Assembly (NCBI GenBank): GCA_964452935.1
Contig: CAYVNO010000003.1
Coordinates: 18,163-82,162, forward strand
Reading direction: 5' to 3'
Source of the DNA: an uncultured Methanosarcinales archaeon
GTDB lineage: Archaea; Nanobdellota; Nanobdellia; Woesearchaeales; DSVV01
Length of the DNA: 64,000 bases
Shown here: positions 1 to 64,000 of the stretch, in pieces
How positions within the stretch are numbered: position 1 is the stretch's first letter
How the letters are laid out: each line of letters begins with the position of its first letter
The notes under the pieces: generated by a model
Told to the model about the DNA's origin: nothing
The model's database searches: none
What the model saw: the letters and a program-made list of their open reading frames with translations, nothing else
Program-made: the position numbers and the translations under genes

Positions 1-295
1 ATTTAAACATTCCTGCAAAAGTAGCTGTTGTTCCATCCTCAAGTGGAGAAGAAGATCTTACAGCAACAGGTTTTCTAAGTTCATCAAAATATTTTTCAAC
101 AGTTTCATTATCATCAAATCCTCTGCTAACATGTCCTGAAGCACAATCTTTTGGAATAATAAAAAACCTAGGAACATTATACCATTCAGAATTCTGTGCA
201 GCATTATAAAGTCTATGCAAATTAATTCCTTTACCTCCTAGCTGACCTACATTATTATACCTGCCAGGATCCTCCCCGCACCTTATAACTCCCAT
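1..295 (-). CDS. PEP/pyruvate-binding (PPDK_N-type) domain protein, N-terminal fragment truncated by window edge
   Basis: My own minus-strand translation from ATG 295-293 gives MGVIRCGEDPGRYNNVGQLGGKGINLHRLY...KPVAVRSSSPLEDGTTATFAGMFK. The VRSS..ED...FAG block is the N-domain signature of PEP synthase / pyruvate phosphate dikinase-family enzymes. It is absent from the ORF track because it is open at position 1. Confidence 0.5.
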   Translation of the reverse strand, partial: MGVIRCGEDPGRYNNVGQLGGKGINLHRLYNAAQNSEWYNVPRFFIIPKDCASGHVSRGFDDNETVEKYFDELRKPVAVRSSSPLEDGTTATFAGMFK

Positions 296-340
296 ATTAT
301 AAAGAACTCGTTACCTATTTTTAAATTTAATTACATAAAT

Positions 341-1177
341 TCAGAAGAAATTCAACGTCTTCTGCCTTAAATTCACAGAATAAGACAACGGATTAATAAC
401 CATCCCATCTTTTGCAGCAATTGTTTGTACTCCTGTAGCTCTCTGTATAGCTCTTGCCTCTTCTAACGGATCTCCTTGAACCATTTTAACACCAAATCCC
501 GTAAGAATAGCTAACTTAGGTTTAACATTACTAATAATCTTCATAGCATCTTCTGAACTTAAACTTCCTTCTTCTTTAAAATCCTTTGGCGATACTACTT
601 TCATAATCAACAAATCAACACCCTTAAACTTTTCAATCAATCCATTATAATATGCAGTATTTGAGATATAACCTAAACTAAAATAAGGAGTTAAGAATCT
701 CAAGATAATTCCGTTATTATCAATACCTTCTCTTGTTTCAAAGGATTTAATCTCAATATTATTAATTCCTACTCTGTTTCCAGGTTCCATTGTAATAATC
801 TTTTCAACACACTTCCTATGATGTCTTGTAAGAAATGGATAATTGTTATCATCTCCATGTATAACTGATTTATTTCCAATAAAAACCCCCTTTCTATCAA
901 GTCCTCCATGAGTCATCGCATCAATTGCTGCATTAATATCATTACAATTATTTACTAAATTATTTGTAGCAACAATCGCCATAGAGTTCCTAGGATTAAC
1001 ACCATAACATCTTGCACATGTCAAAGAACCTGGTCCTGGATCAATATGGAACTGATTATTATCTGTCTGAATAATTAAACCACCAGAAGTTCTCATCTGC
1101 TTTCCAACAACTAAAGAATCTCCCCCTGTTCCTAAAAATATAAGCTTTGGTTCCACATTACATCCCCCTGAAACCAA
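341..1177 (-). CDS. Metallo-beta-lactamase-fold-like hydrolase (divergent, tentative)
   Basis: 278-aa ORF. The LIFLGTGGD...FHIDPGPGS start and later His/Asp-rich segments (AMTHGG, VIHGDD) resemble MBL-fold proteins. The canonical HxHxDH motif is not evident. Confidence 0.4.
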   Translation of the reverse strand: MVSGGCNVEPKLIFLGTGGDSLVVGKQMRTSGGLIIQTDNNQFHIDPGPGSLTCARCYGVNPRNSMAIVATNNLVNNCNDINAAIDAMTHGGLDRKGVFIGNKSVIHGDDNNYPFLTRHHRKCVEKIITMEPGNRVGINNIEIKSFETREGIDNNGIILRFLTPYFSLGYISNTAYYNGLIEKFKGVDLLIMKVVSPKDFKEEGSLSSEDAMKIISNVKPKLAILTGFGVKMVQGDPLEEARAIQRATGVQTIAAKDGMVINPLSYSVNLRQKTLNFF

Positions 1178-1273
1178 GAACTATCTAAAATTAATAAATC
1201 TTTTGCTTAACTCTCCAAAACTATATATAAATGCCCTAAAAACATTTAAAAATATGAAGACCACACCAAATTC

Positions 1274-2413
1274 ATGCCAGGAGCAGCAACAGCTGAAAAA
1301 TTAGAACAACCTAAATCTTTAGAAAACATTGGGTTAGAATTACTAAGACAATACCAAGATTCTCAAGTAGATAAAGCAGCAAACTTAGCAATAAAAATTT
1401 TAGTGCCAGGAGCAGTTGCAGTAGGGGTAGTAGCTACAGCATTACATTTAATAGCTAATCCTCCAGATGCTCCAATTTATCAATCAAAAGAATTTCGTTC
1501 TATAGGTAATTATGCTGGGGCCACCACATTATTGGCAATGATATCAGTAGGAGTATCAAAAGGAGTCGCCTATGTATTAAACAGATCAAGAAATTCAAAC
1601 AATGACGAAGATGATGTTCGCTACGCTCCAATACATTCTGATATCTCAGCACATTTTGATGAATTTGGAGGATTCACTCAAGGATCTTCAGGTATGAATG
1701 AAGAAGACCATGTGGACGATGTATTAAGTGATACTGTAGCTCAAGATGCATTCAGATTATTAAGTCCAGATCACAAAGATGCAGTTTTACTAGACATGTT
1801 ACATTACAGATTATCTATGGGAGAAACAGATTCCATCGACACATTTCGTAACTATATCGAGCATCGTAATCAAGGTGCAGTAGACTTATTAGTACAAAAA
1901 GTTATAGATGGATGCCAAGACGACCAACTACCACAATATCATGATTTATTACAAGGTAAACAAGTTACAAGAGCAATAGATCACTATCTTTCAACTAATG
2001 ATACACAATCGGCATGGAGAATTGTTGGTTGTAATATGCCTATTACTAATAATAAACTTGTCTACGTCGTAGAGATTATAGACCAATTCATTGAACAAGG
2101 ATCATATGATGGTGCATATAATATCTTGATGAATTATGACAGAATACTGCCAAGCGTTTACAAACGTAATCAAGATGGTACATTTGACAGAGATACCCAA
2201 ATCACTACTTGTGATTTATTAGAAAGAATTACAGATGGATTCATTAAAGAAGGCAATTTATTAAACGCTGTGTCATTAACAACATGTAAACTATTCAGAA
2301 AAGTAATGCCTTACGATGAACGTAAAAAATACAGACAAACTCTTTTTGATCATTCTGAAACTTCTCCTATGAGGGAGCAAGTTAGAGCTAAATTATACAA
2401 AGAAGCAATTTAA
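1274..2413 (+). CDS. Hypothetical membrane protein (two N-terminal hydrophobic helices, soluble C-terminal domain)
   Basis: 379-aa ORF with hydrophobic stretches ILVPGAVAVGVVATALHLI and GATTLLAMISVGV. No family recognised. Confidence 0.45.
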   Translation: MPGAATAEKLEQPKSLENIGLELLRQYQDSQVDKAANLAIKILVPGAVAVGVVATALHLIANPPDAPIYQSKEFRSIGNYAGATTLLAMISVGVSKGVAYVLNRSRNSNNDEDDVRYAPIHSDISAHFDEFGGFTQGSSGMNEEDHVDDVLSDTVAQDAFRLLSPDHKDAVLLDMLHYRLSMGETDSIDTFRNYIEHRNQGAVDLLVQKVIDGCQDDQLPQYHDLLQGKQVTRAIDHYLSTNDTQSAWRIVGCNMPITNNKLVYVVEIIDQFIEQGSYDGAYNILMNYDRILPSVYKRNQDGTFDRDTQITTCDLLERITDGFIKEGNLLNAVSLTTCKLFRKVMPYDERKKYRQTLFDHSETSPMREQVRAKLYKEAI

Positions 2414-2470
2414 CCATTTCTACACATAATCCCCAAAACATTTAAAAAGCCCTTTAAATTCTATCCTATT

Positions 2471-2740
2471 GGACAGGCTATACCGGGTGGTTAGTCCTCA
2501 CCTATACCTTTAACGGACTTATGGAGGGGTTATGTCTCTGGAGCGGTATGTGTTTCCAGTATTAGTCCTGATTTCAACTGTGAAATCTCGTCCTGCAGGA
2601 TTGGTTCTTAGAGGAACCGTGTCAGGGCAGGAATGCAGCAGCACTAACTGTAAGATCTGGTGCTTGCAGGGTCGCGGGAATGAGGAGAAATTAGGATTCA
2701 CTAATATTGGGAATGTGTATCCATCCAGAGATGCTTGTCC
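2471..2740 (+). ncRNA. ffs: Signal recognition particle RNA (archaeal 7S/SRP RNA)
   Basis: A GC-enriched island in an AT-rich genome. The 5' end GGACAGGC pairs with the 3' end GCTTGTCC. Internal GUCAGGGCAGGAAUGCAGCAGC matches the universally conserved helix-8 motif (GUCAGGUCCGGAAGGAAGCAGC in 4.5S RNA), including the GGAA tetraloop and AGCA. A T-rich tract follows. Confidence 0.75.
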
Positions 2741-2831
2741 ACTTTATTTTCTATTATCTAACTGCCAATTTAAGCAAAAAAACCGAAAGATTTAAATATG
2801 TGTTAACACATAATACACATAGGTGATATAA

Positions 2832-3053
2832 ATGGTAAACATGACATTATCAATACCTGAGGAAATACATAAAGAAATGGCAGTTCATTCAGAAATAAAG
2901 TGGAGTGATGTAGCTAGAACTGCATTCGAAAAAAAGATTAAAGAACTTCACTGGACAGATAAACTTTTAGAAAGAAGTACAATGACAGAAAAAGATGCAG
3001 AAAAGATTGGTCACAAAATAAAACATCAGATCAGAAAAAGGTTTTCTAGATGA
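2832..3053 (+). CDS. Putative antitoxin (small VapB/CopG-like protein)
   Basis: 73-aa ORF whose stop overlaps the start of the downstream PIN gene by 4 nt (ATGA). The size and position are typical of VapB-type antitoxins. Confidence 0.5.
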   Translation: MVNMTLSIPEEIHKEMAVHSEIKWSDVARTAFEKKIKELHWTDKLLERSTMTEKDAEKIGHKIKHQIRKRFSR

Positions 3054-3475
3054 GGTTAGTTGTAGATACAAACAGGATAATTGCTGCGTTAATCAAAGAT
3101 TCAACTTCCAGGAGAATAATCACACACATAGATGCAGAATTAATCACAATTGGTTTTTCAGACAAGGAAATACAAAAATATAAAAAATTAATTCTAAAAA
3201 AAGCAAAAATAACTGAAGAAGAATTAGAACTCATCTTAGAAAAATTAAAAGAAAAATTAACTATCCTTGATGATAACATAATAAATTTAAGAATAAAAGA
3301 AGCAAGCAAAATAATGGACAAAATTGATCCTGATGACACACCATTTATAACTGCAGCATTGGCAACTAAGTCTGATATTTGGTCTGATGATAAACATTTT
3401 GAAAAACAAAATAAAATTAGAGTCAAGAAAACATCTGATTTAGTTAAGTATGTTCAGTTCTCCATTGATATATAA
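3050..3475 (+). CDS. PIN-domain ribonuclease toxin (VapC-like)
   Basis: Starts MRLVVDTN. Later acidic positions DPDDTPF and SDDKHF fit the PIN catalytic quartet. Length is 141 aa. Confidence 0.7.
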   Translation: MRLVVDTNRIIAALIKDSTSRRIITHIDAELITIGFSDKEIQKYKKLILKKAKITEEELELILEKLKEKLTILDDNIINLRIKEASKIMDKIDPDDTPFITAALATKSDIWSDDKHFEKQNKIRVKKTSDLVKYVQFSIDI

Positions 3476-3521
3476 ATCAACCATTAACTTTATAAATAAA
3501 CCTGAATAATCTAATATTGCA

Positions 3522-4922
3522 ATGGCTAAACTATCAAAAAGATACTTTAAGCCAAGGTGGAGTTATCTGTCGCAAGACAGGTGGGGTGATTTAGTAATTG
3601 AAGACCATTCAGTTTGGGATCTATCTAAAAAATATGGTACTCCTCTCTACATCTTGGTTGAAAGCGAAATAAGAAAAAATCTACGAAGATTCAAAAAAGC
3701 TTTTCCATACAAAAATCTTCGCCCACAATACGCTTCTAAAAATAACACTAATCTAGAAATTCTAAAAATAGCCAGAGAAGAAGGTTTTGACATTGATGCA
3801 AGTAGCACAGGAGAAATAATTCTCGCATTACTAGCAGATTTTGAACCCCATCAAATAACATTCACAAATTTATACAAATCAGGACAAGATATAAGCTTTG
3901 CAGCAAAAGTTGGTGTGCAAGCAATAACAGCAGATTCAATTGAAGAAATAAGAAGAATAGCGTTAGTAGGAGAAAAACTAGGAAAAAAGATTAGACTCTT
4001 CCTAAGAATTAACCCTTTAATAAAATTAAATGGTGGATACACAACAAAAGATCAACAATACGGAATCCCGTGGACACAAGCAAAAGAAGCAATCGAACTA
4101 GCTAAAAAAAGAAGATACATACAACTAATCGGATTCCATTTTCATGGTGGTTACATTAAGTCACCAAAAGTTTATCATGCAGCAGCTAAAAAACTATTAT
4201 ACTTAATGAAACACAGTAAAGATAGAAACATAAACATAACTCACATTGATTTAGGTGGAGGATTCCCGATACAGTACAGAGATGAGGACATATTCACACC
4301 AGAATCTATGGGAAAACCTTTCATAAGATATTTCAAATCTCTACTAAAAAAACATAATTTACTCCCACCAACCCTAATCTTTGAACCAGGGAAACTGATT
4401 ACAGCAAATACTGGGATTGGACTTATGAAAATAGTGAGCGATAAACAAATAGGAAAAAAGAAAATACTAGTTACAGACGGATCAACATACGCTTTTGTAC
4501 CAGACCCATTAATCTATGGTTGTGAATATGAAATACTTCCTGCAACAAGCATGAAAGGAAGAAGAACTAAAAAATACCAAATTGCGGGTTGCACATGCGA
4601 CTCAATAGATATCATAGGAAAAAATATACTTCTCCCAGAGATGGAAGCAGATGATTTACTAGCAGTAATGGACTGTGGTGCTTACAGCAACGTAATGGCC
4701 TCAAACTTTAACACACTAAAAAAAGCTCCAATGGTAATGATCAAAGAATCAGGTAGAGCAAAACTTATAAGAAGAAGAGATCGTTATTCAGAAATGTTTG
4801 CTCCAGAACTAAATGTACTAAAAAGAGCAGATCCATACCAACTAAAAAAGTTCTATAACTTAACAAGAACAAACATAGACAAAGTATGGCAAGACGATGC
4901 ATATAAGAGGAAAAGAAAATGA
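3522..4922 (+). CDS. PLP-dependent group IV decarboxylase (Orn/DAP/Arg family), probable arginine decarboxylase
   Basis: Motifs YASKNN (PLP lysine region), HFHGG, DLGGGFP, FEPGK and CTCDSID. A 4-nt overlap with the downstream agmatinase suggests arginine as substrate. Confidence 0.75.
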   Translation: MAKLSKRYFKPRWSYLSQDRWGDLVIEDHSVWDLSKKYGTPLYILVESEIRKNLRRFKKAFPYKNLRPQYASKNNTNLEILKIAREEGFDIDASSTGEIILALLADFEPHQITFTNLYKSGQDISFAAKVGVQAITADSIEEIRRIALVGEKLGKKIRLFLRINPLIKLNGGYTTKDQQYGIPWTQAKEAIELAKKRRYIQLIGFHFHGGYIKSPKVYHAAAKKLLYLMKHSKDRNINITHIDLGGGFPIQYRDEDIFTPESMGKPFIRYFKSLLKKHNLLPPTLIFEPGKLITANTGIGLMKIVSDKQIGKKKILVTDGSTYAFVPDPLIYGCEYEILPATSMKGRRTKKYQIAGCTCDSIDIIGKNILLPEMEADDLLAVMDCGAYSNVMASNFNTLKKAPMVMIKESGRAKLIRRRDRYSEMFAPELNVLKRADPYQLKKFYNLTRTNIDKVWQDDAYKRKRK

Positions 4923-5782
4923 ATTACCTAGATATTGAACCAAACCCAGAACTAAGAAAATCAAAAGTAGTTATACTTCCTGTGCCATATGAAGGAACAG
5001 TTACATACGGAAAAGGAACATCAAAAGGTCCACAAGCAATTATAGATGCTTCATCACAACTAGAAACATACGACGAGGAACTAAGAGTAGAAAACTTTGA
5101 CAGAATAGGAATCCACACCACAAAACCACTAAAACTAGACAAAGATCCTAAAAAAACAGTACAAATTATCAAAGAAGCATGTAAAAAATTTATAGATGAT
5201 GAAAAATTTGTAATAATGCTTGGTGGAGAACACTCAATCTCTTTTGGTTATTACTGGGCTCTGAAAGAAAAATATCCAGATCTAGCAGTTATCCAACTAG
5301 ACGCACACGCAGATCTAAGAAATGAATACGAAGATTCAAAATTCAGCCACGCTTGTGTTATGAGGAGAATCAGAGAGACATGCAAAGACACACTACAGAT
5401 TGGAATAAGGAGTCATTCAAAAGAAGAATCAGATTTAATAAGGAAAGAAAAAATACCAATGTTCTACGCACATTATATCTACAATAAAAACACAGGATGG
5501 CTAAACGCAGCTATAAAAAACATGCCTAACAATGTATTCTTAACAATAGATGTAGATTTCTTTTCATGGGATGTAATATCAGACACAGGAACCCCAGAAC
5601 CAGGTGGAATCCACTGGTACAAAGCTTTAGAAATACTGAGAACAATCTTTGAAAACAAGAATGTAGTTGGCTTTGATATAGTTGAACTATCACAAACACA
5701 AAACTCCAACAACTCAGCATTCGCTTGCGCAAAATTAATTTATAGATTAATTAATTATAAGTTTACACCAAGGAAAAAGTGA
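4919..5782 (+). CDS. speB: Agmatinase (arginase/ureohydrolase family)
   Basis: Arginase-family metal motifs GGEHSIS, QLDAHADL and TIDVDFF. Length is 287 aa. Confidence 0.85.
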   Translation: MNYLDIEPNPELRKSKVVILPVPYEGTVTYGKGTSKGPQAIIDASSQLETYDEELRVENFDRIGIHTTKPLKLDKDPKKTVQIIKEACKKFIDDEKFVIMLGGEHSISFGYYWALKEKYPDLAVIQLDAHADLRNEYEDSKFSHACVMRRIRETCKDTLQIGIRSHSKEESDLIRKEKIPMFYAHYIYNKNTGWLNAAIKNMPNNVFLTIDVDFFSWDVISDTGTPEPGGIHWYKALEILRTIFENKNVVGFDIVELSQTQNSNNSAFACAKLIYRLINYKFTPRKK

Positions 5783-6748
5783 TTATGTTTCAAAATGATC
5801 ATACCCTTTCCCTAACTCTTCTTTCTTTTCTCCATCAATCAACCAGATTCCATCCTCTTTATCAATTATCTTTCCAACAACAAAACAATCCTTAAACAAA
5901 TCCTTATTCTCCTCAAATACATTCTCAGAAACAGTAAATAACAACTCAAAATCCTCTCCACCATTCAACGCAAAGTCATAAGCATCTTTCCCAACCAATG
6001 AAGCACTCTTTAAAGTACACTCTTTAATCGGAATCTTCTCTTTATACACAATAGCTCCAACATTACTCATCCTACAAATATGTTTAACCTCACTAGCTAA
6101 CCCATCTGAAATATCAATCATCGCATTCACCTTTCCAGCAATCCTGGAAGAAACATCTAACCTATGTTTAGGTTCTTTGTGATCAATAACATCCTCTCCT
6201 TCATAAACACCATCCAATAATAAATTCAATCCAGCAGTACTTCTCCCTAAATAACCACTCACTAAAATAAGATCATTTTTCTTAGCACCAGACCTCAAAC
6301 ATAACTTATCCTTCTCAACAAAACCAATCATTGTTAAATTAAACACCAGTGATCCACCATGTGTTGTATCTCCTCCAATTATCTCAACACCCAACTTATC
6401 ACCAACAGATTTCATACCTCTAAACATCTCTTCAACAAACTCAACACTAACATCTTTTGTCAAACAACCTGCAACAACACAATACTTTGGTTTCCCACCC
6501 ATTGCAGCAATATCACTAATATTAATTGACATCAACTTAACACCAATCTGAAAAGGAGAACTCCACTCTGTTCTAAAGTGATCCTTCTCAACAATCATAT
6601 CAGTTGTAACTAACATGTATTCTTCTCCACCAATCTCTAGAACACTACAATCATCACCTATGCCAACTACAACTTTCGCATCCTTATTATCTCCTTTAAT
6701 TCTATCAATAAGAGCAAACTCTCCTCCAATATCTTTAATATCTGTCAT
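5783..6748 (-). CDS. thiL: Thiamine-monophosphate kinase
   Basis: AIR-synthase-related fold with the typical ThiL start GEFALIDRI...GIGDDCSVL...TTDMIVEKDHF. It lies in the thiamine cluster. Confidence 0.85.
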   Translation of the reverse strand: MTDIKDIGGEFALIDRIKGDNKDAKVVVGIGDDCSVLEIGGEEYMLVTTDMIVEKDHFRTEWSSPFQIGVKLMSINISDIAAMGGKPKYCVVAGCLTKDVSVEFVEEMFRGMKSVGDKLGVEIIGGDTTHGGSLVFNLTMIGFVEKDKLCLRSGAKKNDLILVSGYLGRSTAGLNLLLDGVYEGEDVIDHKEPKHRLDVSSRIAGKVNAMIDISDGLASEVKHICRMSNVGAIVYKEKIPIKECTLKSASLVGKDAYDFALNGGEDFELLFTVSENVFEENKDLFKDCFVVGKIIDKEDGIWLIDGEKKEELGKGYDHFET

Positions 6749-6787
6749 ATCCTAAAGGAAAGAATTAGATTTTATAAAAGTTGTTGA

Positions 6788-7786
6788 TTAAGCCACCTTG
6801 TCAATCCTGCAGACTTTTCCTAACTGTAGATCTGTTCCTACCCAGTGCATAGAAGGGTACATTGTTCCATCAGCACAAACATACAATTCTTCGTGTGAAG
6901 AACACAACTCATCACTCCTTTCATATGCTCCTTCAATCCCTTTTGCAGAACCAATTGCACAAACAGCAGATTTATAGACACGGAAATGTGGTTCCTTCTC
7001 TCCTAAATTTGCAACAACATAAGCATACGTATCATTTATTTCATGAGTTAGTCCACCAACCCTTATTGTAACATTTATCCCTATCTCTTGAGCCACCATT
7101 TTTACTAATCCTATTTTATATAACAATGGATCATCTCTATCGGGTATTTGGTAATAGTGACTTTGTTCTCCCCTATGCAGTTTATATTGTGCTCTTAACG
7201 GATTATTAAATGATAATTGCCAATTTACTCTTTTGTCAAATCCTCTAAGCGTTTCTTCAAGCTCCATCTCATCAATTGGAAAAACAGTAGCATTTGTTGC
7301 AACCTCCACATAATTTCTCCCCCCAAGCGCTGTTAAATAATCTGTTATTGTTACAAGTTTATCAATATCCAATGTTGGTTCTCCCCCACTTACACATATG
7401 TTTCTTGTCCTACGTGCAAACGGATTATCTCCCAATAATTGAGCAAGTTCTGAAGCAAAACCTAGACCCATATATTGGATATCTTCAGATCTGATATGTC
7501 TCCTGTTTGATTCATTAAAACAAGTGTGGCAGGCAACATTACAATTAGGAGTTACCTCTATCGCAATATACTCTCCAGAACGTGTTTTAATTAATGTTGG
7601 ATCTTCAAGAACAAATACTCCGTTTAATGTCTTTCTTTCTCCTAGCGGATCTTGGATTGTTAACTTATCTGTTAGCCTTGTTTTTACTCTATCATATCCA
7701 AAATAGTTCCCATTACGTCCAGGATTTCTTCTCCCTGATTCTGCCTGTCTTTCTAATTGTTCTGGTGTAAATACAGCTGTTAGCAT
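6788..7786 (-). CDS. Radical SAM protein of unknown function (partial SPASM/twitch-like C-terminus)
   Basis: Has the CNVACHTC (CX3CX2C) cluster motif, VSGGEPTL, and a C-terminal LYVCADGTMYPS segment. It sits between thiC and thiL. Confidence 0.7.
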   Translation of the reverse strand: MLTAVFTPEQLERQAESGRRNPGRNGNYFGYDRVKTRLTDKLTIQDPLGERKTLNGVFVLEDPTLIKTRSGEYIAIEVTPNCNVACHTCFNESNRRHIRSEDIQYMGLGFASELAQLLGDNPFARRTRNICVSGGEPTLDIDKLVTITDYLTALGGRNYVEVATNATVFPIDEMELEETLRGFDKRVNWQLSFNNPLRAQYKLHRGEQSHYYQIPDRDDPLLYKIGLVKMVAQEIGINVTIRVGGLTHEINDTYAYVVANLGEKEPHFRVYKSAVCAIGSAKGIEGAYERSDELCSSHEELYVCADGTMYPSMHWVGTDLQLGKVCRIDKVA

Positions 7787-7847
7787 GTTAACAGATAATT
7801 GATTAAGGTTTATAATACATCATGAAATAATTATTCCAAAAAGAATA

Positions 7848-9110
7848 TTAATTTTTCAAATCCCTAATTCTTTTCACAGAACAGAACTCTCCACACATAC
7901 TACAAACATCATCTTCAGGATTGTCCTCTTTTCTCATTTTGATTGCAGTCTCTGGATCAATTGCTAACTTCAACTCATTCTCCCAATCAAGCTTTGCCCT
8001 TAATCTACTTAACTCATCATCTCTTTTACGTCCTAACCCCCGAGCAACATCAGCAGAATGTGCAGCTATTTTTGTACAAACAACTCCTTCTTTAACGTCT
8101 TCAACACTAGGCAATCTCAAATGCTCTGCTCTTGTAACATAACATAAAAAACTTGCTCCATAATAAGCAGCCATTGCTCCACCAATTGCTGACGTAACAT
8201 GATCATAACCAGGTGCAATGTCTGTAACAATTGGTCCTAAAACATAAAACGGTGCAGAATGACAATACTCTTTCTGTAAATCCATATTTTTCTTAATCTG
8301 GTCCATTGGAACATGTCCAGGTCCTTCAATTATCACCTGTACACCTTTCTCCCACGCTCTTAACGTCAACTCTCCTAAAACTTTCAACTCATGAATCTGT
8401 GCTTCATCAGTTGCATCTGCTAAACATCCAGGCCTTAAACCATCTCCAAGACTCAAAGTCATATCATACTTATTACAAACATCCAAAATCCTATCAAAAT
8501 ACTCATAAAGAAAATTCTCTTTATCATTATCCTTCATCCATTTGATTAAATAACTTCCTCCTCGACTAACAACACCACCGATCCTACTATCCAACATAGG
8601 AACACAATCTCTAACAATTCCGCAGTGTATTGTAACAAAATCAACTCCTTGTTCTCCTTGTTCCTCTAAAATCTTCAAAAACTCCTCAATTCCAACATCT
8701 GTTCTATTCTCATAATCAACCATTAACTGATAAATTGGCACAGTACCTAACGGAACATCACTATTTTTAATCATTTCCTCTCTTATCTTATTCAAATCTC
8801 CACCAGTACTCAAATCCATAACAAACTCTGCACCATTTTCAACAGCAACCTTTAACTTCCTCAACTCAGTATTCATACAATTCTTTAGAGGAGAACTACC
8901 AATGTTTGCATTTATTTTAGTCCTCAACAATCTTCCAACACCAAAAACCTTTTTAACAGAGTTCTTATTACACGGAATAACAAGCCTACCTTTTGCAATC
9001 TCTTCTCTAACTACTTCACTATCAATTTCTTCATACCTAGCAACCTCTTCCATCTCTTTAGTAATTATTCCATTCTTAGCTGAAATTAACTGCGTCATTT
9101 TAACACCCAT
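7848..9110 (-). CDS. thiC: Phosphomethylpyrimidine (HMP-P) synthase
   Basis: Strong ThiC-like sequence (GPGHVPM, C-terminal CSMCGEFCS). The likely true start is ATG at 9098, which forms an ATGA overlap with the thiF stop. Confidence 0.95.
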   Translation of the reverse strand: MGVKMTQLISAKNGIITKEMEEVARYEEIDSEVVREEIAKGRLVIPCNKNSVKKVFGVGRLLRTKINANIGSSPLKNCMNTELRKLKVAVENGAEFVMDLSTGGDLNKIREEMIKNSDVPLGTVPIYQLMVDYENRTDVGIEEFLKILEEQGEQGVDFVTIHCGIVRDCVPMLDSRIGGVVSRGGSYLIKWMKDNDKENFLYEYFDRILDVCNKYDMTLSLGDGLRPGCLADATDEAQIHELKVLGELTLRAWEKGVQVIIEGPGHVPMDQIKKNMDLQKEYCHSAPFYVLGPIVTDIAPGYDHVTSAIGGAMAAYYGASFLCYVTRAEHLRLPSVEDVKEGVVCTKIAAHSADVARGLGRKRDDELSRLRAKLDWENELKLAIDPETAIKMRKEDNPEDDVCSMCGEFCSVKRIRDLKN

Positions 9111-9688
9111 TCCAATATAACATTTGCCTGTTTTGCTGCAGCAATATTAACTCTTGGTGATATTGGTGCAACACACTCTGAACTAGTTTGCAAATCTCCG
9201 ATCATTATTAAATTTTCTCTTAATCGATGAACTTTGATATCATCACTTTTTCCAACCCCACATAAACCGGATGCTGTAACAATGAGTTTACCAGTTGGAA
9301 TCATCTTTCCAACAATCATACTCTTATACTCAGGAGTATCAAAAGCCTCAACTATTACCTCACAATCACTAAACGTCTCAAGAACATTCTCTTCTTCAAC
9401 TCTACCACAAACTTCAATCTCTAAATCAGGATTTATACGAAGTAAATTCTCTCTTAACACCTCTGTTTTCCTCCTTCCAACCTGATCAAAAAAATAAAAC
9501 TGCCTATTTAGATTTGATAACTCTATCTGGTCATGATCTGCAATAATAAACTTTCTAAACCCAGCTCTGACTAAATTAAACGCACAATTCGAACCTAAAC
9601 CACCACAACCAGCAATTCCAATCTTCACAGACCTAACTTTTTCATACCCTTTCTCACCGATTGCATCCTTAATAATTTCTTCAAACAT
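9095..9688 (-). CDS. thiF: ThiS-adenylyltransferase (E1-like ThiF/MoeB family)
   Basis: Has the GIAGCGGLGSN nucleotide-binding loop. Length is 197 aa. Operon context supports the call. Confidence 0.8.
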   Translation of the reverse strand: MFEEIIKDAIGEKGYEKVRSVKIGIAGCGGLGSNCAFNLVRAGFRKFIIADHDQIELSNLNRQFYFFDQVGRRKTEVLRENLLRINPDLEIEVCGRVEEENVLETFSDCEVIVEAFDTPEYKSMIVGKMIPTGKLIVTASGLCGVGKSDDIKVHRLRENLIMIGDLQTSSECVAPISPRVNIAAAKQANVILEWVLK

Positions 9689-9689
9689 C

Positions 9690-10688
9690 TTAACACCAAT
9701 CCTTCAGCACAGGCTGATAACCTTTTGATAATAATAAATTTTTAATTTCCTCAACACCTCTTTTATCAGAGATATCAAACTGTCCAACATCATCATTCAT
9801 AATACGTCCACCAACCTTTGTACAAGAACCAGCAGACATCTTTGTAATTCCTAACCCAATAACATTATCCCTTATATGATCTCTTTCTCTAGTGGATAAA
9901 GTAATCCCCACTCTAGGTAAAAAAATCCTAAGAGCCAATATTATCTGTATTAAATCTTTATCACTAACTTCTTTTATATCATCAAACTCTCCTTCATGTG
10001 GTCTAATTCTTGGAACACTTACACTTAACTCAACATCAGGATATTTGTCCTGCAAATATTTAGCATGCATCCCCACATTTAAAACATCATCTCTCCATGA
10101 CGACAAACCCAACAAACATCCAATATTAACAGTACGCATTCTAGCTTTACACGCTCTCTCTGCCGCTTCTAATCTATAATCATAATCAGTCTTTGGCCCA
10201 GACAAATGAACCTCTTTATATTTTTCCCCATCATATGTTTCTTGATAAATTGTTAATCCATCAACACCAACTTCCACTAACTCTTTATACTCTTCCTCAC
10301 TCAACGGATAAACCTCAATAGATATAGAAGTAAAATACTTTTTCAACACTCTAACACACTCCTTAATATATGAAACAGGACTCATCTCTCTTGACTCCCC
10401 TGTAAGAATTAAAACATGCTTAAGTCCAGTAGATGCAATCACCCTCCCTTCTTCCTCAACATCTTCTAAACTTAACTTTCTCCTCTTTATATTATTGCTA
10501 ACATTAAACCCACAATAAGAACATTTGTTATCACAATAATTTGATAAATACAACGGTGTGTAAAGAAGAACAGCTTTCCCAAAATACTGCAAAGAAATTT
10601 TCTGCGCCTCTTGAGCCATCTCCTCTAAATAATTCTGCGCCTCCTTAGACAACAACGCTTTCAAATCTTTATCAATAATTGCTTTCAT
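9690..10688 (-). CDS. thiH: 2-iminoacetate synthase (tyrosine lyase, radical SAM)
   Basis: Has [10 protein letters not shown] (CX3CX2C) and the BioB/ThiH-like fold. It is adjacent to thiG. Confidence 0.8.
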
Positions 10689-10689
10689 A

Positions 10690-11460
10690 CTATTCCCTCA
10701 GAAAACCAGTAAGTGGAGATGAAGCTGTAGCATTCCTCTCTCTCCCCAACCCAGATAAATAAGCAAGTCTTCCAGCTTTTACTGCCATAGAAAATGCCTT
10801 TGCCATTCCAACAGGATCTTTTGCAGTAGCAATAGCAGTGTTTAATAAAACAGCATCACAACCCATCTCCATACAAAGTGCAGCATCTGATGGCTTTCCT
10901 ATTCCTGCATCAACAATAACCGGAATCTTAATCTCATCTATTATTAACTTAACAAGCTCTTTTGTTTTTACACCACGATTACTTCCGATTGGTGCACCTA
11001 ACGGCATAATTGCTGCAGCTCCTGCCTCTTCCATCTTTCTCGCCATAACTAAATCAGGTGTTATATAAGGCAAAACAATAAATCCTTCTTTTGATAAAAC
11101 TTCAATCGCCTTCAACGTCTCTAAATTATCAGGCATTAAATATTTACTGTCAGGAATAATCTCAATCTTTATCCAATTACCACAACCAGAAGCTTTTGCT
11201 AATCTTGCAATCCTTATTGCTTCTTCTGCATTCCTTGCTCCAGATGTATTTGGCATTAATATCTTTCCTTCAGGAATATGATCTAAAATATTTTGATCTT
11301 CTGAATCTTGATCTACCCTCCTCAAAGCCACAGTAATAATCTCTGCCTCAGACTCTAATAAGATATCTTTAATCATCTTTTTATCAGGAAATTTACCAGA
11401 ACCAATAAGTAACCTACTTTTTACCTCTCTTCCACCAATAATTAATTTATCCAAACTCAT
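10690..11460 (-). CDS. thiG: Thiazole synthase
   Basis: 256-aa TIM-barrel ThiG-like sequence ([25 protein letters not shown]). Confidence 0.9.
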
Positions 11461-11654
11461 CCTCCTCCAACAAAACTAACAATCTCAATAACATCTCCTT
11501 CTTTCACCTGAACATTCTCCCACTCTTCTTTAGGAACTATTTTCATATTATGTTCAACAACAATCCTATCATCATTTAACCCCTTATTATTAACAATCTC
11601 TCTAATAAACTCACCACTAATATCCTCTAACTTCCCATTTATCTTTAATTGCAT
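11457..11654 (-). CDS. thiS: Sulfur-carrier protein ThiS
   Basis: 65 aa with a ubiquitin-like size and a C-terminal GGG. It overlaps thiG and thiE. Confidence 0.8.
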
Positions 11655-12229
11655 TTTAATTCCTCAATAGCTGCTTTAACATCTTCTGCTTTAGTTATCG
11701 CAGTAATTACTGCAATATTTTCTGCACCTAATTCATACAAACTTTTAACATTCAACTCTTTAATCCCTCCTATAAAAAATACAGGATGTTTAGACAACTC
11801 CACTACTTTCCTAACATCATCTAACCCAACATTATACTCCTTTGTCTGTGTAGAAAAAACAGGACCAAAACCAATATAATCAATATCTAACTCATTTGCT
11901 TCTCTAACTTGTTCTAAAGAATGTGTAGACAAACCAATTATTTTATCTCCAACAACTTCTCTTATCTTTTCAATAGAAAACTTCTGAATATCTTCTTGCC
12001 CAACATGTACTCCATCTGCATCTAAATCTTTTGCTAGATATGGATCATCATTAACAATAAACTTAACTTCTCTACAAATCTTCTTCAACTCTCTGCCTAA
12101 CTTAAGCAACTCTTCTCTACTTTTTCCTTTCTCTCTCATCTGAACATAGTCTACACCAGAAACCGCTTCTTTAACTATCTCTAAAGTCGATCTATCAGAA
12201 TATTCCTCGCTTGTAACTAAGTATATCAT
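11645..12229 (-). CDS. thiE: Thiamine-phosphate synthase
   Basis: Has VQMREK, GVHVGQED and FGPVFST motifs. Length is 194 aa. Confidence 0.9.
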   Translation of the reverse strand: MIYLVTSEEYSDRSTLEIVKEAVSGVDYVQMREKGKSREELLKLGRELKKICREVKFIVNDDPYLAKDLDADGVHVGQEDIQKFSIEKIREVVGDKIIGLSTHSLEQVREANELDIDYIGFGPVFSTQTKEYNVGLDDVRKVVELSKHPVFFIGGIKELNVKSLYELGAENIAVITAITKAEDVKAAIEELKCN

Positions 12230-12325
12230 CTCTCAAAATGGAAGATTTAGTCTTTTTTAAATATATCCCTATCATTAATATTTCAAACATAAACATTTAT
12301 AAATACTTCAAGCAAACTCAACCTT

Positions 12326-12607
12326 ATGGCAGAAACAATAACAAAAGACATGAATATCACTGAAATAGTTCAGAAATACCCACAAGTAGCTGAAGTATTT
12401 TTCAAGCATGGAATGCATTGTTTAGGTTGTGCAGCAGCTCACTTCGAAACACTAGAACAAGGTTGCACAGCACACGGAATAGATGTAGAAGCAATCCTAA
12501 AAGACTTAAATAAGGCTATAGAGAATAAATCTGAATCAAAACTTTTGAACGAAAGTGAAAACGGTTTACAGAAATCGGAGATTTCTGAAAAACCAGAAGA
12601 AGATTAA
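12326..12607 (+). CDS. DUF1858 / hybrid-cluster-protein-associated redox disulfide domain protein
   Basis: Has ITEIVQKYPQVAEVFFKHGMHCLGCAAA...TLEQGCTAHGID, the characteristic CxxC-containing small domain. Confidence 0.6.
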   Translation: MAETITKDMNITEIVQKYPQVAEVFFKHGMHCLGCAAAHFETLEQGCTAHGIDVEAILKDLNKAIENKSESKLLNESENGLQKSEISEKPEED

Positions 12608-13710
12608 TTCTTTTCTTGTTCAATTCTTTCAATAACTGATCTAAGTAATAATGGCCAGACTATTGTTGCATCTGCATGAACTTCTGCCCACATTCCGCCT
12701 TCTTCTTTAGGAACAAACTTCCCCCAAGAAACACCTTCTTCGTATGTGCAACCACTTAATCCGCCCCAATGTACCGGTTCTGGACAGATTCTAACTCCGT
12801 AATAAAATCTTTTATTCCAAGGACTGTCTTTTGGAGCATAATACCTACCTGATTTTGAGTTATCAATTAACCTAAACCTAATAATGTCTAAATATGGTGC
12901 AACCTGTTGTGCCCAATTCCTTGGAACACCGCCACCAATCGTAAATATCCCAATCTTCTTTGCATTGTAAATCATATCAGTATACTTTTCCAAATCTAAG
13001 AACGGATTAAACATCAACTCTTTCTTCCCATCCATCTTCTGTTTTCTATTAAACAAACCAAAATCTAACCCAAACTCAGAATCAGTAAACGCAGGAATAA
13101 ACACAGGGACATTTTTCTCAAACGCAGACTTCAAAACACCTCTGCCTTCAAATTTTTTAACTAAAAACTCGCCCAACTTATTATTTAATTCATAACTGCA
13201 CGTAATAGCTCCTTCTGGAAATGATTCTAAAACCTCATTTACCATAACTTCAGCATCATCAAGATTCTTTTCTAACTCCAAAGTATCATAAACTCTATTG
13301 TAATCCTTCTTAAACAACTCTTTATCATCCATCTGTCCAAATTCATACTTAAAATGCTCCATACCTGCTGCTTCAACAAATCCGTGAGCCATAAGTGCAC
13401 CAGTACTAACAATAGCATCAACATAGCCTCTATCAATCATCTCAGAAATAACTAAACCCATCTTTGCAATAGTCATCGCACCTGATAAAGTCATAACAAC
13501 TGTACAATCAGGGTCTTTTATCATCCTATATAAAACTTCATGTGCCTCTCCAACTGTTCTTCCACCAAAAGAAGTTTTGCCCATAGCTTGCACTAGTTTC
13601 AACGCACTATCACATTTATTCACATCTAAAGATTCCAACGGTTTCAATCCCAATTTATGTGGATCAACAAACCCACACTTTAGGTCTTCTTTTTCACATC
13701 CCATAATCAT
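12604..13710 (-). CDS. dys: Deoxyhypusine synthase
   Basis: DHS-like throughout (TLSGAM, IGGGVPRNW). The start was moved to the internal MIMGCEK methionine because a TATA-like CTTATATAT sits on the track start, which suggests a leaderless mRNA. Confidence 0.9.
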   Translation of the reverse strand: MIMGCEKEDLKCGFVDPHKLGLKPLESLDVNKCDSALKLVQAMGKTSFGGRTVGEAHEVLYRMIKDPDCTVVMTLSGAMTIAKMGLVISEMIDRGYVDAIVSTGALMAHGFVEAAGMEHFKYEFGQMDDKELFKKDYNRVYDTLELEKNLDDAEVMVNEVLESFPEGAITCSYELNNKLGEFLVKKFEGRGVLKSAFEKNVPVFIPAFTDSEFGLDFGLFNRKQKMDGKKELMFNPFLDLEKYTDMIYNAKKIGIFTIGGGVPRNWAQQVAPYLDIIRFRLIDNSKSGRYYAPKDSPWNKRFYYGVRICPEPVHWGGLSGCTYEEGVSWGKFVPKEEGGMWAEVHADATIVWPLLLRSVIERIEQEKN

Positions 13711-13752
13711 AAAGAATACTGCTACCATATATAAGCTTTACTCTCAGAAAAA

Positions 13753-13923
13753 GCTCTGTAGAATTGCTATTTAAAGCACCTGCCTAGGGGAGGTGGGTGG
13801 GAAGAATAAGATTCAAGAATAAACTAAACCCGAGCATTAAAATTTCTATTGAAATTTTAATTATTGCGATGGGTTTGACTTTATGTCTGCTTCGGTGCTA
13901 TTTTTAAAGCAATTCTACAAAGC
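13753..13923. other. Long-helix-closed intergenic element E1 (structured RNA or MITE-like insertion)
   Basis: 13753-13780 pairs with 13894-13923, a helix of about 28 bp with an internal loop. There is an inner perfect 10-bp hairpin ATTAAAATTT/AAATTTTAAT and a G-run GGGGAGGTGGGTGGG. The element is flanked by the direct repeat CTCT(C)AGAAAAAGCT at 13741-13755 and 13924-13937. Confidence 0.45.
13797..13907 (+). CDS. Candidate small hydrophobic peptide ORF inside E1 (36 codons, GTG start)
   Basis: My own translation gives MGRIRFKNKLNPSIKISIEILIIAMGLTLCLLRCYF. GGAGG lies immediately upstream of the GTG. The stop codon lies in the 3' arm of the closing helix. It is below the ORF-track length cutoff. 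Confidence 0.25.
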   Translation: MGRIRFKNKLNPSIKISIEILIIAMGLTLCLLRCYF

Positions 13924-13925
13924 CT

Positions 13926-14720
13926 CTAGAAAAAGCTTTTCATAATCAAATTAATTATTTTATCATCAACACTGAAAACTATCTTCTGCCCGTTCTTCAA
14001 ATTCAATCTAAATCCAATACTATCAGCTATTAAAATAAGATTATCTGACTTTGAGTCTATCTCCACTTTCTTATCTTTCTTCAACACATCTCTTGTCATC
14101 TTTGCTTTTGTTAATCTTCCAGAATAAGCATCTCTAACAACATACTGAAATTTATCAGAGTTTAAACTTAACTTTTTCCCACCAGCACTATATATCCAAG
14201 CAGTTGACCCAGCAGCAGCCCCTATTAAAACACCACTACTTTTCTGTTCCTCTTCTTTCTTACCAACTCTCAATACATACCTCGATGTTCCGCTAACATC
14301 TTTATGTCCAATATAAAATTCATTCAAAGCTCTCCCAACAAACTTTCCATCAACTTCTGCTTTCAAGCGATGTAACTTAAAATTTCTAAATTTTCCTTTC
14401 AATAGTTTTCCAAAAATCTTCTCAAAATTACCTTTATCACAACAAGTAAAATTACCTTCAGTCTCTTCAATGTTAGAATTAACACCCATCGTCGGAGTCT
14501 CATCTAAAACAAACTGAGCAGCTTTCAAGAAAGTACCATCTCCTCCTACAACCATGATTAAACTAACATTCTTAACACAGTCCTTTGTTAGTTTGCTTCT
14601 ACAAACCTCATTATAATTGATATTATTTTTCTCTAGAACACTCTTAACAATATTGGTAGTCTCATTCCCTATATTACACATATCCTGTTTATGTACTAAT
14701 AATACGTTCTTTACATCCAT
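13926..14720 (-). CDS. nadK: NAD kinase
   Basis: Has the MVVGGDGTFLKAAQ (GGDG) motif and the ATP-NAD kinase fold length of 264 aa. Confidence 0.85.
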   Translation of the reverse strand: MDVKNVLLVHKQDMCNIGNETTNIVKSVLEKNNINYNEVCRSKLTKDCVKNVSLIMVVGGDGTFLKAAQFVLDETPTMGVNSNIEETEGNFTCCDKGNFEKIFGKLLKGKFRNFKLHRLKAEVDGKFVGRALNEFYIGHKDVSGTSRYVLRVGKKEEEQKSSGVLIGAAAGSTAWIYSAGGKKLSLNSDKFQYVVRDAYSGRLTKAKMTRDVLKKDKKVEIDSKSDNLILIADSIGFRLNLKNGQKIVFSVDDKIINLIMKSFF

Positions 14721-14777
14721 AGAACAAGATAACTGTGAGCATTTAAAAAGTTTACTCTCATTAAGCAGCCAGGAGAC

Positions 14778-17612
14778 TCAATCAACTAGCACTCCAACCT
14801 TTCCAGGTGCTGCTTGTAGGGCTTTCTTTTCAGCAGCATCTTCTGCCTTGATCACATCAACAACACAATCAAACTCTTTCTCTAAGAATCCTTTTGCCTC
14901 CATTAAATAATCAAACTCTTCTTGACAACTACTAACTCTATCAGAAACCTTTCCAGATGCAACCAATTTAGGAACAAATTTGGATATTTCTCCACCATAC
15001 CTCTTAAACTCATTCTTACTCATAACAACCTTCATTACCTCTCCAGGATTCCTTGTCTTCTTCATCTCCTCGCCCAACAATTTAAACAACTCATATTTCC
15101 AAGGCAATGAAACAAATAATCTAATCCTTTTTGGCTTAATCTTAACTAATTTCAATACAGAATTAATATCAGAAACACTATTCCTAACCATGTCTTCCCC
15201 CAAATCAAGTTTATAGTTAATTTTTTTCTTATCAACACCAGGCCATTTACTCAATGACACATAACCACCGATCTCTAATTTCTCCCATATTTCTTCGCAA
15301 ATAAACGGACAATAAACAGATAACATTAAAAGCTGACTTTCAATAACTTTTTTCATAAGATCTTTATTATAATCTCCATTACATCTTCTAATATACCATC
15401 TCAACGAATTTCCTAACTCAAAATAAATCTGTTGTGCAGAACTTCTAAATAATGTCGCCTCCATAAATGAATTAACTTTCAACACAACCTCATTCAGCTT
15501 TGACTCCATCCATCTATCCACTTTTTTATACTCTTCTCTTCCTTTTCCATAGTGCTCAACACAAAAATTATAGAATTGATCTAATTTAACAATAAATGTC
15601 TTAGCAAACTCACTGTCCCAATTTGGATCATCCATCCCTTCTCCACCATTCAGTATAGTAAACCTAGCAGAATCAACTGAAAATTTAGATGACATATCAC
15701 GAAGAGGAATCATATTACCTAAACTTTTGCTCATCTTCTGCCCGTCGACAGTCACCCAACCATTAACACCAATACCTTTTGGCCATTTGTCCTCTGGAAA
15801 AATAGCGCAATGATTAAAAACATAGAATGTTAAATGATTTTGTACTAAATCTTTGCCAGAGTTTCTAAAATCAACAGGATACCAATAATCAAACTCATCT
15901 TTCATTCTAAGAACCAAATCACTATCAACTTTAATATCATCCAATTTACCTTTCCCTAATAAAACATAATCAAAGAAATTATCATCAATATCATAAGGAT
16001 CAACATCTTTTAATAAATGTACAATTGTATAATAAGCCATGTAGATAGTACTATCACTAAGACTCTCAATTAACCATTTCTCATCCCAAGGTAATCTTGT
16101 ACCCAATCCTTCTTCTCTTGTGCAAGCCCAGTTATGCAACCAACCTATTACATACTCGAACTGAGGTCTTACCTTTTCTGGATATAATTTCATTTTACCA
16201 AAAGCGTCACGAACAGTATCTTTCCACTCTTTATCTCCATAGGCCATAAACCATTGATCTTCAACAATCTTAATAACACACTCATTCAAATCCCTAGAAA
16301 CAACCTTCCCATCTAACTCATAAAACATAATAGCATCTTTGTCGTCTATCAGTTTTTTCTTTAATAATTCTTGAGCCTCAGGAACACTCATCCCTTTACA
16401 CACTCCACAATTATCTTTCATAACTCCCTTTCTAAAGACCCTTTTATTCAACTCACCTTTTGCTTTCTCTAATTTAGCAACATCTTTTGCAGACTTAACT
16501 CCAAACTCTTCTCCAATATCTCTTCCTAAATCATCTCCCATGCCAGGGATCTTAATTATACTAATTGGAGCGAGCTTTGCAACAACATCTTTATCTAAAT
16601 TATATTTTTCTTGCGTCTCAACATCCTTTTGTATCTTATCTAATTCATATAAATCAACAGGATCTTCAAGAGCAGAATAAACAATACCTGATCCAACATT
16701 CGAATCAATAAAACCTGCAGGTAAAATATATAATCTCCTATTAACTAATGGACCTTGCACCCATTTTCCAATTAACTCTTCAGGTTTAATATCCTCAATA
16801 ACTTTTACGTCAGTATGTTGGTCTTTTATCTTATCAACAACACCATTTCCTACAACCCATTTCTCACCGTCAACTTCAACAATAACATACTCTCCTTCAG
16901 GATCAATCCATAGATTAGATTGCCCATATAATGCATCTGGTCTTGTCGTACCAGACATTATAATCAAATCAGAATCATCAATCTTAAATTTTGCCCAAAT
17001 AAAATCTTTATGGGTTACGCCCTCTCCTTCTGCCCTATCATGATCACCAACAGGACACTTCTTTACGGGATCCCAAACAACAGGGAATTTTCCTTTAACA
17101 ACATACCTCTTCTCTTTCAACTTATTAAACTGCCATCTAATAAATTTATCATAATGTTTATTAATATCTGTTGTAAAGAATTGTCTTCTCCAATCTATAC
17201 TTAACCCCATCTCTCTAAAATCTTTCTCAAACTCAGGTGCAAAATAATCTAACCATTCTCTAGGCTCTTCAAACTTCTTAATCTCTTTATCATTAAATCC
17301 CATATCTTTCATTATTTTGATCTGCTTCTCTTCCTTCTCTTTGACTCTATTTGCAGCAGAAACAATTGGACTACCAGTAGCATGCCATCCTTGAGGAAAT
17401 AAAACATTAAACCCCTTCATTCTTTTATATCTAGCAAGAGCTTCTACTCTCATTAGTGTATACAAATGTCCAATGTGAGGATATGCATTGATATATGGGT
17501 AAGGAAATGTAAGAAAGAACTTATTCTTCTTCTTATTGACATTAGACTCAAAAACCTTATCTTTCTCCCACCTATCTCTCCACTTCTTCTCAATCTCTTG
17601 CGTATTGATCAT
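14778..17612 (-). CDS. leuS: Leucyl-tRNA synthetase (archaeal type)
   Basis: 944 aa, with a HIGH motif (PHIGHLYT) and a KMSKS motif (QKMSKSLGN). Confidence 0.97.
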   Translation of the reverse strand: MINTQEIEKKWRDRWEKDKVFESNVNKKKNKFFLTFPYPYINAYPHIGHLYTLMRVEALARYKRMKGFNVLFPQGWHATGSPIVSAANRVKEKEEKQIKIMKDMGFNDKEIKKFEEPREWLDYFAPEFEKDFREMGLSIDWRRQFFTTDINKHYDKFIRWQFNKLKEKRYVVKGKFPVVWDPVKKCPVGDHDRAEGEGVTHKDFIWAKFKIDDSDLIIMSGTTRPDALYGQSNLWIDPEGEYVIVEVDGEKWVVGNGVVDKIKDQHTDVKVIEDIKPEELIGKWVQGPLVNRRLYILPAGFIDSNVGSGIVYSALEDPVDLYELDKIQKDVETQEKYNLDKDVVAKLAPISIIKIPGMGDDLGRDIGEEFGVKSAKDVAKLEKAKGELNKRVFRKGVMKDNCGVCKGMSVPEAQELLKKKLIDDKDAIMFYELDGKVVSRDLNECVIKIVEDQWFMAYGDKEWKDTVRDAFGKMKLYPEKVRPQFEYVIGWLHNWACTREEGLGTRLPWDEKWLIESLSDSTIYMAYYTIVHLLKDVDPYDIDDNFFDYVLLGKGKLDDIKVDSDLVLRMKDEFDYWYPVDFRNSGKDLVQNHLTFYVFNHCAIFPEDKWPKGIGVNGWVTVDGQKMSKSLGNMIPLRDMSSKFSVDSARFTILNGGEGMDDPNWDSEFAKTFIVKLDQFYNFCVEHYGKGREEYKKVDRWMESKLNEVVLKVNSFMEATLFRSSAQQIYFELGNSLRWYIRRCNGDYNKDLMKKVIESQLLMLSVYCPFICEEIWEKLEIGGYVSLSKWPGVDKKKINYKLDLGEDMVRNSVSDINSVLKLVKIKPKRIRLFVSLPWKYELFKLLGEEMKKTRNPGEVMKVVMSKNEFKRYGGEISKFVPKLVASGKVSDRVSSCQEEFDYLMEAKGFLEKEFDCVVDVIKAEDAAEKKALQAAPGKVGVLVD

Positions 17613-17673
17613 AGAATAAACAATACTCTATGATTATATAAATATTACTATTAACAGAAGACATAAACACATG

Positions 17674-17812
17674 GGATGAGAACTGACTGGAGAAGGGATT
17701 TCCATGATCAGATTTTACGTAGTGAAATCTGAGTTTGGCACAAAGTGACAAACTTATTATGGAAATCTCTTTTCGGAATAGGGCATGCGTAGCATGACCG
17801 TATTCGAATCCA
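17674..17812. ncRNA. Unclassified structured RNA-like element, copy B (139 nt; paralog of 56080-56173)
   Basis: A 34-nt 5' block and a 52-nt 3' block are near-identical to copy A. It contains the GATTTCC/GGAAATC stem and a roughly 17-bp irregular hairpin TTCGGAATAGGGCATGC-loop-GCATGACCGTATTCGAA. An extra 45 nt sits in the first stem's loop. Confidence 0.4.
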
Positions 17813-17863
17813 ATAACTTCTAATAATCTATAAAATAATAAACAAAACAACTAAAGAATCAAA

Positions 17864-18061
17864 TCAAACCTTCTTGAACTGAGCAATTGTGTCAATTAAC
17901 TCAACTTGTCCTAAAAACATCTGTCTACAACAGTATCTTTCTAAACCTAAGCTATCTAGCACCTTCTTTCTATCTTCGCCATCTCCAACTCTTTCTCTGT
18001 ACTCATCCCAGCATTGCGCAATTGGTTTCCCACAGCTTATACATCTTATTGGAATCATCAT
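17864..18061 (-). CDS. rpoN: DNA-directed RNA polymerase subunit N (Rpo10)
   Basis: 65 aa, MMIPIRCISCGKPI...CCR zinc-binding pattern. It sits at the end of the r-protein block. Confidence 0.9.
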   Translation of the reverse strand: MMIPIRCISCGKPIAQCWDEYRERVGDGEDRKKVLDSLGLERYCCRQMFLGQVELIDTIAQFKKV

Positions 18062-18068
18062 TTTTAAA

Positions 18069-18470
18069 TCACCTATAGGATTTTTGTCGTTTTGATCTAG
18101 CCTTAGAATGGCTATTTGGTTTTACACATTCTCTTCTTCTACTATCAGCAACTAAAAGATTTCTATCATATTCTAAATACGCACTTTTCAATACATCACT
18201 TTTTGTATACTCAACAAATGCCTTTGCAATTGCTAATCTTGCAGCCTCAGTTTGACTACTTCTTCCACCACCCATAACATTGATACTAATATCTACTTTT
18301 GCACTAAATTTATCAGCAATTAATAGTGGTTCCATTAATTTTAATCTATGCATTCTAGGTGAATACTGTTCTAGCGCAATATTATTAATCTTTACTCTAC
18401 CACTTCCTTCTCTTAATGTTGCTCTTGCAATAGCTGTTTTCCTTTTTCCTGACGCATGAACTATTTTCAT
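18069..18470 (-). CDS. rps9: 30S ribosomal protein S9 (uS9)
   Basis: 133 aa, ends ...RSKRQKSYR. Conserved operon position. Confidence 0.95.
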   Translation of the reverse strand: MKIVHASGKRKTAIARATLREGSGRVKINNIALEQYSPRMHRLKLMEPLLIADKFSAKVDISINVMGGGRSSQTEAARLAIAKAFVEYTKSDVLKSAYLEYDRNLLVADSRRRECVKPNSHSKARSKRQKSYR

Positions 18471-18883
18471 AATTTTCCACCCATTATTCTACAAATATCT
18501 CCAATACACATATACTTTAAGTTTGGAACTTTCTTAACATTTGCTTTTTCAAATGTCTCTTTTTCTTGATCTTTAAAATTATCTGGAACACCAATATAAC
18601 ACATGATTCTCTTAAACGCTTCTCTCCCTTTAGCTTGTCTATGCGGAAGCATACCTCTAATCACTCTTCTAACAAATCTGTCTGGCATTCTAGGAATAAA
18701 TGGACCTTTTGAAGGTATACCCATTGCTCTCTTTTTTTTATATCTCTCGACAATCTCTGCTCTACTGCCTGTCATAAACGCTTTTTCACAATTAATAATA
18801 TCTACTTTCTCTCCTAATAAAGCATTCTTTGCAGCGACTGTTGCAAATCTTCCAACAATTAAATTTGATGCATCGATTATCAT
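18467..18883 (-). CDS. rpl13: 50S ribosomal protein L13 (uL13)
   Basis: 138 aa with a typical uL13 sequence. It overlaps the S9 start. Confidence 0.95.
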   Translation of the reverse strand: MIIDASNLIVGRFATVAAKNALLGEKVDIINCEKAFMTGSRAEIVERYKKKRAMGIPSKGPFIPRMPDRFVRRVIRGMLPHRQAKGREAFKRIMCYIGVPDNFKDQEKETFEKANVKKVPNLKYMCIGDICRIMGGKL

Positions 18884-18884
18884 T

Positions 18885-19235
18885 TTATCCTATAATCCTC
18901 ACTTGTTTTCCTTTTGGATTTATTTTTACTAAATCTAATATAGATAACGCTTTTCCATTTGCTTTCTGTATTTTCTCTTTTGCTTGCGAAGAGAAATTAA
19001 ATGCAGCGACATTAACAGTATGATCAATATCTCCAGCTCCCAAAACTTTTCCAGGAACAACAATAGTTTCATTCTCTTTAGTAAATCTCTGTATTTTAGC
19101 TAAATTTACAATTCTTCTTCTAGAAGTAGGTTTTTCTAAATCACTTGCAACTCTTTTCCAAATCTTAGCACCCTCTTTATTTGAATGCTTCCTTAACTCT
19201 ATTACCAACATTTCTAGATATTTATTTGTTTTCAT
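18885..19235 (-). CDS. rpl18e: 50S ribosomal protein L18e
   Basis: 116 aa. Archaeal/eukaryotic L18e pattern and operon position. Confidence 0.9.
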   Translation of the reverse strand: MKTNKYLEMLVIELRKHSNKEGAKIWKRVASDLEKPTSRRRIVNLAKIQRFTKENETIVVPGKVLGAGDIDHTVNVAAFNFSSQAKEKIQKANGKALSILDLVKINPKGKQVRIIG

Positions 19236-20029
19236 TTGAGTTCTTTTACCTTGTCTGCAAATTCATCAAGAGTTTCATTAAATAATTCTACTCCTTTTCC
19301 AATAATGTCTCTTGCATTCAATTGGCCCCATGATTCTAAACTGAATATGAATGTATCTTCTCCTTTTTCTGCATAAACATCTCCATTTGTTAAATCTTTA
19401 CAAGCATCACATAATGTACATTTCAATAAATTATCTTGTACAACAGTCAGTTTCCCTTTTTTTAACTGGAAAATCTTTGCATGGCAACATTTAACAACAT
19501 CGTTTGCATTATCAACATCTTTTTTTATTTTAACATCTGATTTATGCTTATAAAAAACTAAGCCAGGACACCATTTAATGTGTTCTTTCCCAACTCCTAA
19601 AACAGCTGTTGCTTCAAACTCTATATCTTGATTTTTTAATAACTTAACAATAGGTGTGTCTGGATATGCTGGCATTACTTTAGGGTCTGCTGATTTAAGA
19701 TCTGACGCATAAATCACTTTTGGACCTTTTCCTTTCAATGTTAATTTGCATTGACATTGTGCACAACCTTTTCCTTCACACTTGCATTTTTTTAATAGGT
19801 TATATGACTTCAAGTCTGTCTTTAGGGGTATTAAACCCAACCTATGTGCAACAACTTCATCATATAATGCAGAGTTATTCTTCTTAAACTCAACATCTTC
19901 AATAGCCATTGTTGGTACTTTATTTATCAATACCCTCCTTATGCTATTTGCATATGCAGGAGTAATCCCTTTAACCATAAATGAAAGCTTTGTTTTATCC
20001 TTATTTTTTTCTAAAAGCCTTATTTCCAT
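19232..20029 (-). CDS. rpoD: DNA-directed RNA polymerase subunit D (Rpo3)
   Basis: 265 aa with Cys clusters (CKCEGKGCAQCQC, CTLCDACK) typical of archaeal subunit D with an Fe-S domain. Confidence 0.9.
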   Translation of the reverse strand: MEIRLLEKNKDKTKLSFMVKGITPAYANSIRRVLINKVPTMAIEDVEFKKNNSALYDEVVAHRLGLIPLKTDLKSYNLLKKCKCEGKGCAQCQCKLTLKGKGPKVIYASDLKSADPKVMPAYPDTPIVKLLKNQDIEFEATAVLGVGKEHIKWCPGLVFYKHKSDVKIKKDVDNANDVVKCCHAKIFQLKKGKLTVVQDNLLKCTLCDACKDLTNGDVYAEKGEDTFIFSLESWGQLNARDIIGKGVELFNETLDEFADKVKELK

Positions 20030-20031
20030 TT

Positions 20032-20496
20032 TTATACCCTTCTCCCTCTTTTTCCACCTTTTTTTCTGCAGCCATCATGAGGTATGGGTGTAACATCCTC
20101 AATTATGCCAATTCTTAGGCCCATTCTTGATATTGCTCTAACAGCTGCTTGAGCTCCTGGCCCAGGATTAGTCGGACCATTATGTCCTCCTCTTGCCCTT
20201 ATCTTAACATGTATAGCATTAATTCCTCTTTCTTTTGCAGTTTCAGCTGCTCTTTTAGCAGCAGTCATTGCTGCAGTAGGAGAACTTTCCATTCTATGTG
20301 CTTTCACAACTTGTCCTCCTGAGCATCTAGATATTGTTTCTGATCCTGTTATATCTGTAATATGGATTATTGTATCATTATACGAAGCATAAATATGACA
20401 TAAACCCCATCTCATGGGTCTTCTTTCCCCTCTATTAAAATTGCCACCTTTTCTCTCATAGGTATTATGTTTTTTGAATCCTTTTCTTGCTTCCAT
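20032..20496 (-). CDS. rps11: 30S ribosomal protein S11 (uS11)
   Basis: Conserved uS11 core ([15 protein letters not shown]...GPGAQAA). The start was set at the ATG (20496) just after the S4 stop; the upstream extension in the ORF track overlaps S4. Confidence 0.95.
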
Positions 20497-20497
20497 T

Positions 20498-21034
20498 TTA
20501 TTTTTTCTTCTCCACTTTTTCAGGTATTGATCTTTCAGGATGTTCTGAGTTTGACAAACTTGATCTATCCATAAAGCAGATAGTCTCTTCATCACTCACA
20601 GGAACAAGAAAACTTGGTGAATCAATAAGTTTATCTCCAACTTTAACATGTCCATGAACAATAAATTGTCTTGACTGTTTTACAGTTCTTGCAAGTCCTC
20701 TTTTCAATAAGATTGATTGAAGTCTTCTATCTAAAATATCTTTAAGTGTCAAACCAAGAATGTCTTCTATTGATGAACTTTCACTTACTAATCCGTATCT
20801 CTTAAGCTTGTTTACTAGATTCTGTTTTTCAATCTCTGCTTGTTTAGTTGTTGTAACAATAAGTCTCTTTGCTTGCATCTGAGCATTCTTAAGAAATGAT
20901 GCCATTCTCCATACTTCTTTCTTATTCCTTAATCCATAATCTTTTACCAAAGCTTTTTCTTCTTCAATTCTAGCTTTATTCCACGGATGTCCTGGAGTTG
21001 TATATTTTTTCCTTGTTTTTCTTGGATCGCCCAT
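20498..21034 (-). CDS. rps4: 30S ribosomal protein S4 (uS4)
   Basis: 178 aa with an S4 RNA-binding domain ([28 protein letters not shown]). Confidence 0.95.
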
Positions 21035-21040
21035 TTTTTA

Positions 21041-21526
21041 TCACTTTTTCTTCTTACTTTGTGCCGGTTTTGCTCTTTTTACACCAACAGCCTTTCCTTT
21101 ACTCTTTCTGAAATTTGATCTTGTTCTTTGACCTCTAACAGGTAAGCCCCATGAATGTCTTAGTCCTCTATTAGATTTTATTTTTTGTAATCTTCTTAAA
21201 TCATTATCTTGAACATATTTTAAATCAGGCCCTAATAAGTGTTTATCTTCTCCGGTCTCATAATCTTTTCTTCTATTAAACATCCATGAAGGAGTTCCAG
21301 CCACTTTTGGATTCTCAATAACTTTTTGTATCTGTTCAATCTCTTGATCCATTAGCTCTCCTGTCTTCTTTCTTTTATTAACTCCTGCTAATTTACATAC
21401 CATATTTGCATAAACAGGACCAACGCCTTTTATTTTCAACATAGAATTACCAATTGATCTATTTCCATCTAGATCTGTGTTAGCTATCCTAACAATATAC
21501 CTGAAATTTGACTTTTCTTCTGCCAT
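21041..21526 (-). CDS. rps13: 30S ribosomal protein S13 (uS13)
   Basis: Typical uS13 sequence (FRYIVRIANTDLDG...). The start was set at MAEEKSN (ATG 21526) rather than the track start 21550. Confidence 0.95.
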   Translation of the reverse strand: MAEEKSNFRYIVRIANTDLDGNRSIGNSMLKIKGVGPVYANMVCKLAGVNKRKKTGELMDQEIEQIQKVIENPKVAGTPSWMFNRRKDYETGEDKHLLGPDLKYVQDNDLRRLQKIKSNRGLRHSWGLPVRGQRTRSNFRKSKGKAVGVKRAKPAQSKKKK

Positions 21527-21552
21527 ATTATTATACACCTTGCACTTCATAT

Positions 21553-21596
21553 AGTCATAAGAATTAATAGGTTTGCCCTAAATACGCCTTATGACT
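21553..21596 (-). promoter_or_regulatory. Leader hairpin upstream of the S13 r-protein/RNAP operon
   Basis: A 9-bp perfect stem AGTCATAAG/CTTATGACT with a 26-nt loop. It lies between a TATA-like CATTTATAAATG and the S13 start on the minus strand. Confidence 0.3.
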
Positions 21597-21650
21597 CGGG
21601 TTAATAGGATGGATTAATATATCATTTATAAATGTTACCATTATTTCCCT

Positions 21651-21763
21651 CTACTGTAACGCTAGTGCCAAGCGGAGTTCATGGGAATAATAGCACTTAA
21701 GCTAAAAGTTACTGACAATATGTGTTCAATACATAGACACGAAGCGCACTAGCGTTACTAGTA
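21651..21763. other. Long-helix-closed intergenic element E2
   Basis: CTACTGTAACGCTAGTGC (21651-21668) pairs with GCACTAGCGTTACTAG (21746-21761), giving a 13-bp perfect core. The interior is about 77 nt. Confidence 0.3.
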
Positions 21764-21797
21764 AAACTACAAGAAAAATAGAAAAAAGAAGGAAAAA

Positions 21798-22289
21798 TTA
21801 AGTTCTTTTTGCTCTTAATATCCCTTTGACACTATGTACTAAAGATGTATCTATATTTGTATATGACACATCAATGTTTGCTTCAAGATCCCCAGATATT
21901 GCCATGTCTCCTCCGCAAACTATAGTGAATATAGCTTTCTCAGAAGGTTGGAATGGTGTAGTTGCAGTTAAATCAACAGAGTTATTACCCATAAGATTCA
22001 CACTTGTAACAGACAAAGTTGAACAATCTCCATCTCCAGTAATTGTTGCTCCAACATAATTCACAGGAATTCCTAAATCATTCTTAATAGCAAACTGAAT
22101 TTGTCCAGTATTAAAGTTTACAACAGGCTTATCAATGCAATCAAAACCAGCTACAAAAGCACATTTATCAGGCAATAACTGCCCAGGTTGAAGAATCCCA
22201 AAATAAGCTACAGCACCAATAGCTGCTAATACCACTAGAATTGCCCAGCCATAAGTCATCAGAAACTCCATAGCTGCCTGTCCTTTCAT
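21798..22289 (-). CDS. Archaeal type IV pilin (class III signal peptide), paralog 1
   Basis: Starts MKGQAAMEFLMTYGWAILVVLAAIGAVAYF, a class III signal of the form K-G/Q plus a hydrophobic helix. The start was set at the internal ATG 22289. It aligns along its whole length with the next ORF. Confidence 0.75.
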   Translation of the reverse strand: MKGQAAMEFLMTYGWAILVVLAAIGAVAYFGILQPGQLLPDKCAFVAGFDCIDKPVVNFNTGQIQFAIKNDLGIPVNYVGATITGDGDCSTLSVTSVNLMGNNSVDLTATTPFQPSEKAIFTIVCGGDMAISGDLEANIDVSYTNIDTSLVHSVKGILRAKRT

Positions 22290-22454
22290 TTGAAAATGTA
22301 ATTTTCTAATGTGCTCCAAAATCTTTGATTTTAGACATTTTAACATAATAATCACCTCTTTAAATATAATATAGAATTTATTGAAGTATTTATATATAAA
22401 TCTTGCTATTTAGTCATGACAAAAATAGAAAGATAAAAAAAATTAAAAATTTAT

Positions 22455-22949
22455 TTATGGTCTCTTTGCTCTCAATGCGCCTTTTGCAGTGTGTGTTAAC
22501 GATGTTTCTGTATTAACATATGTTAACTCAATATCACTTTCAAAGTCACCTGAGATACCTGATCCGCCGCCGCATGCAAATGTTACGGTTGCTTTTCCAC
22601 CTTGTTGGAGATCAGTGGTTCCTGTATAATCCAATGATGTGTTTACTGGATCAGTTACACTTGTTAATGATATAGTTTCACAATCACCGTCTCCTGTAAG
22701 TGTTGCTCCAATTGTATCAATTGGATAACCAACATCATTCCTGATAGCTAACTGTACAACACCTGTATCAAAGTTTACAACTGGTTTATCAACACAGTCA
22801 AAACTTGCAGGGAATGTACATTTATCAGGTAACAACTGACCTGGGTTTAACACACCGAAGTAAGCTAATGCACCAATTGCTGCCAATACTACTAGTATTG
22901 CCCAGCCGTAAGTCATCAGAAACTCCATAGCTGCTTGACCTTTTCTCAC
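22455..22949 (-). CDS. Archaeal type IV pilin (class III signal peptide), paralog 2
   Basis: Has (M)RKGQAAMEFLMTYGWAILVVLAAIGALAYF. A GTG at 22949 is preceded by GAGGTGAT. It shares Cys positions and a C-terminal ...GxLRAKR with paralog 1. Confidence 0.75.
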   Translation of the reverse strand: MRKGQAAMEFLMTYGWAILVVLAAIGALAYFGVLNPGQLLPDKCTFPASFDCVDKPVVNFDTGVVQLAIRNDVGYPIDTIGATLTGDGDCETISLTSVTDPVNTSLDYTGTTDLQQGGKATVTFACGGGSGISGDFESDIELTYVNTETSLTHTAKGALRAKRP

Positions 22950-23074
22950 AAATATCACCTCTTTTTTATACACTAATTAGCACGATATCATGCTTTTAAA
23001 CTATCTAACGTCATTTATCAACTACTTACTATATAAATGTTTCGATTATATATAGTAGTAGGGTATTTTGTATA

Positions 23075-24622
23075 CTAAAACATTCCGCCAAGCATTAAAC
23101 CAAGTATAAAATACCCGATTAGGTACGTAACTTGAGAAGTCACAATGAATATAGGGATATAATGTGCAGTCTCTTTAATATTGCCCTTTGTAATCGTTCC
23201 TACAATCATACTAGAGAATATTGCAGTTAATAATAAACTAACTCTTGAAAACCACTTATAATCACCTAGATTAATCCCTCCTTCTGTACTAACAGATAAC
23301 ATAAATGATCCTCCAGCAGTACTAGTTGTGTCCAAGTTGGCAGTAATACTATTAACAACTATCAACAAATGAGTTGATAAAGCAAACAACACAGGGGCAG
23401 CAACAATTGATGCAAACCCAATAAATATGACATATGTTGTAACATTCGCACTCATCTCTTTTTTCATCGAAGAAATCTCTTGTATGTTAATAGAAATTTT
23501 ATTTAATAAATCTCCAACATCTCCTCCTGCCTCTACTCCTTCAATAAGAATATCAATAGATCTTTTTAATATTGTAGAATCATATTTATTAGCAAATAAT
23601 TTTAAACTATCTTTCAAAGGTTCCCCACTCAATGTTCTTTTTGCAACCTCTTCAATCTCTTTAGCTAAAACACCAAATCTTGGCCTAACTGCAAACCACA
23701 ACGCTCTATCAATAGTCATCCCTGCCCGAATATTGGATGATGTAAGCTGTAAAAAATCAGGCAAAACTGCCTCAATGGCCAATCTTCTCTTGAATATTCT
23801 AATATCTACATAAATAACAAACGCCATCCATAAAACAATCAATGTAATTAAAAATACAGGAACCCAGATTATTACAGCAATTGCTATAACATATTTTATT
23901 GATTCTGCACTATGTGTGATAGAAAAATAAGCTAACTGATAAACTGTTATAATTCCCATCAAAATAATAACTAATCTAAAGATGTGTTTTGAAGCATGAT
24001 AAAAATCAAACGCATAATCTGCTTTTTCAAAATACCCATGCATCCTTCTAATCCTATCATGTTTAGTTATCTTTTGTTTTTGTACCTCAAATTTAATCTC
24101 TTTTTCTTCCTCTTCTTTATTTTCTCCTTTTTTCTTAAACATCCCTGCAACTTTTGCTACAACAGATTTCCTCCATAAAATTGGCTTCACTTCTTTCTTC
24201 ATGTCTTTTTCTTCATCACCTCCCTTAACAATGTTGTGAAGTCTACTCAACTCTTTCTTTAATTTGATCTTTCTTAAATCCAAATAAAAGAAAAATCCCA
24301 TCCACAACAACAGCAAAAACAAAACAAATGAGAGAATCCAAACAACTCCTACATAAACAGCAATATCTAAATAAGATTCAACACCTTCCATCATAAAAAA
24401 ATAAATCTCAAAGAGAGTTAGTGTCATGCTTAAAGCAATATCAGTAGATAATATTGCTTTTGAAACTTGGTCTGTTGTTAAAGGCAAACCTGCAGCATCA
24501 ATCATATGCTGTAATTTATCTCTACCAGCCTGCATCCTAGTGGGGGAAATAGCATTGAAAAACCTCCCAAAAAGTTTATACACATTATTCTCTTTATCTA
24601 TCTTTATCATTTTACATCTCAA
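23075..24622 (-). CDS. Type II secretion system F-domain membrane protein (FlaJ/TadC-like platform, large half)
   Basis: 515 aa, polytopic. Has a T2SSF-like block LPDFLQLTSSNIRAGMTIDRAL...GGDVGDLL. Confidence 0.8.
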   Translation of the reverse strand: MRCKMIKIDKENNVYKLFGRFFNAISPTRMQAGRDKLQHMIDAAGLPLTTDQVSKAILSTDIALSMTLTLFEIYFFMMEGVESYLDIAVYVGVVWILSFVLFLLLLWMGFFFYLDLRKIKLKKELSRLHNIVKGGDEEKDMKKEVKPILWRKSVVAKVAGMFKKKGENKEEEEKEIKFEVQKQKITKHDRIRRMHGYFEKADYAFDFYHASKHIFRLVIILMGIITVYQLAYFSITHSAESIKYVIAIAVIIWVPVFLITLIVLWMAFVIYVDIRIFKRRLAIEAVLPDFLQLTSSNIRAGMTIDRALWFAVRPRFGVLAKEIEEVAKRTLSGEPLKDSLKLFANKYDSTILKRSIDILIEGVEAGGDVGDLLNKISINIQEISSMKKEMSANVTTYVIFIGFASIVAAPVLFALSTHLLIVVNSITANLDTTSTAGGSFMLSVSTEGGINLGDYKWFSRVSLLLTAIFSSMIVGTITKGNIKETAHYIPIFIVTSQVTYLIGYFILGLMLGGMF

Positions 24623-25427
24623 CCGCCGGTCTAGAAGATTTTATGGCCGCATAAAACATGAATTGCAAAAACGCAATCAATCCAGCAAGTGTTAACAAAA
24701 ACGGAAGTCTTAACTCAAGACCAATAAATACAGCAAATATAATTAACATAGTTATACCTAAAGATGGAATAATAACAGCAATCATCATATAAAACATTGC
24801 CAAAGGATTTAATTTTCTACCATACTGTTCTACTTCAATTTGTTGTTCTTTTATAATCTGATTTAATGTTGCATTAAGAGAACCTTCAACATCTGCTCCA
24901 GTTCTAATAGAATTCAAAAGCTGCCAAAATATTCTTCTTAAACTATCGGATGGCACTAACTCTCCGACCTCACTAAGGGCATCCTCAAAACTAGTACCTA
25001 AATTAACTTTATCAACTATGGCTTTAAAATATCTTCCAATCTCTTTATATTCTCTTGCGATATTAACAAACACATCATAAATTGGCACACCACTTCCAAC
25101 TTCAATAAGTAAAAACCTAGTCGCAAAAACAATCTCCTTATTAACTGCTTTCTCTTTTTGTCTAATCTTAAAATCAGGAAACTTAAGTAGATAAAAAGTC
25201 ATTACAGTAAAACCAATCGGAAATAAAAGAAAAAGAAATTTTATTGAGATCTCTAAGGAATGTAACACTGGGGCAAGAAACAAAATAAAAAAACCAAACG
25301 ATATCATAAACGAAGTCATTATAGTTTTTTTAATAAAAACATGAGGTGAATCACTCATCTCTGCTTGAGCAAGTTTAAATTTTAGATTAGGCATACTAAG
25401 AGCTATCTTTCTATAAATAACATTCAT
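24612..25427 (-). CDS. Type II secretion system F-domain membrane protein (FlaJ/TadB-like platform, small half)
   Basis: 271 aa. Has a T2SSF-like block FATRFLLIEVGSGVPIYDVF...IRTGADVEGSL. It overlaps the downstream gene by 11 nt. Confidence 0.8.
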   Translation of the reverse strand: MNVIYRKIALSMPNLKFKLAQAEMSDSPHVFIKKTIMTSFMISFGFFILFLAPVLHSLEISIKFLFLLFPIGFTVMTFYLLKFPDFKIRQKEKAVNKEIVFATRFLLIEVGSGVPIYDVFVNIAREYKEIGRYFKAIVDKVNLGTSFEDALSEVGELVPSDSLRRIFWQLLNSIRTGADVEGSLNATLNQIIKEQQIEVEQYGRKLNPLAMFYMMIAVIIPSLGITMLIIFAVFIGLELRLPFLLTLAGLIAFLQFMFYAAIKSSRPAVEM

Positions 25428-25492
25428 TACTTGTTCACCCCTTCTTTAATCGTTTGTGTCACACCCATCCTTAATGTAGGGGCGGGACACGA

Positions 25493-27133
25493 TTATAACC
25501 CTTCTCTAAAATCTGCAGGAACCTTATTTGACCTAACTAATTTCATTAAGTTACTCTGATTAGTATAATATTCTGCCATTACTCTTCCTACTTGATCTAC
25601 TCCTTCTAAATTATTTTTTACAAGGTATTTTAACACATCAGATTTCCCATGAAGTGCCTTCTTAATTTCTTTTGGAGTATCACCTGTGTATAATTGAAGA
25701 GTACTTAACAATGATTTTGATTTATTTGTATTCACTAACACGTCCTTTTTTGCATTATACTGCATAAGTAAATTTGTTCTTGAATCAGGTAGAATTTCTG
25801 CAACCTGGAACGTCCTTCTGATACCTGATCTTCTATTTCTGAACTGTACAATTACCATAGAGATTGCAGGCAATAGTGATTCAGGAACATTAATCGGCGG
25901 ATGAGTTAATCTATTAATGGTCTCGTTTACATTATTAGCGTGGAACGTTGCATAACAACTATGGCCTGTATGAATAGCTTCAAATAATGTTTCTGCTTGT
26001 TTCTGTCTTCTAATCTCACCAACTAAAATTCTATCTGGTCTCATTCTTAATGAATTAACTAACAAATCTTCCATAGAAACTTCTCCCTTTCCTTCAGGAT
26101 TTGGTTGTCTAGTCTGCATAGGTACCCAATGTAAAAATTTTGGAAGTCTCAACTCCCTAGTATCTTCAATAGAAACAACTCTCTGATTAGGTGGAATAAA
26201 ACTTGCAAGTACATTTAATGTAGAAGTTTTACCTGAAGCAGTTCCTCCGGTTATCAAAGCACTCATCTCATACTGCATAGCCATCCATATTAATGCAGCA
26301 GAATCCACACTTATTGTTCTGAATTTTAAAAACTTAGTAATTGTAAACGGATCTCTGGAAAACATTCTTATTGTTATTGTGTTTCCTCCTGAAGAAATAG
26401 GCATCAATGTAGCATTAACCCTATCTCCTTGTCCCAAATGAGCATCTAACAATGGCTCTAAGACTGTTAACTGTCTTCCAACTTTTCTCCCAATCATAGA
26501 TGCATAATTCTTTATCTGATCTTCATTCTCTATCTTTAATGTTGTTTTCAACCATCCATGTTTTTTATGATAAACCCAAATATACTCTCCTGCAGAGTTA
26601 ATAGTTATCTCTTCTAACTTAACATCATGCATAAGGATATCAATAGAACCAAGACCTAAACTTTTCTGTGCAAGGTATGTTGTCAAATATTTCCTTGTTG
26701 CTTCATCGACATCTGGAAAATACTTCTGGATAAGGACATAAATTGCGTCATGAAATTTCTCATCAACAACATTTGTTTTTTTCAACTCAGTTATATCGAT
26801 CATGCCCAAACTTACTTCACTAACTAACTTCTTCCTTATTCTCTCAAGAATCATCTCTGTTGTTTTAGAAATACTTGCAATATGAACACTATATGTTGGA
26901 ACAAACTCGTTAGGTTTTAAAATAACCTTAATATTTATCGGCATATTATCAGAATTAAAGGAATATTCATCAATAACCTTTTCTTTATTTACTCCACCTT
27001 GTTTTCCAACAGCTTTTACCTTCCTGACAACCACTACCTTCTTCTTTGATTTAATCTTTACTTTCTTCTTTCTTTTAACAGTCTTACCCTTAGTTTTTTT
27101 GGGTTTACCCTTACCTCTTTTTTTATTCTTCAC
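25493..27133 (-). CDS. Type IV pilus/archaellum-family assembly ATPase (FlaI/PilB/VirB11 superfamily)
   Basis: Has Walker A GGTASGKTSTLN, SIEDTREL and LVGEIR motifs, plus a Lys-rich N-terminal extension. Length is 546 aa. Confidence 0.9.
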   Translation of the reverse strand: MKNKKRGKGKPKKTKGKTVKRKKKVKIKSKKKVVVVRKVKAVGKQGGVNKEKVIDEYSFNSDNMPINIKVILKPNEFVPTYSVHIASISKTTEMILERIRKKLVSEVSLGMIDITELKKTNVVDEKFHDAIYVLIQKYFPDVDEATRKYLTTYLAQKSLGLGSIDILMHDVKLEEITINSAGEYIWVYHKKHGWLKTTLKIENEDQIKNYASMIGRKVGRQLTVLEPLLDAHLGQGDRVNATLMPISSGGNTITIRMFSRDPFTITKFLKFRTISVDSAALIWMAMQYEMSALITGGTASGKTSTLNVLASFIPPNQRVVSIEDTRELRLPKFLHWVPMQTRQPNPEGKGEVSMEDLLVNSLRMRPDRILVGEIRRQKQAETLFEAIHTGHSCYATFHANNVNETINRLTHPPINVPESLLPAISMVIVQFRNRRSGIRRTFQVAEILPDSRTNLLMQYNAKKDVLVNTNKSKSLLSTLQLYTGDTPKEIKKALHGKSDVLKYLVKNNLEGVDQVGRVMAEYYTNQSNLMKLVRSNKVPADFREGL

Positions 27134-27142
27134 TTTTTGTAC

Positions 27143-28291
27143 CTAAATCTTTCCCGATACAATGCAAACCAATTTAAACAATTTACTTTTTAACGACTTC
27201 TTTTTCTTATCAATCTCGTTAAATCTCTTCTCTAACTCCCTGATATGTTTCTTTACATCTGTACTCTTAGATATTAAGTTAAATGCAACAGCTTTTTTTA
27301 TAAGATCATTTAGATCTTTCTTCATATTATTTCTTTCTGATTCTACTTCTTTAATCATATTCTCAATCTTATTCTTTTTATCAAAGAGTTTCTTAAATCT
27401 AGTAATGACCTTATTATAACTGCCAACTTTCACATCTATCTCATTCTGTTTATCAATTATTTTCCCTAAAACCTCTTTTTTAATATCATTTATTTTCTGT
27501 TTATGTTGTTTACTCTCTTCAACTAAAGGATCAAGAGACCCTTTCCTTTTCTCGATAGTATTTTCTATATTTGTTGCTAATTTTTCTAATTTAGTTATAT
27601 GATTTTCACTTACATCTATTTTCTGATCCTCTTTTTTAATAATCTCTTTTAATCCTTCAATCTGTTTGCTAAATTCTACAACCCTTTTCTTTAATTTCTC
27701 TTCATAATCTTTTAATGAGTCTAAATCCTTTCTTTCTTCCAGCAAATGATCTTTCTCTATATTTATTTTATCTAATAAATCAACATATTTTTTTTGCTCA
27801 GAGAAAACCATCTTATCAAAATCGCCCATCTTTTTCTTAAAGAATTCTTGCTGTTGTGATACTCGTTTATCGACATTTCTCTTAAATTTTTCATAGTCTT
27901 CTAGTTTTACTAATTCATCTTTGACCATCTCGATCTCTTTACCTACCTCTTTTTTCAAATCAGAAAACTGCTCTTTTAAATCAGTCAACCCTTTTGTGTC
28001 TTTATCTAATTTATGAATACTGGATTCAATCTTTCTAACAAATGCATCTTTATTACTGTGGAACTCTTTAGTCTTTGTTACTACCTCTTTTTTGGTTAAC
28101 TTTCTTTCAACAAGAAATGTTTTAGATAGATTATAATCAATACTAATAAGTCCTTCTTCTTCAAGAAAATCAGCCCATTCTTCAACAACTACTTTTGAAA
28201 CACCTAGTTTCTTAGCAGCTTCCCCTATTTCTATCTTCTTCTTGTCTTTGATAATGTGAACTAACTTATCAACACCTGTTTCTATCTTCAT
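27143..28291 (-). CDS. Coiled-coil protein with N-terminal winged-helix-like domain (pilus-locus associated)
   Basis: The N-terminus IGEAAKKLGVSKVVVEEWADFLEEEGLISIDY is followed by about 300 aa of K/E-rich heptad-like sequence. Confidence 0.5.
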   Translation of the reverse strand: MKIETGVDKLVHIIKDKKKIEIGEAAKKLGVSKVVVEEWADFLEEEGLISIDYNLSKTFLVERKLTKKEVVTKTKEFHSNKDAFVRKIESSIHKLDKDTKGLTDLKEQFSDLKKEVGKEIEMVKDELVKLEDYEKFKRNVDKRVSQQQEFFKKKMGDFDKMVFSEQKKYVDLLDKINIEKDHLLEERKDLDSLKDYEEKLKKRVVEFSKQIEGLKEIIKKEDQKIDVSENHITKLEKLATNIENTIEKRKGSLDPLVEESKQHKQKINDIKKEVLGKIIDKQNEIDVKVGSYNKVITRFKKLFDKKNKIENMIKEVESERNNMKKDLNDLIKKAVAFNLISKSTDVKKHIRELEKRFNEIDKKKKSLKSKLFKLVCIVSGKI

Positions 28292-28400
28292 CTATTTCCC
28301 ACCTTCCTTTTATAATAGCATTAATCCTATTAATATCTAATAAAATGAATTTTCTACTATTATTTCAACTATTACCATTTATATATCTTTCTATATTATT

Positions 28401-28544
28401 GGCAAAGTCAACTAATGTGTGGTGGCGTCAGCCGTCACCAGGACCAGCGTTTGCAAATGCAAACCTGGTCGACGCTGACGTGGTCGGGGGACGCCCCCTT
28501 TGGGGTGACCCGTAGCCGCCAAACACACTTAACTTGACTTTGCC
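28401..28544. ncRNA. GC-rich long-helix-closed structured element E3
   Basis: GGCAAAGTCAA...TGTGTGGTGGC pairs with GCCGCCAAACACA...TTGACTTTGCC, about 25 bp with bulges. The core contains the nested hairpin GTCAGC(C)GTC..GACCAG..GTTTG-CAAATG-CAAAC..CTGGTC..GACGCTGAC. It also contains competing GGGGG-ACG-CCCCC and CCCC-TTT-GGGG pairings. It is far more GC-rich than its surroundings. Confidence 0.45.
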
Positions 28545-28613
28545 CAGTATATTAACCTAAATAAGAAATACACCAAACAAAACATATCAATAATCACTCA
28601 GAAGGAGCACCCA

Positions 28614-29609
28614 TCAAGGAATTGCAAGATCTCTAACATCATACAGATCTAAATGTGCATCACTATCATTAATCTGGATATCATCTAACTTAAACCAACT
28701 ATATGTGTTATTAATTAAATAACTGGTTGTGTCTTCACAAGAATCATTAAAATAAACAAAATCAACAATACTGCACTCATCTTTTATAACAATCCCATAA
28801 CCTTCAAGACTCTCAAACTCTTGTAAATTGACAAGACTTTCAATTCCGTACGGAGATGGATCAAGTCTTCCTTCTATCCTATACAAATAACTTGGAGAAA
28901 TATTTGAAGCAATAAACAAAGTGTTACTCATATGGTTGATTAAATTACTCATACCATCATCACCTACAACAAAATCAGTAACATTAGCTCGTTGTATTGT
29001 TTTAATTATTCCTCCATTACTATTAACTAAATATAATGGATCTTCAAAATCAGTTATATCTATATTAGAAATGATTGTACTATTCCTCTGCCACTCTGCA
29101 GTCCCTTTTGTATCTGTTATATTCAACATTACATCAATCTCAATAACAATTCTCCAGGGCGTTTCATGCATAACTCTAATATTCAAGATTTCATACTCTA
29201 AATCAATTAGTAATTCTTCTGCCTTTTCTCCTATTCTTTCTATCCATTCATTCATCTCTGCATCATCAATAACATCTACATAATCTCCATCCATTGTTCC
29301 ATTCATAACCAACTCTTCAAATGTACTATTCAAATTTGTTACAAACTCGCCTGTCTCAGTCATCTGTTGCTGTAACCCGAGCAAAGCCCTAAAAGAAGCA
29401 ATATATAATCCTCTCGAAATATCTCTCTCTAAATCTCCAATAAAATTATCAACAGAGTTTACCCTCGCCTCGACAGGTAATCTTTTTTCTTTTAATCTTG
29501 TTTCTGTTTCAATAGTTAAACCATAAATTACAACTGATAATAATATTATGCTGATGATGGTAAACAAAACCGCTTTTTTATTTTTCATTACTCTCATTTT
29601 TATTGCCAC
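28614..29609 (-). CDS. N-terminally membrane-anchored extracellular protein (possible minor pilin-like)
   Basis: Starts KNKKAVLFTIISIILLSVVIYGL. It overlaps the upstream giant gene by 10 nt. Confidence 0.45.
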   Translation of the reverse strand: MAIKMRVMKNKKAVLFTIISIILLSVVIYGLTIETETRLKEKRLPVEARVNSVDNFIGDLERDISRGLYIASFRALLGLQQQMTETGEFVTNLNSTFEELVMNGTMDGDYVDVIDDAEMNEWIERIGEKAEELLIDLEYEILNIRVMHETPWRIVIEIDVMLNITDTKGTAEWQRNSTIISNIDITDFEDPLYLVNSNGGIIKTIQRANVTDFVVGDDGMSNLINHMSNTLFIASNISPSYLYRIEGRLDPSPYGIESLVNLQEFESLEGYGIVIKDECSIVDFVYFNDSCEDTTSYLINNTYSWFKLDDIQINDSDAHLDLYDVRDLAIP

Positions 29610-32600
29610 GCCCTAAACTCAATTACTGATGGCCCCCATAAATAAGGTATTCTCTCGACAGCTAAAGTCTCTATAATTAAATCACTTGACTCAAAGTTCA
29701 AATAAACTCTTCCATCTTGATCAAAATCAAGATAATTAAATAAATTGTATGCAGCTTCATCATATGAATCTGTCGAGTCATAAGATATGCTACTGCTTGT
29801 ATAATTGCATGTTTTGTTCCCAGTATAATTTGTCGGAATTAAAATATTTGTAGTAGAACCGTCATCAAATTCAACTTCCCAACTGCATCCAATCCCTAAC
29901 GGCAAAACAGTGCTATAAGGAAGAGAAATATTCAACAAGTTAATCAACCCAGTGTACATAAATGAATCATTTATTGAACATAAACCGGTGTTTGTTCCAT
30001 TAACACCTAAACTAATTCCTAAATCATTATTCCCTCCAACAAAAACGTCAGGATCAATATTAACAATAAACGGATCCCCTAAATCAGTATAATCAGAACC
30101 AAAACCACTAAGATTAAATATATTATTTGAATTTACCTCTACAAAGTTTGTCCAATATGATCCAGAATAAGATGTAAACTTCGACTCAATTACTCTAACC
30201 TCTTCTGGAATATCAACACTAGGACTACACGAATCAGTAAATGATCTTTCTTCAAAATAAATTGGCATCTCACCATATTCAAGAGTCGTCAAAATCCTGG
30301 AGTAATTCAATAAAATATATGAATCAGAATAAAGTGTGTTTTCACTAAAATTCCCACTAACAGTTATAACTTGTGCTTCTTGCTCGACAAACATATCAAC
30401 CATGCTCTCTGCAATATCTTGATAAATCTCTTGCAAACCACTAACATTATCACTCTGATAAAAATGACTTGAATTATCACAATCAGCAATAGACTGTAAA
30501 GTAGATGTATCTGCACTCGCACTAAACGCAACAGCATAAATACTAATATTATAATTTGTATGGGCATAACATGCAAAATCAATAGCCTCTTGTTTTGAAT
30601 TACTTGACCCACAACTACCACTCCACCCATTATTATCCATTAAACCGTCATCAGGCCCATGACATCTATTTGCTTCTCCATCACTCATAACAAGCATCGC
30701 CCTTACTCTCCCACTTGAATTTGCTTTCAATTCCAAATCAAACTTCGCACTAGTTGAATCATTATTATACAATTTAACAGCCATAACATTATCTCCTTCA
30801 ACAAGATAACTTTTGTTAACAAAAACATCTCTATTCCAATAACTAGCATTATGTACAGTTGTATCATTATCGATTAAATTTCCATTCAAATAAACCTCTG
30901 CTCTGTCGTCAGAATAAACATATAAATCCATATCAGATAACACATCTAAATCCTCAACTTCAAAATGATCTCTGAAATATAAATCTCCTACATTATTTCT
31001 TACAGAAAACAAAATATTATCAAAATAAAAATATCCATACTCCCAATACCAACTTCTATCCAACTTTCCACCAAAATCTAAATAATAATAACCTGGTCCT
31101 TCAATCCATTCTGAAACATCCTGTGAAAAACTATCACTAAAATCATTGTCAGGATTATTTTCTGTATCAATCTCAAAAGTACCATCACTATGTGAATGCC
31201 CACTATCAAGAGTTGAACCTAGATAATGTGTTCCTGAAGTAGGACTTGTCCACCTTCCTTTAATCCAAACCTGATCAGAACTCTCAAAATAAGGATTTCT
31301 TCCATCCCATTCATAATCAAATGAAACTAACGCAACAGCTCCACTACTGATTAAGTCATAAGCCTCTTGAGTGATATTAATTTGTATACCATAAGCAGCA
31401 GAAGTATCATAATAATGAGTACTATATTGCCTCAATCTTCCTGAAACAACACCATCATTCTGTCCATTAGAATAATCATAAATCCCTGTATCCCAATCCC
31501 ATCCGTCGTCCGTATATGCATCTAATGATCCTATAAATGTATTTACACTAGAATTAATTCCTGACGTAAAATCAACTTCTGGAGTTGAACTATCTGCAGC
31601 CATGTCCCATAAATTTAGATAAGTGTTTGTTGTATTAACTTCAGTATCAACACCAGTACCAAAACCTAACACAACACTACCTGCACTCCAATTACTGTCA
31701 TCAAACCCACTCTCTGTCCAATTACTTGGTGGAGAAACATATTGATAATCTGAATTATAAAGCCATGTATCATTTTGTAACTCTACTTGAATTTCTGATA
31801 ATAATAACTGTGTTGCAGAGTAAATTCCACATGAAATACATGTTGCTCCAGTTGCAGAATATCCTTCAATATCATCTTCTAACGCTTCAATATCTGTAGT
31901 TAAAGAAGTATTCTCGTTAGCATAATATGCATAACTTACTAAACCAACCCTATTTCCTGTAACATTTTCAAGAACATTCCTAACAAAATCTTTAGCAACA
32001 CATTTAGCAACACTCATTCTGCTTGTACTATCTTCTTCCAAATCAGCATCATCACAATCTCTTGTATAACCATAATTATTATTATCCATTCTCCACGCCA
32101 TACTTCCACTCTCATCAGTTATAAGTACAGCATCTCCTCTACCTTCTCCTCCAGCAACAACCTGTTGAAATGAAAGATTTTCAAACCCAAGTCTCAAAGG
32201 AAGTGTGCTACCATTTATACTATTATAATCCAAAATTGAAGAAAGATTAGAATTATTTATTGTCGTAGTTACAACACCGCTAGTCCCTCTATCCTCATAA
32301 ACAGTTGTATTCCCTATATTCAAAAAAAGAACATTAGATGTATTACTATTATTAATCTCATAATGTAAATATATTTCCATATTATTTAACTCACCAGGAA
32401 CATACATCGAAGAATACAAGTTAATAATTCCTATAATCCCTGGAAAATAATAATTATGCGAATTAAAATCTCTTGAATATAATTCACTCGTACTATATTC
32501 AATTTTAATAAATCCTCCTCCGATATATGACTCATTTAGTGAACCCTCAAAGTCAACTGTAAAATAATTATCTGTATCAGAAATCAGCGACTCATTACAA

Positions 32601-33334
32601 CTCATTAAATCAAATCTCTCGGCAACAATTGCAGACTCATTAGATGTATTAACATCAATATTCATACAAAAATCTCCGTTAATATAAAAATCAAAATCAG
32701 CTCCAGAATCAATCTCAATCTCTAACTCTTCTATTCCAGTAAATGTAGGCAAATCAATAAATTTTGTAATATTTCCTTCCCCTTCAAAACCACCAAAATA
32801 AATATATTCCACTCTAGATTGTTCGTCCATCTCTGCTAAATAAATTCTAGAACTTGTTCCCCTTATCGGTCTTGCAAGAGCTATCCCACTAATTAAAGAT
32901 TTAGAACTTACTAACTCTTTTGCTTCATCTGAATCAGTTGTATTAAACGAATATATCTCAGACTCTTCAGCAAACATTCTCAAACCCATATTTCTTGGAA
33001 GTATCCCTTCTGTAACATTACTTGCAATTGCTAACGCCATCTCAGTATTATTCTCCGCCCACAAATAACCAATCTGTTCAATAACAGAAATGTTTAATTC
33101 AGTAATTACTCCTTCATTAATTAATTCAATAACATAAGGATTTTTACACTCCCCTATTTTTGTATTTGCAAAATAATTAGTAATGTCTTCTGAGATATAA
33201 GAGACTTGTTTATTGGGTTGTGTTTCAATATAAGTAATCTTTGAGATGATTATTATCCCCATAATTAAAAGTGTAAGACCTAAAATAGCATCAATCGTAA
33301 AAATAAACCCTTTCCTTGATTTATTCATTCCCAT
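29600..33334 (-). CDS. Giant pilin-like surface protein with split von Willebrand A domain (candidate tip adhesin)
   Basis: The N-terminus SRKGFIFTIDAILGLTLLIMGIII is class-III-signal-like. It has the vWA MIDAS motif DAVLITDESGSM and a distal LVMSDGEAN...IYAVAFS, separated by about 365 residues. There are very many N-x-S/T sequons. Confidence 0.75.
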   Translation of the reverse strand: MGMNKSRKGFIFTIDAILGLTLLIMGIIIISKITYIETQPNKQVSYISEDITNYFANTKIGECKNPYVIELINEGVITELNISVIEQIGYLWAENNTEMALAIASNVTEGILPRNMGLRMFAEESEIYSFNTTDSDEAKELVSSKSLISGIALARPIRGTSSRIYLAEMDEQSRVEYIYFGGFEGEGNITKFIDLPTFTGIEELEIEIDSGADFDFYINGDFCMNIDVNTSNESAIVAERFDLMSCNESLISDTDNYFTVDFEGSLNESYIGGGFIKIEYSTSELYSRDFNSHNYYFPGIIGIINLYSSMYVPGELNNMEIYLHYEINNSNTSNVLFLNIGNTTVYEDRGTSGVVTTTINNSNLSSILDYNSINGSTLPLRLGFENLSFQQVVAGGEGRGDAVLITDESGSMAWRMDNNNYGYTRDCDDADLEEDSTSRMSVAKCVAKDFVRNVLENVTGNRVGLVSYAYYANENTSLTTDIEALEDDIEGYSATGATCISCGIYSATQLLLSEIQVELQNDTWLYNSDYQYVSPPSNWTESGFDDSNWSAGSVVLGFGTGVDTEVNTTNTYLNLWDMAADSSTPEVDFTSGINSSVNTFIGSLDAYTDDGWDWDTGIYDYSNGQNDGVVSGRLRQYSTHYYDTSAAYGIQINITQEAYDLISSGAVALVSFDYEWDGRNPYFESSDQVWIKGRWTSPTSGTHYLGSTLDSGHSHSDGTFEIDTENNPDNDFSDSFSQDVSEWIEGPGYYYLDFGGKLDRSWYWEYGYFYFDNILFSVRNNVGDLYFRDHFEVEDLDVLSDMDLYVYSDDRAEVYLNGNLIDNDTTVHNASYWNRDVFVNKSYLVEGDNVMAVKLYNNDSTSAKFDLELKANSSGRVRAMLVMSDGEANRCHGPDDGLMDNNGWSGSCGSSNSKQEAIDFACYAHTNYNISIYAVAFSASADTSTLQSIADCDNSSHFYQSDNVSGLQEIYQDIAESMVDMFVEQEAQVITVSGNFSENTLYSDSYILLNYSRILTTLEYGEMPIYFEERSFTDSCSPSVDIPEEVRVIESKFTSYSGSYWTNFVEVNSNNIFNLSGFGSDYTDLGDPFIVNIDPDVFVGGNNDLGISLGVNGTNTGLCSINDSFMYTGLINLLNISLPYSTVLPLGIGCSWEVEFDDGSTTNILIPTNYTGNKTCNYTSSSISYDSTDSYDEAAYNLFNYLDFDQDGRVYLNFESSDLIIETLAVERIPYLWGPSVIEFRAWQ

Positions 33335-34482
33335 GCATAAACCACCATTGAAATTGGTTCTCCCTTATAATTTACTAATCTTATCATTTTAACAACATTG
33401 TCTCTCTGAACATTTTCCATTGAAATATTTCCTCCGAAATGATTTATCTGCACAAATCTTTCTGAAGCATCATACAGAATATATTGAAAGTCTGTTTCTC
33501 CTCCATTATTAAACTCTGTCTGAAAATTACAAAAATAATAAACAGTACCGTTTCCATACTCCCAGCTAGCAATTGCTGTCTCTCCAGAATTATCATACTC
33601 AGCAAGTATCTGGAAATTACTAGCATTAGGATCTCCAACATAAGAACTATCGACAGCATAACCGTCAGAACAATTCATTGTATCCCCTATCTCAAGATCA
33701 AGATACTGGTCTAACGCAGTAACAGTAACTCCTCCAGTTCCAGAAGACTCTTGACTATGACGAACTCCAAACAAATTAGTTCCACTCTGGAACATCTTAT
33801 CTGAGATAAAAACATTTCCTCCTCCATAAACATAATCTTCAACCTGTTCTTGTTGGTCTGGGGAACCATCAGTTAATTCTGGAGATTCCATTATAATAAA
33901 ATCATAATCACTGATTGTATTAAGATTAGTAACAACAGATGTATTAAATTCGTCAACATTAATGTTAAAGTTGTTATTATCATAATGATTAAATAAGTAA
34001 TTCTGTTTTGTATCTCTATAATAATAAGCTAAATTAAGATCACTGGCATTAGACTCATAATTAACATCACTCTCTCCAATGTAGTAAGTTCCATTAATGT
34101 TTCTCAAATTTCCATTTGTATCAACAAAAAACACAACAAACTCAGATCTAATCCCAAGTAAATTCTTTGCAGAGTCATAATCAGCATTAGCAAAATTCTT
34201 AAATCTACCAACTAACGTCTCATTCAAATAAGAACCATTGCTAACAACCCCTATCTTAATAACATCAACAGCAGTCCAGTTATAGGGAAGACCAGGGGTC
34301 ATTAAAGATTCAACAATAAACTGCGAATCAAGGTAAATGTCATCCATAGCATTTAACTCTTGGTTATTGACATTAGGGAGATAAATAAAATAAATCACTA
34401 TCATAATTGAAAATACAATTACTGCAACAACAAAATCCATATACCATGCCTGCCCTATTTTTCCCTTAATCATATTCATCAC
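33325..34482 (-). CDS. Pilin-like protein (class III signal-like N-terminus), 385 aa
   Basis: Starts IKGKIGQAWYMDFVVAVIVFSIMIVIYF. Operon context supports the call. Confidence 0.55.
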   Translation of the reverse strand: MMNMIKGKIGQAWYMDFVVAVIVFSIMIVIYFIYLPNVNNQELNAMDDIYLDSQFIVESLMTPGLPYNWTAVDVIKIGVVSNGSYLNETLVGRFKNFANADYDSAKNLLGIRSEFVVFFVDTNGNLRNINGTYYIGESDVNYESNASDLNLAYYYRDTKQNYLFNHYDNNNFNINVDEFNTSVVTNLNTISDYDFIIMESPELTDGSPDQQEQVEDYVYGGGNVFISDKMFQSGTNLFGVRHSQESSGTGGVTVTALDQYLDLEIGDTMNCSDGYAVDSSYVGDPNASNFQILAEYDNSGETAIASWEYGNGTVYYFCNFQTEFNNGGETDFQYILYDASERFVQINHFGGNISMENVQRDNVVKMIRLVNYKGEPISMVVYAWE

Positions 34483-34490
34483 TAAAATTT

Positions 34491-34883
34491 TTATGTATTC
34501 AAATAGATAGTTCCATTAATCTTTCTAACAATATTATCCCCTTTTTGTACATTCCCGACAATGTAAGGGATGTGAAATACCTCTTCATAATCTTCCCCAC
34601 TAACAACTAGTTTATTACTAGCTAAAATAGTGATGGTATATGTTATCATATCTGACTGTTCAGGGATGTTAAATGTCCTAATGTATCCATCATGAACTCC
34701 TGCAGCTAACACTAACTCTCCTTGAACAAAAAACCCCACGTCATCCATTGCCTCTTTTCTTTTCTCTCTAACTCCGTCTCTTAAATCACTAGCAATAAAA
34801 CTAAGTAAAATTACAGCAATTATGAATATAACACCAATGAACATAAAAAATTCTGGCGTAACTTGGCCTTTTTTCATCCCCAC
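34491..34883 (-). CDS. Small pilin-like protein (class III signal peptide)
   Basis: Starts MGMKKGQVTPEFFMFIGVIFIIAVILLSF. Confidence 0.6.
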   Translation of the reverse strand: MGMKKGQVTPEFFMFIGVIFIIAVILLSFIASDLRDGVREKRKEAMDDVGFFVQGELVLAAGVHDGYIRTFNIPEQSDMITYTITILASNKLVVSGEDYEEVFHIPYIVGNVQKGDNIVRKINGTIYLNT

Positions 34884-34910
34884 CCTCCTTTTAAAACTAA
34901 TTTAATAAAC

Positions 34911-35327
34911 TCAGTTATAGACTAACACATCATTCTCTCTAGCTTCAATATTTATGAACTGAAAACCAGCATTCGTTGTCAAATTTTCAGTAATATTAAC
35001 CAAACAAACATTTGGGATCTCTGTTACACTATCTCCTGCCATTACATCAAAAATGAGTGTATTATTAATAAAATAAATATCTTCCACATATTTAGGCATA
35101 TAAACTTTCAATCTTGTTTTAGACGGCTCACCCAAATAAAAAACAGATTCAGCAGAATCACAAATCTTTCTCAAAATAATCTGAGCCTGATTACTATTTA
35201 CTTTTATATCTAAATCACTTTTCTCATTAGCATAAATAAGCAATAAAGGAATAAGCAATAATACAGAGAAACCTATTATAACCATATACTCTAAACTAGC
35301 TTGACACCTCTTTTTCCTTACTACCAT
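34911..35327 (-). CDS. Small pilin-like protein (class III signal peptide)
   Basis: Starts MVVRKKRCQASLEYMVIIGFSVLLLIPLLLIY. It is the first gene of the block. Confidence 0.6.
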   Translation of the reverse strand: MVVRKKRCQASLEYMVIIGFSVLLLIPLLLIYANEKSDLDIKVNSNQAQIILRKICDSAESVFYLGEPSKTRLKVYMPKYVEDIYFINNTLIFDVMAGDSVTEIPNVCLVNITENLTTNAGFQFINIEARENDVLVYN

Positions 35328-35492
35328 TCTATTTATAAAGTTATGAGTGCGTTTATATATAAATTTATTGATAAATTATGTTTATTCTTCAAATAACTTT
35401 TTTTCACTCTAGAGGAAACGCATTTTAAATCTTGTGATCAGTTTAGCCTGATAGCACAAAATATAAATATTAATAACTTATTCAAAATTGAA

Positions 35493-36506
35493 ATGAAAAA
35501 AAGAATATTGTTTCCAAAGAATAAACAAAAACAATTTTTAGAAAACACAGTATCCAATCTGGATATAACTTGGCAGGATTTAGCAAAAAAAATGGATGTG
35601 AACATAAACACATTCTCTAAAACATATAGATTTGAAAAATCCAGAATACCTGAAAAGATATTTCTAAAATTATGCAGCCTACTCAACGCAGATAGCAAAG
35701 AAATTTTAAAATTATACAATGGGAAGATCACAAATGATGGAAACATTAGGATCAGAAAAGTGTTGGGTGAAACAAGAACAAAAATAAATAATATCAAGAT
35801 AACATTCAGGAATTGTGATGACTCATTAGAAATAAGAAATATAAAATATTCAAATGCTGACAGAGAAAAGAACCTACTTCTTCCTAATAAATTAACTGTT
35901 GAATTAGCAGAGGAGATAGGGATGCATATTGGTGACGGTTACTTGTCCGGGAAGAAGAATGATTACAGATTAAAAGGCAATAAACATGATGAAAAAGAAT
36001 ATTACAACACCCATGTAAGAAATTTATACAAAAAATTATTCAATCTAAACATAAAAATAAAAGAGTATGATTCAACATATGGTTTTGAGGTTTATTCAAA
36101 GGCACTACATGAATTCAAATCAAATGTACTGAAATTGCCAAAGGGAAGAAAATCAGACATAAGGATACCTGAGAAAATTAAAATAAATAATTCTAAAATA
36201 TTGGCTTCTTTTTTGAGAGGATTATTCGATACCGATGGTAATATTTACTTCCAGTCTAGGTATGGTTATAGACATTATTATCCTAGGATATCCGTAGCTC
36301 AAAAATCAGAAAAACTTATAAAAGAAGTGGCATTAATACTCAAAATGTTAGGTTTCAGGCCATCAATATATGTTGGCAAGGAAGCTACGAGCGTTAGCCT
36401 ACATGGATACAATTCCTTGAAACACTTCATGGATATCGTTGGATTCAATAACCCAAAACACTTGAAAAAAGTGAGGAAATGGGAGGAAATGTATCCCAAA
36501 ATTTAA
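35493..36506 (+). CDS. Free-standing double-motif LAGLIDADG-family protein with N-terminal HTH-like region
   Basis: Two LAGLIDADG-type motifs: LAEEIGMHIGDGYLSG and LASFLRGLFDTDGNIYF. It is not inside an intron or intein. Its stop lies 1 nt before the tRNA gene. Confidence 0.7.
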   Translation: MKKRILFPKNKQKQFLENTVSNLDITWQDLAKKMDVNINTFSKTYRFEKSRIPEKIFLKLCSLLNADSKEILKLYNGKITNDGNIRIRKVLGETRTKINNIKITFRNCDDSLEIRNIKYSNADREKNLLLPNKLTVELAEEIGMHIGDGYLSGKKNDYRLKGNKHDEKEYYNTHVRNLYKKLFNLNIKIKEYDSTYGFEVYSKALHEFKSNVLKLPKGRKSDIRIPEKIKINNSKILASFLRGLFDTDGNIYFQSRYGYRHYYPRISVAQKSEKLIKEVALILKMLGFRPSIYVGKEATSVSLHGYNSLKHFMDIVGFNNPKHLKKVRKWEEMYPKI

Positions 36507-36507
36507 T

Positions 36508-36644
36508 GGTGGTAGTGGTGTAGTCTGGCAGCACATAGGACACGTTTTTAACGCCTGAATGTGGATCGCCAGAGCAGATATCCTATAGCTCGGGAGACCA
36601 TTAACATGAGTTGTGGTCCGAGAATTCAAATCCCGACTACCACC
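36508..36644 (+). tRNA. Intron-containing tRNA (about 137 nt); identity unresolved, tRNA-His(GUG) is a candidate
   Basis: Acceptor GTGGTAG/CTACCAC, with an extra G-1 opposite discriminator C. D-arm GTGT-AGTCTGGCA-GCAC. Anticodon stem TAGGA/TCCTA encloses 40 nt. T-stem TCGGG/CCCGA with T-loop TTCAAAT, preceded by a 30-nt insert. A T-run follows. Confidence 0.7.
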
Positions 36645-36660
36645 CTCTTTTTTCAAAAAA

Positions 36661-37419
36661 ATGTACATTGACCTACACGCACACCTGGACTACGAAGGAA
36701 TTATAGAAAGAATCGATGAAGTAATTAAAAACGCAGAAAAAGCTAACCTGAAAATAATTCTAGCAAACGGCACTCATCCTGAGGCAAATAGGAAAGTTCT
36801 CGAACTAGCAAAAAAATACAAAATAGTAAAAGCAGCTCTAGGCTCATACCCAACATTTGCTCTAGAAAACGAAACAGGCAACAAGTACAGATATAATCTA
36901 GACAAAGAGTTAGAATTCATAAAAAAGAGTAAAGACAAGATTTTTGCATTAGGTGAAATCGGCTTAGATTACAAAATGACTGAAGACAGAAAACACCAAC
37001 AAGCCAATTTCAAAAAAATAATTGAGTTATCAAAGAAAATAAAAAAACCAATGATCATTCACTCAAGAAAAGCAGAGCTAGATGTTTTAGACATGTTAGA
37101 AAACACAAAAGCAAAGTTTGTTTTGCATTGTTTTTCAGGAAGAAAACATTTAGTACAAAGAGCTATTGATAACGGCTATTCGTTTTCAATCCCAACAAAT
37201 GTTGTAAATTTAATACAATTCCAAGTTCTGATTGAAAAAACACCATTATCTCAACTATTCTGCGAAACAGATGCCCCTTTCCTATCTCCATTCAAAGACA
37301 AAAGAAATGAACCAGCATTTGTTGTTGAATCTTATAAAAAAGTAGCAGAAATCAAGAAAATGGATATAGAAGAAGTTTCTAGAGTAATATATAACAACTG
37401 GCAAAGAATGTTTGAGTGA
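36661..37419 (+). CDS. tatD: TatD-family metal-dependent hydrolase/DNase
   Basis: Has MYIDLHAHLD, EIGLDY, IIHSR, HCFSG and ETDAPFL motifs. The start was moved to ATG 36661 because the track ORF start overlaps the tRNA. Confidence 0.85.
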   Translation: MYIDLHAHLDYEGIIERIDEVIKNAEKANLKIILANGTHPEANRKVLELAKKYKIVKAALGSYPTFALENETGNKYRYNLDKELEFIKKSKDKIFALGEIGLDYKMTEDRKHQQANFKKIIELSKKIKKPMIIHSRKAELDVLDMLENTKAKFVLHCFSGRKHLVQRAIDNGYSFSIPTNVVNLIQFQVLIEKTPLSQLFCETDAPFLSPFKDKRNEPAFVVESYKKVAEIKKMDIEEVSRVIYNNWQRMFE

Positions 37420-37884
37420 TTATTTTTCTCTATACTCAACAGGTAACTCACTAACAGGACATGCTTCTCTAACCAAAGAATAATCTTCTTTAGGAATCCC
37501 ATCACAACCAATTCTCAAATGCTTAATCCTTCCAGAATGTCCTCTTTCCTTACTTTGCCAAGATGCAGGATTTAATTGATCAAAAGAAACTCTTTCTCCG
37601 TCATTCAACTCAATCTCTCCACTAACTAAATAACCAATAATTTCAGCATAACTTACCGTACTCATATCTTCCTTTCTTTGCCCTCTTTGATGGTAAACAT
37701 AAACAACATCTTTATCACCAACAGGAAAAATATAAACATCATTACTAGGAAAAGGGGTTCCACCACAAGTACCATGAATCTGTTGCCCACTAAATTCATA
37801 AGGATTATCTGCAACTATGTGAGTACCTTCACTAATCTCTAACTCATGAACTTTAATTATTCGTTCTATTCCATTAGCTACCAT
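37420..37884 (-). CDS. Hypothetical protein
   Basis: 154-aa ORF with no recognisable motifs. Its stop abuts the tatD stop. Confidence 0.45.
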   Translation of the reverse strand: MVANGIERIIKVHELEISEGTHIVADNPYEFSGQQIHGTCGGTPFPSNDVYIFPVGDKDVVYVYHQRGQRKEDMSTVSYAEIIGYLVSGEIELNDGERVSFDQLNPASWQSKERGHSGRIKHLRIGCDGIPKEDYSLVREACPVSELPVEYREK

Positions 37885-37978
37885 ATATCAAAGGTTTGTA
37901 TTACCATATATAAATTTAACTTCAATCCCACCTAAAACCATCAAAAACTATTTATAAAGGCTATACATACTATATTCT

Positions 37979-38704
37979 ATGGCAGAAGAATCATTTGTAA
38001 TGGTATCTCTGAAAGATGAGAAATCTAAAAAACTAGCCGAAGTAATTAGCAACAAAACAAGCAGAAAAATCCTAGATGCCTTATCAAAAAAGGAATACTC
38101 AGAATCAGAGCTAGCAAAAGAATTAGGCATAGCAATCTCAACAATACATTACAACCTAAAACACCTTATGAAAGCAAAACTTGTAACAGTGGATGAATTT
38201 CATTACAGCGAAAAAGGTAAAGAAGTGAATCATTACAAACTAGCTAACAAATATGTTATAATCACTCCATCAGAAACTCCACCCTCATTTATGGAAAATC
38301 TAAAGAAAATTATCCCAGTAACAATTGTTGTAGCAGCAGGAGCAGTCTTACTCAAGGCTTTTAATTTCCTAAACTTTGGATCAACAAAAATGTTATCAGC
38401 TCCAATCGAATCAAAAGCAGCTCCACTAACAGAAAGAGTGGCAACTGCAGGAGCACTAGAAGATGCTGATGTAATGGTCGCAGAAGCAGCCATGGATGAA
38501 GGTGCAGTAATGGCAGCAGATGCAGCACCAGAACTAGCAGAAGAAGTAACCAACGAAGTAATTCAAGAAACAGCACAAGCAATTCCAGAACCAATTACAC
38601 AATCAGAACCAAACTTGATTCTTTGGTTCATAATCGGAGCAGTATTCACATTAATAGTTTACACAATAATTGAATTCATAATGCACAAATGGAGAAGAAA
38701 ATAG
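37979..38704 (+). CDS. ArsR-type winged-helix protein with Ala/Glu-rich linker and two TM segments
   Basis: Has N-terminal ISNKTSRKILDALSKKEYSESELAKELGIAISTIHYNLKHL, followed by hydrophobic IIPVTIVVAAGAVLL and ILWFIIGAVFTLIVYTII. Confidence 0.65.
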   Translation: MAEESFVMVSLKDEKSKKLAEVISNKTSRKILDALSKKEYSESELAKELGIAISTIHYNLKHLMKAKLVTVDEFHYSEKGKEVNHYKLANKYVIITPSETPPSFMENLKKIIPVTIVVAAGAVLLKAFNFLNFGSTKMLSAPIESKAAPLTERVATAGALEDADVMVAEAAMDEGAVMAADAAPELAEEVTNEVIQETAQAIPEPITQSEPNLILWFIIGAVFTLIVYTIIEFIMHKWRRK

Positions 38705-38790
38705 CCATTACAACACATTTCTAATATTGGAAACGCCCATTACAACTCAAAATAACAACCTATTTAAAGAACTAGTGCCTAATTTCAACA

Positions 38791-39360
38791 ATGGCCTTCA
38801 TACGTAAAAAAAAGATTAAAAAAAAAGAGTATGCTTACTTAGTAAAGAACAAATGGACTAAAGTAGGCACCAGACAAAAAGTGCTTGGATACCTGGGAAG
38901 AGTATATAAAATCGACAAAATCAACGACCCAGAATTCCATGAATTTCTACCCAAAACAAGCAAGCCAAAACAGCTAATTACAAACTTAATCAAGTGGGAA
39001 TTACATAAGCACGGATTCAAAGAAATCAGCAGACAAAACATAAACCTAAAGCAATACATGAAACCAAATACATCCTTATCTCCAACATATCAAAAGCTAT
39101 GGATCAAAGATAGGATTACAGCAATACCAGAAAGAGGGGAAATCTCAGTACGTTCTAGACCTTGTGTTTTACACATAAACGATAACCACATGTGTGAACG
39201 CACACTAAAAAAACTATTGAAATTCAAGTCAGACGGAGACCAGGAAGCAGTAGCAGTAGACCTAGCAGAGGCCTTTGTCACAGCAGGAATAAAAATCCCT
39301 CAAGAGAATTTCATAGAGTTATTCCAACAAATATTCAATAAAAAGGAGACTAGAATATGA
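38791..39360 (+). CDS. Hypothetical protein (basic N-terminus KKEYAYLVKNKWTKVGTRQKVLGYLGR)
   Basis: 189-aa ORF with a 4-nt overlap with the next gene. Confidence 0.45.
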   Translation: MAFIRKKKIKKKEYAYLVKNKWTKVGTRQKVLGYLGRVYKIDKINDPEFHEFLPKTSKPKQLITNLIKWELHKHGFKEISRQNINLKQYMKPNTSLSPTYQKLWIKDRITAIPERGEISVRSRPCVLHINDNHMCERTLKKLLKFKSDGDQEAVAVDLAEAFVTAGIKIPQENFIELFQQIFNKKETRI

Positions 39361-39839
39361 TAATCGCAGTAACAGGCACACCGGGAACAGGTAAGACAAC
39401 ACTCTCAAAAAAGCTAGCAAAAGCACTTAATTACACATATTTGGATGTAAATAAGGTAATAGGAGAACACAATCTAAAGGGAGAATACGACCGTTCAAAG
39501 AGGTGTTATATCATAGATATAGATAAGCTAAACAAAGTATTGATTCAGATGATAAAGCAAGCAAATAAAGAAAAAACAAGTATCATTATAGACTCCCATC
39601 TTTCCCATTATCTACCTAAAAAATACATAAACCAATGCATTGTAACAAAGACTGATCTAAAAATCCTAAAAAAGCGTCTAGAAAAAAGAGGATATAACCA
39701 AGCCAAAGTCAGAGAAAATCTAGACTCAGAAATCTTTGATATCTGCCTAAATGAGGCAAAAGAAAACAAACATAAGATTAAGATAGTAATACTAAACAAA
39801 CTCTCTGACACAACCAAATTCTTAGAAAAGTTTATATAA
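39357..39839 (+). CDS. Adenylate kinase-like NTPase (AK6/Fap7 family)
   Basis: Has the P-loop GTPGTGKTT at the N-terminus. Length is 160 aa, typical of the archaeal Fap7-like kinase. Confidence 0.7.
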   Translation: MIIAVTGTPGTGKTTLSKKLAKALNYTYLDVNKVIGEHNLKGEYDRSKRCYIIDIDKLNKVLIQMIKQANKEKTSIIIDSHLSHYLPKKYINQCIVTKTDLKILKKRLEKRGYNQAKVRENLDSEIFDICLNEAKENKHKIKIVILNKLSDTTKFLEKFI

Positions 39840-39863
39840 TTCTACTATTATTAATCCTTTGGG

Positions 39864-40694
39864 ATGGGGTTTTTTGACATATTCAAACCAAGATCAGAAG
39901 ATCAAGCTATAGCTAAATCTAAACTACATGAGTTAAACAGTAGACTAATGGAGTCATTCTCAGCCATAAAACAAGACATATCTCAACAAGCAGAATGGAT
40001 AGATTATCTTCATAAAAACACCCAAAATATACATAAAAAACACGATTCTCATAAATCTGAAGTAACAGTTAACCTAAATAAACTCAATAAATGGGTCAAA
40101 CATCTTCATTCTTCTTCAAAGAGCCAAACAGAGAATATTGAAGCTTTAGAGACTGCTATGCTCAGAGCATTCGAATTATACAATAAACATATACTAGACT
40201 TACATAAGAAGGTAGAGATGGTTCAGCCACAAGAGGTAGACACAGATAATCTAAAAAGAGAGGTTGTCGCACACATTAAACCACTTATGGAAGCACACCA
40301 AAACGATACTAAACATATACTAAGAAACCATCTAGAAAGACATACAGAGTCATTGATTACATCAAAAATAAAGGACTTCAAACCAAAGGAAGTTATACGT
40401 GAAAAACCAGTAATAACACCTTCTGAGCCTAAGATAGTACATCACTATTCTAACGCTCCATTGTCTAATCCAGAGAAAAAGCTCTTGACAATGCTGTTTA
40501 ATTCATCAGATCCTTTGTCTTATCAACAGGTATCTGACCAAACAGGGCATAGCGTTAACACTGTACGTGTTAATATGAATTTGCTAAAGAAGAAAAACCT
40601 AGTTGAAGAAAACACACTGCCCTCCGGAGTTAAATTATTCAATATTTCTAACAAAGAAAAGATCAAAAAGATGTACAATCTCCAAATGATCTAA
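39864..40694 (+). CDS. Coiled-coil protein with C-terminal winged-helix DNA-binding domain
   Basis: The C-terminus LSNPEKKLLTMLFNSSDPLSYQQVSDQTGHSVNTVRVNMNLLKKKNLV is MarR/wHTH-like. It lies directly upstream of the repeat-rich non-coding region. Confidence 0.55.
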   Translation: MGFFDIFKPRSEDQAIAKSKLHELNSRLMESFSAIKQDISQQAEWIDYLHKNTQNIHKKHDSHKSEVTVNLNKLNKWVKHLHSSSKSQTENIEALETAMLRAFELYNKHILDLHKKVEMVQPQEVDTDNLKREVVAHIKPLMEAHQNDTKHILRNHLERHTESLITSKIKDFKPKEVIREKPVITPSEPKIVHHYSNAPLSNPEKKLLTMLFNSSDPLSYQQVSDQTGHSVNTVRVNMNLLKKKNLVEENTLPSGVKLFNISNKEKIKKMYNLQMI

Positions 40695-40732
40695 CATCTT
40701 GTTCTTTGTTAAAATTCTATTTCATGGTGCAT

Positions 40733-40855
40733 ATGCATTATAATGCATTATAATGCCTCTACAGAGCTTCTACTGCAAGAATTCGCCATATGCATTGGTA
40801 ATATTCATAATGTTTCCAATGTTAGAATGCCAATGCATCCAATGCATTGCAATGC
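40733..40855. repeat. Perfect palindromes ATGCATTATAATGCAT (40733-40748) and GCATTGCAATGC (40844-40855) with flanking partial copies
   Basis: Read directly from the sequence. Related half-sites (AATGCAT, CATTGG, GCATTATAATGG) are scattered through 40733-41025. Confidence 0.7.
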
Positions 40856-41225
40856 CCTAATTACTGTTGTTTCTTTGAGGATCCGACACACACAATCTAT
40901 GTTTTCTCCATATTAACCCTCACTTCCACTTAAATTCGGCATTTTCAGCGCTTTTTGCCTATATTTCTAGGTATAATGCCTCACTTTCAATATACTTTAT
41001 TATTTTTACGCATTATAATGGCCATTAGCAAAAAATGCCTCAAAATAGACCCTCACTTTTGCCAAAAATAAGCTTATTTTTGGCAAATTTCCCTTAAATT
41101 GACCCTCACTTTTGTCCTATTTACACCTATTCAGCCTCTAAAATACACTATTTTCACACCTTTTACCATATTTACACTAAAAATACCTATATTTTTCGTA
41201 AAAATGTCCCTAAAAAAATCTGGTG

Positions 41226-41292
41226 CCCATTGCAATGCATTACAATGCCCATTGCAACGCATTACAATGCATTGCAACGCATTACAATGCCC
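41226..41292. repeat. Tandem repeat, three copies of CATTGCAA(T/C)GCATTACAATGC (period 20-22 nt)
   Basis: The sequence reads cccattgcaatgcattacaatg cccattgcaacgcattacaatg cattgcaacgcattacaatg ccc. Each unit contains the palindromic half-sites seen at 40733-40855. Confidence 0.8.
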
Positions 41293-41525
41293 AATTCAGC
41301 CTAAAAAATCAAGATTTATGCATAATCTCACCAAAATATACACTTCAAAAATCAAGAAAATCAGCCTCAAAAATAGATAAAATAATCCTCCAAAATCAGC
41401 TTCAAAATCCACAAAAAATCAGTTAGTGAGGGATGAAATCTAGTAAAAAATCCGTCAAATACTAAAAATCTCCAAAAAACACTCAAAAACACACCAAAAG
41501 TGAGGCTTTCCAGCGAATTAATTAC

Positions 41526-41572
41526 TTTGCGTCAGCAAATGTCTTATAATGTCGATCTTTAGTCGGCATTAT
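41526..41572. repeat. Two-hairpin module, copy 1
   Basis: TTTGC-GTCA-GCAAA, then ATAATGTCGA-tctttag-TCGGCATTAT (10-bp stem including a T-G pair). ATATATAT follows. Confidence 0.7.
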
Positions 41573-41638
41573 ATATATTTTCATACTTAGCTATATATAA
41601 AAATCTATATTTAACCCTCACTTTTACTTATTTTCATA

Positions 41639-41685
41639 CTTGACGCTAGTCAAGTTTAATAATGTCGATCTTTAGTCGGCCTTAT
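41639..41685. repeat. Two-hairpin module, copy 2
   Basis: CTTGAC-gcta-GTCAAG, then ATAATGTCGA-tctttag-TCGGCCTTAT. TTTATATATA follows. It lies 113 nt from copy 1. Confidence 0.7.
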
Positions 41686-42117
41686 TTATATATAAAATGA
41701 GTATTTCACACATAATTCTCTAAAAATGGGCTTATTTTGACGAAAAATCAGGTAAAAAATACCTATTTCTCACAATTGAATTACTTTCATACATAAAACA
41801 CCCCCTAAAAGTGAGGGATAATTCATAGAGTAAACAATCCACACATAGCATCAGATTATCCAGAAAATCACACTTAAAACTCACTTTTGCCCCAAAATAC
41901 ACTATTTTTCACTAAAAATCACCCAAAAATACACACTTCAGCATCAAAAAACACTATAATCACACTAAAAGTGAGGACTAAACCGCATATTCGCAACTAA
42001 ATCAGCAAAATATCACAATTTCCTATACTCAAAGCCAAAATTAGGCACTCGGAATTTCCCCTTATTTTGCCCATAAAAGAAGTGAGTTTTAGCACATTTT
42101 CATATATGAAATTGACT

Positions 42118-43257
42118 CTAACCCAACACTTCCCTCAAAGCATTAACTACTTCATCTATTTGTTCTTTTGTAATGACCAAAGGAGGCAAAAACCTTATCA
42201 CACTAACTCCTGCAATATTTGCCATCACTCCTCTTTCCATGAGTGCTTTCAAATACTTACTTGGTTTTTCTTTTAATTCAACCCCAATCATTAAACCTTC
42301 TCCCCTTACATCTCTTATTTTATCTGAATCAATCTTTCTCAACTCTTGGATAAAATATTCTCCCATCTCATTAACATGTTCAAGAATATTCTTATCTCTA
42401 ATAAAATCAATCGCTGCAGATGAAGCAGCACATGCAACTGGATTCCCACCAAAAGTTGAGCCATGTAACATTTTTGGAATCTCAACATTCATTGCAACAG
42501 CACCCATTGGAATTCCTCCAGCCATAGACTTTGCCATTGTTATCATATCAGGAACAACCACACCGTCAGAAGCAAAAAACCTTCCAGTTCTACCAAAACC
42601 TGTTTGAACCTCATCGATTATTAGCATAACTCCTTTTTCATCACATAACTCTCTAACCTGTCTGAAATACTCATGATCACCAATAATAATTCCACCTTCG
42701 CCTTGAATAATCTCAAGAATAACTGCAGCAGTATTTTCATCTACATTCTCTTTCAAATCATTTATATCATTATAATTCACAAACTTGAAACCAGGAACTA
42801 GCGGTTCAAACGGCTGTCTATACTTCAACTTATGCGTCGCACTCAACGCTCCCATTGTTCTTCCATGAAATCCTCTTTTAGCAGAAACTATCCCACTCCG
42901 ACCAGTCAAAACTCTAGCAAACTTTATTGCAGCCTCATTTGCTTCTGCGCCAGAATTACAAAGGAAAAATCTACTAAATGAACTAACTTCAGCTAACCTC
43001 TCCAATAATTCAGCCCTTGCGTCATTATAAAAAATCTCAATACAAGTTATTAACTTTCCACACTGTTCTCTAACAGCATTAACAACATACTCATTACAAT
43101 GCCCTAAATTAACACTACCAATTCCTCCAACACAATCAATATATCTTCTTCCCTCTGAATCATAAATATACACTCCTTCCCCACGAACTATAGCTACCTC
43201 TCTTTTAGGGTATACTCCTGAGGTAAATCCTCTCTCAATCTCAATCATATTTCTCAT
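42118..43257 (-). CDS. lysJ: Class III aminotransferase, LysW-gamma-L-lysine / acetylornithine aminotransferase (LysJ/ArgD)
   Basis: Has LIIDEVQTGFGRTG, and the PLP lysine region MAKSMAGG. Length is 379 aa. Operon context supports the call. Confidence 0.9.
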   Translation of the reverse strand: MRNMIEIERGFTSGVYPKREVAIVRGEGVYIYDSEGRRYIDCVGGIGSVNLGHCNEYVVNAVREQCGKLITCIEIFYNDARAELLERLAEVSSFSRFFLCNSGAEANEAAIKFARVLTGRSGIVSAKRGFHGRTMGALSATHKLKYRQPFEPLVPGFKFVNYNDINDLKENVDENTAAVILEIIQGEGGIIIGDHEYFRQVRELCDEKGVMLIIDEVQTGFGRTGRFFASDGVVVPDMITMAKSMAGGIPMGAVAMNVEIPKMLHGSTFGGNPVACAASSAAIDFIRDKNILEHVNEMGEYFIQELRKIDSDKIRDVRGEGLMIGVELKEKPSKYLKALMERGVMANIAGVSVIRFLPPLVITKEQIDEVVNALREVLG

Positions 43258-44045
43258 TCTATTATTGTCCTCTCACCATTCAAAGCATTTGTAACAGGAT
43301 TCTCGACATTAGCTGAAGCAAAAATAACTCTACTAACACCATTTTGCAAAGCTTCTTGAGCAGCCATTATCTTTTTCTTCATCGTACCTTTTGCATACTG
43401 CACATACTCACCTAAGTCAGCCTTACCAATCTCACGAATCAAACTAGTCTCATCATTCACATCTCTCAACAACCCAGGAACATTTGAAAATAATATCAAC
43501 GTATCGCCATCAATAGACGAAGCAATCAGCGCTGCCATTCGATCTCCATCAATATTTATCGGTTCATTATTATAACTAATTCCAGGAGGAGTAATCACAG
43601 GTACTAAACCATTATCTAACAAACTTCTAATCAAATCAACATTAACTTTTTCAGGCTTTCCAGTATATTGGTCTCTTAATAATTTCTTTTTACCATTCTC
43701 AACTATCCTCAACACATCTTTCCTTCTCCCTTCAACCAACCTTCCATCCATTCCAGATAACCCAATAGCATTAACACCTAAATTCTGCATTTTCTCAACA
43801 ATCATCTTATTCATTCTTCCACAATAAGTCATCTGAAATAAATCCATAGTCTCTCTATCAGTATACCTGCTAGTATGTCCACTAACAGATGTAACCCATC
43901 TAACCTCTCTATTCATCTCTTCGCAAATCCTCTTTAACTCATCCTTTCCACCATGCACTAAAATAAAATTCTCCTGTCTAACTAAATCTTGTAAAAGATT
44001 ATCATAATCAATTCCTGCTGCTCCACCAACTTTAACAACTAACAT
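43254..44045 (-). CDS. lysZ: Amino-acid kinase, LysW-aminoadipate/glutamate kinase (LysZ/ArgB)
   Basis: Has the AAK-family start MLVVKVGGA and LVHGG. Length is 263 aa. Confidence 0.85.
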   Translation of the reverse strand: MLVVKVGGAAGIDYDNLLQDLVRQENFILVHGGKDELKRICEEMNREVRWVTSVSGHTSRYTDRETMDLFQMTYCGRMNKMIVEKMQNLGVNAIGLSGMDGRLVEGRRKDVLRIVENGKKKLLRDQYTGKPEKVNVDLIRSLLDNGLVPVITPPGISYNNEPINIDGDRMAALIASSIDGDTLILFSNVPGLLRDVNDETSLIREIGKADLGEYVQYAKGTMKKKIMAAQEALQNGVSRVIFASANVENPVTNALNGERTIIE

Positions 44046-44656
44046 TCTATCAACTCTCCATTATTCATAATCTCCGGAGTCAAATCCAAAAACGGCTCTG
44101 AACAAACTACTTCACCATACCTAATCTGGAAAAAATCCTCTTCCTCTGAATACCTACAATAAACATAAGTTTTCTCTTTATTTGATATCATTAAATTAAA
44201 TGCTCTGATGTACCTAACATTATCTTGAACATAATCAATAGCTTCTCTAACCCCTTCATCAAAACCCAATCTATCAATATGGTCCAAAAACACATTAAAC
44301 AACTTATGTGCTCCTGTTTCTCCCTCAGCACTAATCCTAACTCCTTTCAACCTTCCGTTAAAGGCAAAAGCATACTCCTCCCTAACAAAAGGCATATTAT
44401 TCTCAGCATTAATAGTATGCAACCTAAGTGCATCTCTAACATGTGCAATAATCACTCTCGAACTAACCTCAGGTATCTCATCTTCCCACATTGGTTTAAC
44501 ACTTCTATGAAGTTTCCATGTATCACCATCCAAATAACAAAAACCCCACCCATCTCTCTGATTGTGTCTTGCATTCTTTGCTATTCTTGAAAATTCCTCT
44601 AAATAACTCACAACATTAAACTCTTCCTTCTTCCTAACAAACAACATTCTGCACAT
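44039..44656 (-). CDS. Class II (Ntn) glutamine amidotransferase-like protein, YafJ/EgtC-type
   Basis: With the start at ATG 44656 the protein begins MC (N-terminal nucleophile Cys). It has DGWGF, AHVRDA...NNMPF and FAFNG motifs. It is translationally coupled on both sides inside the lysW operon. Confidence 0.7.
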   Translation of the reverse strand: MCRMLFVRKKEEFNVVSYLEEFSRIAKNARHNQRDGWGFCYLDGDTWKLHRSVKPMWEDEIPEVSSRVIIAHVRDALRLHTINAENNMPFVREEYAFAFNGRLKGVRISAEGETGAHKLFNVFLDHIDRLGFDEGVREAIDYVQDNVRYIRAFNLMISNKEKTYVYCRYSEEEDFFQIRYGEVVCSEPFLDLTPEIMNNGELIEC

Positions 44657-44658
44657 TT

Positions 44659-45687
44659 TCACACCGGATGTAAACCACTAAATTCTAACCCTCCTTTCTC
44701 ATCAAAACCACACATTAGATTCATACATTGAACAGCACTTCCTGCTGCGCCTTTCATAAGGTTGTCAATTGCACAAATAACAACTAACCTATTACTATTC
44801 TCATCTCTTTCAAACCCAATATCGCAGTAATTCGAACCAGCTAATATTTTTGGTTCAGGATATCGATAAACACCTGAAACATCTTTTACTATTCTAATAA
44901 ACGGTTCACTACCATACGCTTCCCTGTAAATCTTTCTTATCTCAAGTTCACTCAAATCCCGATTCAAAAAAACATGTGATGTAGATAAGATTCCTCTAAC
45001 CATTTCAATAGATGTTGCTGAAAAATGAATTCTATCTCTATCAACACCTAACTCTTGCACCATTTCTGCAACATGCCTATGAAATGTTGGAGCAAAAGAT
45101 CTTACAGCTCTGCTTCTTTCAGGATGATGACTTCCCAAATTTGCTTTATTACCAGCTTCTGATGATCCAACTTTTACTTCTACAACAACCTTATCAACAA
45201 CACCAGCTTTAAACAACGGATACAAAGGTAGATTAACAGATGTTGCATTACAACCAACTCCTGAAATATAATTTGCATTCCTAATATCTTCTCTATGCAA
45301 TTCTGGAAGACCATAAACAAATTCACTCAACATCTCAGCACATCCATGCTCTTCTCCATACCACTCCTTATACAAACTAGAATCATTCAACCTAAAGTCT
45401 GCACTCAAATCAATAATTTTTGGAGCAATCTCTCTAAATCTGGAAATATTTTCCTGAGCTTTTCCATGAGGCATTGCTAAAAACAACAAATCACATGGCT
45501 CTAAGTCATTTACACTACAAAACTTCAACATAGTTTGTCCTCTTAAATTAGGATGAATCCTAAAAACAAACTTTCCAGTATTACTTTCTGAAGTAACTTG
45601 TGCAACCTCTATTTGATTATGTCCTAACAATATCCTCAACAACTCTCCTCCGCCATATCCTGACGCTCCAACAATACTAACTTTCAT
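44659..45687 (-). CDS. lysY: LysW-aminoadipyl/glutamyl-phosphate reductase (LysY/ArgC)
   Basis: Has N-terminal [16 protein letters not shown] and the active-site region GVGCNATS. Length is 342 aa. Confidence 0.9.
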
Positions 45688-46525
45688 TTTCAGCCACCTT
45701 TAAAACATAATCAACAATCTTTGCAGGGATATTAACTCCTGTTGTTTCTATGCTGTTCCTAAACTCCATTGTGTAATTAACCTCATTAACTAAATATCCT
45801 CCATCAACTTCAAACAGATCAATCGCAACAACTCCTCCACCTACAGCCTTAGCCGCATTTACAGATATTTCTGCAATTTCCGGAGTTACAACACAATTCT
45901 CTGCCTTTCCTCCTCTCGAAGTATTTGTAATCCAATGTTCTGACGATCTATAAATCGCAGCAACACATTCACCACCAATAACAAAACTTCTTATATCTCT
46001 TTTTTGAGGTTTATCAACATACTCTTGAATATAAAATATTGAATGATGATAACTTCCTAAGATCTGCTTATGTTCTAAAATACTTTCAGCAGTCTCTCTA
46101 TCATTAACTTTTGAAATCAATCTCCCCCAAGAACCAACTGCAGGCTTTAAAACACAAGGATAACCTAACTTTTCCATCGCCTCTAAAGCTGACTCTGGTG
46201 TAAAAGCTATAAAACATCTTGGTGTCGGAATATTATTTCTAATCAAAGCTTGCGTTGTTAGGAATTTACTCCCACATGTCTCTGCAACATTATAATTATT
46301 CACAGTTTTTATCCCTTTGTCATTAAAGATTTTCAACGCATGCAAAGCTCTTGCATGATTAACACATCTTTCTAACACAACATCTACACCATTCTCTAGT
46401 TCATGCAAATCAAATGATAGTTTTCTATCATCTAAGTCCACAATCTCAACATCTCTTCTCCTTAACTCTTCTAACAAAAGTTTTTCTTCTTTCCTAACAA
46501 TCGATCTCAAAAATCCAACTCTCAT
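45677..46525 (-). CDS. lysX: ATP-grasp ligase LysX/ArgX (RimK family)
   Basis: Has the ATP-grasp fold ([20 protein letters not shown]). ATG 46525 forms an ATGA overlap with the lysW stop; the ORF track uses a TTG at 46534. Confidence 0.85.
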
Positions 46526-46686
46526 TCTCCCCAATCCTCTTCCTCTTGCGGAGCTAACTGAAACGCAATAGGATCAACATTAGTAATCTCTAACTCAACC
46601 CCGCACTCAGGACACTCAATTAACTCTCCATTTTCTACACTCTCTCCTAGCGGAACATCTGCCCCACATTCTGTACATTCTGCCAT
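46522..46686 (-). CDS. lysW: Amino-group carrier protein LysW
   Basis: My own translation gives [54 protein letters not shown], 54 aa. It has a CxxC...CxxC zinc ribbon and the diagnostic acidic C-terminal EDWGE. It is below the ORF-track cutoff. Confidence 0.85.
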
Positions 46687-46708
46687 ATTTACCACCTTCG
46701 CCTATTTT

Positions 46709-46811
46709 AGCACTACTGCCAAGACCGGCCTTGAAATCAATGCGAACAACGACGGTTCAACTCGGTTTCGGCTTCGAAACACCGAATCGAGCAATCGGTC
46801 GCAGTAGTGCT
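46709..46811. other. Long-helix-closed intergenic element E4 immediately upstream of lysW
   Basis: AGCACTACTGC (46709-46719) pairs with GCAGTAGTGCT (46801-46811). Inner stems are GACCG/CGGTC, a CTCG..TTCGG/CCGAA..CGAG hairpin and a TTGAA/TTCAA hairpin. Confidence 0.35.
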
Positions 46812-46873
46812 AATTATATATAGAAGTAGTAACAATTCATCAGATATAAACATTATGTTATTATAATAACAAA

Positions 46874-47812
46874 TTACTCTAAGATCTCAACAGAATCAAT
46901 ATGTCCATCTCCATCTAAATCAAAGCCTTGCACAACAGAAACAAAACTCTTCTGTCCTGAATATCTAACTAATATTTCTTTATAATGTCTAGTCAACCCA
47001 ATCACTGCAGCCTTTGTACCAAGAGAACTAATTCCAGCTAAAAATAAAACACTCTTTGATTTATCTAACGGATTAGGAATCTTTGCAATCATTCCAACAC
47101 TTTCATCATTATACCGGCCTTTTTTAGAAACCAACTCCCAAGGTTGAGTATCACTGAACTTAACAGGTAAATGTTCATTCAAAGAATCAGAAATTAAATT
47201 AGTAACAGGCCCACCAACAACAACTAAATTTTCTTTCTCAATACCTCTTGATTTCAAGTCAACATCCAATGAAACAGAAAAGTTCTCAGGCACAGCACAG
47301 ATCTTTCCAAAAAACAACGCCAAATCAATAGTATAATGTCCATCTCTAGCTCTTGCTTTCTGTGGTCCATGAGGATCAGGACTTCCGACGACAAAATAAC
47401 CACTAAATCTTCCATCAGAAACAAAATCAGATAAAAAATCCCTCAACTCTGAATCAATTTTCTTGCCAAACAGTTCTCCAGCATTTTTCCAGTTTTTTTC
47501 CAACGCAACAACGAAATTAAGATTTTTAGGCCTAAACTTCTTCGCTACTGTTCCTCTTATTTCTTTCTTCTCAACTATATCTAAAATTCCTGCATTATTC
47601 AACTGTTTGATGTGATAATATACTTTTTGTTCATGCATCTTTAATTTCTTAGCAATCTCAGCAGGATACAACGGTTCTTTAGACAAAAGTTTCAATATCT
47701 TAACTCTAATCTCATTATTAACTAACTCAATACTCCCAGGATTATCTAGCATAGTTGCATCATTATACACTAACCCTTTCTCACTCTCCTTCAAAATATA
47801 CACTTTTGCCAT
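46874..47812 (-). CDS. ArsR-type winged-helix protein with uncharacterised C-terminal domain
   Basis: Has VKILKLLSKEPLYPAEIAKKLKMHEQKVYYHIKQLNNAGIL, followed by a C-terminal domain of about 200 aa. Confidence 0.6.
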   Translation of the reverse strand: MAKVYILKESEKGLVYNDATMLDNPGSIELVNNEIRVKILKLLSKEPLYPAEIAKKLKMHEQKVYYHIKQLNNAGILDIVEKKEIRGTVAKKFRPKNLNFVVALEKNWKNAGELFGKKIDSELRDFLSDFVSDGRFSGYFVVGSPDPHGPQKARARDGHYTIDLALFFGKICAVPENFSVSLDVDLKSRGIEKENLVVVGGPVTNLISDSLNEHLPVKFSDTQPWELVSKKGRYNDESVGMIAKIPNPLDKSKSVLFLAGISSLGTKAAVIGLTRHYKEILVRYSGQKSFVSVVQGFDLDGDGHIDSVEILE

Positions 47813-48081
47813 ACAAAGTAGAAAACACCACCATTATATATACTTTTCTATTATTATGAACAGATTTATAATATTATTATAACTTTCTATATATGATAAC
47901 GTATGAAGTCTCCTCCATAGCCTCAAAAAACCAAAAAAACAACAAAAAACTAAGGAAAACCAAAAAAACACTCAAAAATCGCCTTAAAACACAAACAACC
48001 AATAAAACACCTCCCAAGACAGCTATTACTATAAACTTATTTTGAATTAACTATATAAATCATACTGAAGTCAGAATTCAC

Positions 48082-49473
48082 ATGGAAAGAAAGCTATTTG
48101 GTACAGACGGAATCAGAGGAAAAACAAACAGATATCCAATGACTGCAGAACTCGCATTAAAGCTTGGAATAGCTGCAGCTAAAGTAATTACAAAGAACAA
48201 TCACAAAAGACATAAAGTAATCATAGGCAAAGACACAAGAATCAGCGGATACATTTTCGAGTACGCTTTAGCCGCAGGATTAACCTCAGCAGGTGTTGAT
48301 GTATATTTTGTCGGACCAATGCCAACCCCTGCAATTGCTCATCTAACCAAATCATTCAGAGCAGACGCAGGAATAGTAATCTCTGCTTCACATAATCCTG
48401 CAGGAGATAACGGAATAAAGTTCTTTTCAGCAGAAGGTTTCAAACTTCCAGATGAAGTTGAATATGAAATAGAACAACTAATCTTAAACAATGATCTTTC
48501 AACAGAAGATCTTCCAATTGAAAAAGCTGGTAAAGCTTACAAAATCCAAGATGCAAAAGGAAGATATATCCAATACGCAAAAGGGACCATGCCTCACTCA
48601 TTATCAAAACTAAAAATTGTTCTAGACTGTGCAAACGGAGCAACTTATAATGTCTCTCCATTAATCCTAAGGGAGCTAGACGCAGACATAGTAACACTAA
48701 ACAACAAACCAGACGGATTAAACATAAACAAAGAATGTGGCTCACTTCATCCAGAAATTCTAAAAGCAGCAGTTCTAGGACACAAAGCAGACATAGGTAT
48801 TGCATTAGATGGAGATGGAGATAGAGTTATATTAGTAGATGAAAAAGGAAATATTGTAGACGGAGATCATATTCTTGCACTCTCAGCAATCCATCTAAAG
48901 AATAAAAACAAACTAAACAAAAACACATTAGTCACAACAGTTATGGCTAACATAGGACTAGACCTTGCTATGAAAAACAACGATATAAATATAATCAAAA
49001 CAAAAGTTGGAGATCGTTATGTAACAGAAGAAATGAAAAAGAACAACTACAATTTAGGAGGAGAACAATCTGGCCACATTATATTCTCAGACTACTCAAC
49101 AACAGGAGACGGAACAATAAGTGCTCTGCAAGTCCTTAAAATAATGAGAGAAACCAATAAACCACTCTCAGAACTAGCTAGCTGTATGAAAAAGTTCCCA
49201 CAGACATTAATTAACGTCAACGTAAAAGAAAAACCAGATGTTAAAACTCTCAAAGCACAAGAACTAATCAAAGAAATAGAAACAAAATTAGCAGAAAAGG
49301 GACGTGTTCTAGTAAGATACTCCGGAACACAAAATAAATGCAGAGTAATGATCGAAGGAGAGAACCAAGAAGATATAAACAATTATGCAAAACAAATAGC
49401 AAATAAAATAAAAGAAGAAATAGGCGAATCTAATTTTGCAAAGCAAAATTCAAATTCACCAGAGGTGAATTAA
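48082..49473 (+). CDS. glmM: Phosphoglucosamine mutase
   Basis: Has the active-site SASHNPAGDNGIKF and the metal site DGDGDR. Length is 463 aa. Confidence 0.9.
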   Translation: MERKLFGTDGIRGKTNRYPMTAELALKLGIAAAKVITKNNHKRHKVIIGKDTRISGYIFEYALAAGLTSAGVDVYFVGPMPTPAIAHLTKSFRADAGIVISASHNPAGDNGIKFFSAEGFKLPDEVEYEIEQLILNNDLSTEDLPIEKAGKAYKIQDAKGRYIQYAKGTMPHSLSKLKIVLDCANGATYNVSPLILRELDADIVTLNNKPDGLNINKECGSLHPEILKAAVLGHKADIGIALDGDGDRVILVDEKGNIVDGDHILALSAIHLKNKNKLNKNTLVTTVMANIGLDLAMKNNDINIIKTKVGDRYVTEEMKKNNYNLGGEQSGHIIFSDYSTTGDGTISALQVLKIMRETNKPLSELASCMKKFPQTLINVNVKEKPDVKTLKAQELIKEIETKLAEKGRVLVRYSGTQNKCRVMIEGENQEDINNYAKQIANKIKEEIGESNFAKQNSNSPEVN

Positions 49474-50660
49474 TGCAAGCAGTACTACTAGCGGCAGGTT
49501 CTTCAACAAGAACACAACCATTAACATTAACAAGACCAAAACCATTACTAAAAGTAGCTAATAAAACCATTCTGAAGCACAACATCGAACAATTAGAAGG
49601 ATTAGTAGAAGAAATAATAATAGTTGTAGGCTACAAAAAGGAAATGATTGAAGAACACCTAAAGAATTACACTAAAACCAAGATTACATTTGTAGAACAA
49701 AAAGAACAACTAGGTACAGCACACGCACTTCTACAAGCAAAAAGTCACATAACACAAAACTTCTTATTCATGGTGGGGGATGATTTATTATCAAAAGAAG
49801 ATTTAACAAAACTTCTGAAATATGACTGGGCAGTTCTTGCAAAAAAAGTAGAAAATCCAGAAAATTTTGGAATCTTTGAGTTAGACGAAGAACAAAACAT
49901 AACAAATGTCGAAGAAAAACCAAATAATCCAAAATCAAACCTAGCAAATACTGCATGTTATATGTTCCAAAAAGAAGTTCTAGAAAATTTAGAAACACTT
50001 CCAAAAACAGAAAGAGGTGAATACGAAGCAACAGACGCATTAAACATAATCGCAAAAACACACAAAGTAAAATGTATTCAAGCACAGAACTGGATCCCAA
50101 TAACATTTCCATGGAGTCTTTTAGAAGCAAACGAATTCCTTCTCTCAAAACTAAAAGGAGAAAACAAAGGAACAATCGAACCAAATACGAGAATAAAAGG
50201 TGAGGTATTTATAGATACTGGCACAATAATAAAATCAGGGGCATATATCAAAGGCCCGGTATACATAGGAAAAAACTGTAACATTGGTCCAAACTGTTAC
50301 ATCCGTCCATCAACAACTATAGGAAATAACTGTAAAGTTGGAAACGCAGTAGAATTAAAAAACTCAATTCTCTTCGACAATACTTCAGTAGGACATCTAT
50401 CCTATGTTGGTGATTCTGTTTTAGGTTATAAAGTAAACTTTGGTGCAGGAACAATAACAGCAAACCTAAGACATGATAATAAAAACGTAAAAACTCCGGT
50501 AAAAGACACAATCATTGACACAGGTAGAAGAAAACTAGGAACAATCATAGGGGATAACGTTCACACAGGCATACACACATCAATATATCCAGGAAGAAAG
50601 CTCTGGCCAAACACATCAACACCACCTGGAGCAATAGTAAATAAAGATGTAACAGAATAA
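49473..50660 (+). CDS. glmU: Bifunctional sugar-1-phosphate nucleotidyltransferase/acetyltransferase (GlmU-like)
   Basis: Has N-terminal LLAAGSSTRTQPLT (NTP-transferase) and C-terminal left-handed beta-helix hexapeptide repeats. Confidence 0.85.
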   Translation: MQAVLLAAGSSTRTQPLTLTRPKPLLKVANKTILKHNIEQLEGLVEEIIIVVGYKKEMIEEHLKNYTKTKITFVEQKEQLGTAHALLQAKSHITQNFLFMVGDDLLSKEDLTKLLKYDWAVLAKKVENPENFGIFELDEEQNITNVEEKPNNPKSNLANTACYMFQKEVLENLETLPKTERGEYEATDALNIIAKTHKVKCIQAQNWIPITFPWSLLEANEFLLSKLKGENKGTIEPNTRIKGEVFIDTGTIIKSGAYIKGPVYIGKNCNIGPNCYIRPSTTIGNNCKVGNAVELKNSILFDNTSVGHLSYVGDSVLGYKVNFGAGTITANLRHDNKNVKTPVKDTIIDTGRRKLGTIIGDNVHTGIHTSIYPGRKLWPNTSTPPGAIVNKDVTE

Positions 50661-50672
50661 AGAGGCAAATAA

Positions 50673-51332
50673 ATGACAATAAAAGCAGTAATATTCGACA
50701 TGGATGGAGTTATAACTAACTCTGAACCTATCCACGAAAAAACATTTGATATGGTTATGGCAGAATATGGTGTAAAAAGAAACAAAGAGTTAAAAGCAGA
50801 AGTTGTAGGCATGCCCGAAAAAATAGAATGGGATCATTATAAAAAGATATTCCAAGAATTAAACGACTCAACAAAAATACTCTACGAAAAAAGAGAAAAA
50901 CTATTTGAAAAATACGCAGATAAAGTAAAACTATTTCCTGGATTCAACAAACTATTCCAAGACATAAAACAAAATGATCTAAAAGTTGCTTTAACAACCT
51001 CAAACACATCACATTACATCAGATGTCAACTACCAAATAAACTCAAAGAATCATTCGATGTTATAGTTAACGCCAACCAGATAAAAGTAGGAAAACCAGA
51101 CCCAGAACCGTACACAAAAACAATTAATAGACTAAAACTAAAACCAGAAGAGTGTGTTGTTATTGAGGATGCAATTAATGGAATTATTTCAGCAAAAGCA
51201 GCAGGAACAAAATGCATTGCAATAACAAACAGCTTTCCAAAAGAAAAACTAGAAAAACATTCCCCAGATTTAATAATAGATTCATTAGAAGAAATAAACA
51301 TTGAAATAATAATAAAACTAGGTGAAGAATAA
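50673..51332 (+). CDS. HAD-superfamily hydrolase (beta-phosphoglucomutase-like)
   Basis: Has FDMDGVITNSE (DxDG), TTSN and VIEDAINGIISAKAAG motifs. Confidence 0.8.
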   Translation: MTIKAVIFDMDGVITNSEPIHEKTFDMVMAEYGVKRNKELKAEVVGMPEKIEWDHYKKIFQELNDSTKILYEKREKLFEKYADKVKLFPGFNKLFQDIKQNDLKVALTTSNTSHYIRCQLPNKLKESFDVIVNANQIKVGKPDPEPYTKTINRLKLKPEECVVIEDAINGIISAKAAGTKCIAITNSFPKEKLEKHSPDLIIDSLEEINIEIIIKLGEE

Positions 51333-53080
51333 TGTGTGGAATTGTAGGAATAAACTCAGAAAAACCATTTTCAATAAAAGATAAACTAATTAAATCACTA
51401 AAAAGATTAGAATATAGGGGATATGATAGTGTAGGTTATGCAGAATTGAATGGAAACTATGACAAAGACATTGGTTATGTAGAAAAATTCAGAAAAACAA
51501 TAGATCCAGAATTAAAGACGACACTGGCAATCTCACATACTCGTTGGGCCACCCATGGCGGAGTAACAAAGATTAACTCCCACCCCCATTTTAACACAGA
51601 CAAAACATTATTCGCTATTCATAACGGGATTATAGAGAACTTCCAAGAAATAAAAAAACAACTCCAAAAAGAAGGCTACAAATTCATCACAGAAACAGAT
51701 TCTGAAATAATTCCACACTACTTTGACAACCAACTAAAGCAAGGAAATGATATAAAAACAGCAATAAATTTCATGAAGGAAATTCATGGAACATTCGCTA
51801 TTCTTTTATTCAAAAAAGATGAACAAACTATCTACGCTCTAAAAAGAGATTCTCCATTAGCACTAGGTGTCTGTAAAGACAAAATGATTCTTGGTTCAGA
51901 TATCTACGCATTCAGTAACGAAACTAACAAAGCAATATTCTTCGACGACAACGAGTTTGCTATTATCAAACCAACTTCATACCAATTCTACAATCAAGAA
52001 GGAAAAGAACTACAAAAACAACCAACAGAATTCAAGTGGAGCTCAGAAGAAGAAACAAAAGACGATTTCCCTCATTATATGATCAAGGAGATAAAAGAAC
52101 AACCAGAAGTAGCACAAAGATTACTAGATTCATTCACAACTACACAAAAATCAAAGATAGAAAAATTCATAGAACTAATAAAACAACATAAAAAAATACT
52201 ATTCTTAGCATGTGGCACTAGCTATCATGCATCATTAATTGGTTCTATTGTTCTTAATAGGCTTGGTTATGATGCAAGATCAATAATCGCATCAGAAGTA
52301 GAAACATTTGTAACATTTAACAAAGACACACTAGTTATAGCTATCTCACAATCTGGAGAAACAATGGATGTCATTGTCCCAATGAAGAGAGCAAAAGCAG
52401 CAGGAGCAAAGATTGTTTCAATAGTAAACGTTCCATTCTCAACCATCCAAAGACATAGTGAAACCTCTTTGGAAATACTTGCAGGACAGGAGATATGCGT
52501 TGCATCAACAAAAGCATTTACAAACCAAGTAATCACACTCTTAGAAATCGCAAGAAGATTAGGTTACAACATAAACTTAACAGATGTTCCTAGAAAAATT
52601 CAACAAACAATCGCACTAAACGAAGGAAAAGTAATAAAACAAGCTGAAAACATAAACAAACATCAAAATATGTTTGTTCTAGGAAGGGGGTTATCCTACC
52701 CTATGGCAAGAGAGATAGCACTAAAATTTAAGGAAATATCATATGTCCACGCAGAAGGAATGATGGGTGGTGAACTAAAGCACGGAACCATTGCACTGAT
52801 TGAAGAAGGAACACCAGTGATCTCATTAATTCCAAACAAAGATCCAGAAATGAGATCAAACTCAAAAGAGGTAGAAGCAAGGGGAGCAAAAATCTACGCA
52901 ATAACAAACACAGACATGAACTCTGGATATGAACAATTCAGAGTCCCAGAATCAGACAACGCAGAATTCGCTATCTATTCATGTATTATCGGCCATCTAT
53001 TGAGCTATTACATAGCCGTTATTAGGGGAAACGAAATAGATCGGCCTCGCAACTTGGCTAAGTGCGTAAGTGTTTTGTAA
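51332..53080 (+). CDS. glmS: Glutamine--fructose-6-phosphate aminotransferase
   Basis: Has an MCGIVG Ntn start and two SIS domains. Length is 582 aa. Confidence 0.95.
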   Translation: MCGIVGINSEKPFSIKDKLIKSLKRLEYRGYDSVGYAELNGNYDKDIGYVEKFRKTIDPELKTTLAISHTRWATHGGVTKINSHPHFNTDKTLFAIHNGIIENFQEIKKQLQKEGYKFITETDSEIIPHYFDNQLKQGNDIKTAINFMKEIHGTFAILLFKKDEQTIYALKRDSPLALGVCKDKMILGSDIYAFSNETNKAIFFDDNEFAIIKPTSYQFYNQEGKELQKQPTEFKWSSEEETKDDFPHYMIKEIKEQPEVAQRLLDSFTTTQKSKIEKFIELIKQHKKILFLACGTSYHASLIGSIVLNRLGYDARSIIASEVETFVTFNKDTLVIAISQSGETMDVIVPMKRAKAAGAKIVSIVNVPFSTIQRHSETSLEILAGQEICVASTKAFTNQVITLLEIARRLGYNINLTDVPRKIQQTIALNEGKVIKQAENINKHQNMFVLGRGLSYPMAREIALKFKEISYVHAEGMMGGELKHGTIALIEEGTPVISLIPNKDPEMRSNSKEVEARGAKIYAITNTDMNSGYEQFRVPESDNAEFAIYSCIIGHLLSYYIAVIRGNEIDRPRNLAKCVSVL

Positions 53081-53271
53081 ATGGCGTATTTTCTGGGTTT
53101 ATCAAAAATGTATCATTTTGGAAAAATTTCCAACAAATCAGGAAATTAGCACTGGACACCTAATGTCCACTGGCCTTAAACCATCAAATTCTACACTCTC
53201 AGCTCTTCTCTGACACCTCATTTTGCACTGGACATGCTGCTGTGAGGCTTATATATAATGAGTTCTTTCTA

Positions 53272-53318
53272 CTTTGCATAGCAAGCGTCTAATAATGTCG
53301 ACTTTAGTTCGGCATTAT
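53272..53318. repeat. Two-hairpin module, copy 3
   Basis: CTTTGC-ata-GCAAG, then ATAATGTCGA-ctttagt-TCGGCATTAT. TTTATAAATA follows. It is the same module as at 41526 and 41639. Confidence 0.7.
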
Positions 53319-53459
53319 TTATAAATACGAAAAAGACACGCAAATCTACTAAATAATATTTTTTGGTCAATAGACACAAAAAATAATTAAGTAGATTCGC
53401 TAGAAGTCTTTTTCTTAAAAAACTCCAAACTTAAGTATTGAAGTTTGGAGGTGTATAAA

Positions 53460-54935
53460 ATGAAATTTAAATCAATAGTTAAAAAAGGAAACAATAAAGG
53501 GGCATGCTTTGTAATTCTTCCAACTAATACAGGTTTAAACAAGAGTGACACTATATTGATTAAAATAAATGATTACAATGTAAAGTTTTATGCTAAAACC
53601 AGAATATATTACAATAAATTGGGTTTTTATATTCCAGCCAATATTGCAATTGATAATAATTTATTTGGAAAAACTTGTATTTTTTCAATTGAAAAAACTG
53701 ATGGTTTTTTTACAAAAACTTCAGATGATGGAAGGATTTATTTACCACAACAAAAAGCTGAAAAATTAAAACTAAAACAAAATGAGATTGTTTTAATTGA
53801 AGCCATAATAAATAAAGAAAAATATTCTGAGTTTTGTCAAGTAAAAATAAGAAAAAAACCTAAAACAACAGAATATTTCTGCATGTTCAACCCAAATATC
53901 ATAAAAAAAGAAGGAGTTTTCAATATTAAATCAATAATATCGAGAAGACAGTTTCATATCCTTATTTTAATAAAACATTTAATTGAAGGATTCAATTATG
54001 GATCTTTAGATAAAAACAAAATTATATTGTATTATGGAAATAGGGTCCCAATTTCAGTCAACACACAGCTTTATCTAAAAGATATTGCTTATTATCTTGG
54101 TTGTTATTTTTCAGACGGAACTAAAAAAGGAAATAGTTGGGGAATATGTGCGTCTACCTTTGAACAGGCTAATTTCTTTATCAAAATGCACAAAGCCCTA
54201 ATTAAAAATCCATTCATAAAAGTTGAACTTACTTATACTGATCCTCATAAAGAAAATGAAGATCTGTTAAGAACAAGATTAAGTAATATTTGGCTGCAAA
54301 AAACTGAGATTAGCATCCTAAAAAAGAAGATTTGGATTTATAAAACAGAAGCAAAAGATGCCCACAACAGGAATAAGTATGGTGCACTTTCTATTAGGGA
54401 ACACAGACAACTTGTTCTTCTGTATTATGTTAGATTATTGAACCACCTGATAAAAATAATTGTAGAAGAAAAAAATATTGAATTGGCTATTGACTTTGTA
54501 TGCGGTGTTCTAGAAGGAGATGGTTGTCCAAGCGCTAAACAAAGAGGACATATTGTGATCTCAAGTAATAAAAAAGAAGTAAAAACATTAATAAAAGTTT
54601 TCAAAGTTCTTAATTTCAATCATAAGGGATATCATGAAAAAGAAAATAAGTGTAGCATCAGGATTGGTTCAACAGAATTAATTGAAAATATATTGTTATT
54701 TAAGGATAAGCTATTCAAATATTATCCTAAGAGAAGGAGAAGAACAATAGACAGATTATTAAGGACAGGAGCCGCTATGTTTTTGATGGGGATATCAACT
54801 ACAACTTCTCATTGGATCCTAAAACGCTTCAGAGAAAAAGAAATCCTGAACAAAGACAACAAACTGACAGCAAAAGGTAAGAAAATCAAGAAAGCATTAC
54901 TAGAGCTAGCTAAGGAAATCAATCTAAACCTTTAA
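53460..54935 (+). CDS. AbrB/SpoVT-like + double LAGLIDADG-like + C-terminal wHTH protein (free-standing)
   Basis: Has N-terminal GRIYLPQQKAEKLKLKQNEIVLIE (swapped-hairpin-like), the motifs IAYYLGCYFSDGTKKG and AIDFVCGVLEGDGCPS, and a C-terminal HWILKRFREKEILNKDNKLTAKG. The start was set at ATG 53460, after GGAGGTG. Confidence 0.6.
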   Translation: MKFKSIVKKGNNKGACFVILPTNTGLNKSDTILIKINDYNVKFYAKTRIYYNKLGFYIPANIAIDNNLFGKTCIFSIEKTDGFFTKTSDDGRIYLPQQKAEKLKLKQNEIVLIEAIINKEKYSEFCQVKIRKKPKTTEYFCMFNPNIIKKEGVFNIKSIISRRQFHILILIKHLIEGFNYGSLDKNKIILYYGNRVPISVNTQLYLKDIAYYLGCYFSDGTKKGNSWGICASTFEQANFFIKMHKALIKNPFIKVELTYTDPHKENEDLLRTRLSNIWLQKTEISILKKKIWIYKTEAKDAHNRNKYGALSIREHRQLVLLYYVRLLNHLIKIIVEEKNIELAIDFVCGVLEGDGCPSAKQRGHIVISSNKKEVKTLIKVFKVLNFNHKGYHEKENKCSIRIGSTELIENILLFKDKLFKYYPKRRRRTIDRLLRTGAAMFLMGISTTTSHWILKRFREKEILNKDNKLTAKGKKIKKALLELAKEINLNL

Positions 54936-54960
54936 ATAAGACCTAATCTATTCTCCATAT

Positions 54961-56073
54961 ATGAAATCACAAATAGCATCAATAGAACTTGCAGCATTAA
55001 TTAAGGAATTAAATAAACTTCTAATAGGTGCAAAAATAGAAAAAATTTACCTAATCCCAGACAAAGAGTTAATTATACAACTTCATATACCAAACACTGG
55101 CAAAAGAGTGCTAAGAATTAACTGTCCAAAATATATGTATCTCTCAGAAACAAAACCAGAAACACCTCAAACACCTCATGGTTTCTGCCAGTTCTTAAGA
55201 AAAAGATTAAAAAATGCCAGAATAAGATCCATTCAACAACTAGATTTCGAAAGAATCTTTGAAATAGAATTCTCAACAAAAGATCACAACTACAAACTAA
55301 TAGTAGAAATGTTTAGTAAAGGTAATATCCTTCTCACAGATACAGAATATCAGATAATTTCTCCATTGGAAATACAGAAGTGGAAAGATAGAACAATTAG
55401 GGCAAAAACAGAATATATTTACCCCAAACAAAAATACAATATTCTAAAATTAACAGAAAATCAACTAAAAACATTATTCAAAGAATCAAAAAAAGAATCT
55501 GTTGTAAAAACATTAGCACTAGACCTAAATTTGGGAGGAGTTTATGCAGAAGAGCTATGTCTAAAAGCAAAGATAGACAAAAATAAGAAAACAGCAACTC
55601 CTCAAATGATCTCAAAAATCTTTGCAGCAATAAAAGAGCTGAGAAAACTAAAAATCTCTCCACATATAATAAAAAACAAAGACATTGTACCTTTTGAATT
55701 AGAATTCTACAAAGACAAGGAATCAACAAAAACAAAATCATATAATCAAGCATTTGATCAAATATTCACAAAGAAGGAAACAGAAAAAGTACTCACAGAC
55801 ACAAAATCAAAACACGAAAAGGAAATAGAAAAATTAAACAAAATCATAAAGAAGCAACAAAAACAAGTCGACAACCTAAAGAAACAATACAAAGACAACA
55901 CAGAAAAAGGAGAAATAATCTACAACAACTATCCACAAATCAAAGATATTCTTGAACAACTAAACATTGTTAGAAAACAGATGACTTGGAAAGAGTTAAA
56001 AGCAAAACTAAAAAATCACAAAGTAATAAAGAAAGTGAATGAAAAGAATTCTGAGATAATTCTGAAGATCTAA
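54961..56073 (+). CDS. NFACT-N domain protein (RqcH/Rqc2/FbpA family), short form
   Basis: The N-terminal ~150 aa (IASIELAALIKELN...KIEKIY...ELIIQLH...LRINCPKYMYL...FCQFLRKRL) match NFACT-N. A K/E-rich coiled coil follows. No NFACT-R region is present. Confidence 0.7.
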   Translation: MKSQIASIELAALIKELNKLLIGAKIEKIYLIPDKELIIQLHIPNTGKRVLRINCPKYMYLSETKPETPQTPHGFCQFLRKRLKNARIRSIQQLDFERIFEIEFSTKDHNYKLIVEMFSKGNILLTDTEYQIISPLEIQKWKDRTIRAKTEYIYPKQKYNILKLTENQLKTLFKESKKESVVKTLALDLNLGGVYAEELCLKAKIDKNKKTATPQMISKIFAAIKELRKLKISPHIIKNKDIVPFELEFYKDKESTKTKSYNQAFDQIFTKKETEKVLTDTKSKHEKEIEKLNKIIKKQQKQVDNLKKQYKDNTEKGEIIYNNYPQIKDILEQLNIVRKQMTWKELKAKLKNHKVIKKVNEKNSEIILKI

Positions 56074-56079
56074 ATTTCT

Positions 56080-56173
56080 GGATGAGAATTGACTGGAGAA
56101 GTGATTTCCATGATTTATTGTGGAAATCTCTTTTCGGAATAGGGCATGCAAAGCATGACCGTATTCGAATCCA
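56080..56173. ncRNA. Unclassified structured RNA-like element, copy A (94 nt; paralog of 17674-17812)
   Basis: Has the same two conserved blocks as copy B. It lies between two convergent genes. AT-rich TATA-like sequence is conserved on its right flank in both copies, which would fit minus-strand transcription. Confidence 0.4.
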
Positions 56174-56211
56174 TCGACTACTAATGAAAAAATAAACAGA
56201 AATAAAAATAT

Positions 56212-57192
56212 CTACTGCCCGCCAAACGCAGGCGGTGTTGGTGGTGGTGTTTTCGGACTAGAACTAAACCATCCCATGATAACATCTTTCTTCCAATAAG
56301 CAACTCCACCTAAGACAGCTAATATTAATAGAATTATCAGTAATAACCATAACCATGCATTACTAGCGCACTCAGCACAAGGTCCTCCACAGTCCACTCC
56401 TTCTTCTCCTTGATTCTGTACCTCATCCCAACATGTTTCTTCTGGTTCACTTGGAGGGGCTACATAACATGGACTACAAGGTCCTCCACAGTCTACTCCT
56501 TCTTCTCCTTGATTCAACAGACCATCAGAACATGTCTCTTGATAAACACAATCTTGACTTAATTCAGGATAAGTACCTTCTGCACTACAATCTCCGATAT
56601 AAATGCACTCTCTTGTCTGTAAATTATCATATCTACAATCACTCCAATCTCCACAATCCCAGTCATGTGCACATCCGCCAGATGACCTAACACCAACTTC
56701 ACATATTCCTACAATGCACACAGATCCTTCTCCACAATCCTCATCAGCATCACAACTATCTCCATCAGAAGAACTTGAGCTGTCACTACCACTATCACTT
56801 GGCGTATCATCATTATTATCAGAACCTGTATCAGACGTATTTGTGTCATTAGTACTGCTACTATCAATGCCCGTACAATCAATATCTAGTTTGGTAATAC
56901 CCATCTTTGCAAATGTTTCTGAACCAACTAATACATCACTAACATAAAATTCAACAGTATCTCCTTCATTTGCACCAGCAGTTTCTGCATCATACACTGG
57001 CACAAATAATAATGTATCATACCCATATTGATTACTAACAACAGAAACAGTCTCTTCATAATCATTAACACTGACCTTTATTTCACTACAATCTCCTGTC
57101 ACATCACCATAAAATTGGTGTCCTATTTCAGGTACAGCACTAACTACACTAACCAAAAATAAGAACATAAAAAAAATAACTAACCTTTTCAT
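56212..57192 (-). CDS. Secreted Cys-rich surface protein with C-terminal TM anchor
   Basis: Has a signal peptide, an S/D/T-rich linker, a duplicated QGEEGVDCGGPC module, a C-terminal hydrophobic helix and a Pro-rich tail. Confidence 0.6.
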   Translation of the reverse strand: MKRLVIFFMFLFLVSVVSAVPEIGHQFYGDVTGDCSEIKVSVNDYEETVSVVSNQYGYDTLLFVPVYDAETAGANEGDTVEFYVSDVLVGSETFAKMGITKLDIDCTGIDSSSTNDTNTSDTGSDNNDDTPSDSGSDSSSSSDGDSCDADEDCGEGSVCIVGICEVGVRSSGGCAHDWDCGDWSDCRYDNLQTRECIYIGDCSAEGTYPELSQDCVYQETCSDGLLNQGEEGVDCGGPCSPCYVAPPSEPEETCWDEVQNQGEEGVDCGGPCAECASNAWLWLLLIILLILAVLGGVAYWKKDVIMGWFSSSPKTPPPTPPAFGGQ

Positions 57193-57980
57193 GGTACAAT
57201 CACACCATCTGCATTCATATAAATCCAGTACGCTCTTGTAGGAATTATATTGTAATTCTCAGATATATCAACTTCTTCTAGATTTCCTGCGTCATTATAC
57301 ATCCACAGAGAAATATAACTTCCATCAATATTTGAGAACAGATCATACATTGGCTTCTCTTTATCCTCTTCATCACCATATGTATCTCCTATTAAATTCC
57401 ATCCAGCATATACTGCAGTACTGTGAGGAGACCTTGCTCCTGATTCAGTTGCAATAACTGCATCCATATTTGCTTTAATATCTGCTAAAGTAAAAGTAGC
57501 TGCACTTGCCATCACAAACACATAACCTCTACCTGCTTCTAGTGTATCAAGATCACTTGGTATTGTGTCATCAGCATGCCAAACTTTCCAAGTTCCATCA
57601 ACATATGTGTATATAGAAGTTATACTATCAGTTGATACAACATCTGCTACATTATCATTTAACTCAACATACGGGATAGACACATGATTCTTCCCTTCAT
57701 TAAGAGTAATCTCAGTTATATCATCTCCACATGTACCCTTACAACATTCATCTTGTAACCATATCCCTTCACACATATAACTTGCTGCAGAACACTCTCC
57801 ACCACCAAGATCTTCACATGTTTCAGTCAAACTACAGTCACTTGGACAGGTCTCATCTTCATCAGTCTCACATACGCCATTGCCACAAATAGCCATCTCA
57901 AAAGGCAAAACAAAGCTACAACCGCTTATATAAACTACTAATAGTAGTATTAATCCGAAAAATAGTATTTTTTGTTTCAT
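57189..57980 (-). CDS. Putative lipoprotein / secreted Cys-rich protein
   Basis: Has a lipobox-like LLVVYISGCS, CGNGVCETDEDETCPSDC, and a beta-rich C-terminal domain. There is an ATGA overlap with the downstream gene. Confidence 0.6.
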   Translation of the reverse strand: MKQKILFFGLILLLVVYISGCSFVLPFEMAICGNGVCETDEDETCPSDCSLTETCEDLGGGECSAASYMCEGIWLQDECCKGTCGDDITEITLNEGKNHVSIPYVELNDNVADVVSTDSITSIYTYVDGTWKVWHADDTIPSDLDTLEAGRGYVFVMASAATFTLADIKANMDAVIATESGARSPHSTAVYAGWNLIGDTYGDEEDKEKPMYDLFSNIDGSYISLWMYNDAGNLEEVDISENYNIIPTRAYWIYMNADGVIVP

Positions 57981-58077
57981 TGTACCTATTTTTCTGTTTA
58001 TCTAATATATAAATATTACTATTCATCATATACTCCTCATCAAAAACTATTTAAAACCAGCAATAACACTAAAAACC

Positions 58078-60669
58078 ATGAATAACAACGACCCATTTAT
58101 GCATGAGCTAGATGTAGGGAAGAAAATAGAAGCAGAAAAAAAAGAAAAGACACAAAAACATCACTCTTCGCCACACAAAGACAAAAAATCTAAGAAAAAC
58201 AAAGCTGAAGAACTTATAGAAAGTACTTATGATAATGTCTCTCCTTTTCTAAAAAAGTATGCAATTCCAATTTTACTAACAATCTGTATAATTCTTGCAG
58301 TTGGAATTAGACTACATGCAGCCGAAATACCACTTATGGATCAATGGGCAGAAGAATCCCTAGAAAACAGCTTAAGGCAACAAATAACTGCAGACCTAAC
58401 AGAACGTTACCAACTTATATTTTCTCAGGAAAAAGTCAAGGACATGATTGAACATGAAATCAAAGAAGAATCAAAAACTCAAGAATATCAAGAATGGAAA
58501 AACAATCATGCAAATGAATTAAGAGAAAGCTATCAAGACCCAAACGGGGACACATATCTGCTAGGAATAGATCCATATCATTATTATGATCAAGCACAAA
58601 AAAAGAAATTTGAATCATTTCTACCAGTTATAGAGCATTATTCACACAAAATAGTCTCAATATTCAACAAAGATGTGTCTCTTGTGCAAGTGGTATTCTA
58701 TCTACCAATATTATTTGCAGTATTAATCATAATAACTCTCTTCTTCATTGTAAAAAAGATTGCAGGAACTACTGCAGCCTTTATCTCTTCATTATTCATC
58801 TCCATTCATCCAGAATTTCTTGCCTTTTCCTTCCCAGGATTAACAGACACAAACGCATTAAACATCTTATTTACTCTACTAATAGCTTTATTGTTCCTCT
58901 ATTTCTTTGAATTTAAACTAAAAACATCAATTATAGCAGGAATTCTATTAATCCCTACAATTTTATTATTCAAATACACATGGTCAGGTTATTATAGTGT
59001 CCTGCTTTTCATTGTAGCAACAATTATGGTTTATTATCTCTTAAAACTATATTTCAATCTAACAAGAAACATAAAAAAATCAAACAGATACGTGATACTG
59101 GCGGGAACATTAATATTAATTATCTTTTCATTTATCATCTTCAAACCTTTCTTTGTAGAACATTTACCAGAAAAAGTTACAAATTACATGCATATAGGAA
59201 CTTCTTCAGGACTATTCCCCGACACTTTACTTTCAATAGCTGAGCTAAGACCTCTCTCAATATCAGAATTAGTATTCAAATTAGGGGGGAATATTATTAC
59301 ACTTTTTGCGTTAATTGGATTAATAACTTTGAGTTATACACATCTTTACAGAAAATATGATCAAGAATCAAAAAACACAATATTCATAATCATAATCTCA
59401 GTGCTTTTACTATTCTCAGCATTAAACGCAATAAGATTCTTGCCTTTCTTTATTCCATTCTTTCTTATGCTCTTTGGAATAGGTTTTTCTAAATCAATAA
59501 TATTCCTAACAAAAACATTAAAGAAGTGGTTCTCTACAGAAAGTAGAACAATAATAGCCATTTCTGCTATTGTCATGATATTCTTGTTATTAGTTCCAAT
59601 CACATTACCACTAAATACAAACCTGCAAAAAACATTACAGATTAAACCAATTACCGACGACGCAATTTATAATGCAGCAGTTTCTGTAAAGGAATACCCA
59701 AAAACATCCTCTTTTATTATTTTCATTAATGCTTGGTGGGATAAGGGTTACATTCTAGAATCTATAAGCGATACATTAGTTCTCCAAAGGGGATACCCTC
59801 AAACAGAAGTAGTTTACCTTCAATCATTAGCTCTTACAACTAACAATGAAACACTTTCAGCAGGCATAAATCACGCTTTATATTGCGATGCAGACATTTT
59901 AAAAAATTTAGTAGATTATGATAATTTATCCAACTTATTAACCAATATAAAAAATATTCTAGGAATGACTAAAGAAGAATATGAAGATTATGTCTTAAAA
60001 AATAATATATATAATCCATTAAAAACTCTTTTCTGCGAGAATTATGAAAATATGTTTATAATACTAACAGATGATTTAGCCCTTCGTTTTAATCTCCTCC
60101 AACATTATGCATCTTGGGATCCAGTTGTAAACGATGCAGCTTCAATAATTCAAGGTTTATCACCTTTAGATGCAGTAAATATGATACAAGAAACTTACAA
60201 CACAACACAAACAGAGGCTAACAACATCTACATAAAGACTGAAAAAATAAACACAATCCAAACCCCTCCAATAGATCAATACGATTGTCTAAAATCAGGT
60301 TCAAACGCAATATGCAGAATAGAAAACTATGATTTTGTTATAAATACAGAAACAATGGAAGCAACATACAAAAACTTTTACCCATTAAAATTTTATTTTG
60401 TAGAAAATGGAAATGTTTATCTGAATGAGTTCGACACCCCTAACCCTCTGCCCTATGTTTTAATTATGTACGAACGTGCAGGAAACTATCACGCAATACT
60501 TGTCGACGAGGAAACCTCAGAATCAATTTTCATAAAAATGCTCTACTTAGAGGGATATGGTTTAACAAAATTTGAAAAAGTTTATGAATATGTACAACCA
60601 GAAACAAAGAAAGCTGTTGTTTATAGGTTATTGCCAAAAACAAACTCAACCCAAAATGATAATCAATAA
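58078..60669 (+). CDS. aglB: Oligosaccharyltransferase AglB (STT3 family)
   Basis: 863 aa. It has a multi-TM N-terminal half followed by the WWDKG (WWDxG) catalytic motif and a soluble C-terminal domain. Confidence 0.85.
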   Translation: MNNNDPFMHELDVGKKIEAEKKEKTQKHHSSPHKDKKSKKNKAEELIESTYDNVSPFLKKYAIPILLTICIILAVGIRLHAAEIPLMDQWAEESLENSLRQQITADLTERYQLIFSQEKVKDMIEHEIKEESKTQEYQEWKNNHANELRESYQDPNGDTYLLGIDPYHYYDQAQKKKFESFLPVIEHYSHKIVSIFNKDVSLVQVVFYLPILFAVLIIITLFFIVKKIAGTTAAFISSLFISIHPEFLAFSFPGLTDTNALNILFTLLIALLFLYFFEFKLKTSIIAGILLIPTILLFKYTWSGYYSVLLFIVATIMVYYLLKLYFNLTRNIKKSNRYVILAGTLILIIFSFIIFKPFFVEHLPEKVTNYMHIGTSSGLFPDTLLSIAELRPLSISELVFKLGGNIITLFALIGLITLSYTHLYRKYDQESKNTIFIIIISVLLLFSALNAIRFLPFFIPFFLMLFGIGFSKSIIFLTKTLKKWFSTESRTIIAISAIVMIFLLLVPITLPLNTNLQKTLQIKPITDDAIYNAAVSVKEYPKTSSFIIFINAWWDKGYILESISDTLVLQRGYPQTEVVYLQSLALTTNNETLSAGINHALYCDADILKNLVDYDNLSNLLTNIKNILGMTKEEYEDYVLKNNIYNPLKTLFCENYENMFIILTDDLALRFNLLQHYASWDPVVNDAASIIQGLSPLDAVNMIQETYNTTQTEANNIYIKTEKINTIQTPPIDQYDCLKSGSNAICRIENYDFVINTETMEATYKNFYPLKFYFVENGNVYLNEFDTPNPLPYVLIMYERAGNYHAILVDEETSESIFIKMLYLEGYGLTKFEKVYEYVQPETKKAVVYRLLPKTNSTQNDNQ

Positions 60670-60997
60670 AACAAAAAACAGAAGAATCTCAAACACCCAC
60701 ACTAAATGCAATTCAATCTTCTCAAAAGCTTTAGGTTTAATGTTTTCTACAAAACCAAGATCATTAATATTCAACTACAACAGAGAAATAAAAGAATCAT
60801 TACATATGTTTTTTGTATTCTTTCCCATTGATGTTATTTTCTTAAACAAGAACAAAGAAGTCGTCGAATTAAAACAAAACTTCAGACCATTTTCTATTTA
60901 TTTTCCCAAAAACAAAGCAAAATACATAATAGAACTTCCTAACAACACAATAAAACAAACAAACACAGAAATAAATGATCTAATTGACTTCAGATGA
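60656..60997 (+). CDS. DUF192 (COG1430) family protein
   Basis: Has ALGLMF...SLHMFFVFFPIDVIFLNKNKEVVEL, typical of DUF192. The start was set at ATG 60656 (MIINKTK). Confidence 0.65.
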   Translation: MIINKTKNRRISNTHTKCNSIFSKALGLMFSTKPRSLIFNYNREIKESLHMFFVFFPIDVIFLNKNKEVVELKQNFRPFSIYFPKNKAKYIIELPNNTIKQTNTEINDLIDFR

Positions 60998-61201
60998 GTT
61001 ATTTGTTCTATTCAAATCAAGAGTCTTATTAACAACTTCTGTATGTAATACCTCTCCTGTTTCCTCATCAATAGTCTCAAGCACCACTGTTGTCTCTTCA
61101 ACATACTCTGTTTTTGTTGGCATATTGAAATCTATTCCAGTTAACTCTAAGAACAACACAACAAACACAAATACTAAAATCATTACAGTAAATGTCCTCA
61201 T
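60980..61201 (-). CDS. Small N-terminally anchored hypothetical protein
   Basis: The start was moved to MRTFTVMILVFVFVVLFL (ATG 61201) because the track ORF start overlaps the tRNA 3' end. Confidence 0.35.
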   Translation of the reverse strand: MRTFTVMILVFVFVVLFLELTGIDFNMPTKTEYVEETTVVLETIDEETGEVLHTEVVNKTLDLNRTNNSSEVN

Positions 61202-61249
61202 ATAGAACTCATAGTAATTAGGGTTTATATTTTTTATTAAAATAATGGA

Positions 61250-61520
61250 TGGGGTTGCTGGGACTTTCGTAACCACCTCTTTACTTGGTGACTAAGCGAG
61301 TGCACATGAGCGCATGTCGCCTTCGCTCCCAATCGGCGAAATGATTGATTCGAACCCAGATTTCAACTCCTAATAACTCAAATTACCAGGATCCGTTGGT
61401 ATAGCCCTTTGTAAGTCATCAGTCAAAAGACCTCATCGCTCCACAAAGTCTGGAGCCAACTATCTGCTCGGAAAAGGGTCTAAACCCATTTTCCTTCTAG
61501 CCAGGTTATACTACAACCCC
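61250..61520 (-). tRNA. tRNA-Trp(CCA) with multiple introns (271-nt gene)
   Basis: On the minus strand: acceptor GGGGTTG/CAACCCC with discriminator A. Anticodon stem GTTGG/CCAAC with loop CTCCAG^A (anticodon at 61453-61451), split by a 49-nt intron whose TGGAG pairs with CTCCA. T-arm CTGGG-TTCGAAT...CCCAG, split by about 85 nt. Extra inserts of about 30 nt lie in the D and variable regions. A TATA-like ATATTTATATAT lies upstream. Confidence 0.75.
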
Positions 61521-61561
61521 ATCTAAGAATTAAAAGAACTATCTGCCATATATAAATATTA

Positions 61562-64000
61562 TCATTTCCTGGCTGCAACCACTACATATATTAATAATAA
61601 CCAAACAGCTAACGCTGCTGCTACATACCCAAAAATCTTAAACCAGTTATATCCTTTTTTCTCATCTTCAACATATACAATTTCTGGTAACTCTTGAACC
61701 TCTTCAACAGCATCTACTAACATCTCTTCTTCATCTCCATTAACTTCCTCTACAATCTCTGCAACAATCTCTTGTGGCCCAAGAACCTCTTCCGCTTTAT
61801 CATTTACAAATATAACTACCTGGCCTTCTTCAACTCCTCCTTTGCCATCATCAGCTGTAAACACAGCACTTGTAGTTCCATACCAATCTTCTTCAGGAAT
61901 AAATTGTGCAATATTTCCTTCTATTTCTATCTTAACATTATCTGGCTCTTGAACACTAAATATTAACTCATCATTGTCTGCATCAATAAAATGTTCTCCT
62001 AAATCTAACTCATAAACTGTATTCTTATCCATAATCACAGCAAGTTTTTGTTCTTCAACTATAACCTCCTCAATCTCTTCTTCAATGACTTCTGGCTCAA
62101 ACACCTCGACCTCTTCCTGAAACCCCTCACTAATATCATTAAATATCACAGTTTTACCTTCATTTTCCAACAAGTCTTTCTCATACTCAAGGTCAGAACC
62201 ATCAGTTGTTACAAAGTCACTAATAACAACAATCCTTCCATCTCTCTCACCTAACAGATCTCCTGCTCTTCTCAAAGAAGCCCCAATACTTGACTCTTCA
62301 CCAAAAGGAATTAACCTATCTACAACATATTCAACTGCCTCTCTGTCTACCTCTCTTTCTAAAACAAGAGGATTCCTTCCAATGATTATGACTGTAAACA
62401 CACCCTCGTCATATCTATCTAAATAATTATAAACTGACTCAATAACTCTATCAAATCTAGTCCTACCGTTTTCCATAATCTTAGCACTAATACTTGTATC
62501 AATAACTAGCACAGTAACTTCAGGAAGATCTATCCTGCCATCAGATTCTACCTCTTCTAAAATTACATCAATAAACTCTTCCTCCTCTTCCATAACTTCT
62601 GTTCCTTCATCAGCTTCTTCTACCTCTTCTTCAACAATCTCTTCTTGTTCCTCATCTTCAGCAGTAATCATTGACTCAATTACACTCAAAAGTCTAGCAA
62701 CTTCTTCCTCTAATCCATCGATATCCTCTTCCAACTGGATTATTCTATTCTCATGATCATAAACCCGTGCTTCCAGTTCATCTCTCCTATCTCTTAAATC
62801 ATCTATCTCTTCTCCCAATTTTTCTATCTCTTCTTCTAATAAATCTGAGAATTCGTTCTCTTCAGAAATAAGGATAAGCTCTTCTTGCAACTCCTCAAGC
62901 TCACCCTCTCTATCATTTATCATTTCATCTAATTCATCTAACTCATTCAATAGCTCCTCAAACTCTTCCTCACTCATTAATTCATCAACAACTTCCTCGG
63001 TCTCATTAACACCTTCTTTAGAAAAATAACTACACTGCGGCAAAAATAAAAATCCTAAGAAAAGTACTCCAACTAATAATAAAAGTAATAACAACGGCAA
63101 TAACCATCCCCAAATACTCCTTCCTTTTTTAACAGTCTTTTCTTTCTTTACCTTTTCTACCTTAAATTTCTCTTTTTCTTTCTTCTCTTTTTTATCTCTA
63201 GAAAAATACCAAACTAAGAATATAATTAACAATCCTAATAATAAATATAACAACAGAGGAATCAAAATAAACCAAAAGAGTAAACTTTTCAATTTACCAA
63301 ACAATCCAGAAAATATTGAAGATTTCTCTTCCTCCTCGTCTTCTTCAACCACTTCAAGATCTTCTTCAGTTAAACCATACTGTTCTAATAATTCCTCTAG
63401 CTGCTCTTCTTTATCTTCAAGGGACATATTCAATAAATCTCTCTGAAGTTCTAACCCAATTAACTCTGCTTCAAGCTCTGCAACCTTATCTGCATCAGTA
63501 GCAGAAGCAATAATTTCATCTTCTACTTCATCAATCTGGTCCTCAACTGCAGCTATCTCCTCTTCTAACTTCTCAATATCATCTTGTAGATCTAAAATCT
63601 CTTGAGGTATCTCTCCATAAACAGGATCACTAACAACTTCTTCTGTCTCATTCACACCATCGCTAGGAACAAAAGTACAATAACTTAATGTTCCAAGAAG
63701 CAACAATAATAAAAGCAATAAAGGAAGCAACAACCATAACCATTTAAACTTGCCAGGTTCACTTTTCTTTTCAGCCTTTCTCTTCTCAATTACTAACCGG
63801 TCTTTTTTAACGGGCTTTGGTTTTTCTTCTGGTAAAGGCACAGCCGCATCATCTTCATCCTTTTCCTTAAAGAAAAGAAGATAAACTAAGAATGCAATGA
63901 TCCCAAGCACAAATAATAAGAGTAATAATAACAATAAGTACCACAATAAACTGGATTTCTTTTCCTGTTCTGCCTCTTCTACACAATCAACAACATCTAG
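61562..64000 (-). CDS. Acidic coiled-coil multi-TM surface protein with vWA and Ig-like domains (5' end probably beyond window)
   Basis: Has a repeated module of Leu-rich TM, K-rich linker, TM, C..DGVNETEEVV and E/D-rich coiled coil. Has the vWA MIDAS-like VLVIDTSIS...VVISDF, then a beta-domain, then a C-terminal TM. The frame stays open from the track TTG start (63946) to position 64000. Confidence 0.65.
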   Translation of the reverse strand, partial: LDVVDCVEEAEQEKKSSLLWYLLLLLLLLFVLGIIAFLVYLLFFKEKDEDDAAVPLPEEKPKPVKKDRLVIEKRKAEKKSEPGKFKWLWLLLPLLLLLLLLLGTLSYCTFVPSDGVNETEEVVSDPVYGEIPQEILDLQDDIEKLEEEIAAVEDQIDEVEDEIIASATDADKVAELEAELIGLELQRDLLNMSLEDKEEQLEELLEQYGLTEEDLEVVEEDEEEEKSSIFSGLFGKLKSLLFWFILIPLLLYLLLGLLIIFLVWYFSRDKKEKKEKEKFKVEKVKKEKTVKKGRSIWGWLLPLLLLLLLVGVLFLGFLFLPQCSYFSKEGVNETEEVVDELMSEEEFEELLNELDELDEMINDREGELEELQEELILISEENEFSDLLEEEIEKLGEEIDDLRDRRDELEARVYDHENRIIQLEEDIDGLEEEVARLLSVIESMITAEDEEQEEIVEEEVEEADEGTEVMEEEEEFIDVILEEVESDGRIDLPEVTVLVIDTSISAKIMENGRTRFDRVIESVYNYLDRYDEGVFTVIIIGRNPLVLEREVDREAVEYVVDRLIPFGEESSIGASLRRAGDLLGERDGRIVVISDFVTTDGSDLEYEKDLLENEGKTVIFNDISEGFQEEVEVFEPEVIEEEIEEVIVEEQKLAVIMDKNTVYELDLGEHFIDADNDELIFSVQEPDNVKIEIEGNIAQFIPEEDWYGTTSAVFTADDGKGGVEEGQVVIFVNDKAEEVLGPQEIVAEIVEEVNGDEEEMLVDAVEEVQELPEIVYVEDEKKGYNWFKIFGYVAAALAVWLLLIYVVVAARK

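Follow-up and report, generated by a model that had tools for sequence, protein, structure and literature searches.

What occupies the 197 bp that separate nadK from dys in this archaeal genome? The window, as the whole 64,000-nucleotide stretch analysed here is called, is part of a 1.66-Mb genome in 49 contigs (G000). Both genes lie on its minus strand and are identified by Pfam matches, the NAD kinase gene nadK at 13926-14720 and the deoxyhypusine synthase gene dys at 12604-13728. The spacer between them holds a helix-closed element, E1, that comes within 2 nt of the nadK stop codon. The initial annotation had described in it a long closing helix, a perfect 10-bp hairpin, a run of Gs, a small open reading frame (ORF), and a flanking direct repeat, all of which are present where it placed them, and it offered two interpretations: a type I toxin mRNA or a MITE-like insertion. 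An assembly artefact is excluded, because the independent JGI contig Ga0105014_1078098 (JGI 3300007755) carries a sequence identical to the E1 region.

The closing helix of E1 is about 28 bp long (13753-13780 paired with 13894-13923). Its outer block is 12 bp and perfect (TGTAGAATTGCT / AGCAATTCTACA), its middle is A/T-rich and imperfect, and its inner block reads GCACC/GGTGC. It can be divided into an outer "shell" helix, with arms GCTCTGTAGAATTGCTATTTAA (13753-13774) and ATTTTTAAAGCAATTCTACAAAGC (13900-13923) on the plus strand, and an inner helix, P1, in which AGCACC (13775-13780, plus strand) pairs with GGTGCT (13894-13899). Inside P1, again on the plus strand, come the signature AGGGGAGGTGGGTGGG-AAGAA (13786-13806), which includes the G-run proper, GGGGAGGTGGGTGGG (13787-13801); the helix P2 (AAACCCGAGC / GCGATGGGTTT, 13826-13876), placed around a variable apical hairpin, P3, that is the perfect 10-bp stem TTAAAATTTC-TATT-GAAATTTTAA (13837-13860); and a conserved 3' strand, GACTTTATGTCTGCTTC (13877-13893). 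When a 211-nt stretch containing E1 is folded and compared with shuffled sequences, the z scores are -4.9 for the plus strand and -6.0 for the minus strand, with 0 of 200 shuffles folding as well. The GC skew of the region is opposite to that of the flanking genes. On the plus strand a TATA-like sequence, ATATATAA (13727-13734), precedes the outer helix by ~20 nt; on the minus strand it overlaps the dys ATG as annotated. Further in-frame ATGs of dys follow that start, 18 and 24 nt downstream of it, and the box is a possible promoter for a plus-strand RNA, a shorter leaderless dys, or the two together.

Could E1 be a universal RNA gene that annotation missed? That idea is rejected. The only Rfam gene in the window is the SRP RNA at 2471-2740, the RNase P RNA lies on contig C12, ARAGORN detects no tRNA in the window, and Rfam 15 (4227 models) gives no credible match around E1 up to an E value of 10. 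Nor does blastn with the whole 197 nt help, since E1 is single-copy in its own genome and has no relatives by this search in 60 related genomes. When 400 genomes of the order are searched by blastn, the sole segment of E1 that matches is TAGGGGAGGTGGGTGGG-AGAA. It is through a motif of 16-22 nt, not through similarity of the whole element, that a family becomes visible. A pattern search with the motif yields 3 occurrences in the window's genome, 17 in the genome G339, and 1-4 in a few others. A calibrated covariance model, R1, built from 17 copies with E1 left out, recognizes E1 over its full length (model positions 1-135, window 13770-13906, plus strand) with 71.2 bits and an E value of 1.9e-15. 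R1 places 4 copies in the window's genome, the fourth on contig C8, 20 in G339, and 8 in the genome G062, and it matches 50 times in 69 metagenome loci that had been retrieved by the motif alone. The initial annotation had proposed a search for further copies of the helix arms or the peptide; none of the whole element appear by blastn, and family copies do appear by motif and covariance model.

The members of this family are helix-closed elements of 105-190 nt, present in 1 to 20 copies per genome. Each begins with P1, of 9-25 bp and with a sequence that differs from copy to copy, followed by a U-rich linker, the invariant signature AGGGGAGGYGGGYGGG-NAGAA, and a variable stretch. The second half consists of the P2/P3 hairpin, flanked by AAAA and UUUUG, then the consensus 3' strand NCUUCAG-UYCGCUCU (G-NCUUCAG-UYCGCUCU with its preceding G), and finally the 3' strand of P1. 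Terminal helices such as GGGGCUGUGCC/GGCACAGCCCC, AGUUUGUGCC/GGCACAAACU, and GGAGUAUGCC/GGCAUACUCC illustrate how much P1 varies, the counterpart in E1 being AGCACC/GGUGCU. In an alignment that includes E1 (A1), 22 columns are invariant, namely AGGGG-GG-GGG-GGG, AGAA, AAA, UUUG, CU, and GCU. Every G position of the G-run is fixed, so that variation within it is confined to three non-G positions, and E1 has all of the invariant positions. Judged by its sequence, then, E1 is one diverged yet intact copy of a non-coding, helix-closed repeat family.

Does the family resemble anything already described? The invariant AGAA faces AGUY, an arrangement reminiscent of loop A of the hairpin ribozyme. The hairpin ribozyme was nevertheless dropped as a candidate, the internal loop being asymmetric, loop B being absent, and Rfam giving no match; neither a K-turn nor a loop E fits the internal loop. 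Rfam 15 also contains nothing, up to an E value of 1, for the other copies in the window's genome or for a second helix-closed element on contig C9 (described below), and a literature search on G-run elements found nothing relevant. Judged against Rfam 15 and the literature that can be searched, the family is undescribed, and to that extent the initial annotation was right to call E1 new for this kind of archaeon.

What about the small ORF, the basis of the toxin interpretation? It starts with GTG, runs for 36 codons (13797-13907, plus strand; MGRIRF...RCYF), and would encode the peptide MGRIRFKNKLNPSIKISIEILIIAMGLTLCLLRCYF. In the toxin interpretation, this would be a hydrophobic toxin of a type I toxin-antitoxin system, with hok-like pairing of the 5' and 3' ends of its mRNA controlling translation. 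The head of the peptide is indeed basic and its tail TM-like (mean hydropathy 2.26 over 19 amino acids), GGAGG does lie upstream of the GTG, and the stop codon does fall within the 3' arm of the helix. The spacing between the end of GGAGG and the GTG is just 3 nt, however, which is short for a Shine-Dalgarno sequence, and the 36-amino-acid peptide has no match in Pfam. More telling is a comparison of 58 non-redundant homologous elements. At the position of the E1 start codon, 46 of the 58 have GTG and the other 12 have GCG or GAG. Where the GTG is kept, the frames extend for 5-52 codons with a median of 6, so that in the 57 copies besides E1 the ORF is absent, cut to a median of 6 codons, or startless. 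All that is conserved of the peptide is VGR(I/S), which the motif itself encodes, and the TM-like segment is peculiar to E1. Within the invariant nucleotide motif, the apparent ribosome-binding site occupies positions 4-8 and the start codon positions 12-14, while the end pairing is the closing helix of the family, found equally in copies that have no ORF. A non-coding family thus already accounts for the helix and the G-run. Conservation of the helix is not matched by conservation of the peptide, an outcome that the initial annotation itself had named as a refutation, and a toxin at this locus now seems hardly credible. By this comparison the ORF is an accident of one copy, not a toxin gene, and a false lead, that of an archaeal type I toxin at E1, is removed.

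If not a peptide, what do the copies conserve? In the 17 copies used for R1, E1 not among them, both sides of P1 change at 10 of 10 base pairs. Paired cells make up 96.9% of P1, compared with 83.6% in shuffles (0 of 500 reach the observed value) and 39-50% when the partners are slid, and the covariation is reproduced on 50 independent metagenome copies. Paralogues within one genome have different P1 sequences, and these are always paired. In addition, three sets of orthologous loci retain the element between genomes whose flanking sequences are just 74-79% identical; the core blocks there are 82-100% identical, and between the members of one such pair, L153/L156, P1 has undergone three compensatory double changes. 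Since diverged genomes keep the element at matching loci and changes in its helix are compensated, the fold itself appears to be under selection, although covariation cannot separate RNA from single-stranded DNA. Wobble pairs in P1 and P2 show no strand bias, with 15 G:U against 11 A:C. The conserved 3' strand may pair with part of the G-run through its UYCGCUCU segment. This additional helix, P1b, is a prediction; two registers are compatible with it, and the sequences are near-invariant, with almost no double changes. On the G-run strand, TATA-like words are most frequent 31-50 nt upstream of P1 (18 of 37 words), and by eye all four copies in the window's genome have such a box ~20-45 nt upstream of the helix, a weak hint that a plus-strand RNA is made.

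The distribution of the family is patchy. Of 401 genomes of the order, a Woesearchaeota-type group of DPANN archaea, 15 have the motif; the ~125 searched genomes of the class that belong to other orders all lack it. On the genomes searched, the family seems to be confined to one archaeal order. Within the window's own family, blastn with the G-run segment finds no match in the other 27 genomes, and the motif search finds none in 7 sampled genomes besides that of the window. In IMG/VR the strict motif is absent, as are the shell arms of E1, and 26 loose motif matches are not family members. Copies lie nearer to the 3' ends of genes than to the 5' ends and often abut stop codons, some filling convergent gaps entirely with 0-15 nt to either stop. 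The orientation of neighbouring genes is near random (upstream, 30 minus and 20 plus; downstream, 22 minus and 21 plus), and copies occur in both orientations and in all four gene arrangements.

How did E1 come to lie between nadK and dys? One relative of the same family and of a different genus, G004, retains the synteny thiE-DUF1858-dys-nadK. There the nadK TAG is followed directly by the dys ATG (...GGAGTTAG-ATGAAT...) with no spacer. The 197-bp spacer is therefore either a gain here or a loss in G004, and a gain is favoured because the family is distributed so patchily; from these sequences it is much more likely that E1 was gained in this lineage than that it was lost in that of G004. The comparison of nadK-dys junctions proposed by the initial annotation thus reveals an empty junction. 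It comes from the sole relative in which nadK and dys are still adjacent, a member of another genus, and a loss there is the less likely alternative. Apart from a 100% identical fragment that also carries E1, all nadK homologues are at most 47% identical, and they supply no population-level empty site. Removing E1 together with one copy of its flanking repeat would leave nadK ending in ..KSFF-stop, 15 nt before the dys ATG.

That flanking repeat was interpreted by the initial annotation as a target-site duplication. Its left copy, CTCTCAGAAAAAGCT (13741-13755), reads ..SFF-TGA on the minus strand, while its right copy, CTCT-AGAAAAAGCT or CTCTAGAAAAAGCT (13924-13937), contains the last codons and TAG stop of nadK, the consensus being CTCT(C)AGAAAAAGCT. 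The two share an exact 10-nt word; 37 of 20000 shuffles, and 66 of 20000 random places in the genome with the same geometry, do as well or better. A chance origin is unlikely (P ~0.002-0.003), even though the repeat is A-rich. The shared word is rare by chance (~0.2-0.3%); the standing of the repeat as a duplication of the target is less secure, as it is imperfect, A-rich, and interrupted by an indel.

Other features of E1 and its relatives also suggest insertion. E1 has terminal inverted repeats (GCTCTGTAGAATTGC / GCAATTCTACAAAGC), and its shell arms (GTAGAATTGCTATTT / AGCAATTCTAC) have a single further occurrence in the genome, around C9:58590-58735, where they close a helix whose core is unrelated to that of E1. 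E1 therefore looks composite in sequence, with a family core (13770-13906) set within a second inverted-repeat shell that lies outside the family model. Three kinds of subfamily ends can be recognized: TGTAAAG...CTTTACA, GGGTGCGATTA...TAATCGCACCC, and GTAGAATTGCTATTT... as in E1. The first of these belongs to G339, where the repeat unit reaches ~30 nt past P1 on each side and the flanks beyond are unrelated. Perfect duplications of 5-6 bp (TAATG, GTTTG, ATTAG, TGATTT) border 4 of ~10 two-ended G339 copies, and the marine copies L142 and L141, which have another shell, are bordered by duplications of 9 bp and 7-8 bp. In non-syntenic pairs of copies, similarity extends strictly from P1 to P1. 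A strict, systematic scan shows no enrichment, with duplications at 7 of 69 copies versus 18 of 345 controls (5%). Duplication lengths are also inconsistent, being 5, 6, or 7-9 bp elsewhere and 11-15 bp, imperfect, at E1. No autonomous element or transposase with matching ends is seen, none of the ~110 copies adjoining a candidate. The Y1 (IS200/RAYT) transposase, PF01797, does not track the family: 3 of 9 carrier genomes have it, as do 6 of 9 non-carriers, and the window's genome has none, so a Y1/RAYT link is rejected. The MITE-like insertion offered as an alternative by the initial annotation is supported in part. The dispersed repeat family, the terminal inverted repeats with flanking duplications at E1 and some other copies, and the empty junction in G004 speak for it; the lack of an autonomous partner beside the copies, the inconsistent duplication lengths, the scan without enrichment, and the selection on the structure of the core speak against it.

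Which account best accommodates all of this? We lean, with restrained confidence, towards E1 being a copy of an order-restricted non-coding family that behaves like a small mobile repeat and whose fold is under selection. E1 would have entered the genome at the 3' end of nadK, with duplication of 11-15 bp of target sequence, and it would have arrived inside the extra inverted-repeat shell (GTAGAATTGCTATTT...) that it has in common with the C9 element. The family as a whole would spread in the manner of MITEs or REPINs, as a mobile element that is small and not autonomous. The fold, in single-stranded DNA or in RNA, may be what selection keeps, and the adjacent TATA-like boxes probably also drive synthesis of a small RNA from the G-run strand. 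The retention of copies at diverged orthologous loci, together with the compensatory changes in P1, is easier to reconcile with a resident function than with an insertion in decay. In a rival explanation, which we think rather unlikely, E1 and its paralogues would be a family of host-beneficial small RNA genes with a common scaffold and promoters of their own, comparable to the tRNA or C/D sRNA families. In such genes P1/P1b and P2 would act as a clamp to present the G-rich strand, which might for instance form a G-quadruplex, bind a protein, or mimic a Shine-Dalgarno sequence, and the genes would have spread by duplication or hitch-hiking with no transposition of their own. Such genes could explain why orthologous cores stay so similar while P1 changes in compensatory fashion, why the G-run varies only where there is no G, why paralogues in one genome have P1 helices that differ and always pair, and why TATA-like words cluster upstream, with boxes at all four copies in the window's genome. 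They are harder to reconcile with a presence in just ~2-4% of the genomes of the order and 1 of 28 in the window's own family, with copy numbers that range from 1 to 20, with copies that fill convergent gaps and leave no room for a promoter, and with subfamilies that have terminal inverted repeats and target duplications.

A further possibility, improbable in our estimation, is that E1 acts in cis on the minus-strand nadK-dys transcript, as a stabilizing or processing hairpin, a terminator-like insulator, or the source of a promoter for dys that it brought along or uncovered. E1 does separate co-directional genes that are translationally abutted in G004, its minus-strand fold is equally strong, and the TATA-like box with the downstream in-frame ATGs could serve a shortened dys. 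The presence of other copies in every gene arrangement and in both orientations, with no common role toward their neighbours apparent, speaks against it, and any such role would be at most a secondary effect of this single copy. Bolder, and in our view unlikely, is the notion that G-run elements represent a previously unseen class of structured RNA with a function in DPANN archaea, in which a covarying clamp displays G4-N-G2-N-G3-N-G3. The tract could then be a G-quadruplex, a ligand- or protein-binding core, an anti-Shine-Dalgarno decoy, or part of a catalytic internal loop; selection would explain the retention at orthologous loci, and the features of a mobile element would merely be the vehicle.

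Why should this matter? DPANN genomes are very compact, yet a folded element of 105-190 nt reaches 20 copies in the 1.3 Mb of G339 and is also kept, with compensatory changes, at orthologous loci of diverged species. Multiplication combined with orthologous retention implies either a persistent selfish replicator, whose mobilizing enzyme is not seen, or a small RNA, and either answer would add to a very thin knowledge of non-coding elements in uncultivated DPANN archaea. The practical outcome is a defined family of >100 members, with no Rfam entry or paper found, and a calibrated model, R1, that can be used to annotate these elements and to avoid spurious small-ORF calls inside them.

How does the family compare with known systems? 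The hok/sok type I toxin mRNAs share with E1, and with no other copy, a small hydrophobic ORF in a fold-back with long-range end pairing; they differ in that the peptide of this family is unconserved and its architecture is that of a non-coding repeat. The attC sites of integrons also keep a structure while their sequence varies, in the form of single-strand hairpins that abut gene ends. Copies of the G-run family are instead solitary, located among housekeeping genes and not in cassette arrays, and attC has no counterpart to the long invariant G-run and inner hairpins.

Closer parallels are offered by repeats that disperse. MITEs are known in archaea, among them the SM-type elements of Sulfolobus and those of haloarchaea. 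Like them, the family is small, gene-less, multi-copy, intergenic, and patchy, with inverted ends and, in some copies, target duplications (TG...CA ends plus 5 bp in G339, 9 bp at L142, 11-15 bp at E1). Unlike them, it has no parent IS seen with the same ends, and its duplications are not of constant length. Its core is conserved across families of the order and at orthologous loci, and its P1 ends vary within a genome yet stay complementary, as TIRs that bind a transposase would not. REPINs (REP-BIME), which RAYT (Y1) transposases mobilize, and ERIC, Correia, and RUP are likewise hairpin-forming repeats dispersed in gene gaps, and bacterial palindromic repeats, REPINs included, resemble the family in compensatory pairing of their arms, long persistence, and frequent location near gene 3' ends. 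The G-run family differs from REPINs in its archaeal host, in having no Y1/RAYT link, in its much larger and more complex fold, and in its invariant 21-nt G-rich block. Finally, although the family matches 0 of 4227 Rfam models, it has what the structured-RNA families of Rfam have: covarying helices around invariant loop nucleotides, in >100 members spread over many genomes.

E1, the helix-closed element between nadK and dys (positions 13741-13937 of the window), is one copy of the G-run family, a set of helix-closed non-coding repeats that share an invariant G-rich motif. Besides E1, the same genome carries three copies, located at C14:44391-44524 (+), C29:16005-16137 (+), and C8:49523-49655 (-). 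The closing helix is different in each of the three, and all have a TATA-like box about 25 to 45 nt upstream on the G-run strand. A far larger complement is found in a related genome of 1.3 Mb, G339, where 20 copies (loci L110-L138) occur in two forms: a short one of ~108 nt and a long one of ~145 nt with an extra apical hairpin. The outer shell of these copies is TGTAAAG...CTTTACA.

The family's covariance model, R1, also gives a weak, partial match in the window at 42027-42116 (-), with 11.7 bits and an E value of 0.91. This match, which falls within an ORF-free palindrome region and shares AAAA...UUUUGGCUU, is probably due to chance. The outer arms of E1, which lie outside the core matched by R1, have relatives in a ~145-nt helix-closed element elsewhere in this genome, at C9:58590-58735 (locus L243, about 291-436), whose closing arms are GGAATTGCTATTT and AGCAATTCTAC. 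Its core is single-copy and unrelated to that of E1, AATAA abuts both ends, and an Rfam search of the element returned no match. Minus-strand genes lie on both sides of it.

What of the genes around E1? In the window (11645-14720) as in G004 (locus L049), thiE comes first, then a gene for a DUF1858 protein on the other strand, then dys and nadK, so that the arrangement is conserved between the two; in the remaining relatives that have a dys orthologue, nadK does not adjoin it. Within 13700-13735 on the minus strand, the true start of dys may be later than the annotated ATG (13726-13728), since a TATA-like TTATATAT overlaps that codon, two more in-frame ATGs, M7 and M9, lie 18 and 24 nt downstream of it, and the alignment with the G004 orthologue begins only at residue 15. 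With such a later start, the dys transcript would possibly be leaderless.

Related genomes harbor other repeats. A G-rich one, GGTGGTGGTTGGGGGAGGTGGGTGGG, has 4 copies in G265. Another, a structured repeat distinct from the G-run family and present in 5 to 7 copies per genome in G170 and G401 (loci L211, L212, L215, L216, and L219-L226), has a layout suggestive of two pairings that interleave: UUGCACUUU ... GGGTGGGTGGAGGGCA ... AAAGUGCA ... UCCCUCCCU.

Follow-up and report, generated by a model that had tools for sequence, protein, structure and literature searches.

What kind of machine is encoded by a run of eleven open reading frames (ORFs) in a Woesearchaeota-type DPANN archaeon? The locus extends, in the direction of transcription, from position 35327 to 21798 of the window, the whole 64-kb stretch of DNA analyzed here (64,000 nucleotides). 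A sequence-only reading had described a co-directional type IV pilus-like locus of the adhesion type rather than an archaellum, and the eleven ORFs do all lie on the minus strand between these limits. They encode a T2SSE ATPase, two T2SSF proteins, two major pilins, five other class-III-like proteins and an HTH/coiled-coil protein, and we consider it likely that they form a complete type IV pilus gene cluster. Their best reading is an adhesive pilus in which Epd/Tad-like traits are joined by a modular vWA tip adhesin of the PilY1/PilB kind.

Gene order and conservation of the locus

Three gene junctions overlap (33325-33334, 29600-29609 and 24612-24622), and the gaps measure 8 to 27 nt (three), 65 nt (one) or about 100 nt (two), with a single large gap of 322 nt. 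Downstream, the locus is flanked by S13-S4-S11-RpoD, and upstream by a LAGLIDADG gene and TatD. Comparison with related genomes, proposed earlier as a check, recovered the same gene order, opened by the gene of a 138-aa pilin-like protein, in 32 of the 44 Woesearchaeota/Nanoarchaeota loci whose upstream flank covers 9 kb or more. Since it is conserved in dozens of related genomes, the cluster is real and well founded. Counting against the pilus reading, the putative tip module (the five other class-III-like proteins) is not co-directionally upstream of the motor module in 9 of the 44 loci; L021, at least, has the module in inverted orientation. The arguments from a compact genome and from host attachment that accompanied the first description are unsupported; the window includes genes for the biosynthesis of thiamine and of lysine/arginine (LysW-type), and a relative is found on a contig of 1.84 Mb.

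The 322-nt gap holds a palindromic, structured, GC-rich element of 144 nt (28401..28544, no strand assigned), whose ends are the inverted repeats GGCAAAGTCAA/TTGACTTTGCC. With GC up to 0.70 against a background of about 0.33, it forms the most pronounced GC island of the window, and its fold z-scores are -6.3 (minus strand) and -8.2 (plus strand). The element is single copy in the window and has no Rfam or tRNA match. Related elements with the same ends are found at L006 and L007, in unrelated contexts, and at L083, upstream of the operon. The 144-nt element is missing from the syntenic loci L002 and L004, whose corresponding gaps measure about 80 bp; it is a lineage-specific palindromic insertion between the tip and motor modules rather than a machine part. 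The element exists as first described, by its GC content and fold, but its inclusion in the pilus locus has to be given up.

The motor module

The cytoplasmic protein cc382 (382 aa; 27143..28291, minus strand), encoded directly upstream of the ATPase, has an HTH-like N-terminal domain, a long coiled coil and no predicted transmembrane (TM) segment. Its earlier designation as a wHTH/coiled-coil protein is clearly right for the coiled coil, while the HTH corresponds to sub-threshold Pfam matches only (DeoR in 8 and HTH_24 in 5 of 15 orthologues), and the PDB returned generic coiled-coil matches alone. A homologue directly precedes the ATPase in 56 of 71 loci, and cc382 is probably a scaffold or regulator.

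The assembly ATPase (546 aa; 25493..27133, minus strand) is a member of the T2SSE / FlaI-PilB-TadA superfamily, as had been read from its sequence; the T2SSE domain passes the Pfam threshold (PF00437, E 2.7e-35), and a PilB3_C match is weak. Its best PDB matches are afGspE (2oap, 5e-66), FlaI (5e-60) and CpaF (3.5e-49). Among the NCBIfam models, the FlaI equivalog matches best, with 265 bits against a cut-off of 550; the TadA model TIGR03819 scores lower (196 bits, cut-off 373), as does a partial match to the bindosome BasE model (133 bits, cut-off 1000). Homologues number more than 7300, the best 120 of which are all at least 61% identical, and several are labelled "archaeal flagellar protein FlaI" by JGI. 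The N-terminal tail of 53 aa is lysine-rich, and a basic tail is kept as a family feature.

The platform is split, as also proposed, into two genes whose single T2SSF domains both pass the Pfam threshold. The N-terminal half (271 aa; 24612..25427, minus strand; PF00482, E 8e-16) is predicted to be polytopic and aligns with positions 39-240 of 484 in UpsF. The C-terminal half (515 aa; 23075..24622, minus strand; PF00482, E 7e-15) aligns with positions 277-554 of 555 in ArlJ/FlaJ, and has 7 hydrophobic segments and an additional N-terminal membrane and charged region. This split is the rule, the ATPase being followed by both platform genes in 58 of 59 loci, and a two-gene platform is already described in PMC4858521 and in the preprint 10.64898/2026.04.22.720090 for archaeal systems of clades 1 and 2.

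The pilin-like proteins and their predicted processing

The locus ends with two tandem paralogous pilins that are 65% identical, in line with the sequence-only reading. Paralogue 1 (ORF of 172 aa; 22455..22973, minus strand) likely starts near 22949 with the N-terminus RKG/QAAMEFLMTYGWAILVV, and paralogue 2 (ORF of 185 aa; 21798..22355, minus strand) at the ATG at 22289 with MKG/QAAMEF, where the slash marks the predicted cleavage site. Such tandem pairs are common among orthologous loci. The family is covered by no Pfam family and comprises 5660 matches, some labelled UPF0333 by JGI; Q5, E9, F10 and a YGW motif are invariant, and the nearest relative is 92% identical. Structures were modelled for the major pilin and the giant protein only. 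The pilin fold expected from structure prediction was recovered for the former as a helix (residues 4-30) plus a beta-sandwich (AF2, pLDDT 84). Archaellins (9eq7, 5z1l) are its best Foldseek matches, with low TM-scores of about 0.3 that count against the pilus reading.

Class-III-like N-termini, tested as [KR][GASC] preceding a strongly hydrophobic segment in the N-terminal 45 residues, are found in 7 of the 11 locus ORFs and in 1 of 50 ORFs outside (Fisher p = 5.7e-6). The seven are the proteins of 138, 130, 385, 1244 and 331 aa and the two tandem pilins; five such N-termini had been listed in the first description. This enrichment, together with family-specific cleavage-site motifs kept in about 42-67 orthologues per protein, from some 45 orthologous loci, bears out the suggestion that the N-termini fit archaeal prepilin-peptidase substrates. 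Four proteins (both major pilins and those of 138 and 130 aa) carry Q+1/E+5, the signature of EppA-processed Methanococcus pilins (PMC3875500). Two results count against the pilus reading: none of the seven proteins is matched by the pilin or class III models of Pfam and NCBIfam, and the 64-kb window holds no Peptidase_A24-like prepilin peptidase, as had been noted before. The latter was sought by a hydropathy screen of window ORFs of at least 90 aa, in which, beyond the locus itself, an STT3/AglB homologue and a BatA/VWA-like protein alone were polytopic membrane proteins. At one orthologous locus (L068), a Peptidase_A24/Arc_PepC_II gene is adjacent. Removal of the short basic leader of the pilins after [KR][GAS] would fall to a class III signal peptidase whose gene would lie in another part of the genome.

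The smallest proteins of the tip module are mp138 and mp130, both outside the curated families of Pfam and NCBIfam. The first (138 aa; 34911..35327, minus strand) has one N-terminal TM segment and the N-terminus KKRC/QASLEY, with Q+1, S+3, E+5 and Y+6; 42 loci keep its orthologue motif [KR][GAS]/Q[VA]S[ML]EY. Its residue at -1 is Cys and that of the orthologues Gly, Ala or Ser, which counts against the pilus reading. The second (130 aa; 34491..34883, minus strand) begins with KKG/QVTPEFF (Q+1, E+5), and its orthologues share the motif /Q[IV][AS]xEF in 43 loci. The next protein, mp385 (385 aa; 33325..34482, minus strand; KIG/QAWYMDF, with Q+1, W+3 and D+6), has orthologues of two forms, short (about 170 aa) and long (about 380 aa), and only sub-threshold Pfam matches to the ThuA and GH42M folds. 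The last, p331 (331 aa; 28614..29609, minus strand), has no match in Pfam or PDB, and its family forms 1014 clusters at 50% identity, of which the best 150 listed are uniform in length (about 300-340 aa). The ORF had been called an anchored protein; its N-terminus, KNKKA/VLFTIISIILL, is also class-III-like, without an acidic residue near the predicted cleavage site, and the motif [KR][GAS]/[IVFM][FV][FY]T is kept in 48 orthologues.

The remaining tip-module protein, of 1244 aa (29600..33334, minus strand; N-terminus RKG/FIFTIDAIL), had been described as a pilin-like vWA protein, and its domains agree. Pfam VWA matches in two pieces (residues 403-512 and 925-972), the vWA being interrupted by inserted jelly-roll domains of about 370 aa in total, and the MIDAS residues (D407-x-S409-x-S411, T498 and D885) are invariant in 46 homologues. 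Further beta-rich domains are present, and the C-terminus is a beta-rich region. The AF2 model (pLDDT 80) shows the vWA and the jelly rolls, which Foldseek matches to carbohydrate-binding jelly rolls and to the vWA domain of the pilus-tip protein Mfa5 (6tnj, probability 1.0); the family profile also finds Mfa5 (E 3e-8). Homologues range from 818 to 2031 aa, with accessory domains swapped. N-glycosylation sequons are enriched 2-3 fold solely in four of the five tip-module proteins, among them the giant protein (42 vs 18.5 expected), mp385 (10 vs 5.1) and p331 (9 vs 2.9), and an AglB homologue lies in the window.

A probable adhesive pilus among known systems and alternatives

The Epd pili of Methanococcus maripaludis (TFF "system 1" or clade 1; EppA-dependent) share with the locus the two-gene platform and several minor pilins alongside an adhesin-like protein. 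The last residue of their leaders is small, and Q+1 and E+5 come after it, as in the major pilins and the 138- and 130-aa proteins. In contrast, Epd pili have as major pilin a Flp-like peptide of 74 aa that lacks a globular domain, whereas that of the locus carries a beta-sandwich of about 130 aa; Epd genes are spread over at least four loci, EppA included, whereas a single cluster here holds all parts except the peptidase; and the DUF361/Class_IIIsignal Pfam model matches no locus protein. For clade 2 or "system 2" (PilB3-PilC3 and PilA of Haloferax volcanii; afGspE of Archaeoglobus), the likeness lies in afGspE as the best solved-structure match of the ATPase, in the weak PilB3_C match, a domain recorded in many homologues, and in the large adhesin-like proteins reported from system 2 loci. 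Makarova et al. placed a few Nanoarchaea in clade 2 and reported two tadC-like genes from many clade 2 loci. However, Haloferax pilins lack the E+5 of the locus major pilins, the haloarchaeal-type Pilin_N and other Pfam pilin or class III models match no locus protein, and PilB3 loci are often without pilin genes, which are here in cis.

Bacterial Tad/Flp systems (CpaF/TadA) resemble the locus in their single ATPase (CpaF, E 3.5e-49), in a platform of two one-domain T2SSF proteins (TadB and TadC) and in a G/xxxxE[YF]-type motif, which the 138-aa protein has as QASLEY. TadG is a vWA-containing pilin-like partner (Makarova 2016) comparable to the giant protein, but VWA is the sole Pfam match of the latter, and no TadE/TadG-type N-terminal domain was detected. 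Furthermore, the locus lacks a secretin, TadZ and TadD, the TIGR03819 score of its ATPase is little more than half the cut-off, and its major subunit is not a short Flp peptide. Two further comparisons are the modular vWA pilin PilB of Streptococcus sanguinis and the priming complex that PilY1 forms with minor pilins in type IVa pili. Shared with the giant protein are a bulky vWA with a functional-looking MIDAS on a pilin-like N-terminus, extra structures inserted around that site, several minor pilins encoded nearby and a proposed tip location. The giant protein nevertheless carries an archaeal class III leader instead of the bacterial N-methylation motif, is much larger (1244 aa), with several jelly rolls inserted in and around the vWA, and lacks the beta-propeller of PilY1; the likeness shown is that of the vWA fold. 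The closest solved vWA, by profile and fold, is that of Mfa5, an adhesive tip or accessory subunit of the Porphyromonas gingivalis type V pilus; this likeness is limited to the vWA domain, and type V assembly, by protease-mediated strand exchange, is entirely different.

An unlikely account of these genes is a system for surface assembly, either a short pseudopilus or bindosome-like, in place of a long adhesive filament. The ATPase and platform would then insert and organize class-III-processed surface proteins near the membrane for substrate capture or secretion, and the preprint 10.64898/2026.04.22.720090 proposes that class-III-signal binding proteins and bindosome-type TFF uses are widespread in archaea. 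The abundant carbohydrate-binding-like jelly rolls of the giant protein, counted among such surface proteins, and the partial BasE match of the ATPase are consistent with it. However, the BasE score is far below its cut-off and also below the FlaI and TadA scores, and ABC-transporter or substrate-binding-protein genes are not linked to the locus. The major-pilin family, moreover, is abundant, highly conserved and present as tandem paralogues, and its modelled archaellin-like architecture has the look of a filament-forming subunit.

Slightly less probable still is a pilus mainly for DNA uptake or cell-to-cell DNA exchange, like Com or Ups pili. The Ups pilus of Sulfolobales is a single-ATPase type IV pilus serving DNA exchange (PMC7064770), eDNA uptake by ultra-small cells has been tied to pilin-like genes in metagenomic work (PMC9938205), and the ATPase family has its strongly basic tail; this tail, however, is cytoplasmic and belongs to the ATPase rather than to a pilin. 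Neither the locus nor its conserved neighborhood contains ComEC, DprA or other DNA-translocation genes, and the most elaborate conserved parts, the vWA/MIDAS and the lectin-like jelly rolls, are typical of protein- or glycan-binding adhesins.

In another reading, which we regard as improbable, the five proteins encoded upstream would be ordinary surface proteins fixed in the membrane by signal anchors that stay uncleaved, and only the position of their genes would associate them with a simple pilus of ATPase, platform and major pilins. In its favor, no pilin model matches any of them, the 331- and 1244-aa proteins lack Q+1/E+5, and the module lacks its co-directional upstream position in the nine loci mentioned above, one at least with an inversion. 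All five keep, in dozens of orthologues, a basic and a small residue directly before the hydrophobic helix, an arrangement that fits class III and not Sec signals. Their link to the motor, seen in 32 of 44 loci, comes with a constant order and with stop codons that overlap start codons, a layout that parallels bacterial tip sets of minor pilins with PilY1 or PilB (PMC7541494, PMC8179133).

An archaellum, the motility apparatus, can practically be dismissed: the FlaI labels and best NCBIfam match of the ATPase and the archaellin matches of the pilin model point to it, but the FlaI score is less than half its cut-off, no ArlC/D/E, F, G, H, X or chemotaxis genes occur in the locus, either flank or syntenic loci (as had been read for this DNA), the pilins have no archaellin Pfam domain, and a two-gene platform and vWA adhesin are foreign to archaella.

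The adhesion-type pilus favored from the outset is supported, the proposed checks having pointed to a non-archaellar type IV pilus with minor pilins and an adhesin of its own, among them an ATPase below the FlaI cut-off, the absence of fla genes from the locus and its flanks, and a MIDAS with jelly rolls. The data show the domain identities, the conserved motifs, the pilin architecture as predicted, the synteny and the non-archaellar character. The locus is a lineage version of a known machine, and its novelty is modest. In the mechanism that we infer, a motor module of the HTH/coiled-coil protein, single T2SSE ATPase, two T2SSF polypeptides and two major pilins would polymerize the helix-plus-beta-sandwich pilins into a filament once their leaders are removed. 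The 138-, 130-, 385-, 1244- and 331-aa proteins would most likely form a priming complex that ends at the pilus tip, where it would present the MIDAS-bearing vWA and lectin-like jelly rolls of the giant protein and thereby may let the cell adhere to a surface or to another cell.

Gene order of the pilus locus and its relatives

The eleven co-directional ORFs claimed in the sequence-only reading are all present on the minus strand, running from 35327 down to 21798. Three of their junctions overlap (33325-33334, 29600-29609 and 24612-24622), three gaps measure 8-27 nt, one measures 65 nt and two are of about 100 nt. The sole large gap (322 nt) separates the gene of p331, a protein of 331 aa, from that of cc382, a 382-aa HTH/coiled-coil protein. 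Downstream, the locus is flanked by S13-S4-S11-RpoD, and upstream by a LAGLIDADG/HTH gene and TatD. The first of these upstream genes (35493-36506, plus strand) encodes a free-standing LAGLIDADG_3 protein with an N-terminal HTH and is divergent from the first pilus gene; in L002, the closest syntenic locus, a double-HTH regulator gene takes its place.

An exact copy of the ATPase of this locus is present on an ENA metagenome scaffold, and a database search recovered more than 7300 relatives at E <= 1e-20. The best 120 all share at least 61% identity with it, and the named ones belong to Woesearchaeota, Nanoarchaeota or Nanobdellota. Scanning one genome per GTDB species yielded at least 569 relatives, and the best 80 loci, nearly all from DPANN MAGs, were used as the comparison set. 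Gene order was established by comparing the eleven window proteins by BLAST with every ORF of the fetched loci. The recurring order consisted of the proteins of 138, 130 and 385 aa (mp138, mp130 and mp385), the giant vWA protein (1244 aa in the window), p331, the HTH/coiled-coil protein, the ATPase, the N- and C-terminal T2SSF proteins and at least one pilin. The first five genes form a putative tip module, of which at least four were found upstream and co-directional in 32 of the 44 loci whose upstream flank spans 9 kb or more. The module was partial in three of these 44 loci and absent from that position in nine, with an inverted copy present in at least one (L021). A homologue of cc382 was encoded immediately 5' of the ATPase gene in 56 of 71 loci, and both platform genes followed the ATPase in 58 of 59. 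Consequently, the conserved order resolves into two modules, a 'tip' and a 'motor plus major pilin', which are usually, not always, joined in one cluster.

Additional arrangements were observed in some relatives. In L043 and L058 (about 15000-19300, minus strand), a second, more divergent partial system adjoins the first and comprises giant-like and p331-like genes, an ATPase (52% identity) and two T2SSF genes. Furthermore, a SpoIIM-like membrane protein with eight transmembrane segments (PF01944, E 2e-11 for the L030 copy) is conserved in L030, L031, L034, L054 and L064. Its gene lies about 7-8 kb upstream of the ATPase in the first four (about 1800-3500), where an adjacent tip module is absent, and downstream of the pilus locus in L064 (about 17146-18162).

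GC-rich structured elements

Between the p331 and cc382 genes lies a GC-rich element (28401-28544) with perfect 11-nt terminal inverted repeats, the strongest GC island of this AT-rich window (GC about 33%). It folds far better than shuffled sequence, and neither Rfam (gathering and E-value modes) nor ARAGORN returned anything for it. The attC-like, 5S-like and tRNA readings were dropped, there being no cassette context, no Rfam match and no T-loop. The closest syntenic loci lack the element and have only about 80 bp between the corresponding genes. Elements in L006 and L007 have the same length and the same extended ends (GGCAAAGTCAAGTTAAKTGT ... TTGACTTTGCC) with different interiors, and their contexts are unrelated, following aEF-1beta in L006 and a Pcm gene in L007. 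The L006 element is preceded by a TATA-like box about 14 nt upstream and followed by a T-run. These two, and possibly L015, were the only ones among 11 loci from a terminal-repeat scan of metagenomes to share extended ends and length; the others look like chance matches or unrelated repeats. In the three-sequence alignment the interior was too poorly alignable for a covariance model. A scan of viral contigs with a 16-mer end of the element gave 25 matches, about chance level by rough estimate. Three related viral contigs also carried a right-arm-like match (<=2 mismatches, about 250 nt away), taken as coincidental, with the exact right arm in none. We read the element as a member of a family of mobile or independently transcribed structured elements of DPANN genomes, one that landed between the two modules by chance. 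It does not belong to the conserved parts of the pilus system.

The core of the window element recurs in L083, a locus from a Nanoarchaeota single-cell genome, as a GC-rich palindrome (3664-3847, arms GCAAAGTCAAGG/CCTTGACTTTGC) directly upstream of the first orthologous pilus-operon gene. Whether by coincidence or not, two of the few known copies of this element type are thus found at the operon. The window holds a second GC-rich intergenic structured element at 46707-46813, which is closed by a stem of 12 bp (AGCACTACTGC/GCAGTAGTGCT) and folds with a z-score of -6.1. Rfam gave no meaningful match for it, and its sequence is unrelated to that of the pilus-locus element. The sole Rfam family in the window to reach its gathering score was the archaeal SRP RNA (2471-2740, plus strand, 142 bits). 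Moreover, a probable tRNA gene with large non-canonical introns lies at 61256-61522 (minus strand). It combines a 5' acceptor GGGGTTG, a D-arm-like stretch and a T-arm CTGGGTTCGAATC, from which the partner CCCAG and the 3' acceptor CAACCCC-A are separated by about 85 nt. ARAGORN reported no tRNA in the entire window, and Rfam nothing at 61256-61522 even at E <= 1.

Pilin-like subunits, giant protein and motor

An N-terminus was considered class-III-like when a basic residue and a small residue preceded a strongly hydrophobic stretch. Seven of the 11 locus ORFs carry this pattern versus one of 50 elsewhere in the window (p = 5.7e-6), and in all seven it is kept in the orthologues. The enrichment upholds the class III N-termini proposed earlier and extends them to p331, which had been called merely 'anchored'. 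The single ORF outside the locus (1274-2413, plus strand) presents the pattern QVDKA/ANLAIKILVPGAVAVGVV at residue 34, the slash marking the predicted cleavage site here and below. Orthologue comparison gave the cleavage-site motifs [KR][GAS]/Q[VA]S[ML]EY for mp138, /Q[IV][AS]xEF for mp130, /Q[AV]W[YST]xD[FY] for mp385, [KR][GA]/[FVIY][FY]F[ST][IL]DA for the giant protein and [KR][GAS]/[IVFM][FV][FY]T, with the acidic residue absent, for p331. The E-Y pair of mp138 also recalls the bacterial Flp motif. Four locus proteins present Q+1 together with E+5, and a fifth presents Q+1 alone. Q+1 with E+5 is the reported signature of EppA-processed Methanococcus maripaludis pilins, and pilins of Sulfolobus and Haloferax reportedly lack E+5 (PMC3875500).

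The two tandem major pilins are 65% identical to each other and share the near-invariant mature N-terminus QAAMEFLMTYGWA with a family of 5660 detectable members, some of which bear a 'UPF0333' label in JGI records. The pilin and class III signal models of Pfam and NCBIfam matched neither the pilin-like proteins nor 83 major-pilin homologues; therefore, pilin status rests on motif, conservation and structure model. The AlphaFold2 model of the major pilin (83 sequences, pLDDT 84) predicts a long N-terminal helix (4-30) followed by a beta-sandwich, that is, the helix and beta-rich globular domain of a pilin fold. Its top Foldseek matches were Halobacterium and Methanococcus archaellins (E 3e-4) and FlaF/FlaG, with TM-scores of only about 0.3 because helix and head are oriented differently. 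No Peptidase_A24-like protein (PibD, FlaK or EppA) was found in the 64-kb window, whose only polytopic membrane proteins outside the locus are an AglB homologue and a 794-aa BatA/VWA-like protein. In one of about 80 related loci (L068), a Peptidase_A24 plus Arc_PepC_II gene lies beside the pilus cluster; the enzyme exists in the lineage and would normally be encoded elsewhere than in the locus.

In the giant protein, Pfam recognizes VWA in two separated pieces, the domain being split by an insert of about 370 aa. The MIDAS motif DxSxS...T...D is complete, and all 46 aligned homologues keep its residues D407, S409, S411, T498 and D885, so the vWA domain is intact. In the model (1200 residues, pLDDT 80), a predicted N-terminal helix (6-33) is followed by a small helical region and beta-rich domains, then by the vWA domain, into which two jelly-roll domains are inserted, and by beta domains at the C-terminus. 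No globular pilin module was identified; the class-III-like N-terminus and the helix 6-33 are present and conserved. Foldseek matched carbohydrate-binding jelly rolls (BcsB, beta-galactosidase accessory domains, the Fbs1 sugar-binding domain and a xylanase CBM) and the Mfa5 vWA domain; Mfa5, a pilus-tip protein of Porphyromonas, was matched by the family profile as well (E 3e-8). The family numbers 191 matches of 818-2031 aa, and its accessory domains include DUF2341, Laminin_G_3, MAM, pentaxin, GH16-like and beta-galactosidase jelly-roll domains. When the window is compared with its closest relative, conservation is highest in the vWA domain and hypervariable segments are absent. A hypervariable adhesin insert was accordingly rejected for this pair (insert 70% identity versus 68% overall).

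N-glycosylation sequons are two- to threefold above compositional expectation in the giant, 331-aa, 385-aa and 138-aa proteins, an excess that the cytoplasmic and membrane parts of the locus do not show. The window also encodes, at 58078-60669 and 61562-63946, an STT3/AglB oligosaccharyltransferase homologue and the 794-aa membrane protein (BatA-like, VWA_2 and Ig-like domains). The enrichment and the AglB homologue agree with an extracellular, glycosylated location of the tip proteins. The p331 family comprises 1014 clusters at 50% identity, and the best 150 listed matches are uniformly 275-345 aa long apart from two longer proteins; profile searches gave no match in PDB or Pfam. The cc382 protein has a conserved N-terminal motif (IETGVDKL...AAK.LGVS...EWA.FLEEEG), and the remainder is a long coiled coil. 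Its profile searches gave generic coiled-coil matches and weak sub-threshold HTH-family matches, and nothing else. Descriptions of neither family were found in the literature surveyed.

The 546-aa protein is a T2SSE (FlaI/PilB/TadA) ATPase (PF00437, E 2.7e-35, 122 bits against a Pfam cut-off of 24.9). Its closest PDB match is Archaeoglobus GspE (5e-66), followed by Sulfolobus FlaI (5e-60) and Caulobacter CpaF (3.5e-49), and its Pfam match to PilB3_C is weak. The N-terminal tail of the ATPase (26975-27133 in the window; homologues P0002-P0119) is variable in sequence and consistently basic, with 22-113 aa and a median of 34% K+R. The locus has only one ATPase, as in Tad and Aap systems. Downstream, the adjacent 271-aa and 515-aa genes contain one T2SSF domain (PF00482) each. 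By alignment, the 271-aa protein corresponds to the N-half of UpsF and the 515-aa one to the C-half of ArlJ/FlaJ; thus, the earlier description of a split platform was right. Such a split is not unusual, since archaeal clade 1 and many clade 2 loci are described as having two tadC-like genes (PMC4858521), an arrangement that in a 2026 preprint defines 'system 1', reported from methanogens, Thermococcales and DPANN (10.64898/2026.04.22.720090).

Relation to known systems and proposed function

With archaeal type IV pili the locus shares the T2SSE ATPase, the T2SSF platform, class-III-like subunits and, for the major pilin, a predicted pilin fold. An archaellum is not indicated, as the ATPase reaches 265 bits in the FlaI equivalog NF058587 against a cut-off of 550. 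Neither archaellum nor chemotaxis genes were found in the locus flanks, in line with the sequence-only reading. Among the locus proteins and scanned flanking genes, Pfam detected no ArlC/D/E or X, F, G, H and no archaellin domains, and none of the called genes of syntenic loci is listed as an archaellum accessory gene. The locus also differs from bacterial Tad/Flp systems: the ATPase scores 196 bits in the TadA/CpaF model TIGR03819 against a cut-off of 373, and secretin or TadZ-like genes are absent from the locus. Resemblances are found to Epd/'system 1', which likewise builds its platform from two genes (10.64898/2026.04.22.720090). The leaders with Q+1/E+5 may be another likeness; the DUF361/UPF0333-type Pfam model gives no match. 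However, the major pilin of the locus has about 155 aa when mature and a predicted beta-sandwich, whereas the Epd major pilin is short, Flp-like and without a globular domain. Euryarchaeal clade 2 systems provide the nearest ATPase relatives and share the PilB3_C-like tail and large adhesins. Finally, the complete MIDAS motif and the modelled vWA fold, which matches that of Mfa5, recall modular vWA pilin adhesins of the PilB type and vWA pilus-tip adhesins, and bacterial tip-adhesin logic is a further trait of the locus.

Type IV pilus genes have been widely noted in DPANN (e.g., PMC9938205), and the 2026 preprint has already modelled DPANN loci in which a PilY-like adhesin accompanies two platform genes (10.64898/2026.04.22.720090). 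Systems of this kind are therefore known, but no description seems to exist of the specific conserved architecture, with its five-gene tip set, split-vWA giant adhesin and HTH/coiled-coil ATPase partner, as well as several large families without any curated model.

Mechanistically, the leaders would be removed by a PibD- or EppA-like peptidase, and a filament of the QAAMEF pilin would be extruded by the single ATPase and the two-protein platform. The five upstream proteins may assemble first and remain at the tip, a proposal that draws by analogy on the priming complex of PilY1 and minor pilins and on PilB, a modular vWA pilin (PMC7541494, PMC8179133). There, the vWA and lectin-like domains of the giant protein would bind a surface or a partner cell. 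The earlier argument, which took so large an investment in a compact genome as pointing to a candidate cell-cell or host-attachment apparatus, was not supported, given the thiamine and lysine/arginine biosynthesis genes and a relative with the same pilus locus on a 1.84-Mb contig. The window carries ThiL, ThiC, ThiH and ThiE and a LysW-type set (LysX, ArgC, LysZ, the [LysW]-aminoadipate kinase, and LysJ/ArgD) at 5783-12229 and 42118-46534, a biosynthetic capacity beyond what a minimal DPANN symbiont is expected to have. The pilus could attach to a host cell; surfaces or other biofilm cells would be equally compatible targets.

It is conceivable, though we consider it rather doubtful, that these loci constitute a distinct DPANN-wide archaeal pilus subtype, not formally described, serving as the principal organelle with which Woesearchaeota recognize and hold partner cells. 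Such a subtype would be defined by a fixed five-gene tip module around a giant pilin-like adhesin whose vWA domain is split by interchangeable lectin-type domains, by a new cytoplasmic HTH/coiled-coil partner of the ATPase, by the basic-tailed ATPase itself, and by a major pilin family that exceeds 5000 members and lacks a curated model. If this were true, partner specificity would reside in the adhesin's variable insert.

The general understanding of type IV pilus function is unchanged by this locus. Its pilin, p331 and HTH/coiled-coil families could be used as HMMs for better annotation of DPANN genomes. Woesearchaeota and their relatives are abundant, uncultured and widely assumed to be attached to other cells. 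For these archaea, the locus provides a concrete and conserved inventory of the components of a likely contact organelle, comprising a major pilin family that numbers thousands and lacks a curated model, a probable tip set of five proteins, and a giant vWA/lectin adhesin with accessory domains exchanged from lineage to lineage. These parts are testable targets for metaproteomics, cryo-ET, antibody/FISH co-localisation and glycan-binding assays.

Follow-up and report, generated by a model that had tools for sequence, protein, structure and literature searches.

Twin arrays of helically phased palindromes beside a coiled-coil winged-helix gene in uncultured archaea: a candidate chromosomal docking site

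In Bacillus subtilis, the chromosome is anchored and organised by RacA, a protein in which a DNA-binding domain is joined to a long coiled coil and which acts on clustered inverted-repeat ram sites. The domain in question is an N-terminal MerR-type helix-turn-helix, and the GC-rich sites, 25 in number, are dispersed. In the case of ParB-parS, where the binding protein presents a CTPase fold, the cis site adjoins the gene encoding that protein. In most archaea, and especially in uncultured lineages and DPANN, chromosome organisation and segregation are poorly known. As such, the deeply conserved, single-locus element considered here, together with its dedicated, unannotated and putatively DNA-binding protein, offers a concrete candidate for chromosome organisation or segregation. 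No homology to RacA or ParB-parS was detected.

Phased, conserved palindrome arrays occupy a single locus and are linked to a winged-helix gene

Within the window, namely the whole 64-kb stretch of DNA that was analysed, two convergent genes are separated by some 1.4 kb. A TatD nuclease, an AAA_18 adenylate-kinase-like protein, a small protein of unknown nature and enzymes of lysine/arginine biosynthesis are encoded in the same neighbourhood.

39864-40694, + strand: gene for a 276-aa protein with an N-terminal long coiled coil, a disordered linker and a C-terminal winged helix-turn-helix (wHTH)
40695-42117: intergenic gap, between the stop codon of the 276-aa gene and that of a class-III aminotransferase gene
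42118-43257, - strand: class-III aminotransferase gene, bordering the gap on the right

All ORFs in the gap are short, and none showed conservation at the protein level, since tblastn matches to relatives appeared in every frame and on both strands and were confined to the repeat blocks described below. The 1.4-kb gap, reported as ORF-free in a first-pass annotation of this DNA, is real and non-coding. Comparison of the syntenic gap and of motif distribution, both points raised at that time, revealed that all relatives recovered share the gap core at the DNA level and that the gap repeats, rather than being spread uniformly, are nearly absent from the rest of the window. The strains compared are 99.4-99.5% identical, too similar to gauge selection on the gap.

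An AlphaFold2 model of the 276-aa protein, with helices at residues 11-119 and 127-170 and a wHTH at 201-271, agrees with the earlier description of this neighbour as a coiled-coil/wHTH protein. Foldseek returned only generic wHTH folds (such as MarR/ZitR, TubR and pNOB8 AspA), no Pfam or NCBIfam family was assigned to the protein, and a PDB sequence search with the family profile yielded coiled-coil noise only (such as keratin and haemagglutinin HA2). The family itself would comprise about 230 protein clusters at 50% identity. In 19 homologues, the C-terminal stretch of about 80 aa is almost invariant, with the putative recognition helix and two N-terminal W-x-x-Y-L-H motifs being conserved in both clades.

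The gap holds two arrays of a 12-mer palindrome, GCATT-RY-AATGC, spaced in steps of approximately 10-bp multiples.

40733-40856, unstranded: Block A, with overlapping palindromes GCATTATAATGC present twice (40735-40746 and 40745-40756)
40793-40855: run of CAATG/CATTG half-sites in Block A
40844-40855: Block A palindrome GCATTGCAATGC
41010-41021, unstranded: isolated palindrome GCATTATAATGG
41224-41296, unstranded: Block B, with five to six GCATT-RY-AATGC palindromes at 10- and 22-bp steps

The palindromes mentioned in the first-pass annotation are thus real, as is its 3-copy tandem repeat, which corresponds to Block B (TRF: 41224-41293, period 22, 3.3 copies). The palindrome GCATTNNAATGC, to which that annotation gave no emphasis, is the most significant and most conserved repeat of the gap, which contains nine of its 12 matches in the window, as compared to 2.9 expected. 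Considering seven loci, CATTNNAATG was found 50 times within 5.1 kb of elements, versus 0.38 expected from 132 kb of flanking sequence. In 79 palindromes from 12 lineages, the central dinucleotide is always RY, and neighbouring palindromes are spaced by 10 bp (28 times), 12 bp (six times), 19-22 bp (13 times), 30-31 bp (three times) or 41 bp (once). Clustered and helically phased short repeats, a mark of plasmid-type centromeres, are therefore found here, the spacing histogram peaking at 10 and 12 bp and again near 21 and 31 bp.

The two-block layout is present in 11 lineages, in all of which Block A is the block closer to the wHTH gene. Blocks A and B can each be aligned across seven lineages, with Block B being approximately 90% identical to the corresponding block of L001, a relative introduced below. 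Conservation is limited to the repeat blocks, the spacers varying in both sequence and length, a pattern to be expected of binding sites, and not of coding sequence or a structured RNA. A cluster of small-RNA genes finds no support, given that at gathering score the sole Rfam match in the window is the archaeal SRP RNA (2471-2740), and that a relaxed scan of the gap yielded nothing but artefactual matches of miRNA models to Block B, scoring well under the threshold. A literature search for the palindrome strings returned nothing relevant.

The pairing of arrays and gene was followed across lineages, covering 64 kb of the source genome and at most 21 kb per relative. A homologue of the 276-aa gene adjoins the module in 12 of the 12 close lineages fetched, homologues next to arrays being found in the window and at L001, L089-91, L092, L093, L094, L166, L187 and L224-L227. 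With the addition of two distant lineages, an adjacent wHTH gene is seen in 14 of 14. At these distant loci, namely L228 (labelled Candidatus Woesearchaeota) and L229, the homologue is followed by a simpler AATGCATT array, with AATGCATTATAATGCATTAT arrays being confined to the gap after the homologue, in a different syntenic setting (thyA and DHFR genes upstream in L228, DHFR in L229). The pairing persists despite a varied far flank (lysJ, NUDIX, PGM). In three lineages, unrelated genes are inserted between the gene and Block A, while in L092 and L227 the gene alone is inverted, still abutting Block A. In all sequence covered, that is, the window and the loci of relatives, the element is single-copy and found at one locus.

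Relatives were sought in two ways. A scan of metagenome DNA for two palindromes within 13-43 nt gave at least 120 matches; among the matches listed, L094, L166 and L187 are real, with most of the others corresponding to satellites or chance, so that arrays remote from any homologue gene may exist. A scan of a genome collection with the aminotransferase gave one true relative, L001 (a MAG labelled Methanosarcinales), the other 79 aminotransferase loci, encoding distant bacterial or archaeal aminotransferases, being left out. In L001, a 267-aa gene beside Block A was considered as the orthologue of the 276-aa gene and rejected, as BLASTP detected no similarity between the two; the orthologue is the next gene, P0002. 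As to taxonomy, a comparison of ribosomal protein S9 pointed to a euryarchaeon-like source and no further, and one sample accession leads to the anoxic water column of the Cariaco Basin.

Inverted boxes, possible transcriptional regulation and the replication-origin reading

A second class of repeat, the CTCACTTT box, appears in the gap on both strands.

40919, + strand: degenerate box CTCACTT
40980, 41052, 41105, 41617 and 41880, + strand: CTCACTTT copies
40919-41112, + strand: forward boxes between the blocks (starts at 40919, degenerate, and at 40980, 41052 and 41105)
41425-41433: degenerate box copy
41497, 41808 and 41968, - strand: CTCACTTT copies
41497-41504, - strand: first exact reverse box past Block B, reading AAAGTGAG on the + strand
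42080, - strand: degenerate box

Eight of the nine exact CTCACTTT copies of the window fall in the gap, as do seven of the 11 window matches to the CCCTCACTTTTG motif at up to two mismatches (shuffle control: mean 4.8, maximum 10). Mapping of the copies on both strands confirmed the arrangement first described, with forward boxes on the left, reverse boxes on the right and a mixed centre. Relatives present a single forward CTCACTTT copy between Blocks A and B and a single inverted box, the counterpart of which is the reverse box at 41497-41504. As for the AT-rich stretches said to be flanked by these boxes, what the inverted boxes enclose in all lineages is Block B rather than an AT-rich tract, and the AT-rich tracts cited belong to a part of the gap specific to the window.

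Such a layout bears on the possibility of an ordinary transcription factor, namely the wHTH protein, with the arrays as its operators, controlling either its own gene or non-coding transcript(s) starting near the CTCACTTT boxes. Here, two boxes face each other across Block B, box orientation is fixed (+ between Blocks A and B in 9 of 11 lineages, - past Block B in 8 of 11), and A/T-rich segments are found 2-9 nt upstream of most boxes. Moreover, in L092 and L227 the gene has Block A, beside a TTTATATA box, immediately upstream, and two additional palindromes precede the gene in L090. Nonetheless, with either type of target, this account is rather unlikely. Some 10 of the 14 lineages have their arrays 3' of the gene, past its stop codon. 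The gene start, only 25-140 bp from an upstream kinase gene, is usually free of palindromes. At the same time, the downstream neighbour varies between lineages, such that there is no consistent target gene. Finally, the conserved core contains no canonical archaeal TATA box, no Rfam match apart from hairpin artefacts was obtained, and box-flanking sequences are not conserved. Since a site of the parC type is operator and centromere at once, regulation of this sort overlaps with the docking-site model presented below.

The first-pass annotation had put forward the gap as a replication origin, in which inverted boxes or palindrome arrays would bind an initiator around an AT-rich unwinding element. 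That initiator could be Orc1/Cdc6 or, as a non-Orc initiator, the adjacent winged-helix protein; the winged-helix initiator WhiP is used at Sulfolobus oriC3 (PMC5333045). Although inverted motif copies around AT-rich DNA, a long intergenic region and a dedicated DNA-binding gene adjoining the repeats speak for an origin, this reading failed every test run, is not supported and, for the two initiators jointly, is considered very improbable. In terms of motif layout, the inverted boxes, as noted above, flank Block B in all lineages, with the AT-rich tracts being window-specific.

In terms of composition, the + strand of the gap is A/C-rich, with 10% G and 22% C. The strand asymmetry noted earlier is thus real; it is, however, not special to the gap but rather a property of the whole window, as revealed by four-fold sites. 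On the + strand, GC skew at such sites is -0.26 (+ genes) and -0.47 (- genes) to the left of the gap and -0.34 (+ genes) and -0.56 (- genes) to its right, so that the skew of the gap (-0.35) is at background level. As the G-poor strand reflects a whole-window background, it provides no evidence for an origin, and because the sign of the skew is the same on both sides in what is a very strongly skewed region, no polarity switch occurs at the gap. Skew is also single-signed across the element in L001, the usable relative, values from the short loci of relatives being too noisy. Likewise, - strand genes are in the majority both left and right of the gap (38 of 55 overall). More generally, in strongly skewed genomes the G-poverty of an intergenic region does not argue for an origin, and four-fold-site skew on both flanks offers a quick local test.

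In terms of initiators and their sites, Pfam/NCBIfam searches of the majority of window ORFs with 110 aa or more, every ORF of Orc1/Cdc6 size among them, revealed no Orc1/Cdc6, Cdt1 or WhiP-like gene, in agreement with the earlier remark that no orc1/cdc6 gene is adjacent. The ORB motif of Methanomicrobia is TCCA[GC]T[GT]GAAA[CT][AG]A[AT]GGGGT, with a TCCA-N-GAAA core (PMC4164010 Table 1). No match to the 20-mer was found at up to three mismatches, while the 12-mer core, at up to one mismatch, gave three window matches, a chance level, none of which lies in the gap. The gap is accordingly devoid of ORB and mini-ORB sequences.

Lineage-specific repeats and the mobile-element alternative

Beyond the palindrome arrays and the boxes between and beside them, the gap contains additional repeats, some found only in the window.

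41058-41087, unstranded: perfect 30-bp palindrome TTTGCCAAAAATAAGCTTATTTTTGGCAAA, an instance of the AAAAT-N5/6-ATTTT motif
41345-41398, + strand: A-rich 22-bp tandem repeat, 2.5 copies, window-specific
41510-42117, unstranded: lineage-specific expansion, missing from the approximately 560-bp gaps of L001 and L090, containing boxes on the + strand (41617, 41880) and - strand (41808, 41968, 42080), AT-rich tracts and two hairpin modules
41541-41578, + strand: hairpin module 1, with a 12-bp stem, a 5-nt loop and a T-rich tail (z = -6.7)
41654-41691, + strand: hairpin module 2, sharing 89% identity with module 1

The AAAAT-N5/6-ATTTT motif is enriched within elements (eight observed vs 0.23 expected). 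Part of the expansion is a degenerate duplicate of 41304-41539 (local alignment score of 100 vs 59.5 +/- 8.3 for shuffles), and the extra 850 bp or so of the window probably arose by lineage-specific local duplication. The duplicated hairpin modules of the first-pass annotation were recovered, their 21-nt core occurring exactly twice in the whole window. The modules were also considered as a XerA/dif site, defined as 28 bp with two 11-bp inverted arms and a 6-bp spacer, usually near the terminus. This was rejected, as the module arms are 5-15 nt apart and depart from the Thermococcales consensus (WTKDSMTATAA-N6-TTATATSHMAA), and no skew switch is seen.

Such internal duplications and hairpin modules, together with a LAGLIDADG ORF 5 kb away and the unrelated genes that adjoin Block A in three lineages, one such gene encoding HTH domains like those of an IS630 transposase or of region 4 of sigma factors, would be in line with the gap being a remnant of a mobile element, whether a decayed integrated plasmid or virus with a partition or replication site or a MITE-like cluster. 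Such an origin is, however, extremely improbable. The order TatD nuclease, small protein, AAA_18 kinase, wHTH gene and arrays persists while the wHTH protein diverges to about 30% identity. Furthermore, no protein relatives were found in 2.9 million viral contigs or 72,556 plasmids, and scans of viral contigs with two array patterns gave nothing or chance single matches only. PHROG matches were absent for P0001 and P0006 and only weak for P0019 (E > 5e-4). Lastly, the window locus contains no integrase or transposase, and the element is single-copy in all sequence covered. Stable chromosomal synteny and the lack of relatives in viral contigs and plasmids thus contradict the decayed integrated element raised earlier as an alternative.

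A docking-site model and its comparison with known systems

What stands of the initial proposal is its fallback, namely some other cis-acting hub, with a conserved, single-locus core tied to a winged-helix gene. With a probability of roughly one half, this core, consisting of Block A, a forward box, Block B and a reverse box, serves the adjacent coiled-coil winged-helix protein as a docking site on the chromosome. The 276-aa protein presumably binds the arrays, with its C-terminal winged-helix dimers reading the dyad-symmetric core AATGCATT, or GCATT-RY-AATGC. With successive sites separated by a helical turn (10 bp, or 12, about 21 or about 31 bp), dimers are proposed to stack along a single face of the double helix, thereby coating each block cooperatively. 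The N-terminal coiled coils could then join the two coated blocks to each other or to another structure, yielding a single large nucleoprotein assembly at one locus of the chromosome. Its role would be to anchor or organise the chromosome, and not to start replication. The CTCACTTT boxes may represent a second, clade-specific class of site for another factor. The arrays, with their phasing, conservation, single-locus occurrence and linkage to the gene, are observed; binding, cooperativity, bridging and biological role we infer.

Protein and motif are both nearly invariant, and hence offer no protein-motif covariation; adjacency of gene and array is circumstantial.

Doubtful, although of wider consequence, is the idea that the twin arrays and the protein constitute a previously unrecognised chromosomal centromere, anchoring site or condensin-loading site. 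If true, this would describe a partition or organisation system without ParA/ParB-type components, employed by a family whose approximately 230 clusters (50% identity) extend from a marine clade to the DPANN Woesearchaeota. At minimum, the AATGCATT-type palindrome and the coiled-coil winged-helix family form a new candidate protein-DNA recognition pair.

The docking-site model can be compared with several described systems. Like an archaeal Orc1/Cdc6-dependent oriC, the gap combines inverted repeats with AT-rich DNA in a lengthy intergenic stretch; unlike such an origin, it presents no ORB consensus, adjacent orc1/cdc6 gene or skew switch. The AspA-ParB-ParA system of pNOB8 is archaeal and relies on a winged-helix centromere binder that spreads from a palindromic site, with AspA being among the Foldseek neighbours of the 276-aa protein, albeit through a similarity generic to the wHTH fold (E ~7e-3). 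AspA is, however, only about 90 aa long, lacks a coiled coil and shares its operon with ParB and ParA, neither of which is present here.

The nearest analogy for the model would be a plasmid centromere/operator array, such as ParR-parC, TubR-tubC or the site of AspA. Relative to the ParR and TubR systems, the present locus is chromosomal, and its repeats are dyad-symmetric rather than direct iterons. Unlike ParR and TubR, the 276-aa protein includes a coiled coil of about 170 aa and belongs to no shared sequence family. No partner NTPase gene (ParA, ParM or TubZ) was found in the locus, where the adjacent gene is that of the AAA_18 adenylate-kinase-like protein; unlike parC-ParR and tubC-TubR, the locus thus offers a centromere analogy without a ParM or TubZ motor. 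At the same time, in parC-ParR (R1/pSK41) and tubC-TubR (pBtoxis), as here, short tandem repeats about one helical turn apart are arranged in two blocks adjoined by the gene of a small site-specific DNA-binding protein, a role that the 276-aa protein would putatively fill. TubR is, moreover, itself a winged-helix protein and another of the Foldseek neighbours of the 276-aa protein. As in these systems, cooperative coating of the array is to be expected, with the site possibly serving as both operator and centromere.

Gene arrangement and repeats of the gap

Examination of the window (G+C ~33%) revealed that the two genes flanking positions 40695-42117 both end at the edges of this gap, which is thus a 1423-bp convergent intergenic region. 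The gene on its 5' side encodes a 276-residue protein comprising a coiled coil and a C-terminal winged helix (the wHTH gene), while the aminotransferase gene on the other side is the last of a minus-strand series encoding LysX/LysY/LysZ/LysJ-type domains (ATP-grasp, semialdehyde dehydrogenase, amino-acid kinase and aminotransferase).

Features of the window
2471-2740, archaeal SRP RNA, which marks the window as archaeal
39864-40694, plus strand, wHTH gene (276 aa); its stop codon is the left edge of the gap
40733-40856, Block A, array of the palindrome GCATTNNAATGC, beginning 40 bp past the wHTH gene stop
41224-41296, Block B, second array of GCATTNNAATGC
41541-41578, hairpin module, copy 1
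41654-41691, hairpin module, copy 2
42118-43257, minus strand, class-III aminotransferase gene; its stop codon is the right edge of the gap

As the first-pass annotation had described, the gap is a 1.4-kb ORF-free region containing a 3-copy tandem repeat (Block B), palindromes and two hairpin modules, with copies of a CTCACTTT-type motif forward on the left, complementary on the right and mixed in the centre. The gap is non-coding, as translated matches to relatives fell in all frames of both strands and were limited to the blocks. No known RNA family was matched in the gap, nor was a canonical archaeal TATA box found in its conserved core. The gap sequence is unchanged among near-identical strains from several samples. 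Strains L082 and L083, otherwise identical to the window over more than 5 kb that include the whole gap, differ from it by 36 substitutions clustered in 120 bp of the 3' part of an AAA_18 kinase gene (39617-39737), in what looks like a recombination patch.

The 12-mer CCCTCACTTTTG (up to two mismatches) has seven of its 11 window matches in the gap (shuffle controls: mean 4.8, maximum 10), as do eight of the nine window copies of the exact 8-mer CTCACTTT, hereafter termed the box. The strongest signal of the gap is, however, the palindrome GCATTNNAATGC, with nine of 12 window matches lying there, as compared to 2.9 expected; palindromes had been listed in the first-pass annotation but under-weighted. 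The hairpin modules share an identical 21-nt core, TAATGTCGATCTTTAGTCGGC, and each is followed by an A/T-rich, TATA-like sequence. Neither relatives nor the remaining window contain the module, which might serve as a terminator or be a small element; dif sites were considered and rejected, the geometry not being that of dif.

Palindrome arrays in relatives

With the aminotransferase as query, one related genome locus was found, L001, in a MAG labelled Methanosarcinales (protein 71% identical). Further loci were found through homologues of the 276-residue protein, with a metagenome pattern scan adding three more among the matches listed. In all 12 lineages, a non-coding stretch of ~350-1470 bp containing palindrome arrays flanks the homologue gene. 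Both blocks are present in 11 of these, with L187, the most distant, having a single small array. The common order is Block A, plus-strand box, Block B and minus-strand box, separated by spacers of 70-110, 80-190 and 85-150 bp, respectively; the box between the blocks is found in plus orientation in 9/11 lineages and that beyond Block B in minus orientation in 8/11. Only the repeat blocks can be aligned, as the spacers vary in sequence and length.

In seven loci taken together, the elements contain 50 copies of CATTNNAATG, as compared to 0.38 expected from the flanks, and 18 copies of the box, as compared to 0.65. Adjacent palindromes are spaced by 10 bp in 28 instances and otherwise by 12, 19-22, 30-31 or 41 bp, namely, by multiples of the helical turn, and the central dinucleotide is purine-pyrimidine in every case.

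The gap of the window is ~850 bp longer than those of L001 and L090 (~560 bp each), the extra part (roughly 41300-42117) containing more boxes, AAAAT-N5/6-ATTTT palindromes, AT-rich tracts and both hairpin modules. Within it lies a degenerate copy of the segment directly after Block B (score 100; shuffles 59.5 +/- 8.3). A long gap (1465 bp) is also found in L226. This locus and L093 are two different orthologous wHTH-array loci within one NCBI assembly, GCA_017973895.1, which is probably a mix of two related organisms.

Strand skew and the proposed replication origin

Base skew was calculated at third codon positions and four-fold-degenerate sites of all 55 long ORFs and expressed on the plus strand. 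At four-fold sites, GC skew was -0.26 (plus-strand genes) and -0.47 (minus-strand genes) to the left of the gap, and -0.34 and -0.56, respectively, to its right, and AT skew was positive throughout the window (+0.1 to +0.4). The minus strand carries 38 of the 55 genes and holds the majority on both sides. Since the skew has the same sign in both gene orientations, all 64 kb has a C- and A-rich plus strand. This skew does not depend on orientation and is unusually strong for an archaeon, implying that replication proceeds in one stable direction throughout the window; the pattern looks like that of a single replichore in a genome with strong skew. The G-poor plus strand noted earlier for the gap is real (GC skew -0.35) but not specific to it, falling within the range of the genes.

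No change in the sign of the skew was seen at the gap, as judged from four-fold sites in both flanks, or across the L001 element, making an active origin or terminus hard to reconcile with this position. Pfam and NCBIfam scans of most window ORFs with 110 or more residues, including all those of Orc1/Cdc6 size, detected no Orc1/Cdc6 or Cdt1/WhiP-like protein. The ORB consensus and mini-ORB core published for Methanomicrobia (PMC4164010) had no match in the gap and matched elsewhere in the window at chance level. The AT-rich tracts (41570-41612) offered as an origin feature lie in a stretch of the gap with no counterpart in relatives. The earlier reading of the gap as a candidate replication origin is, as such, not supported.

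The scanned window also contains a free-standing LAGLIDADG homing-endonuclease-like ORF (35493-36506) adjoining a TatD gene, and a minus-strand gene series (27143-34482) downstream of type IV pilus-like ATPase and membrane genes. Three large ORFs of this series have no Pfam family, and a 1244-residue von Willebrand-A protein is also encoded; one of the ORFs without annotation (382 residues) gave weak SMC/Rad50-like coiled-coil matches.

The winged-helix protein and the neighboring arrays

The alternative offered by the first-pass annotation, a cis-acting hub, gains support and can be sharpened to a conserved protein-DNA module. No Pfam, NCBIfam or PHROG family was found for the 276-residue protein. 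An AlphaFold2 model (mean pLDDT 74) predicts two long helices (residues 11-119 and 127-170), followed by a linker without order and a winged helix-turn-helix (201-271). Foldseek returned only generic winged-helix relatives, MarR/ZitR, TubR and pNOB8 AspA among them. The C-terminal ~80 residues are nearly invariant in 19 homologues, and S-[IV]-N-[TS]-[IV]-R-V-x-M-N and two N-terminal W-x-x-Y-L-H motifs are shared with the Woesearchaeota branch. When 1.84 billion representatives were searched exhaustively with the family profile, 234 clusters were obtained at E <= 1e-3, 46 of them at E <= 1e-30. Sampled clusters had a C-terminal wHTH (weak HTH_24-type matches in 9/10) after an N-terminal region matching the family profile over its coiled-coil part, with no further domains. 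No relatives were found in viral contigs or plasmids. A 166-189-residue protein, without a match in Pfam, NCBIfam or PDB, is always encoded upstream of the AAA_18 kinase and wHTH genes (window 38791-39360; L090 1137-1643; L093 2520-3035; L224 1991-2491) and may form one functional unit with them.

The link between gene and arrays survives rearrangement. On the far flank, some lineages have the aminotransferase gene, others NUDIX or phosphoglucomutase genes. Three lineages have independently gained different, unrelated genes between the wHTH gene and Block A (L001 11714-12517; L166 ~7500-8130; L224 4018-4806), suggesting this spot to be an insertion hot spot; one encodes a pair of HTH domains similar to sigma-70 region 4 or an IS630 transposase. 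Distant homologues include P0164, named a hypothetical protein of Candidatus Woesearchaeota archaeon, and P0165, 48% identical to the query that found P0164. In the loci of these two homologues, L228 and L229, the neighborhood differs (thyA and DHFR upstream in the former, DHFR in the latter), yet the homologue gene is again followed by a gap full of AATGCATTATAATGCATTAT arrays, found nowhere else in these loci. CTCACTTT boxes are absent there, so that the palindromes are the universal part and the boxes specific to the clade.

In L092 and L227, the wHTH gene alone is inverted, placing Block A at its promoter. These two lineages fit the main rival explanation, namely, an ordinary regulator with operator arrays, perhaps one controlling transcripts that begin near the boxes; such a regulator is nonetheless poorly matched by arrays lying 3' of the gene in most lineages and by the lack of a consistent neighboring target gene. 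The arrangement rather fits a docking platform for the neighboring winged-helix protein, which we infer from sequence, as we do its binding, the cooperativity of that binding and its role in the cell. With dyad-symmetric sites spaced by one helical turn, dimers of the winged helix could cover each block along a single face of the DNA, and the coiled coils could then bridge both blocks or tether them to another structure.

Because a literature search for the palindrome strings returned nothing relevant, the module appears to be undescribed. It is not a member of the plasmid centromere/operator systems parC-ParR, tubC-TubR or AspA, differing in its protein family, its chromosomal location and the lack of a motor NTPase gene, but the layout of its arrays is similar to theirs.

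Follow-up and report, generated by a model that had tools for sequence, protein, structure and literature searches.

A putative Ntn-type replacement for LysK in the LysW operon of an uncultured archaeon

On the minus strand of the window (the whole 64,000-nt stretch of DNA analysed here), a close-packed operon running from 46686 to 42118 carries lysW, lysX, lysY, a gene for a 205-aa Cys1 Ntn protein, lysZ, and lysJ, without a lysK. The most probable reading, based on synteny, phyletic pattern, predicted fold, and active site, is that of a LysW pathway whose last enzyme has been exchanged, with the Ntn protein as a non-orthologous replacement for LysK that releases the product. This had been proposed in a preliminary description of the DNA and is now strongly supported by comparison: by conserved gene linkage, including a second gene order in which the Ntn gene takes the place of lysK, by the absence of LysK from 58 of 58 Ntn-bearing genomes, by an either/or distribution in the Gemmatimonadota, and by an EgtC-like fold and active site. 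From sequence comparisons, the same exchange most likely occurs in many lineages of both bacteria and archaea. To our knowledge, product release from LysW has so far been known for LysK alone, a metal enzyme unrelated to Ntn hydrolases, and no published description of an Ntn-type replacement was found in the literature.

All six genes gave profile matches, in the order and positions first described. The first, lysW/argW (46522..46686), encodes a 54-aa zinc-ribbon amino-group carrier protein (TIGR01206, 61.6 bits, cut-off 53.2; PF21344, 59.5 bits) with the C-terminus EDWGE, its acidic tail reading EEEDWGE on inspection; the attachment site on LysW is the gamma-carboxyl of the C-terminal Glu. 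It is followed by lysX/argX (45677..46525), for the ATP-grasp ligase charging LysW with glutamate or aminoadipate (TIGR02144, 347.6 bits, cut-off 275.6; PF22626 and PF08443), and by an argC-type lysY (44659..45687), for the reductase acting on the LysW-bound acyl phosphate (TIGR01850, 386.9 bits). The Ntn gene (44039..44656) encodes a class II GATase-like protein (PF13230 GATase_4, 40.2 bits, cut-off 23). Downstream are an argB-type lysZ (43254..44045; NF010659, 368.7 bits, cut-off 223), for the kinase acting on the LysW-bound substrate, and last in the operon an argD-type lysJ (42118..43257), for a PLP aminotransferase (TIGR00707, 469.7 bits, cut-off 410; PF00202, 399 bits). Among the components of a LysW/AmCP cluster, the carrier and LysX, LysZ, LysY, and LysJ are thus all present above cut-off, while LysK is not among the six gene products, as had been noted. 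Coupling of the genes by ATGA or GTGA overlaps throughout, also proposed earlier, holds in part: there are ATGA overlaps at lysW/lysX and lysZ/lysJ, but lysX and lysY overlap by 11 nt, the Ntn gene and lysZ by 8 nt, and 2 nt separate the lysY stop from the Ntn start codon that gives the MC N-terminus. A GTGA overlap at this last junction would require an upstream GTG start, with the nucleophilic Cys then buried.

The position of the Ntn gene is strongly conserved. Of 63 species genomes, drawn from at least eight phyla (the sample includes Ignavibacteriota, Gemmatimonadota, Calditrichota, KSB1, Acidobacteriota/Aminicenantia, Gammaproteobacteria, Planctomycetota, and Woesearchaeota), 62 have a homologue with lysY on one side and lysZ/lysJ on the other, and this placement is kept down to about 31% identity. 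Divergent members (25–26% identity) show a second arrangement, directly after lysJ, which is the canonical lysK slot. Apart from lys genes, only a homocitrate synthase recurs as a neighbour of the Ntn genes. The co-occurrence with lysW clusters that was suggested as a check extends well beyond this genome, and includes eight of eight LysW-containing archaeal relatives. The exceptions are L063 and P0138, a distant Gly-type member, neither of which adjoins lys genes.

The earlier characterization of the protein itself (205 aa, an MC start, and DGWGF, HVR..N..PF, and FAFNG motifs) agrees with the PF13230 match and with the sequence, where the first two motifs extend to RDGWGF and HVR..NNMPF. Its AF2 model has a pLDDT of 97.6, and the best PDB match in Foldseek is EgtC (TM 0.76–0.79), with GlmS and PurF ranking behind; the Foldseek probability is 1.00 for EgtC, 1TE5, 3MDN, GlmS, and PurF alike, in keeping with an alpha-beta-beta-alpha Ntn fold. 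EgtC (PDB 4ZFJ/4ZFK/4ZFL; TIGR03442) is the gamma-glutamyl-hercynylcysteine sulfoxide hydrolase of ergothioneine biosynthesis. The two share the Pfam family GATase_4, an MCR start, and a stand-alone Ntn amidohydrolase architecture, and EgtC takes a gamma-glutamyl group off a biosynthetic intermediate, as the Ntn protein would, rather than donating ammonia. They are only 18–19% identical, however, EgtC is longer (about 230 aa), and the Ntn protein scores 36 bits against the EgtC equivalog TIGR03442, far short of its cut-off of 218.65. No egtABDE genes were found around the Ntn loci, 62 of 63 of which adjoin lysW/X/Y/Z/J. Substrates would differ as well, since the glutamyl group is a free amino acid residue in the EgtC substrate and would be a protein C-terminus in that of the Ntn protein. 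Beyond the lys-linked group, the nearest relatives are YafJ-type class II glutamine amidotransferase-like proteins (PDB 1TE5, 3MDN; COG0121), of the same Pfam family and fold but larger (about 250–270 aa) and not lys-linked.

Active-site residues are well conserved in the family. Cys2, which we take to be the nucleophile after Met removal, is present in 127 of 128 aligned N-termini, and Arg3 in all 128. His72-x-Arg74 (each residue in 146 of 157 aligned sequences) includes the presumed alpha-carboxylate binder, Arg74, and Asn100-Gly101 (150 and 149 of 157) presumably forms the oxyanion hole, roles carried over from GlmS and PurF. At the position of the canonical Asp, by contrast, 141 of 151 aligned members have Gly, Gly115 here: the Ntn sequence G-E-T-G-A-H aligns with G-E-T-D-S-E of 1TE5 and G-S-T-D-S-E of 3MDN, the YafJ-type proteins keeping T-D-S-E. 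By textbook accounts of GlmS and PurF, which we assume apply here, the Asp of this T-D-S/T-E motif is what holds glutamine by its free alpha-amino group. Loss of the Asp would be expected if the substrate were the C-terminal Glu of LysW, because its alpha-amino group sits in a peptide bond, and the alignment to the two structures fits this. The family differs from EgtC in the same residue. Six Asp-type proteins recovered by HMMER form a separate clade (support 100/96), and none of the three tested is lys-linked.

A pathway consistent with these observations can be outlined. Going by family membership, LysX would ligate glutamate to the gamma-carboxyl of the LysW C-terminal Glu, and LysZ, LysY, and LysJ would in turn phosphorylate, reduce, and transaminate the bound substrate to give LysW-gamma-ornithine, or LysW-gamma-lysine in relatives with aminoadipate genes. 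Cys1 of the Ntn protein, exposed by Met removal, would then attack the gamma-glutamyl amide carbonyl of the conjugate, with Asn100-Gly101 as oxyanion hole and Arg74 holding the free alpha-carboxylate, here the C-terminus of LysW; Gly115 in place of the Asp fits a substrate whose alpha-amino group is tied up in the LysW peptide chain. Ornithine or lysine would depart, and water would hydrolyse the LysW thioester to regenerate free LysW. The proposed reaction, hydrolysis of the gamma-glutamyl amide that joins lysine or ornithine, through its alpha-amino group, to the C-terminal Glu of LysW, is that of LysK (M20, ArgE/DapE family; TIGR01902, NF003367), known from Thermus, Sulfolobus, and Thermococcus. 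The two share an operon context, and in some clusters the slot after lysJ, but not homology: LysK is a two-metal M20 peptidase of about 350 aa, whereas the Ntn protein would be a metal-independent Cys1 hydrolase working by a covalent thioester route.

In principle, a new glutamate or aminoadipate could take the place of water and attack the same acyl-enzyme through its alpha-amino group. The Ntn protein would then be mainly a transferase, recharging LysW without ATP, and LysX would serve only for priming. Transfer-type precedents are ArgJ in the cyclic acetyl pathway and gamma-glutamyl transpeptidase, and the covalent chemistry of Cys-Ntn enzymes, the fold, and the catalytic residues would all permit it. 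The sequence data fit hydrolysis and transfer alike, but none of the clusters examined has lost lysX, and EgtC, the closest structure, acts as a hydrolase (PMC9103826), so that a principal role in transfer appears unlikely.

Replacement of LysK is also suggested by its distribution. In the organism's own assembly (1.66 Mb, about 90% complete), nothing scored above the cut-offs of the LysK profiles TIGR01902 and NF003367; the genome-wide search for LysK/ArgE (M20) homologues that the preliminary description had called for gave a single M20D amidohydrolase/CpsA-like protein (C26), along with an M42 aminopeptidase (C23). The M20D protein could in principle deacylate an N-alpha-acyl amino acid. 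The TIGR01902 cut-off was likewise reached in none of 50 genomes selected for the Ntn gene and none of the eight LysW-containing archaeal relatives (58 Ntn-bearing genomes in all). For the bacteria this means nothing above the curated cut-off rather than no M20 protein at all, and most of their Ntn-bearing genomes do encode further M20 paralogues of the ArgE/DapE type, with scores of at most 109 bits. Three archaeal genomes with both LysW and Ntn genes (G101, G143, and G244, the last a single contig) gave no PF01546 (M20) matches at all. Among 11 LysW-containing Gemmatimonadota, sampled on LysW alone, nine have the Ntn gene and no LysK, two have LysK and no Ntn gene, and none has both or neither (Fisher p = 0.018, with small counts and kinship ignored). 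The cluster in genome G289 is lysW-X-Y-Z-J-lysK (NF003367, 409.5 bits) without an Ntn gene, and LysK and the Ntn gene exclude each other in the genomes sampled. A strict either/or pattern of this kind is a prediction of replacement rather than of an accessory role.

LysW itself differs between the two types of cluster: its last residue is Gln in 11 of 53 Ntn-type and 0 of 29 LysK-type clusters (p = 0.0065, again with small counts and kinship ignored). For these lineages, the same Ntn chemistry may first deamidate Gln to Glu, and by analogy the variants suggest a two-step logic like that of Dop/PafD in the Pup system, which deamidates the C-terminal Gln of a carrier or tag to Glu and later cleaves a gamma-glutamyl isopeptide. 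The likeness is by analogy only, Dop being an ATP-binding, glutamine-synthetase-like enzyme of unrelated fold and chemistry, and its deamidase half would not be needed in this window, whose LysW has a C-terminal Glu. Occurrence of Gln-ended LysW with the Ntn gene only could also mean that the protein is merely accessory, a maturation deamidase or a proofreader of mis-loaded LysW, with release left to another hydrolase such as the M20D or M42 peptidase encoded in this genome. This is distinctly unlikely, since the Ntn gene is kept in this window and in 40 of 51 Ntn-type genome loci despite a Glu-ended LysW, the three archaeal genomes have no M20 peptidase to take over, the clusters show no other recurring gene, and the either/or pattern with LysK fits replacement instead.

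The GATase_4 match, the class II fold, and Cys1 would also suit a true glutamine amidotransferase subunit supplying ammonia to a pathway step, and an amide-nitrogen donor had been offered earlier as the alternative. A fused or partner synthase domain was sought in the protein and its conserved neighbours and not found: the 205-aa domain stands alone, with lys genes as its only conserved partners. Furthermore, Gly stands in place of the Asp that would bind free glutamine by its alpha-amino group, and EgtC, a hydrolase, is a closer structural match to the model than GlmS or PurF. LysJ takes its amino group from an amino acid donor by PLP transfer, and no step requires ammonia (PMC12998189). A donor role is accordingly very improbable. 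That the gene is a functionally unrelated passenger, as L063 and P0138 away from lys genes might hint, is barely credible, given that 62 of 63 genomes from at least eight phyla keep its position at identities as low as about 31%, that another arrangement is conserved as well, and that the gene is translationally coupled.

Upstream of the operon, past a TATA-like box and ahead of the lysW start, is a GC-rich multi-stem leader (46709..46811, minus strand). Its closing helix has 10–11 bp, with strands GCACTACTGC...GCAGTAGTGC, and the predicted fold (-56.9 kcal/mol, z = -3.7) was matched in stability by none of 200 shuffles. The leader occurs once in the genome, gave no Rfam match even at E <= 1, and had no counterpart by sequence upstream of lysW in relatives. 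It is possibly a cis-regulatory element; its membership in the LysW system is uncertain.

The preliminary description, made from the letters of the window only, had considered the pathway product undecidable. Whole-genome context now points to ornithine, for arginine, as the probable product in this organism, because OTC (TIGR00658, 284.4 bits, cut-off 280.85), ArgG, ArgH, and CarA are encoded, with a CarB-sized ORF of 1061 aa beside carA, and the aminoadipate genes for HCS, homoaconitase, and HICDH were not found in the assembly (about 90% complete). The operon lysY and lysZ are its only ArgC and ArgB homologues, a search for a second copy of either giving none. Ornithine would thus pass through OTC, ArgG, and ArgH to arginine. 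In the relative G244, the cluster is lysW-hcs-hacA-hacB-hicdh-lysX-lysY-Ntn-lysZ-lysJ, which clearly serves lysine, and there the Ntn gene is the sole candidate for the last step.

The gene content and order given for the operon in the preliminary description, lysW-X-Y-Ntn-Z-J, were borne out by family scans of the minus strand at 46686–42118, where the six genes form a tight array. LysW (54 aa, C-terminus EDWGE) matches TIGR01206 at 61.6 bits (cut-off 53.2), LysX matches TIGR02144 at 347.6, LysY TIGR01850 at 386.9, LysZ NF010659 at 368.7, and LysJ TIGR00707 at 469.7 bits. The 205-aa Ntn protein, encoded between lysY and lysZ, has GATase_4 (PF13230, 40.2 bits, cut-off 23) as its sole Pfam match, and its family is not modeled in NCBIfam release 20. 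Coupling of all the genes by ATGA or GTGA overlaps, as first described, holds for lysW/lysX and lysZ/lysJ (both ATGA) but not for the rest: lysX and lysY overlap by 11 nt, Ntn and lysZ by 8 nt, and the Ntn gene, which starts ATG-TGC, has a 2-nt spacer upstream of it.

The reported absence from the cluster of LysK, the M20 metallopeptidase that canonically releases lysine or ornithine from LysW, was also confirmed, and extends to the rest of the assembly. LysK is, to our knowledge, the only known LysW release enzyme. The assembly is of a small archaeal genome (1.66 Mb in 49 contigs, ~90% complete), of which the window covers C3:18163–82162, with an archaeal SRP RNA at 2471–2740 of the window. 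A whole-genome search with Peptidase_M20 and the LysK model TIGR01902 found no LysK above cut-offs in this ~90% complete assembly, and its sole matches were two other proteins, neither of them near the cut-offs. One, of 340 aa on contig C23, is an M42 aminopeptidase (PF05343, 301.6 bits), and the other, of 414 aa on contig C26, is an M20D amidohydrolase/CpsA-like protein. Since there are relatives without any M20 protein, M20D is not a general solution to the release step; as the release enzyme of this one genome it is a residual possibility.

A word-based search for the Ntn protein found only eight relatives. An exhaustive HMMER search gave 361 clusters (E ≤ 1e-3; 145 of them at E ≤ 1e-10), almost all 205–230 aa in length. 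Scanning one genome per species yielded 63 loci, from Ignavibacteriota, Gemmatimonadota (Longimicrobiales), Calditrichota, KSB1, Acidobacteriota (Aminicenantia), Gammaproteobacteria, Planctomycetota and Woesearchaeota. In 62 of these the gene belongs to a lysW cluster and is flanked by lysY on one side and lysZ/lysJ on the other, locus L063 being a true unlinked exception. In 16 loci lysW and lysX are separated by a gene resembling homocitrate synthase; no further gene recurs, M20 genes included. Divergent members (25–26% identity) show a second architecture, ...lysZ-lysJ-Ntn, which puts the Ntn gene exactly at the canonical lysK slot.

Some clusters show further variations. In seven Gemmatimonadota loci (L041, L047, L050, L055, L059, L066, and L069) lysZ and lysJ are fused immediately downstream of the Ntn gene into one ORF of ~680–740 aa, in which the class III aminotransferase follows an amino-acid kinase domain; the fusion joins two non-consecutive pathway steps. 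Two LysX paralogs are found in the Ntn-type clusters of a Woesearchaeota locus (L029, 2886–4561), in tandem, and a KSB1 locus (L017, 5216–8022), where the second copy is between lysY and the Ntn gene; a bifunctional lysine/arginine pathway, with LysX and ArgX as a pair, may account for the two copies. The window's Ntn protein has its closest relatives in L010 (1.6 Mb; 69% identity and shared synteny) and L011 (1.3 Mb; 49% identity). Their record labels, “Methanosarcinales archaeon” and “Rickettsiales bacterium” respectively, look doubtful in view of how small they are, how their genes are ordered, and where they fall in the tree, beside the window.

Ntn and LysK appear to be alternatives. None of 50 Ntn-bearing genomes reached the TIGR01902 cut-off (best 109 bits vs. 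163), a level passed by four of 14 control genomes in the same search; bacterial Ntn carriers do keep other M20 paralogs. LysW is rare in the archaeon's own phylum, with just eight of 201 genomes above cut-off, and every one of the eight has the Ntn gene (family-profile scores of 234–267 bits) and lacks LysK. In three of the eight, the single-contig genome G244 among them, M20-family proteins are absent altogether. The G244 cluster, lysW-hcs-hacA-hacB-hicdh-lysX-lysY-Ntn-lysZ-lysJ, is a near-complete aminoadipate lysine set, and its sole candidate for the last step is the Ntn gene. A Gemmatimonadota sample was chosen on LysW alone, and 11 of its 151 genomes were true positives: nine had Ntn without LysK, two LysK without Ntn, and none both or neither (Fisher p = 0.018, from a small sample and ignoring kinship). 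LysK scored 330 and 281 bits in the two Ntn-less genomes, G289 and G343, and the G289 cluster has the order lysW-lysX-lysY-lysZ-lysJ-lysK, its last product matching the “[LysW]-lysine hydrolase” model NF003367 at 409.5 bits. Three loci with neither enzyme (L117, L122, and L182) were considered as a third cluster type and rejected, being split clusters.

An AlphaFold2 model of the Ntn protein, made with an 84-sequence alignment, had a pLDDT of 97.6 and a pTM of 0.92. In the PDB it most resembles EgtC (4ZFL, 4ZFJ, and 4ZFK; TM 0.76–0.79, 18–19% identity); the YafJ-type structures 1TE5 and 3MDN rank next, ahead of the GlmS and PurF glutaminase domains. EgtC takes the gamma-glutamyl group off an ergothioneine intermediate (PMC9103826). 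Membership in EgtC itself was rejected, with a TIGR03442 score of 36 bits against a required 218.65 and no egt context. The family conserves Cys2, His72-x-Arg74, an NNMPF/NQPF motif, and Asn100-Gly101; in GlmS and PurF the homologous residues are established as the nucleophile, the Arg for the substrate alpha-carboxylate, and the oxyanion hole. The Asp of the canonical T-D-S/T-E motif binds the free alpha-amino group of glutamine. In the window's protein this motif reads T-G-A-H, as alignments to 3MDN (G-S-T-D-S-E) and 1TE5 (G-E-T-D-S-E) agree, and Gly occupies the Asp position in 141 of 151 aligned members. Six proteins with Asp among the matches form a separate clade (support 100/96), and of the three with readable context none has lys genes beside it. 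The prediction that Gly-type members would be lys-linked held for three of four distant ones; the distant member P0138 and L063 are unlinked. In a LysW conjugate the alpha-carboxylate of the terminal glutamyl residue is free, being the protein C-terminus, and its alpha-amino group is engaged in a peptide bond, so a retained Arg and a lost Asp would be the pattern expected for such a substrate. The isoelectric point, tried as a proxy for binding the acidic LysW, proved no useful guide, at 5.35 for the window's protein and a median of 8.2 for the family.

Synteny, phyletic complementarity, fold, and active-site logic thus all back the proposal in the preliminary description that the Ntn gene is a non-orthologous replacement for LysK, and from them we infer the release step. 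Going by strong family membership, LysX would load glutamate on LysW, and LysZ, LysY, and LysJ would turn the bound glutamate into LysW-gamma-ornithine. Cys1 of the Ntn protein would then attack the isopeptide carbonyl, ornithine would leave, and the LysW thioester would be hydrolyzed.

A second line of evidence comes from the end of LysW, which is ...EDWGQ in 11 of 51 Ntn-type loci of the species scan, the 11 being spread over several phyla, and can differ between close relatives (Gln in L062 and Glu in L064; Gln in L023 and Glu in L016). Metagenome contigs were scanned with a LysW pattern stopping short of the last residue; LysW was Glu-ended in all 27 loci with an in-cluster LysK and also in both Ntn-type loci. 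On one further contig, L116, which is too short to type, LysW (1655–1816) has a Gln end (EEEEDWGQ), and a homocitrate synthase gene comes next. Combined, Gln-ended LysW occurs in 11 of 53 Ntn-type and none of 29 LysK-type loci (p = 0.0065, ignoring kinship). An ATP-grasp ligase cannot activate a gamma-carboxamide, so a Gln-ended LysW needs deamidation, which is the reaction of a class II “glutaminase” site. This would independently place the Ntn enzyme at the gamma-position of the last residue of LysW. The likeness to Dop/Pup is that an inert Gln-ended pro-carrier would be activated by the same enzyme, in about one fifth of Ntn-type clusters and not in the window, where LysW is Glu-ended and the release reaction alone would apply.

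Among other roles for the enzyme, that of a transferase survives best. ArgJ makes the acetyl pathway cyclic and ATP-sparing, and by analogy the Ntn enzyme may pass its thioester to fresh glutamate or aminoadipate; if true, the LysW pathway would gain both properties as well. Sequence cannot tell transfer from hydrolysis, but lysX is always retained. It seems rather improbable that the enzyme goes beyond standing in for LysK to the full extent, with a covalent LysW-thioester on Cys1 serving both to activate the Gln-ended pro-carrier and to be passed to fresh glutamate or aminoadipate. A true amidotransferase, the amide-nitrogen donor put forward earlier as the alternative, finds no partner and no ammonia-needing step in the pathway, and the protein has no Asp for free glutamine. 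An accessory-only role, whether in maturation or in proofreading, conflicts with the many clusters with Glu-ended LysW that keep the Ntn gene and with the genomes without any M20, and conservation across phyla excludes a passenger gene.

Whether the operon makes lysine, ornithine, or both had been thought undecidable from the sequence; whole-genome context now points most likely to ornithine for arginine here and to lysine in G244. The genome encodes an ornithine carbamoyltransferase (TIGR00658, 284.4 bits, cut-off 280.85), ArgG (556 bits), ArgH (323 bits), PyrB, and CarA with an adjoining 1061-aa CarB-sized ORF, the arginine-route genes being at C29:7235–8182, C1:65252–67641, and C21:8399–15373. 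Homocitrate synthase, the homoaconitase subunits, and homoisocitrate dehydrogenase of G244 have no homologs in the ~90% complete assembly, which also lacks a second ArgB or ArgC. Judged by gene content, the operon is the only ornithine route in this ~90% complete assembly and most likely serves arginine biosynthesis; relatives such as G244, like the Ignavibacteriota clusters, make lysine with the same set of enzymes. Arginine prototrophy would be unusual in the group of this small DPANN-type genome; LysW occurs in only eight of 201 sampled genomes of the phylum.

LysW pathways are a textbook case of carrier-protein-mediated amino-acid biosynthesis. If the release role is correct, a non-homologous, metal-independent enzyme closes what looks like a gap in the pathway in Gemmatimonadota, Ignavibacteriota, Acidobacteriota, Calditrichota, some Gammaproteobacteria, and Planctomycetota, as well as in the few DPANN archaea making their own arginine or lysine. 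It would also correct automated auxotrophy predictions in the carrier groups, provide one clade of the YafJ/GATase_4 proteins, which are poorly understood, with its first functional assignment, supply a case of an Ntn “glutaminase” acting on a protein C-terminus, and explain the Gln end of some LysW genes. Outside subscription journals, no literature pairing LysW with a glutamine amidotransferase was found, and co-mentions of LysW with Ntn or amidohydrolase were unrelated. A 2026 GapMind preprint does not treat the release step, and a FEBS J paper of 2025 on the LysW enzymes names LysK alone.

Directly upstream of lysW on the minus strand is a GC-rich leader of ~103 nt (46709–46811), closed by a 10–11-bp helix, which folds far better than shuffled sequences (z = -3.7) and could be regulatory. 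Rfam gives no match to it, whether at the gathering threshold or at E ≤ 1; it is single-copy in the genome, and the sequences upstream of lysW in relatives do not match it. In the relative with 69% identity (L004/L010) the leader is likewise structured and contains repeats, but its sequence is different. Ahead of the leader (~46841–46853, minus strand) comes a TATA-like promoter motif, aatgtttatatct, which is kept almost letter for letter in that relative (L004, ~5660–5680), unlike the leader itself. The protein encoded just upstream of lysW (46874–47812, minus strand; 312 aa) combines an N-terminal ArsR-type HTH (PF01022) with a C-terminal S-layer-like domain (PF05124) and is a possible regulator; L004 has a 312-aa protein with the same two domains near its cluster.
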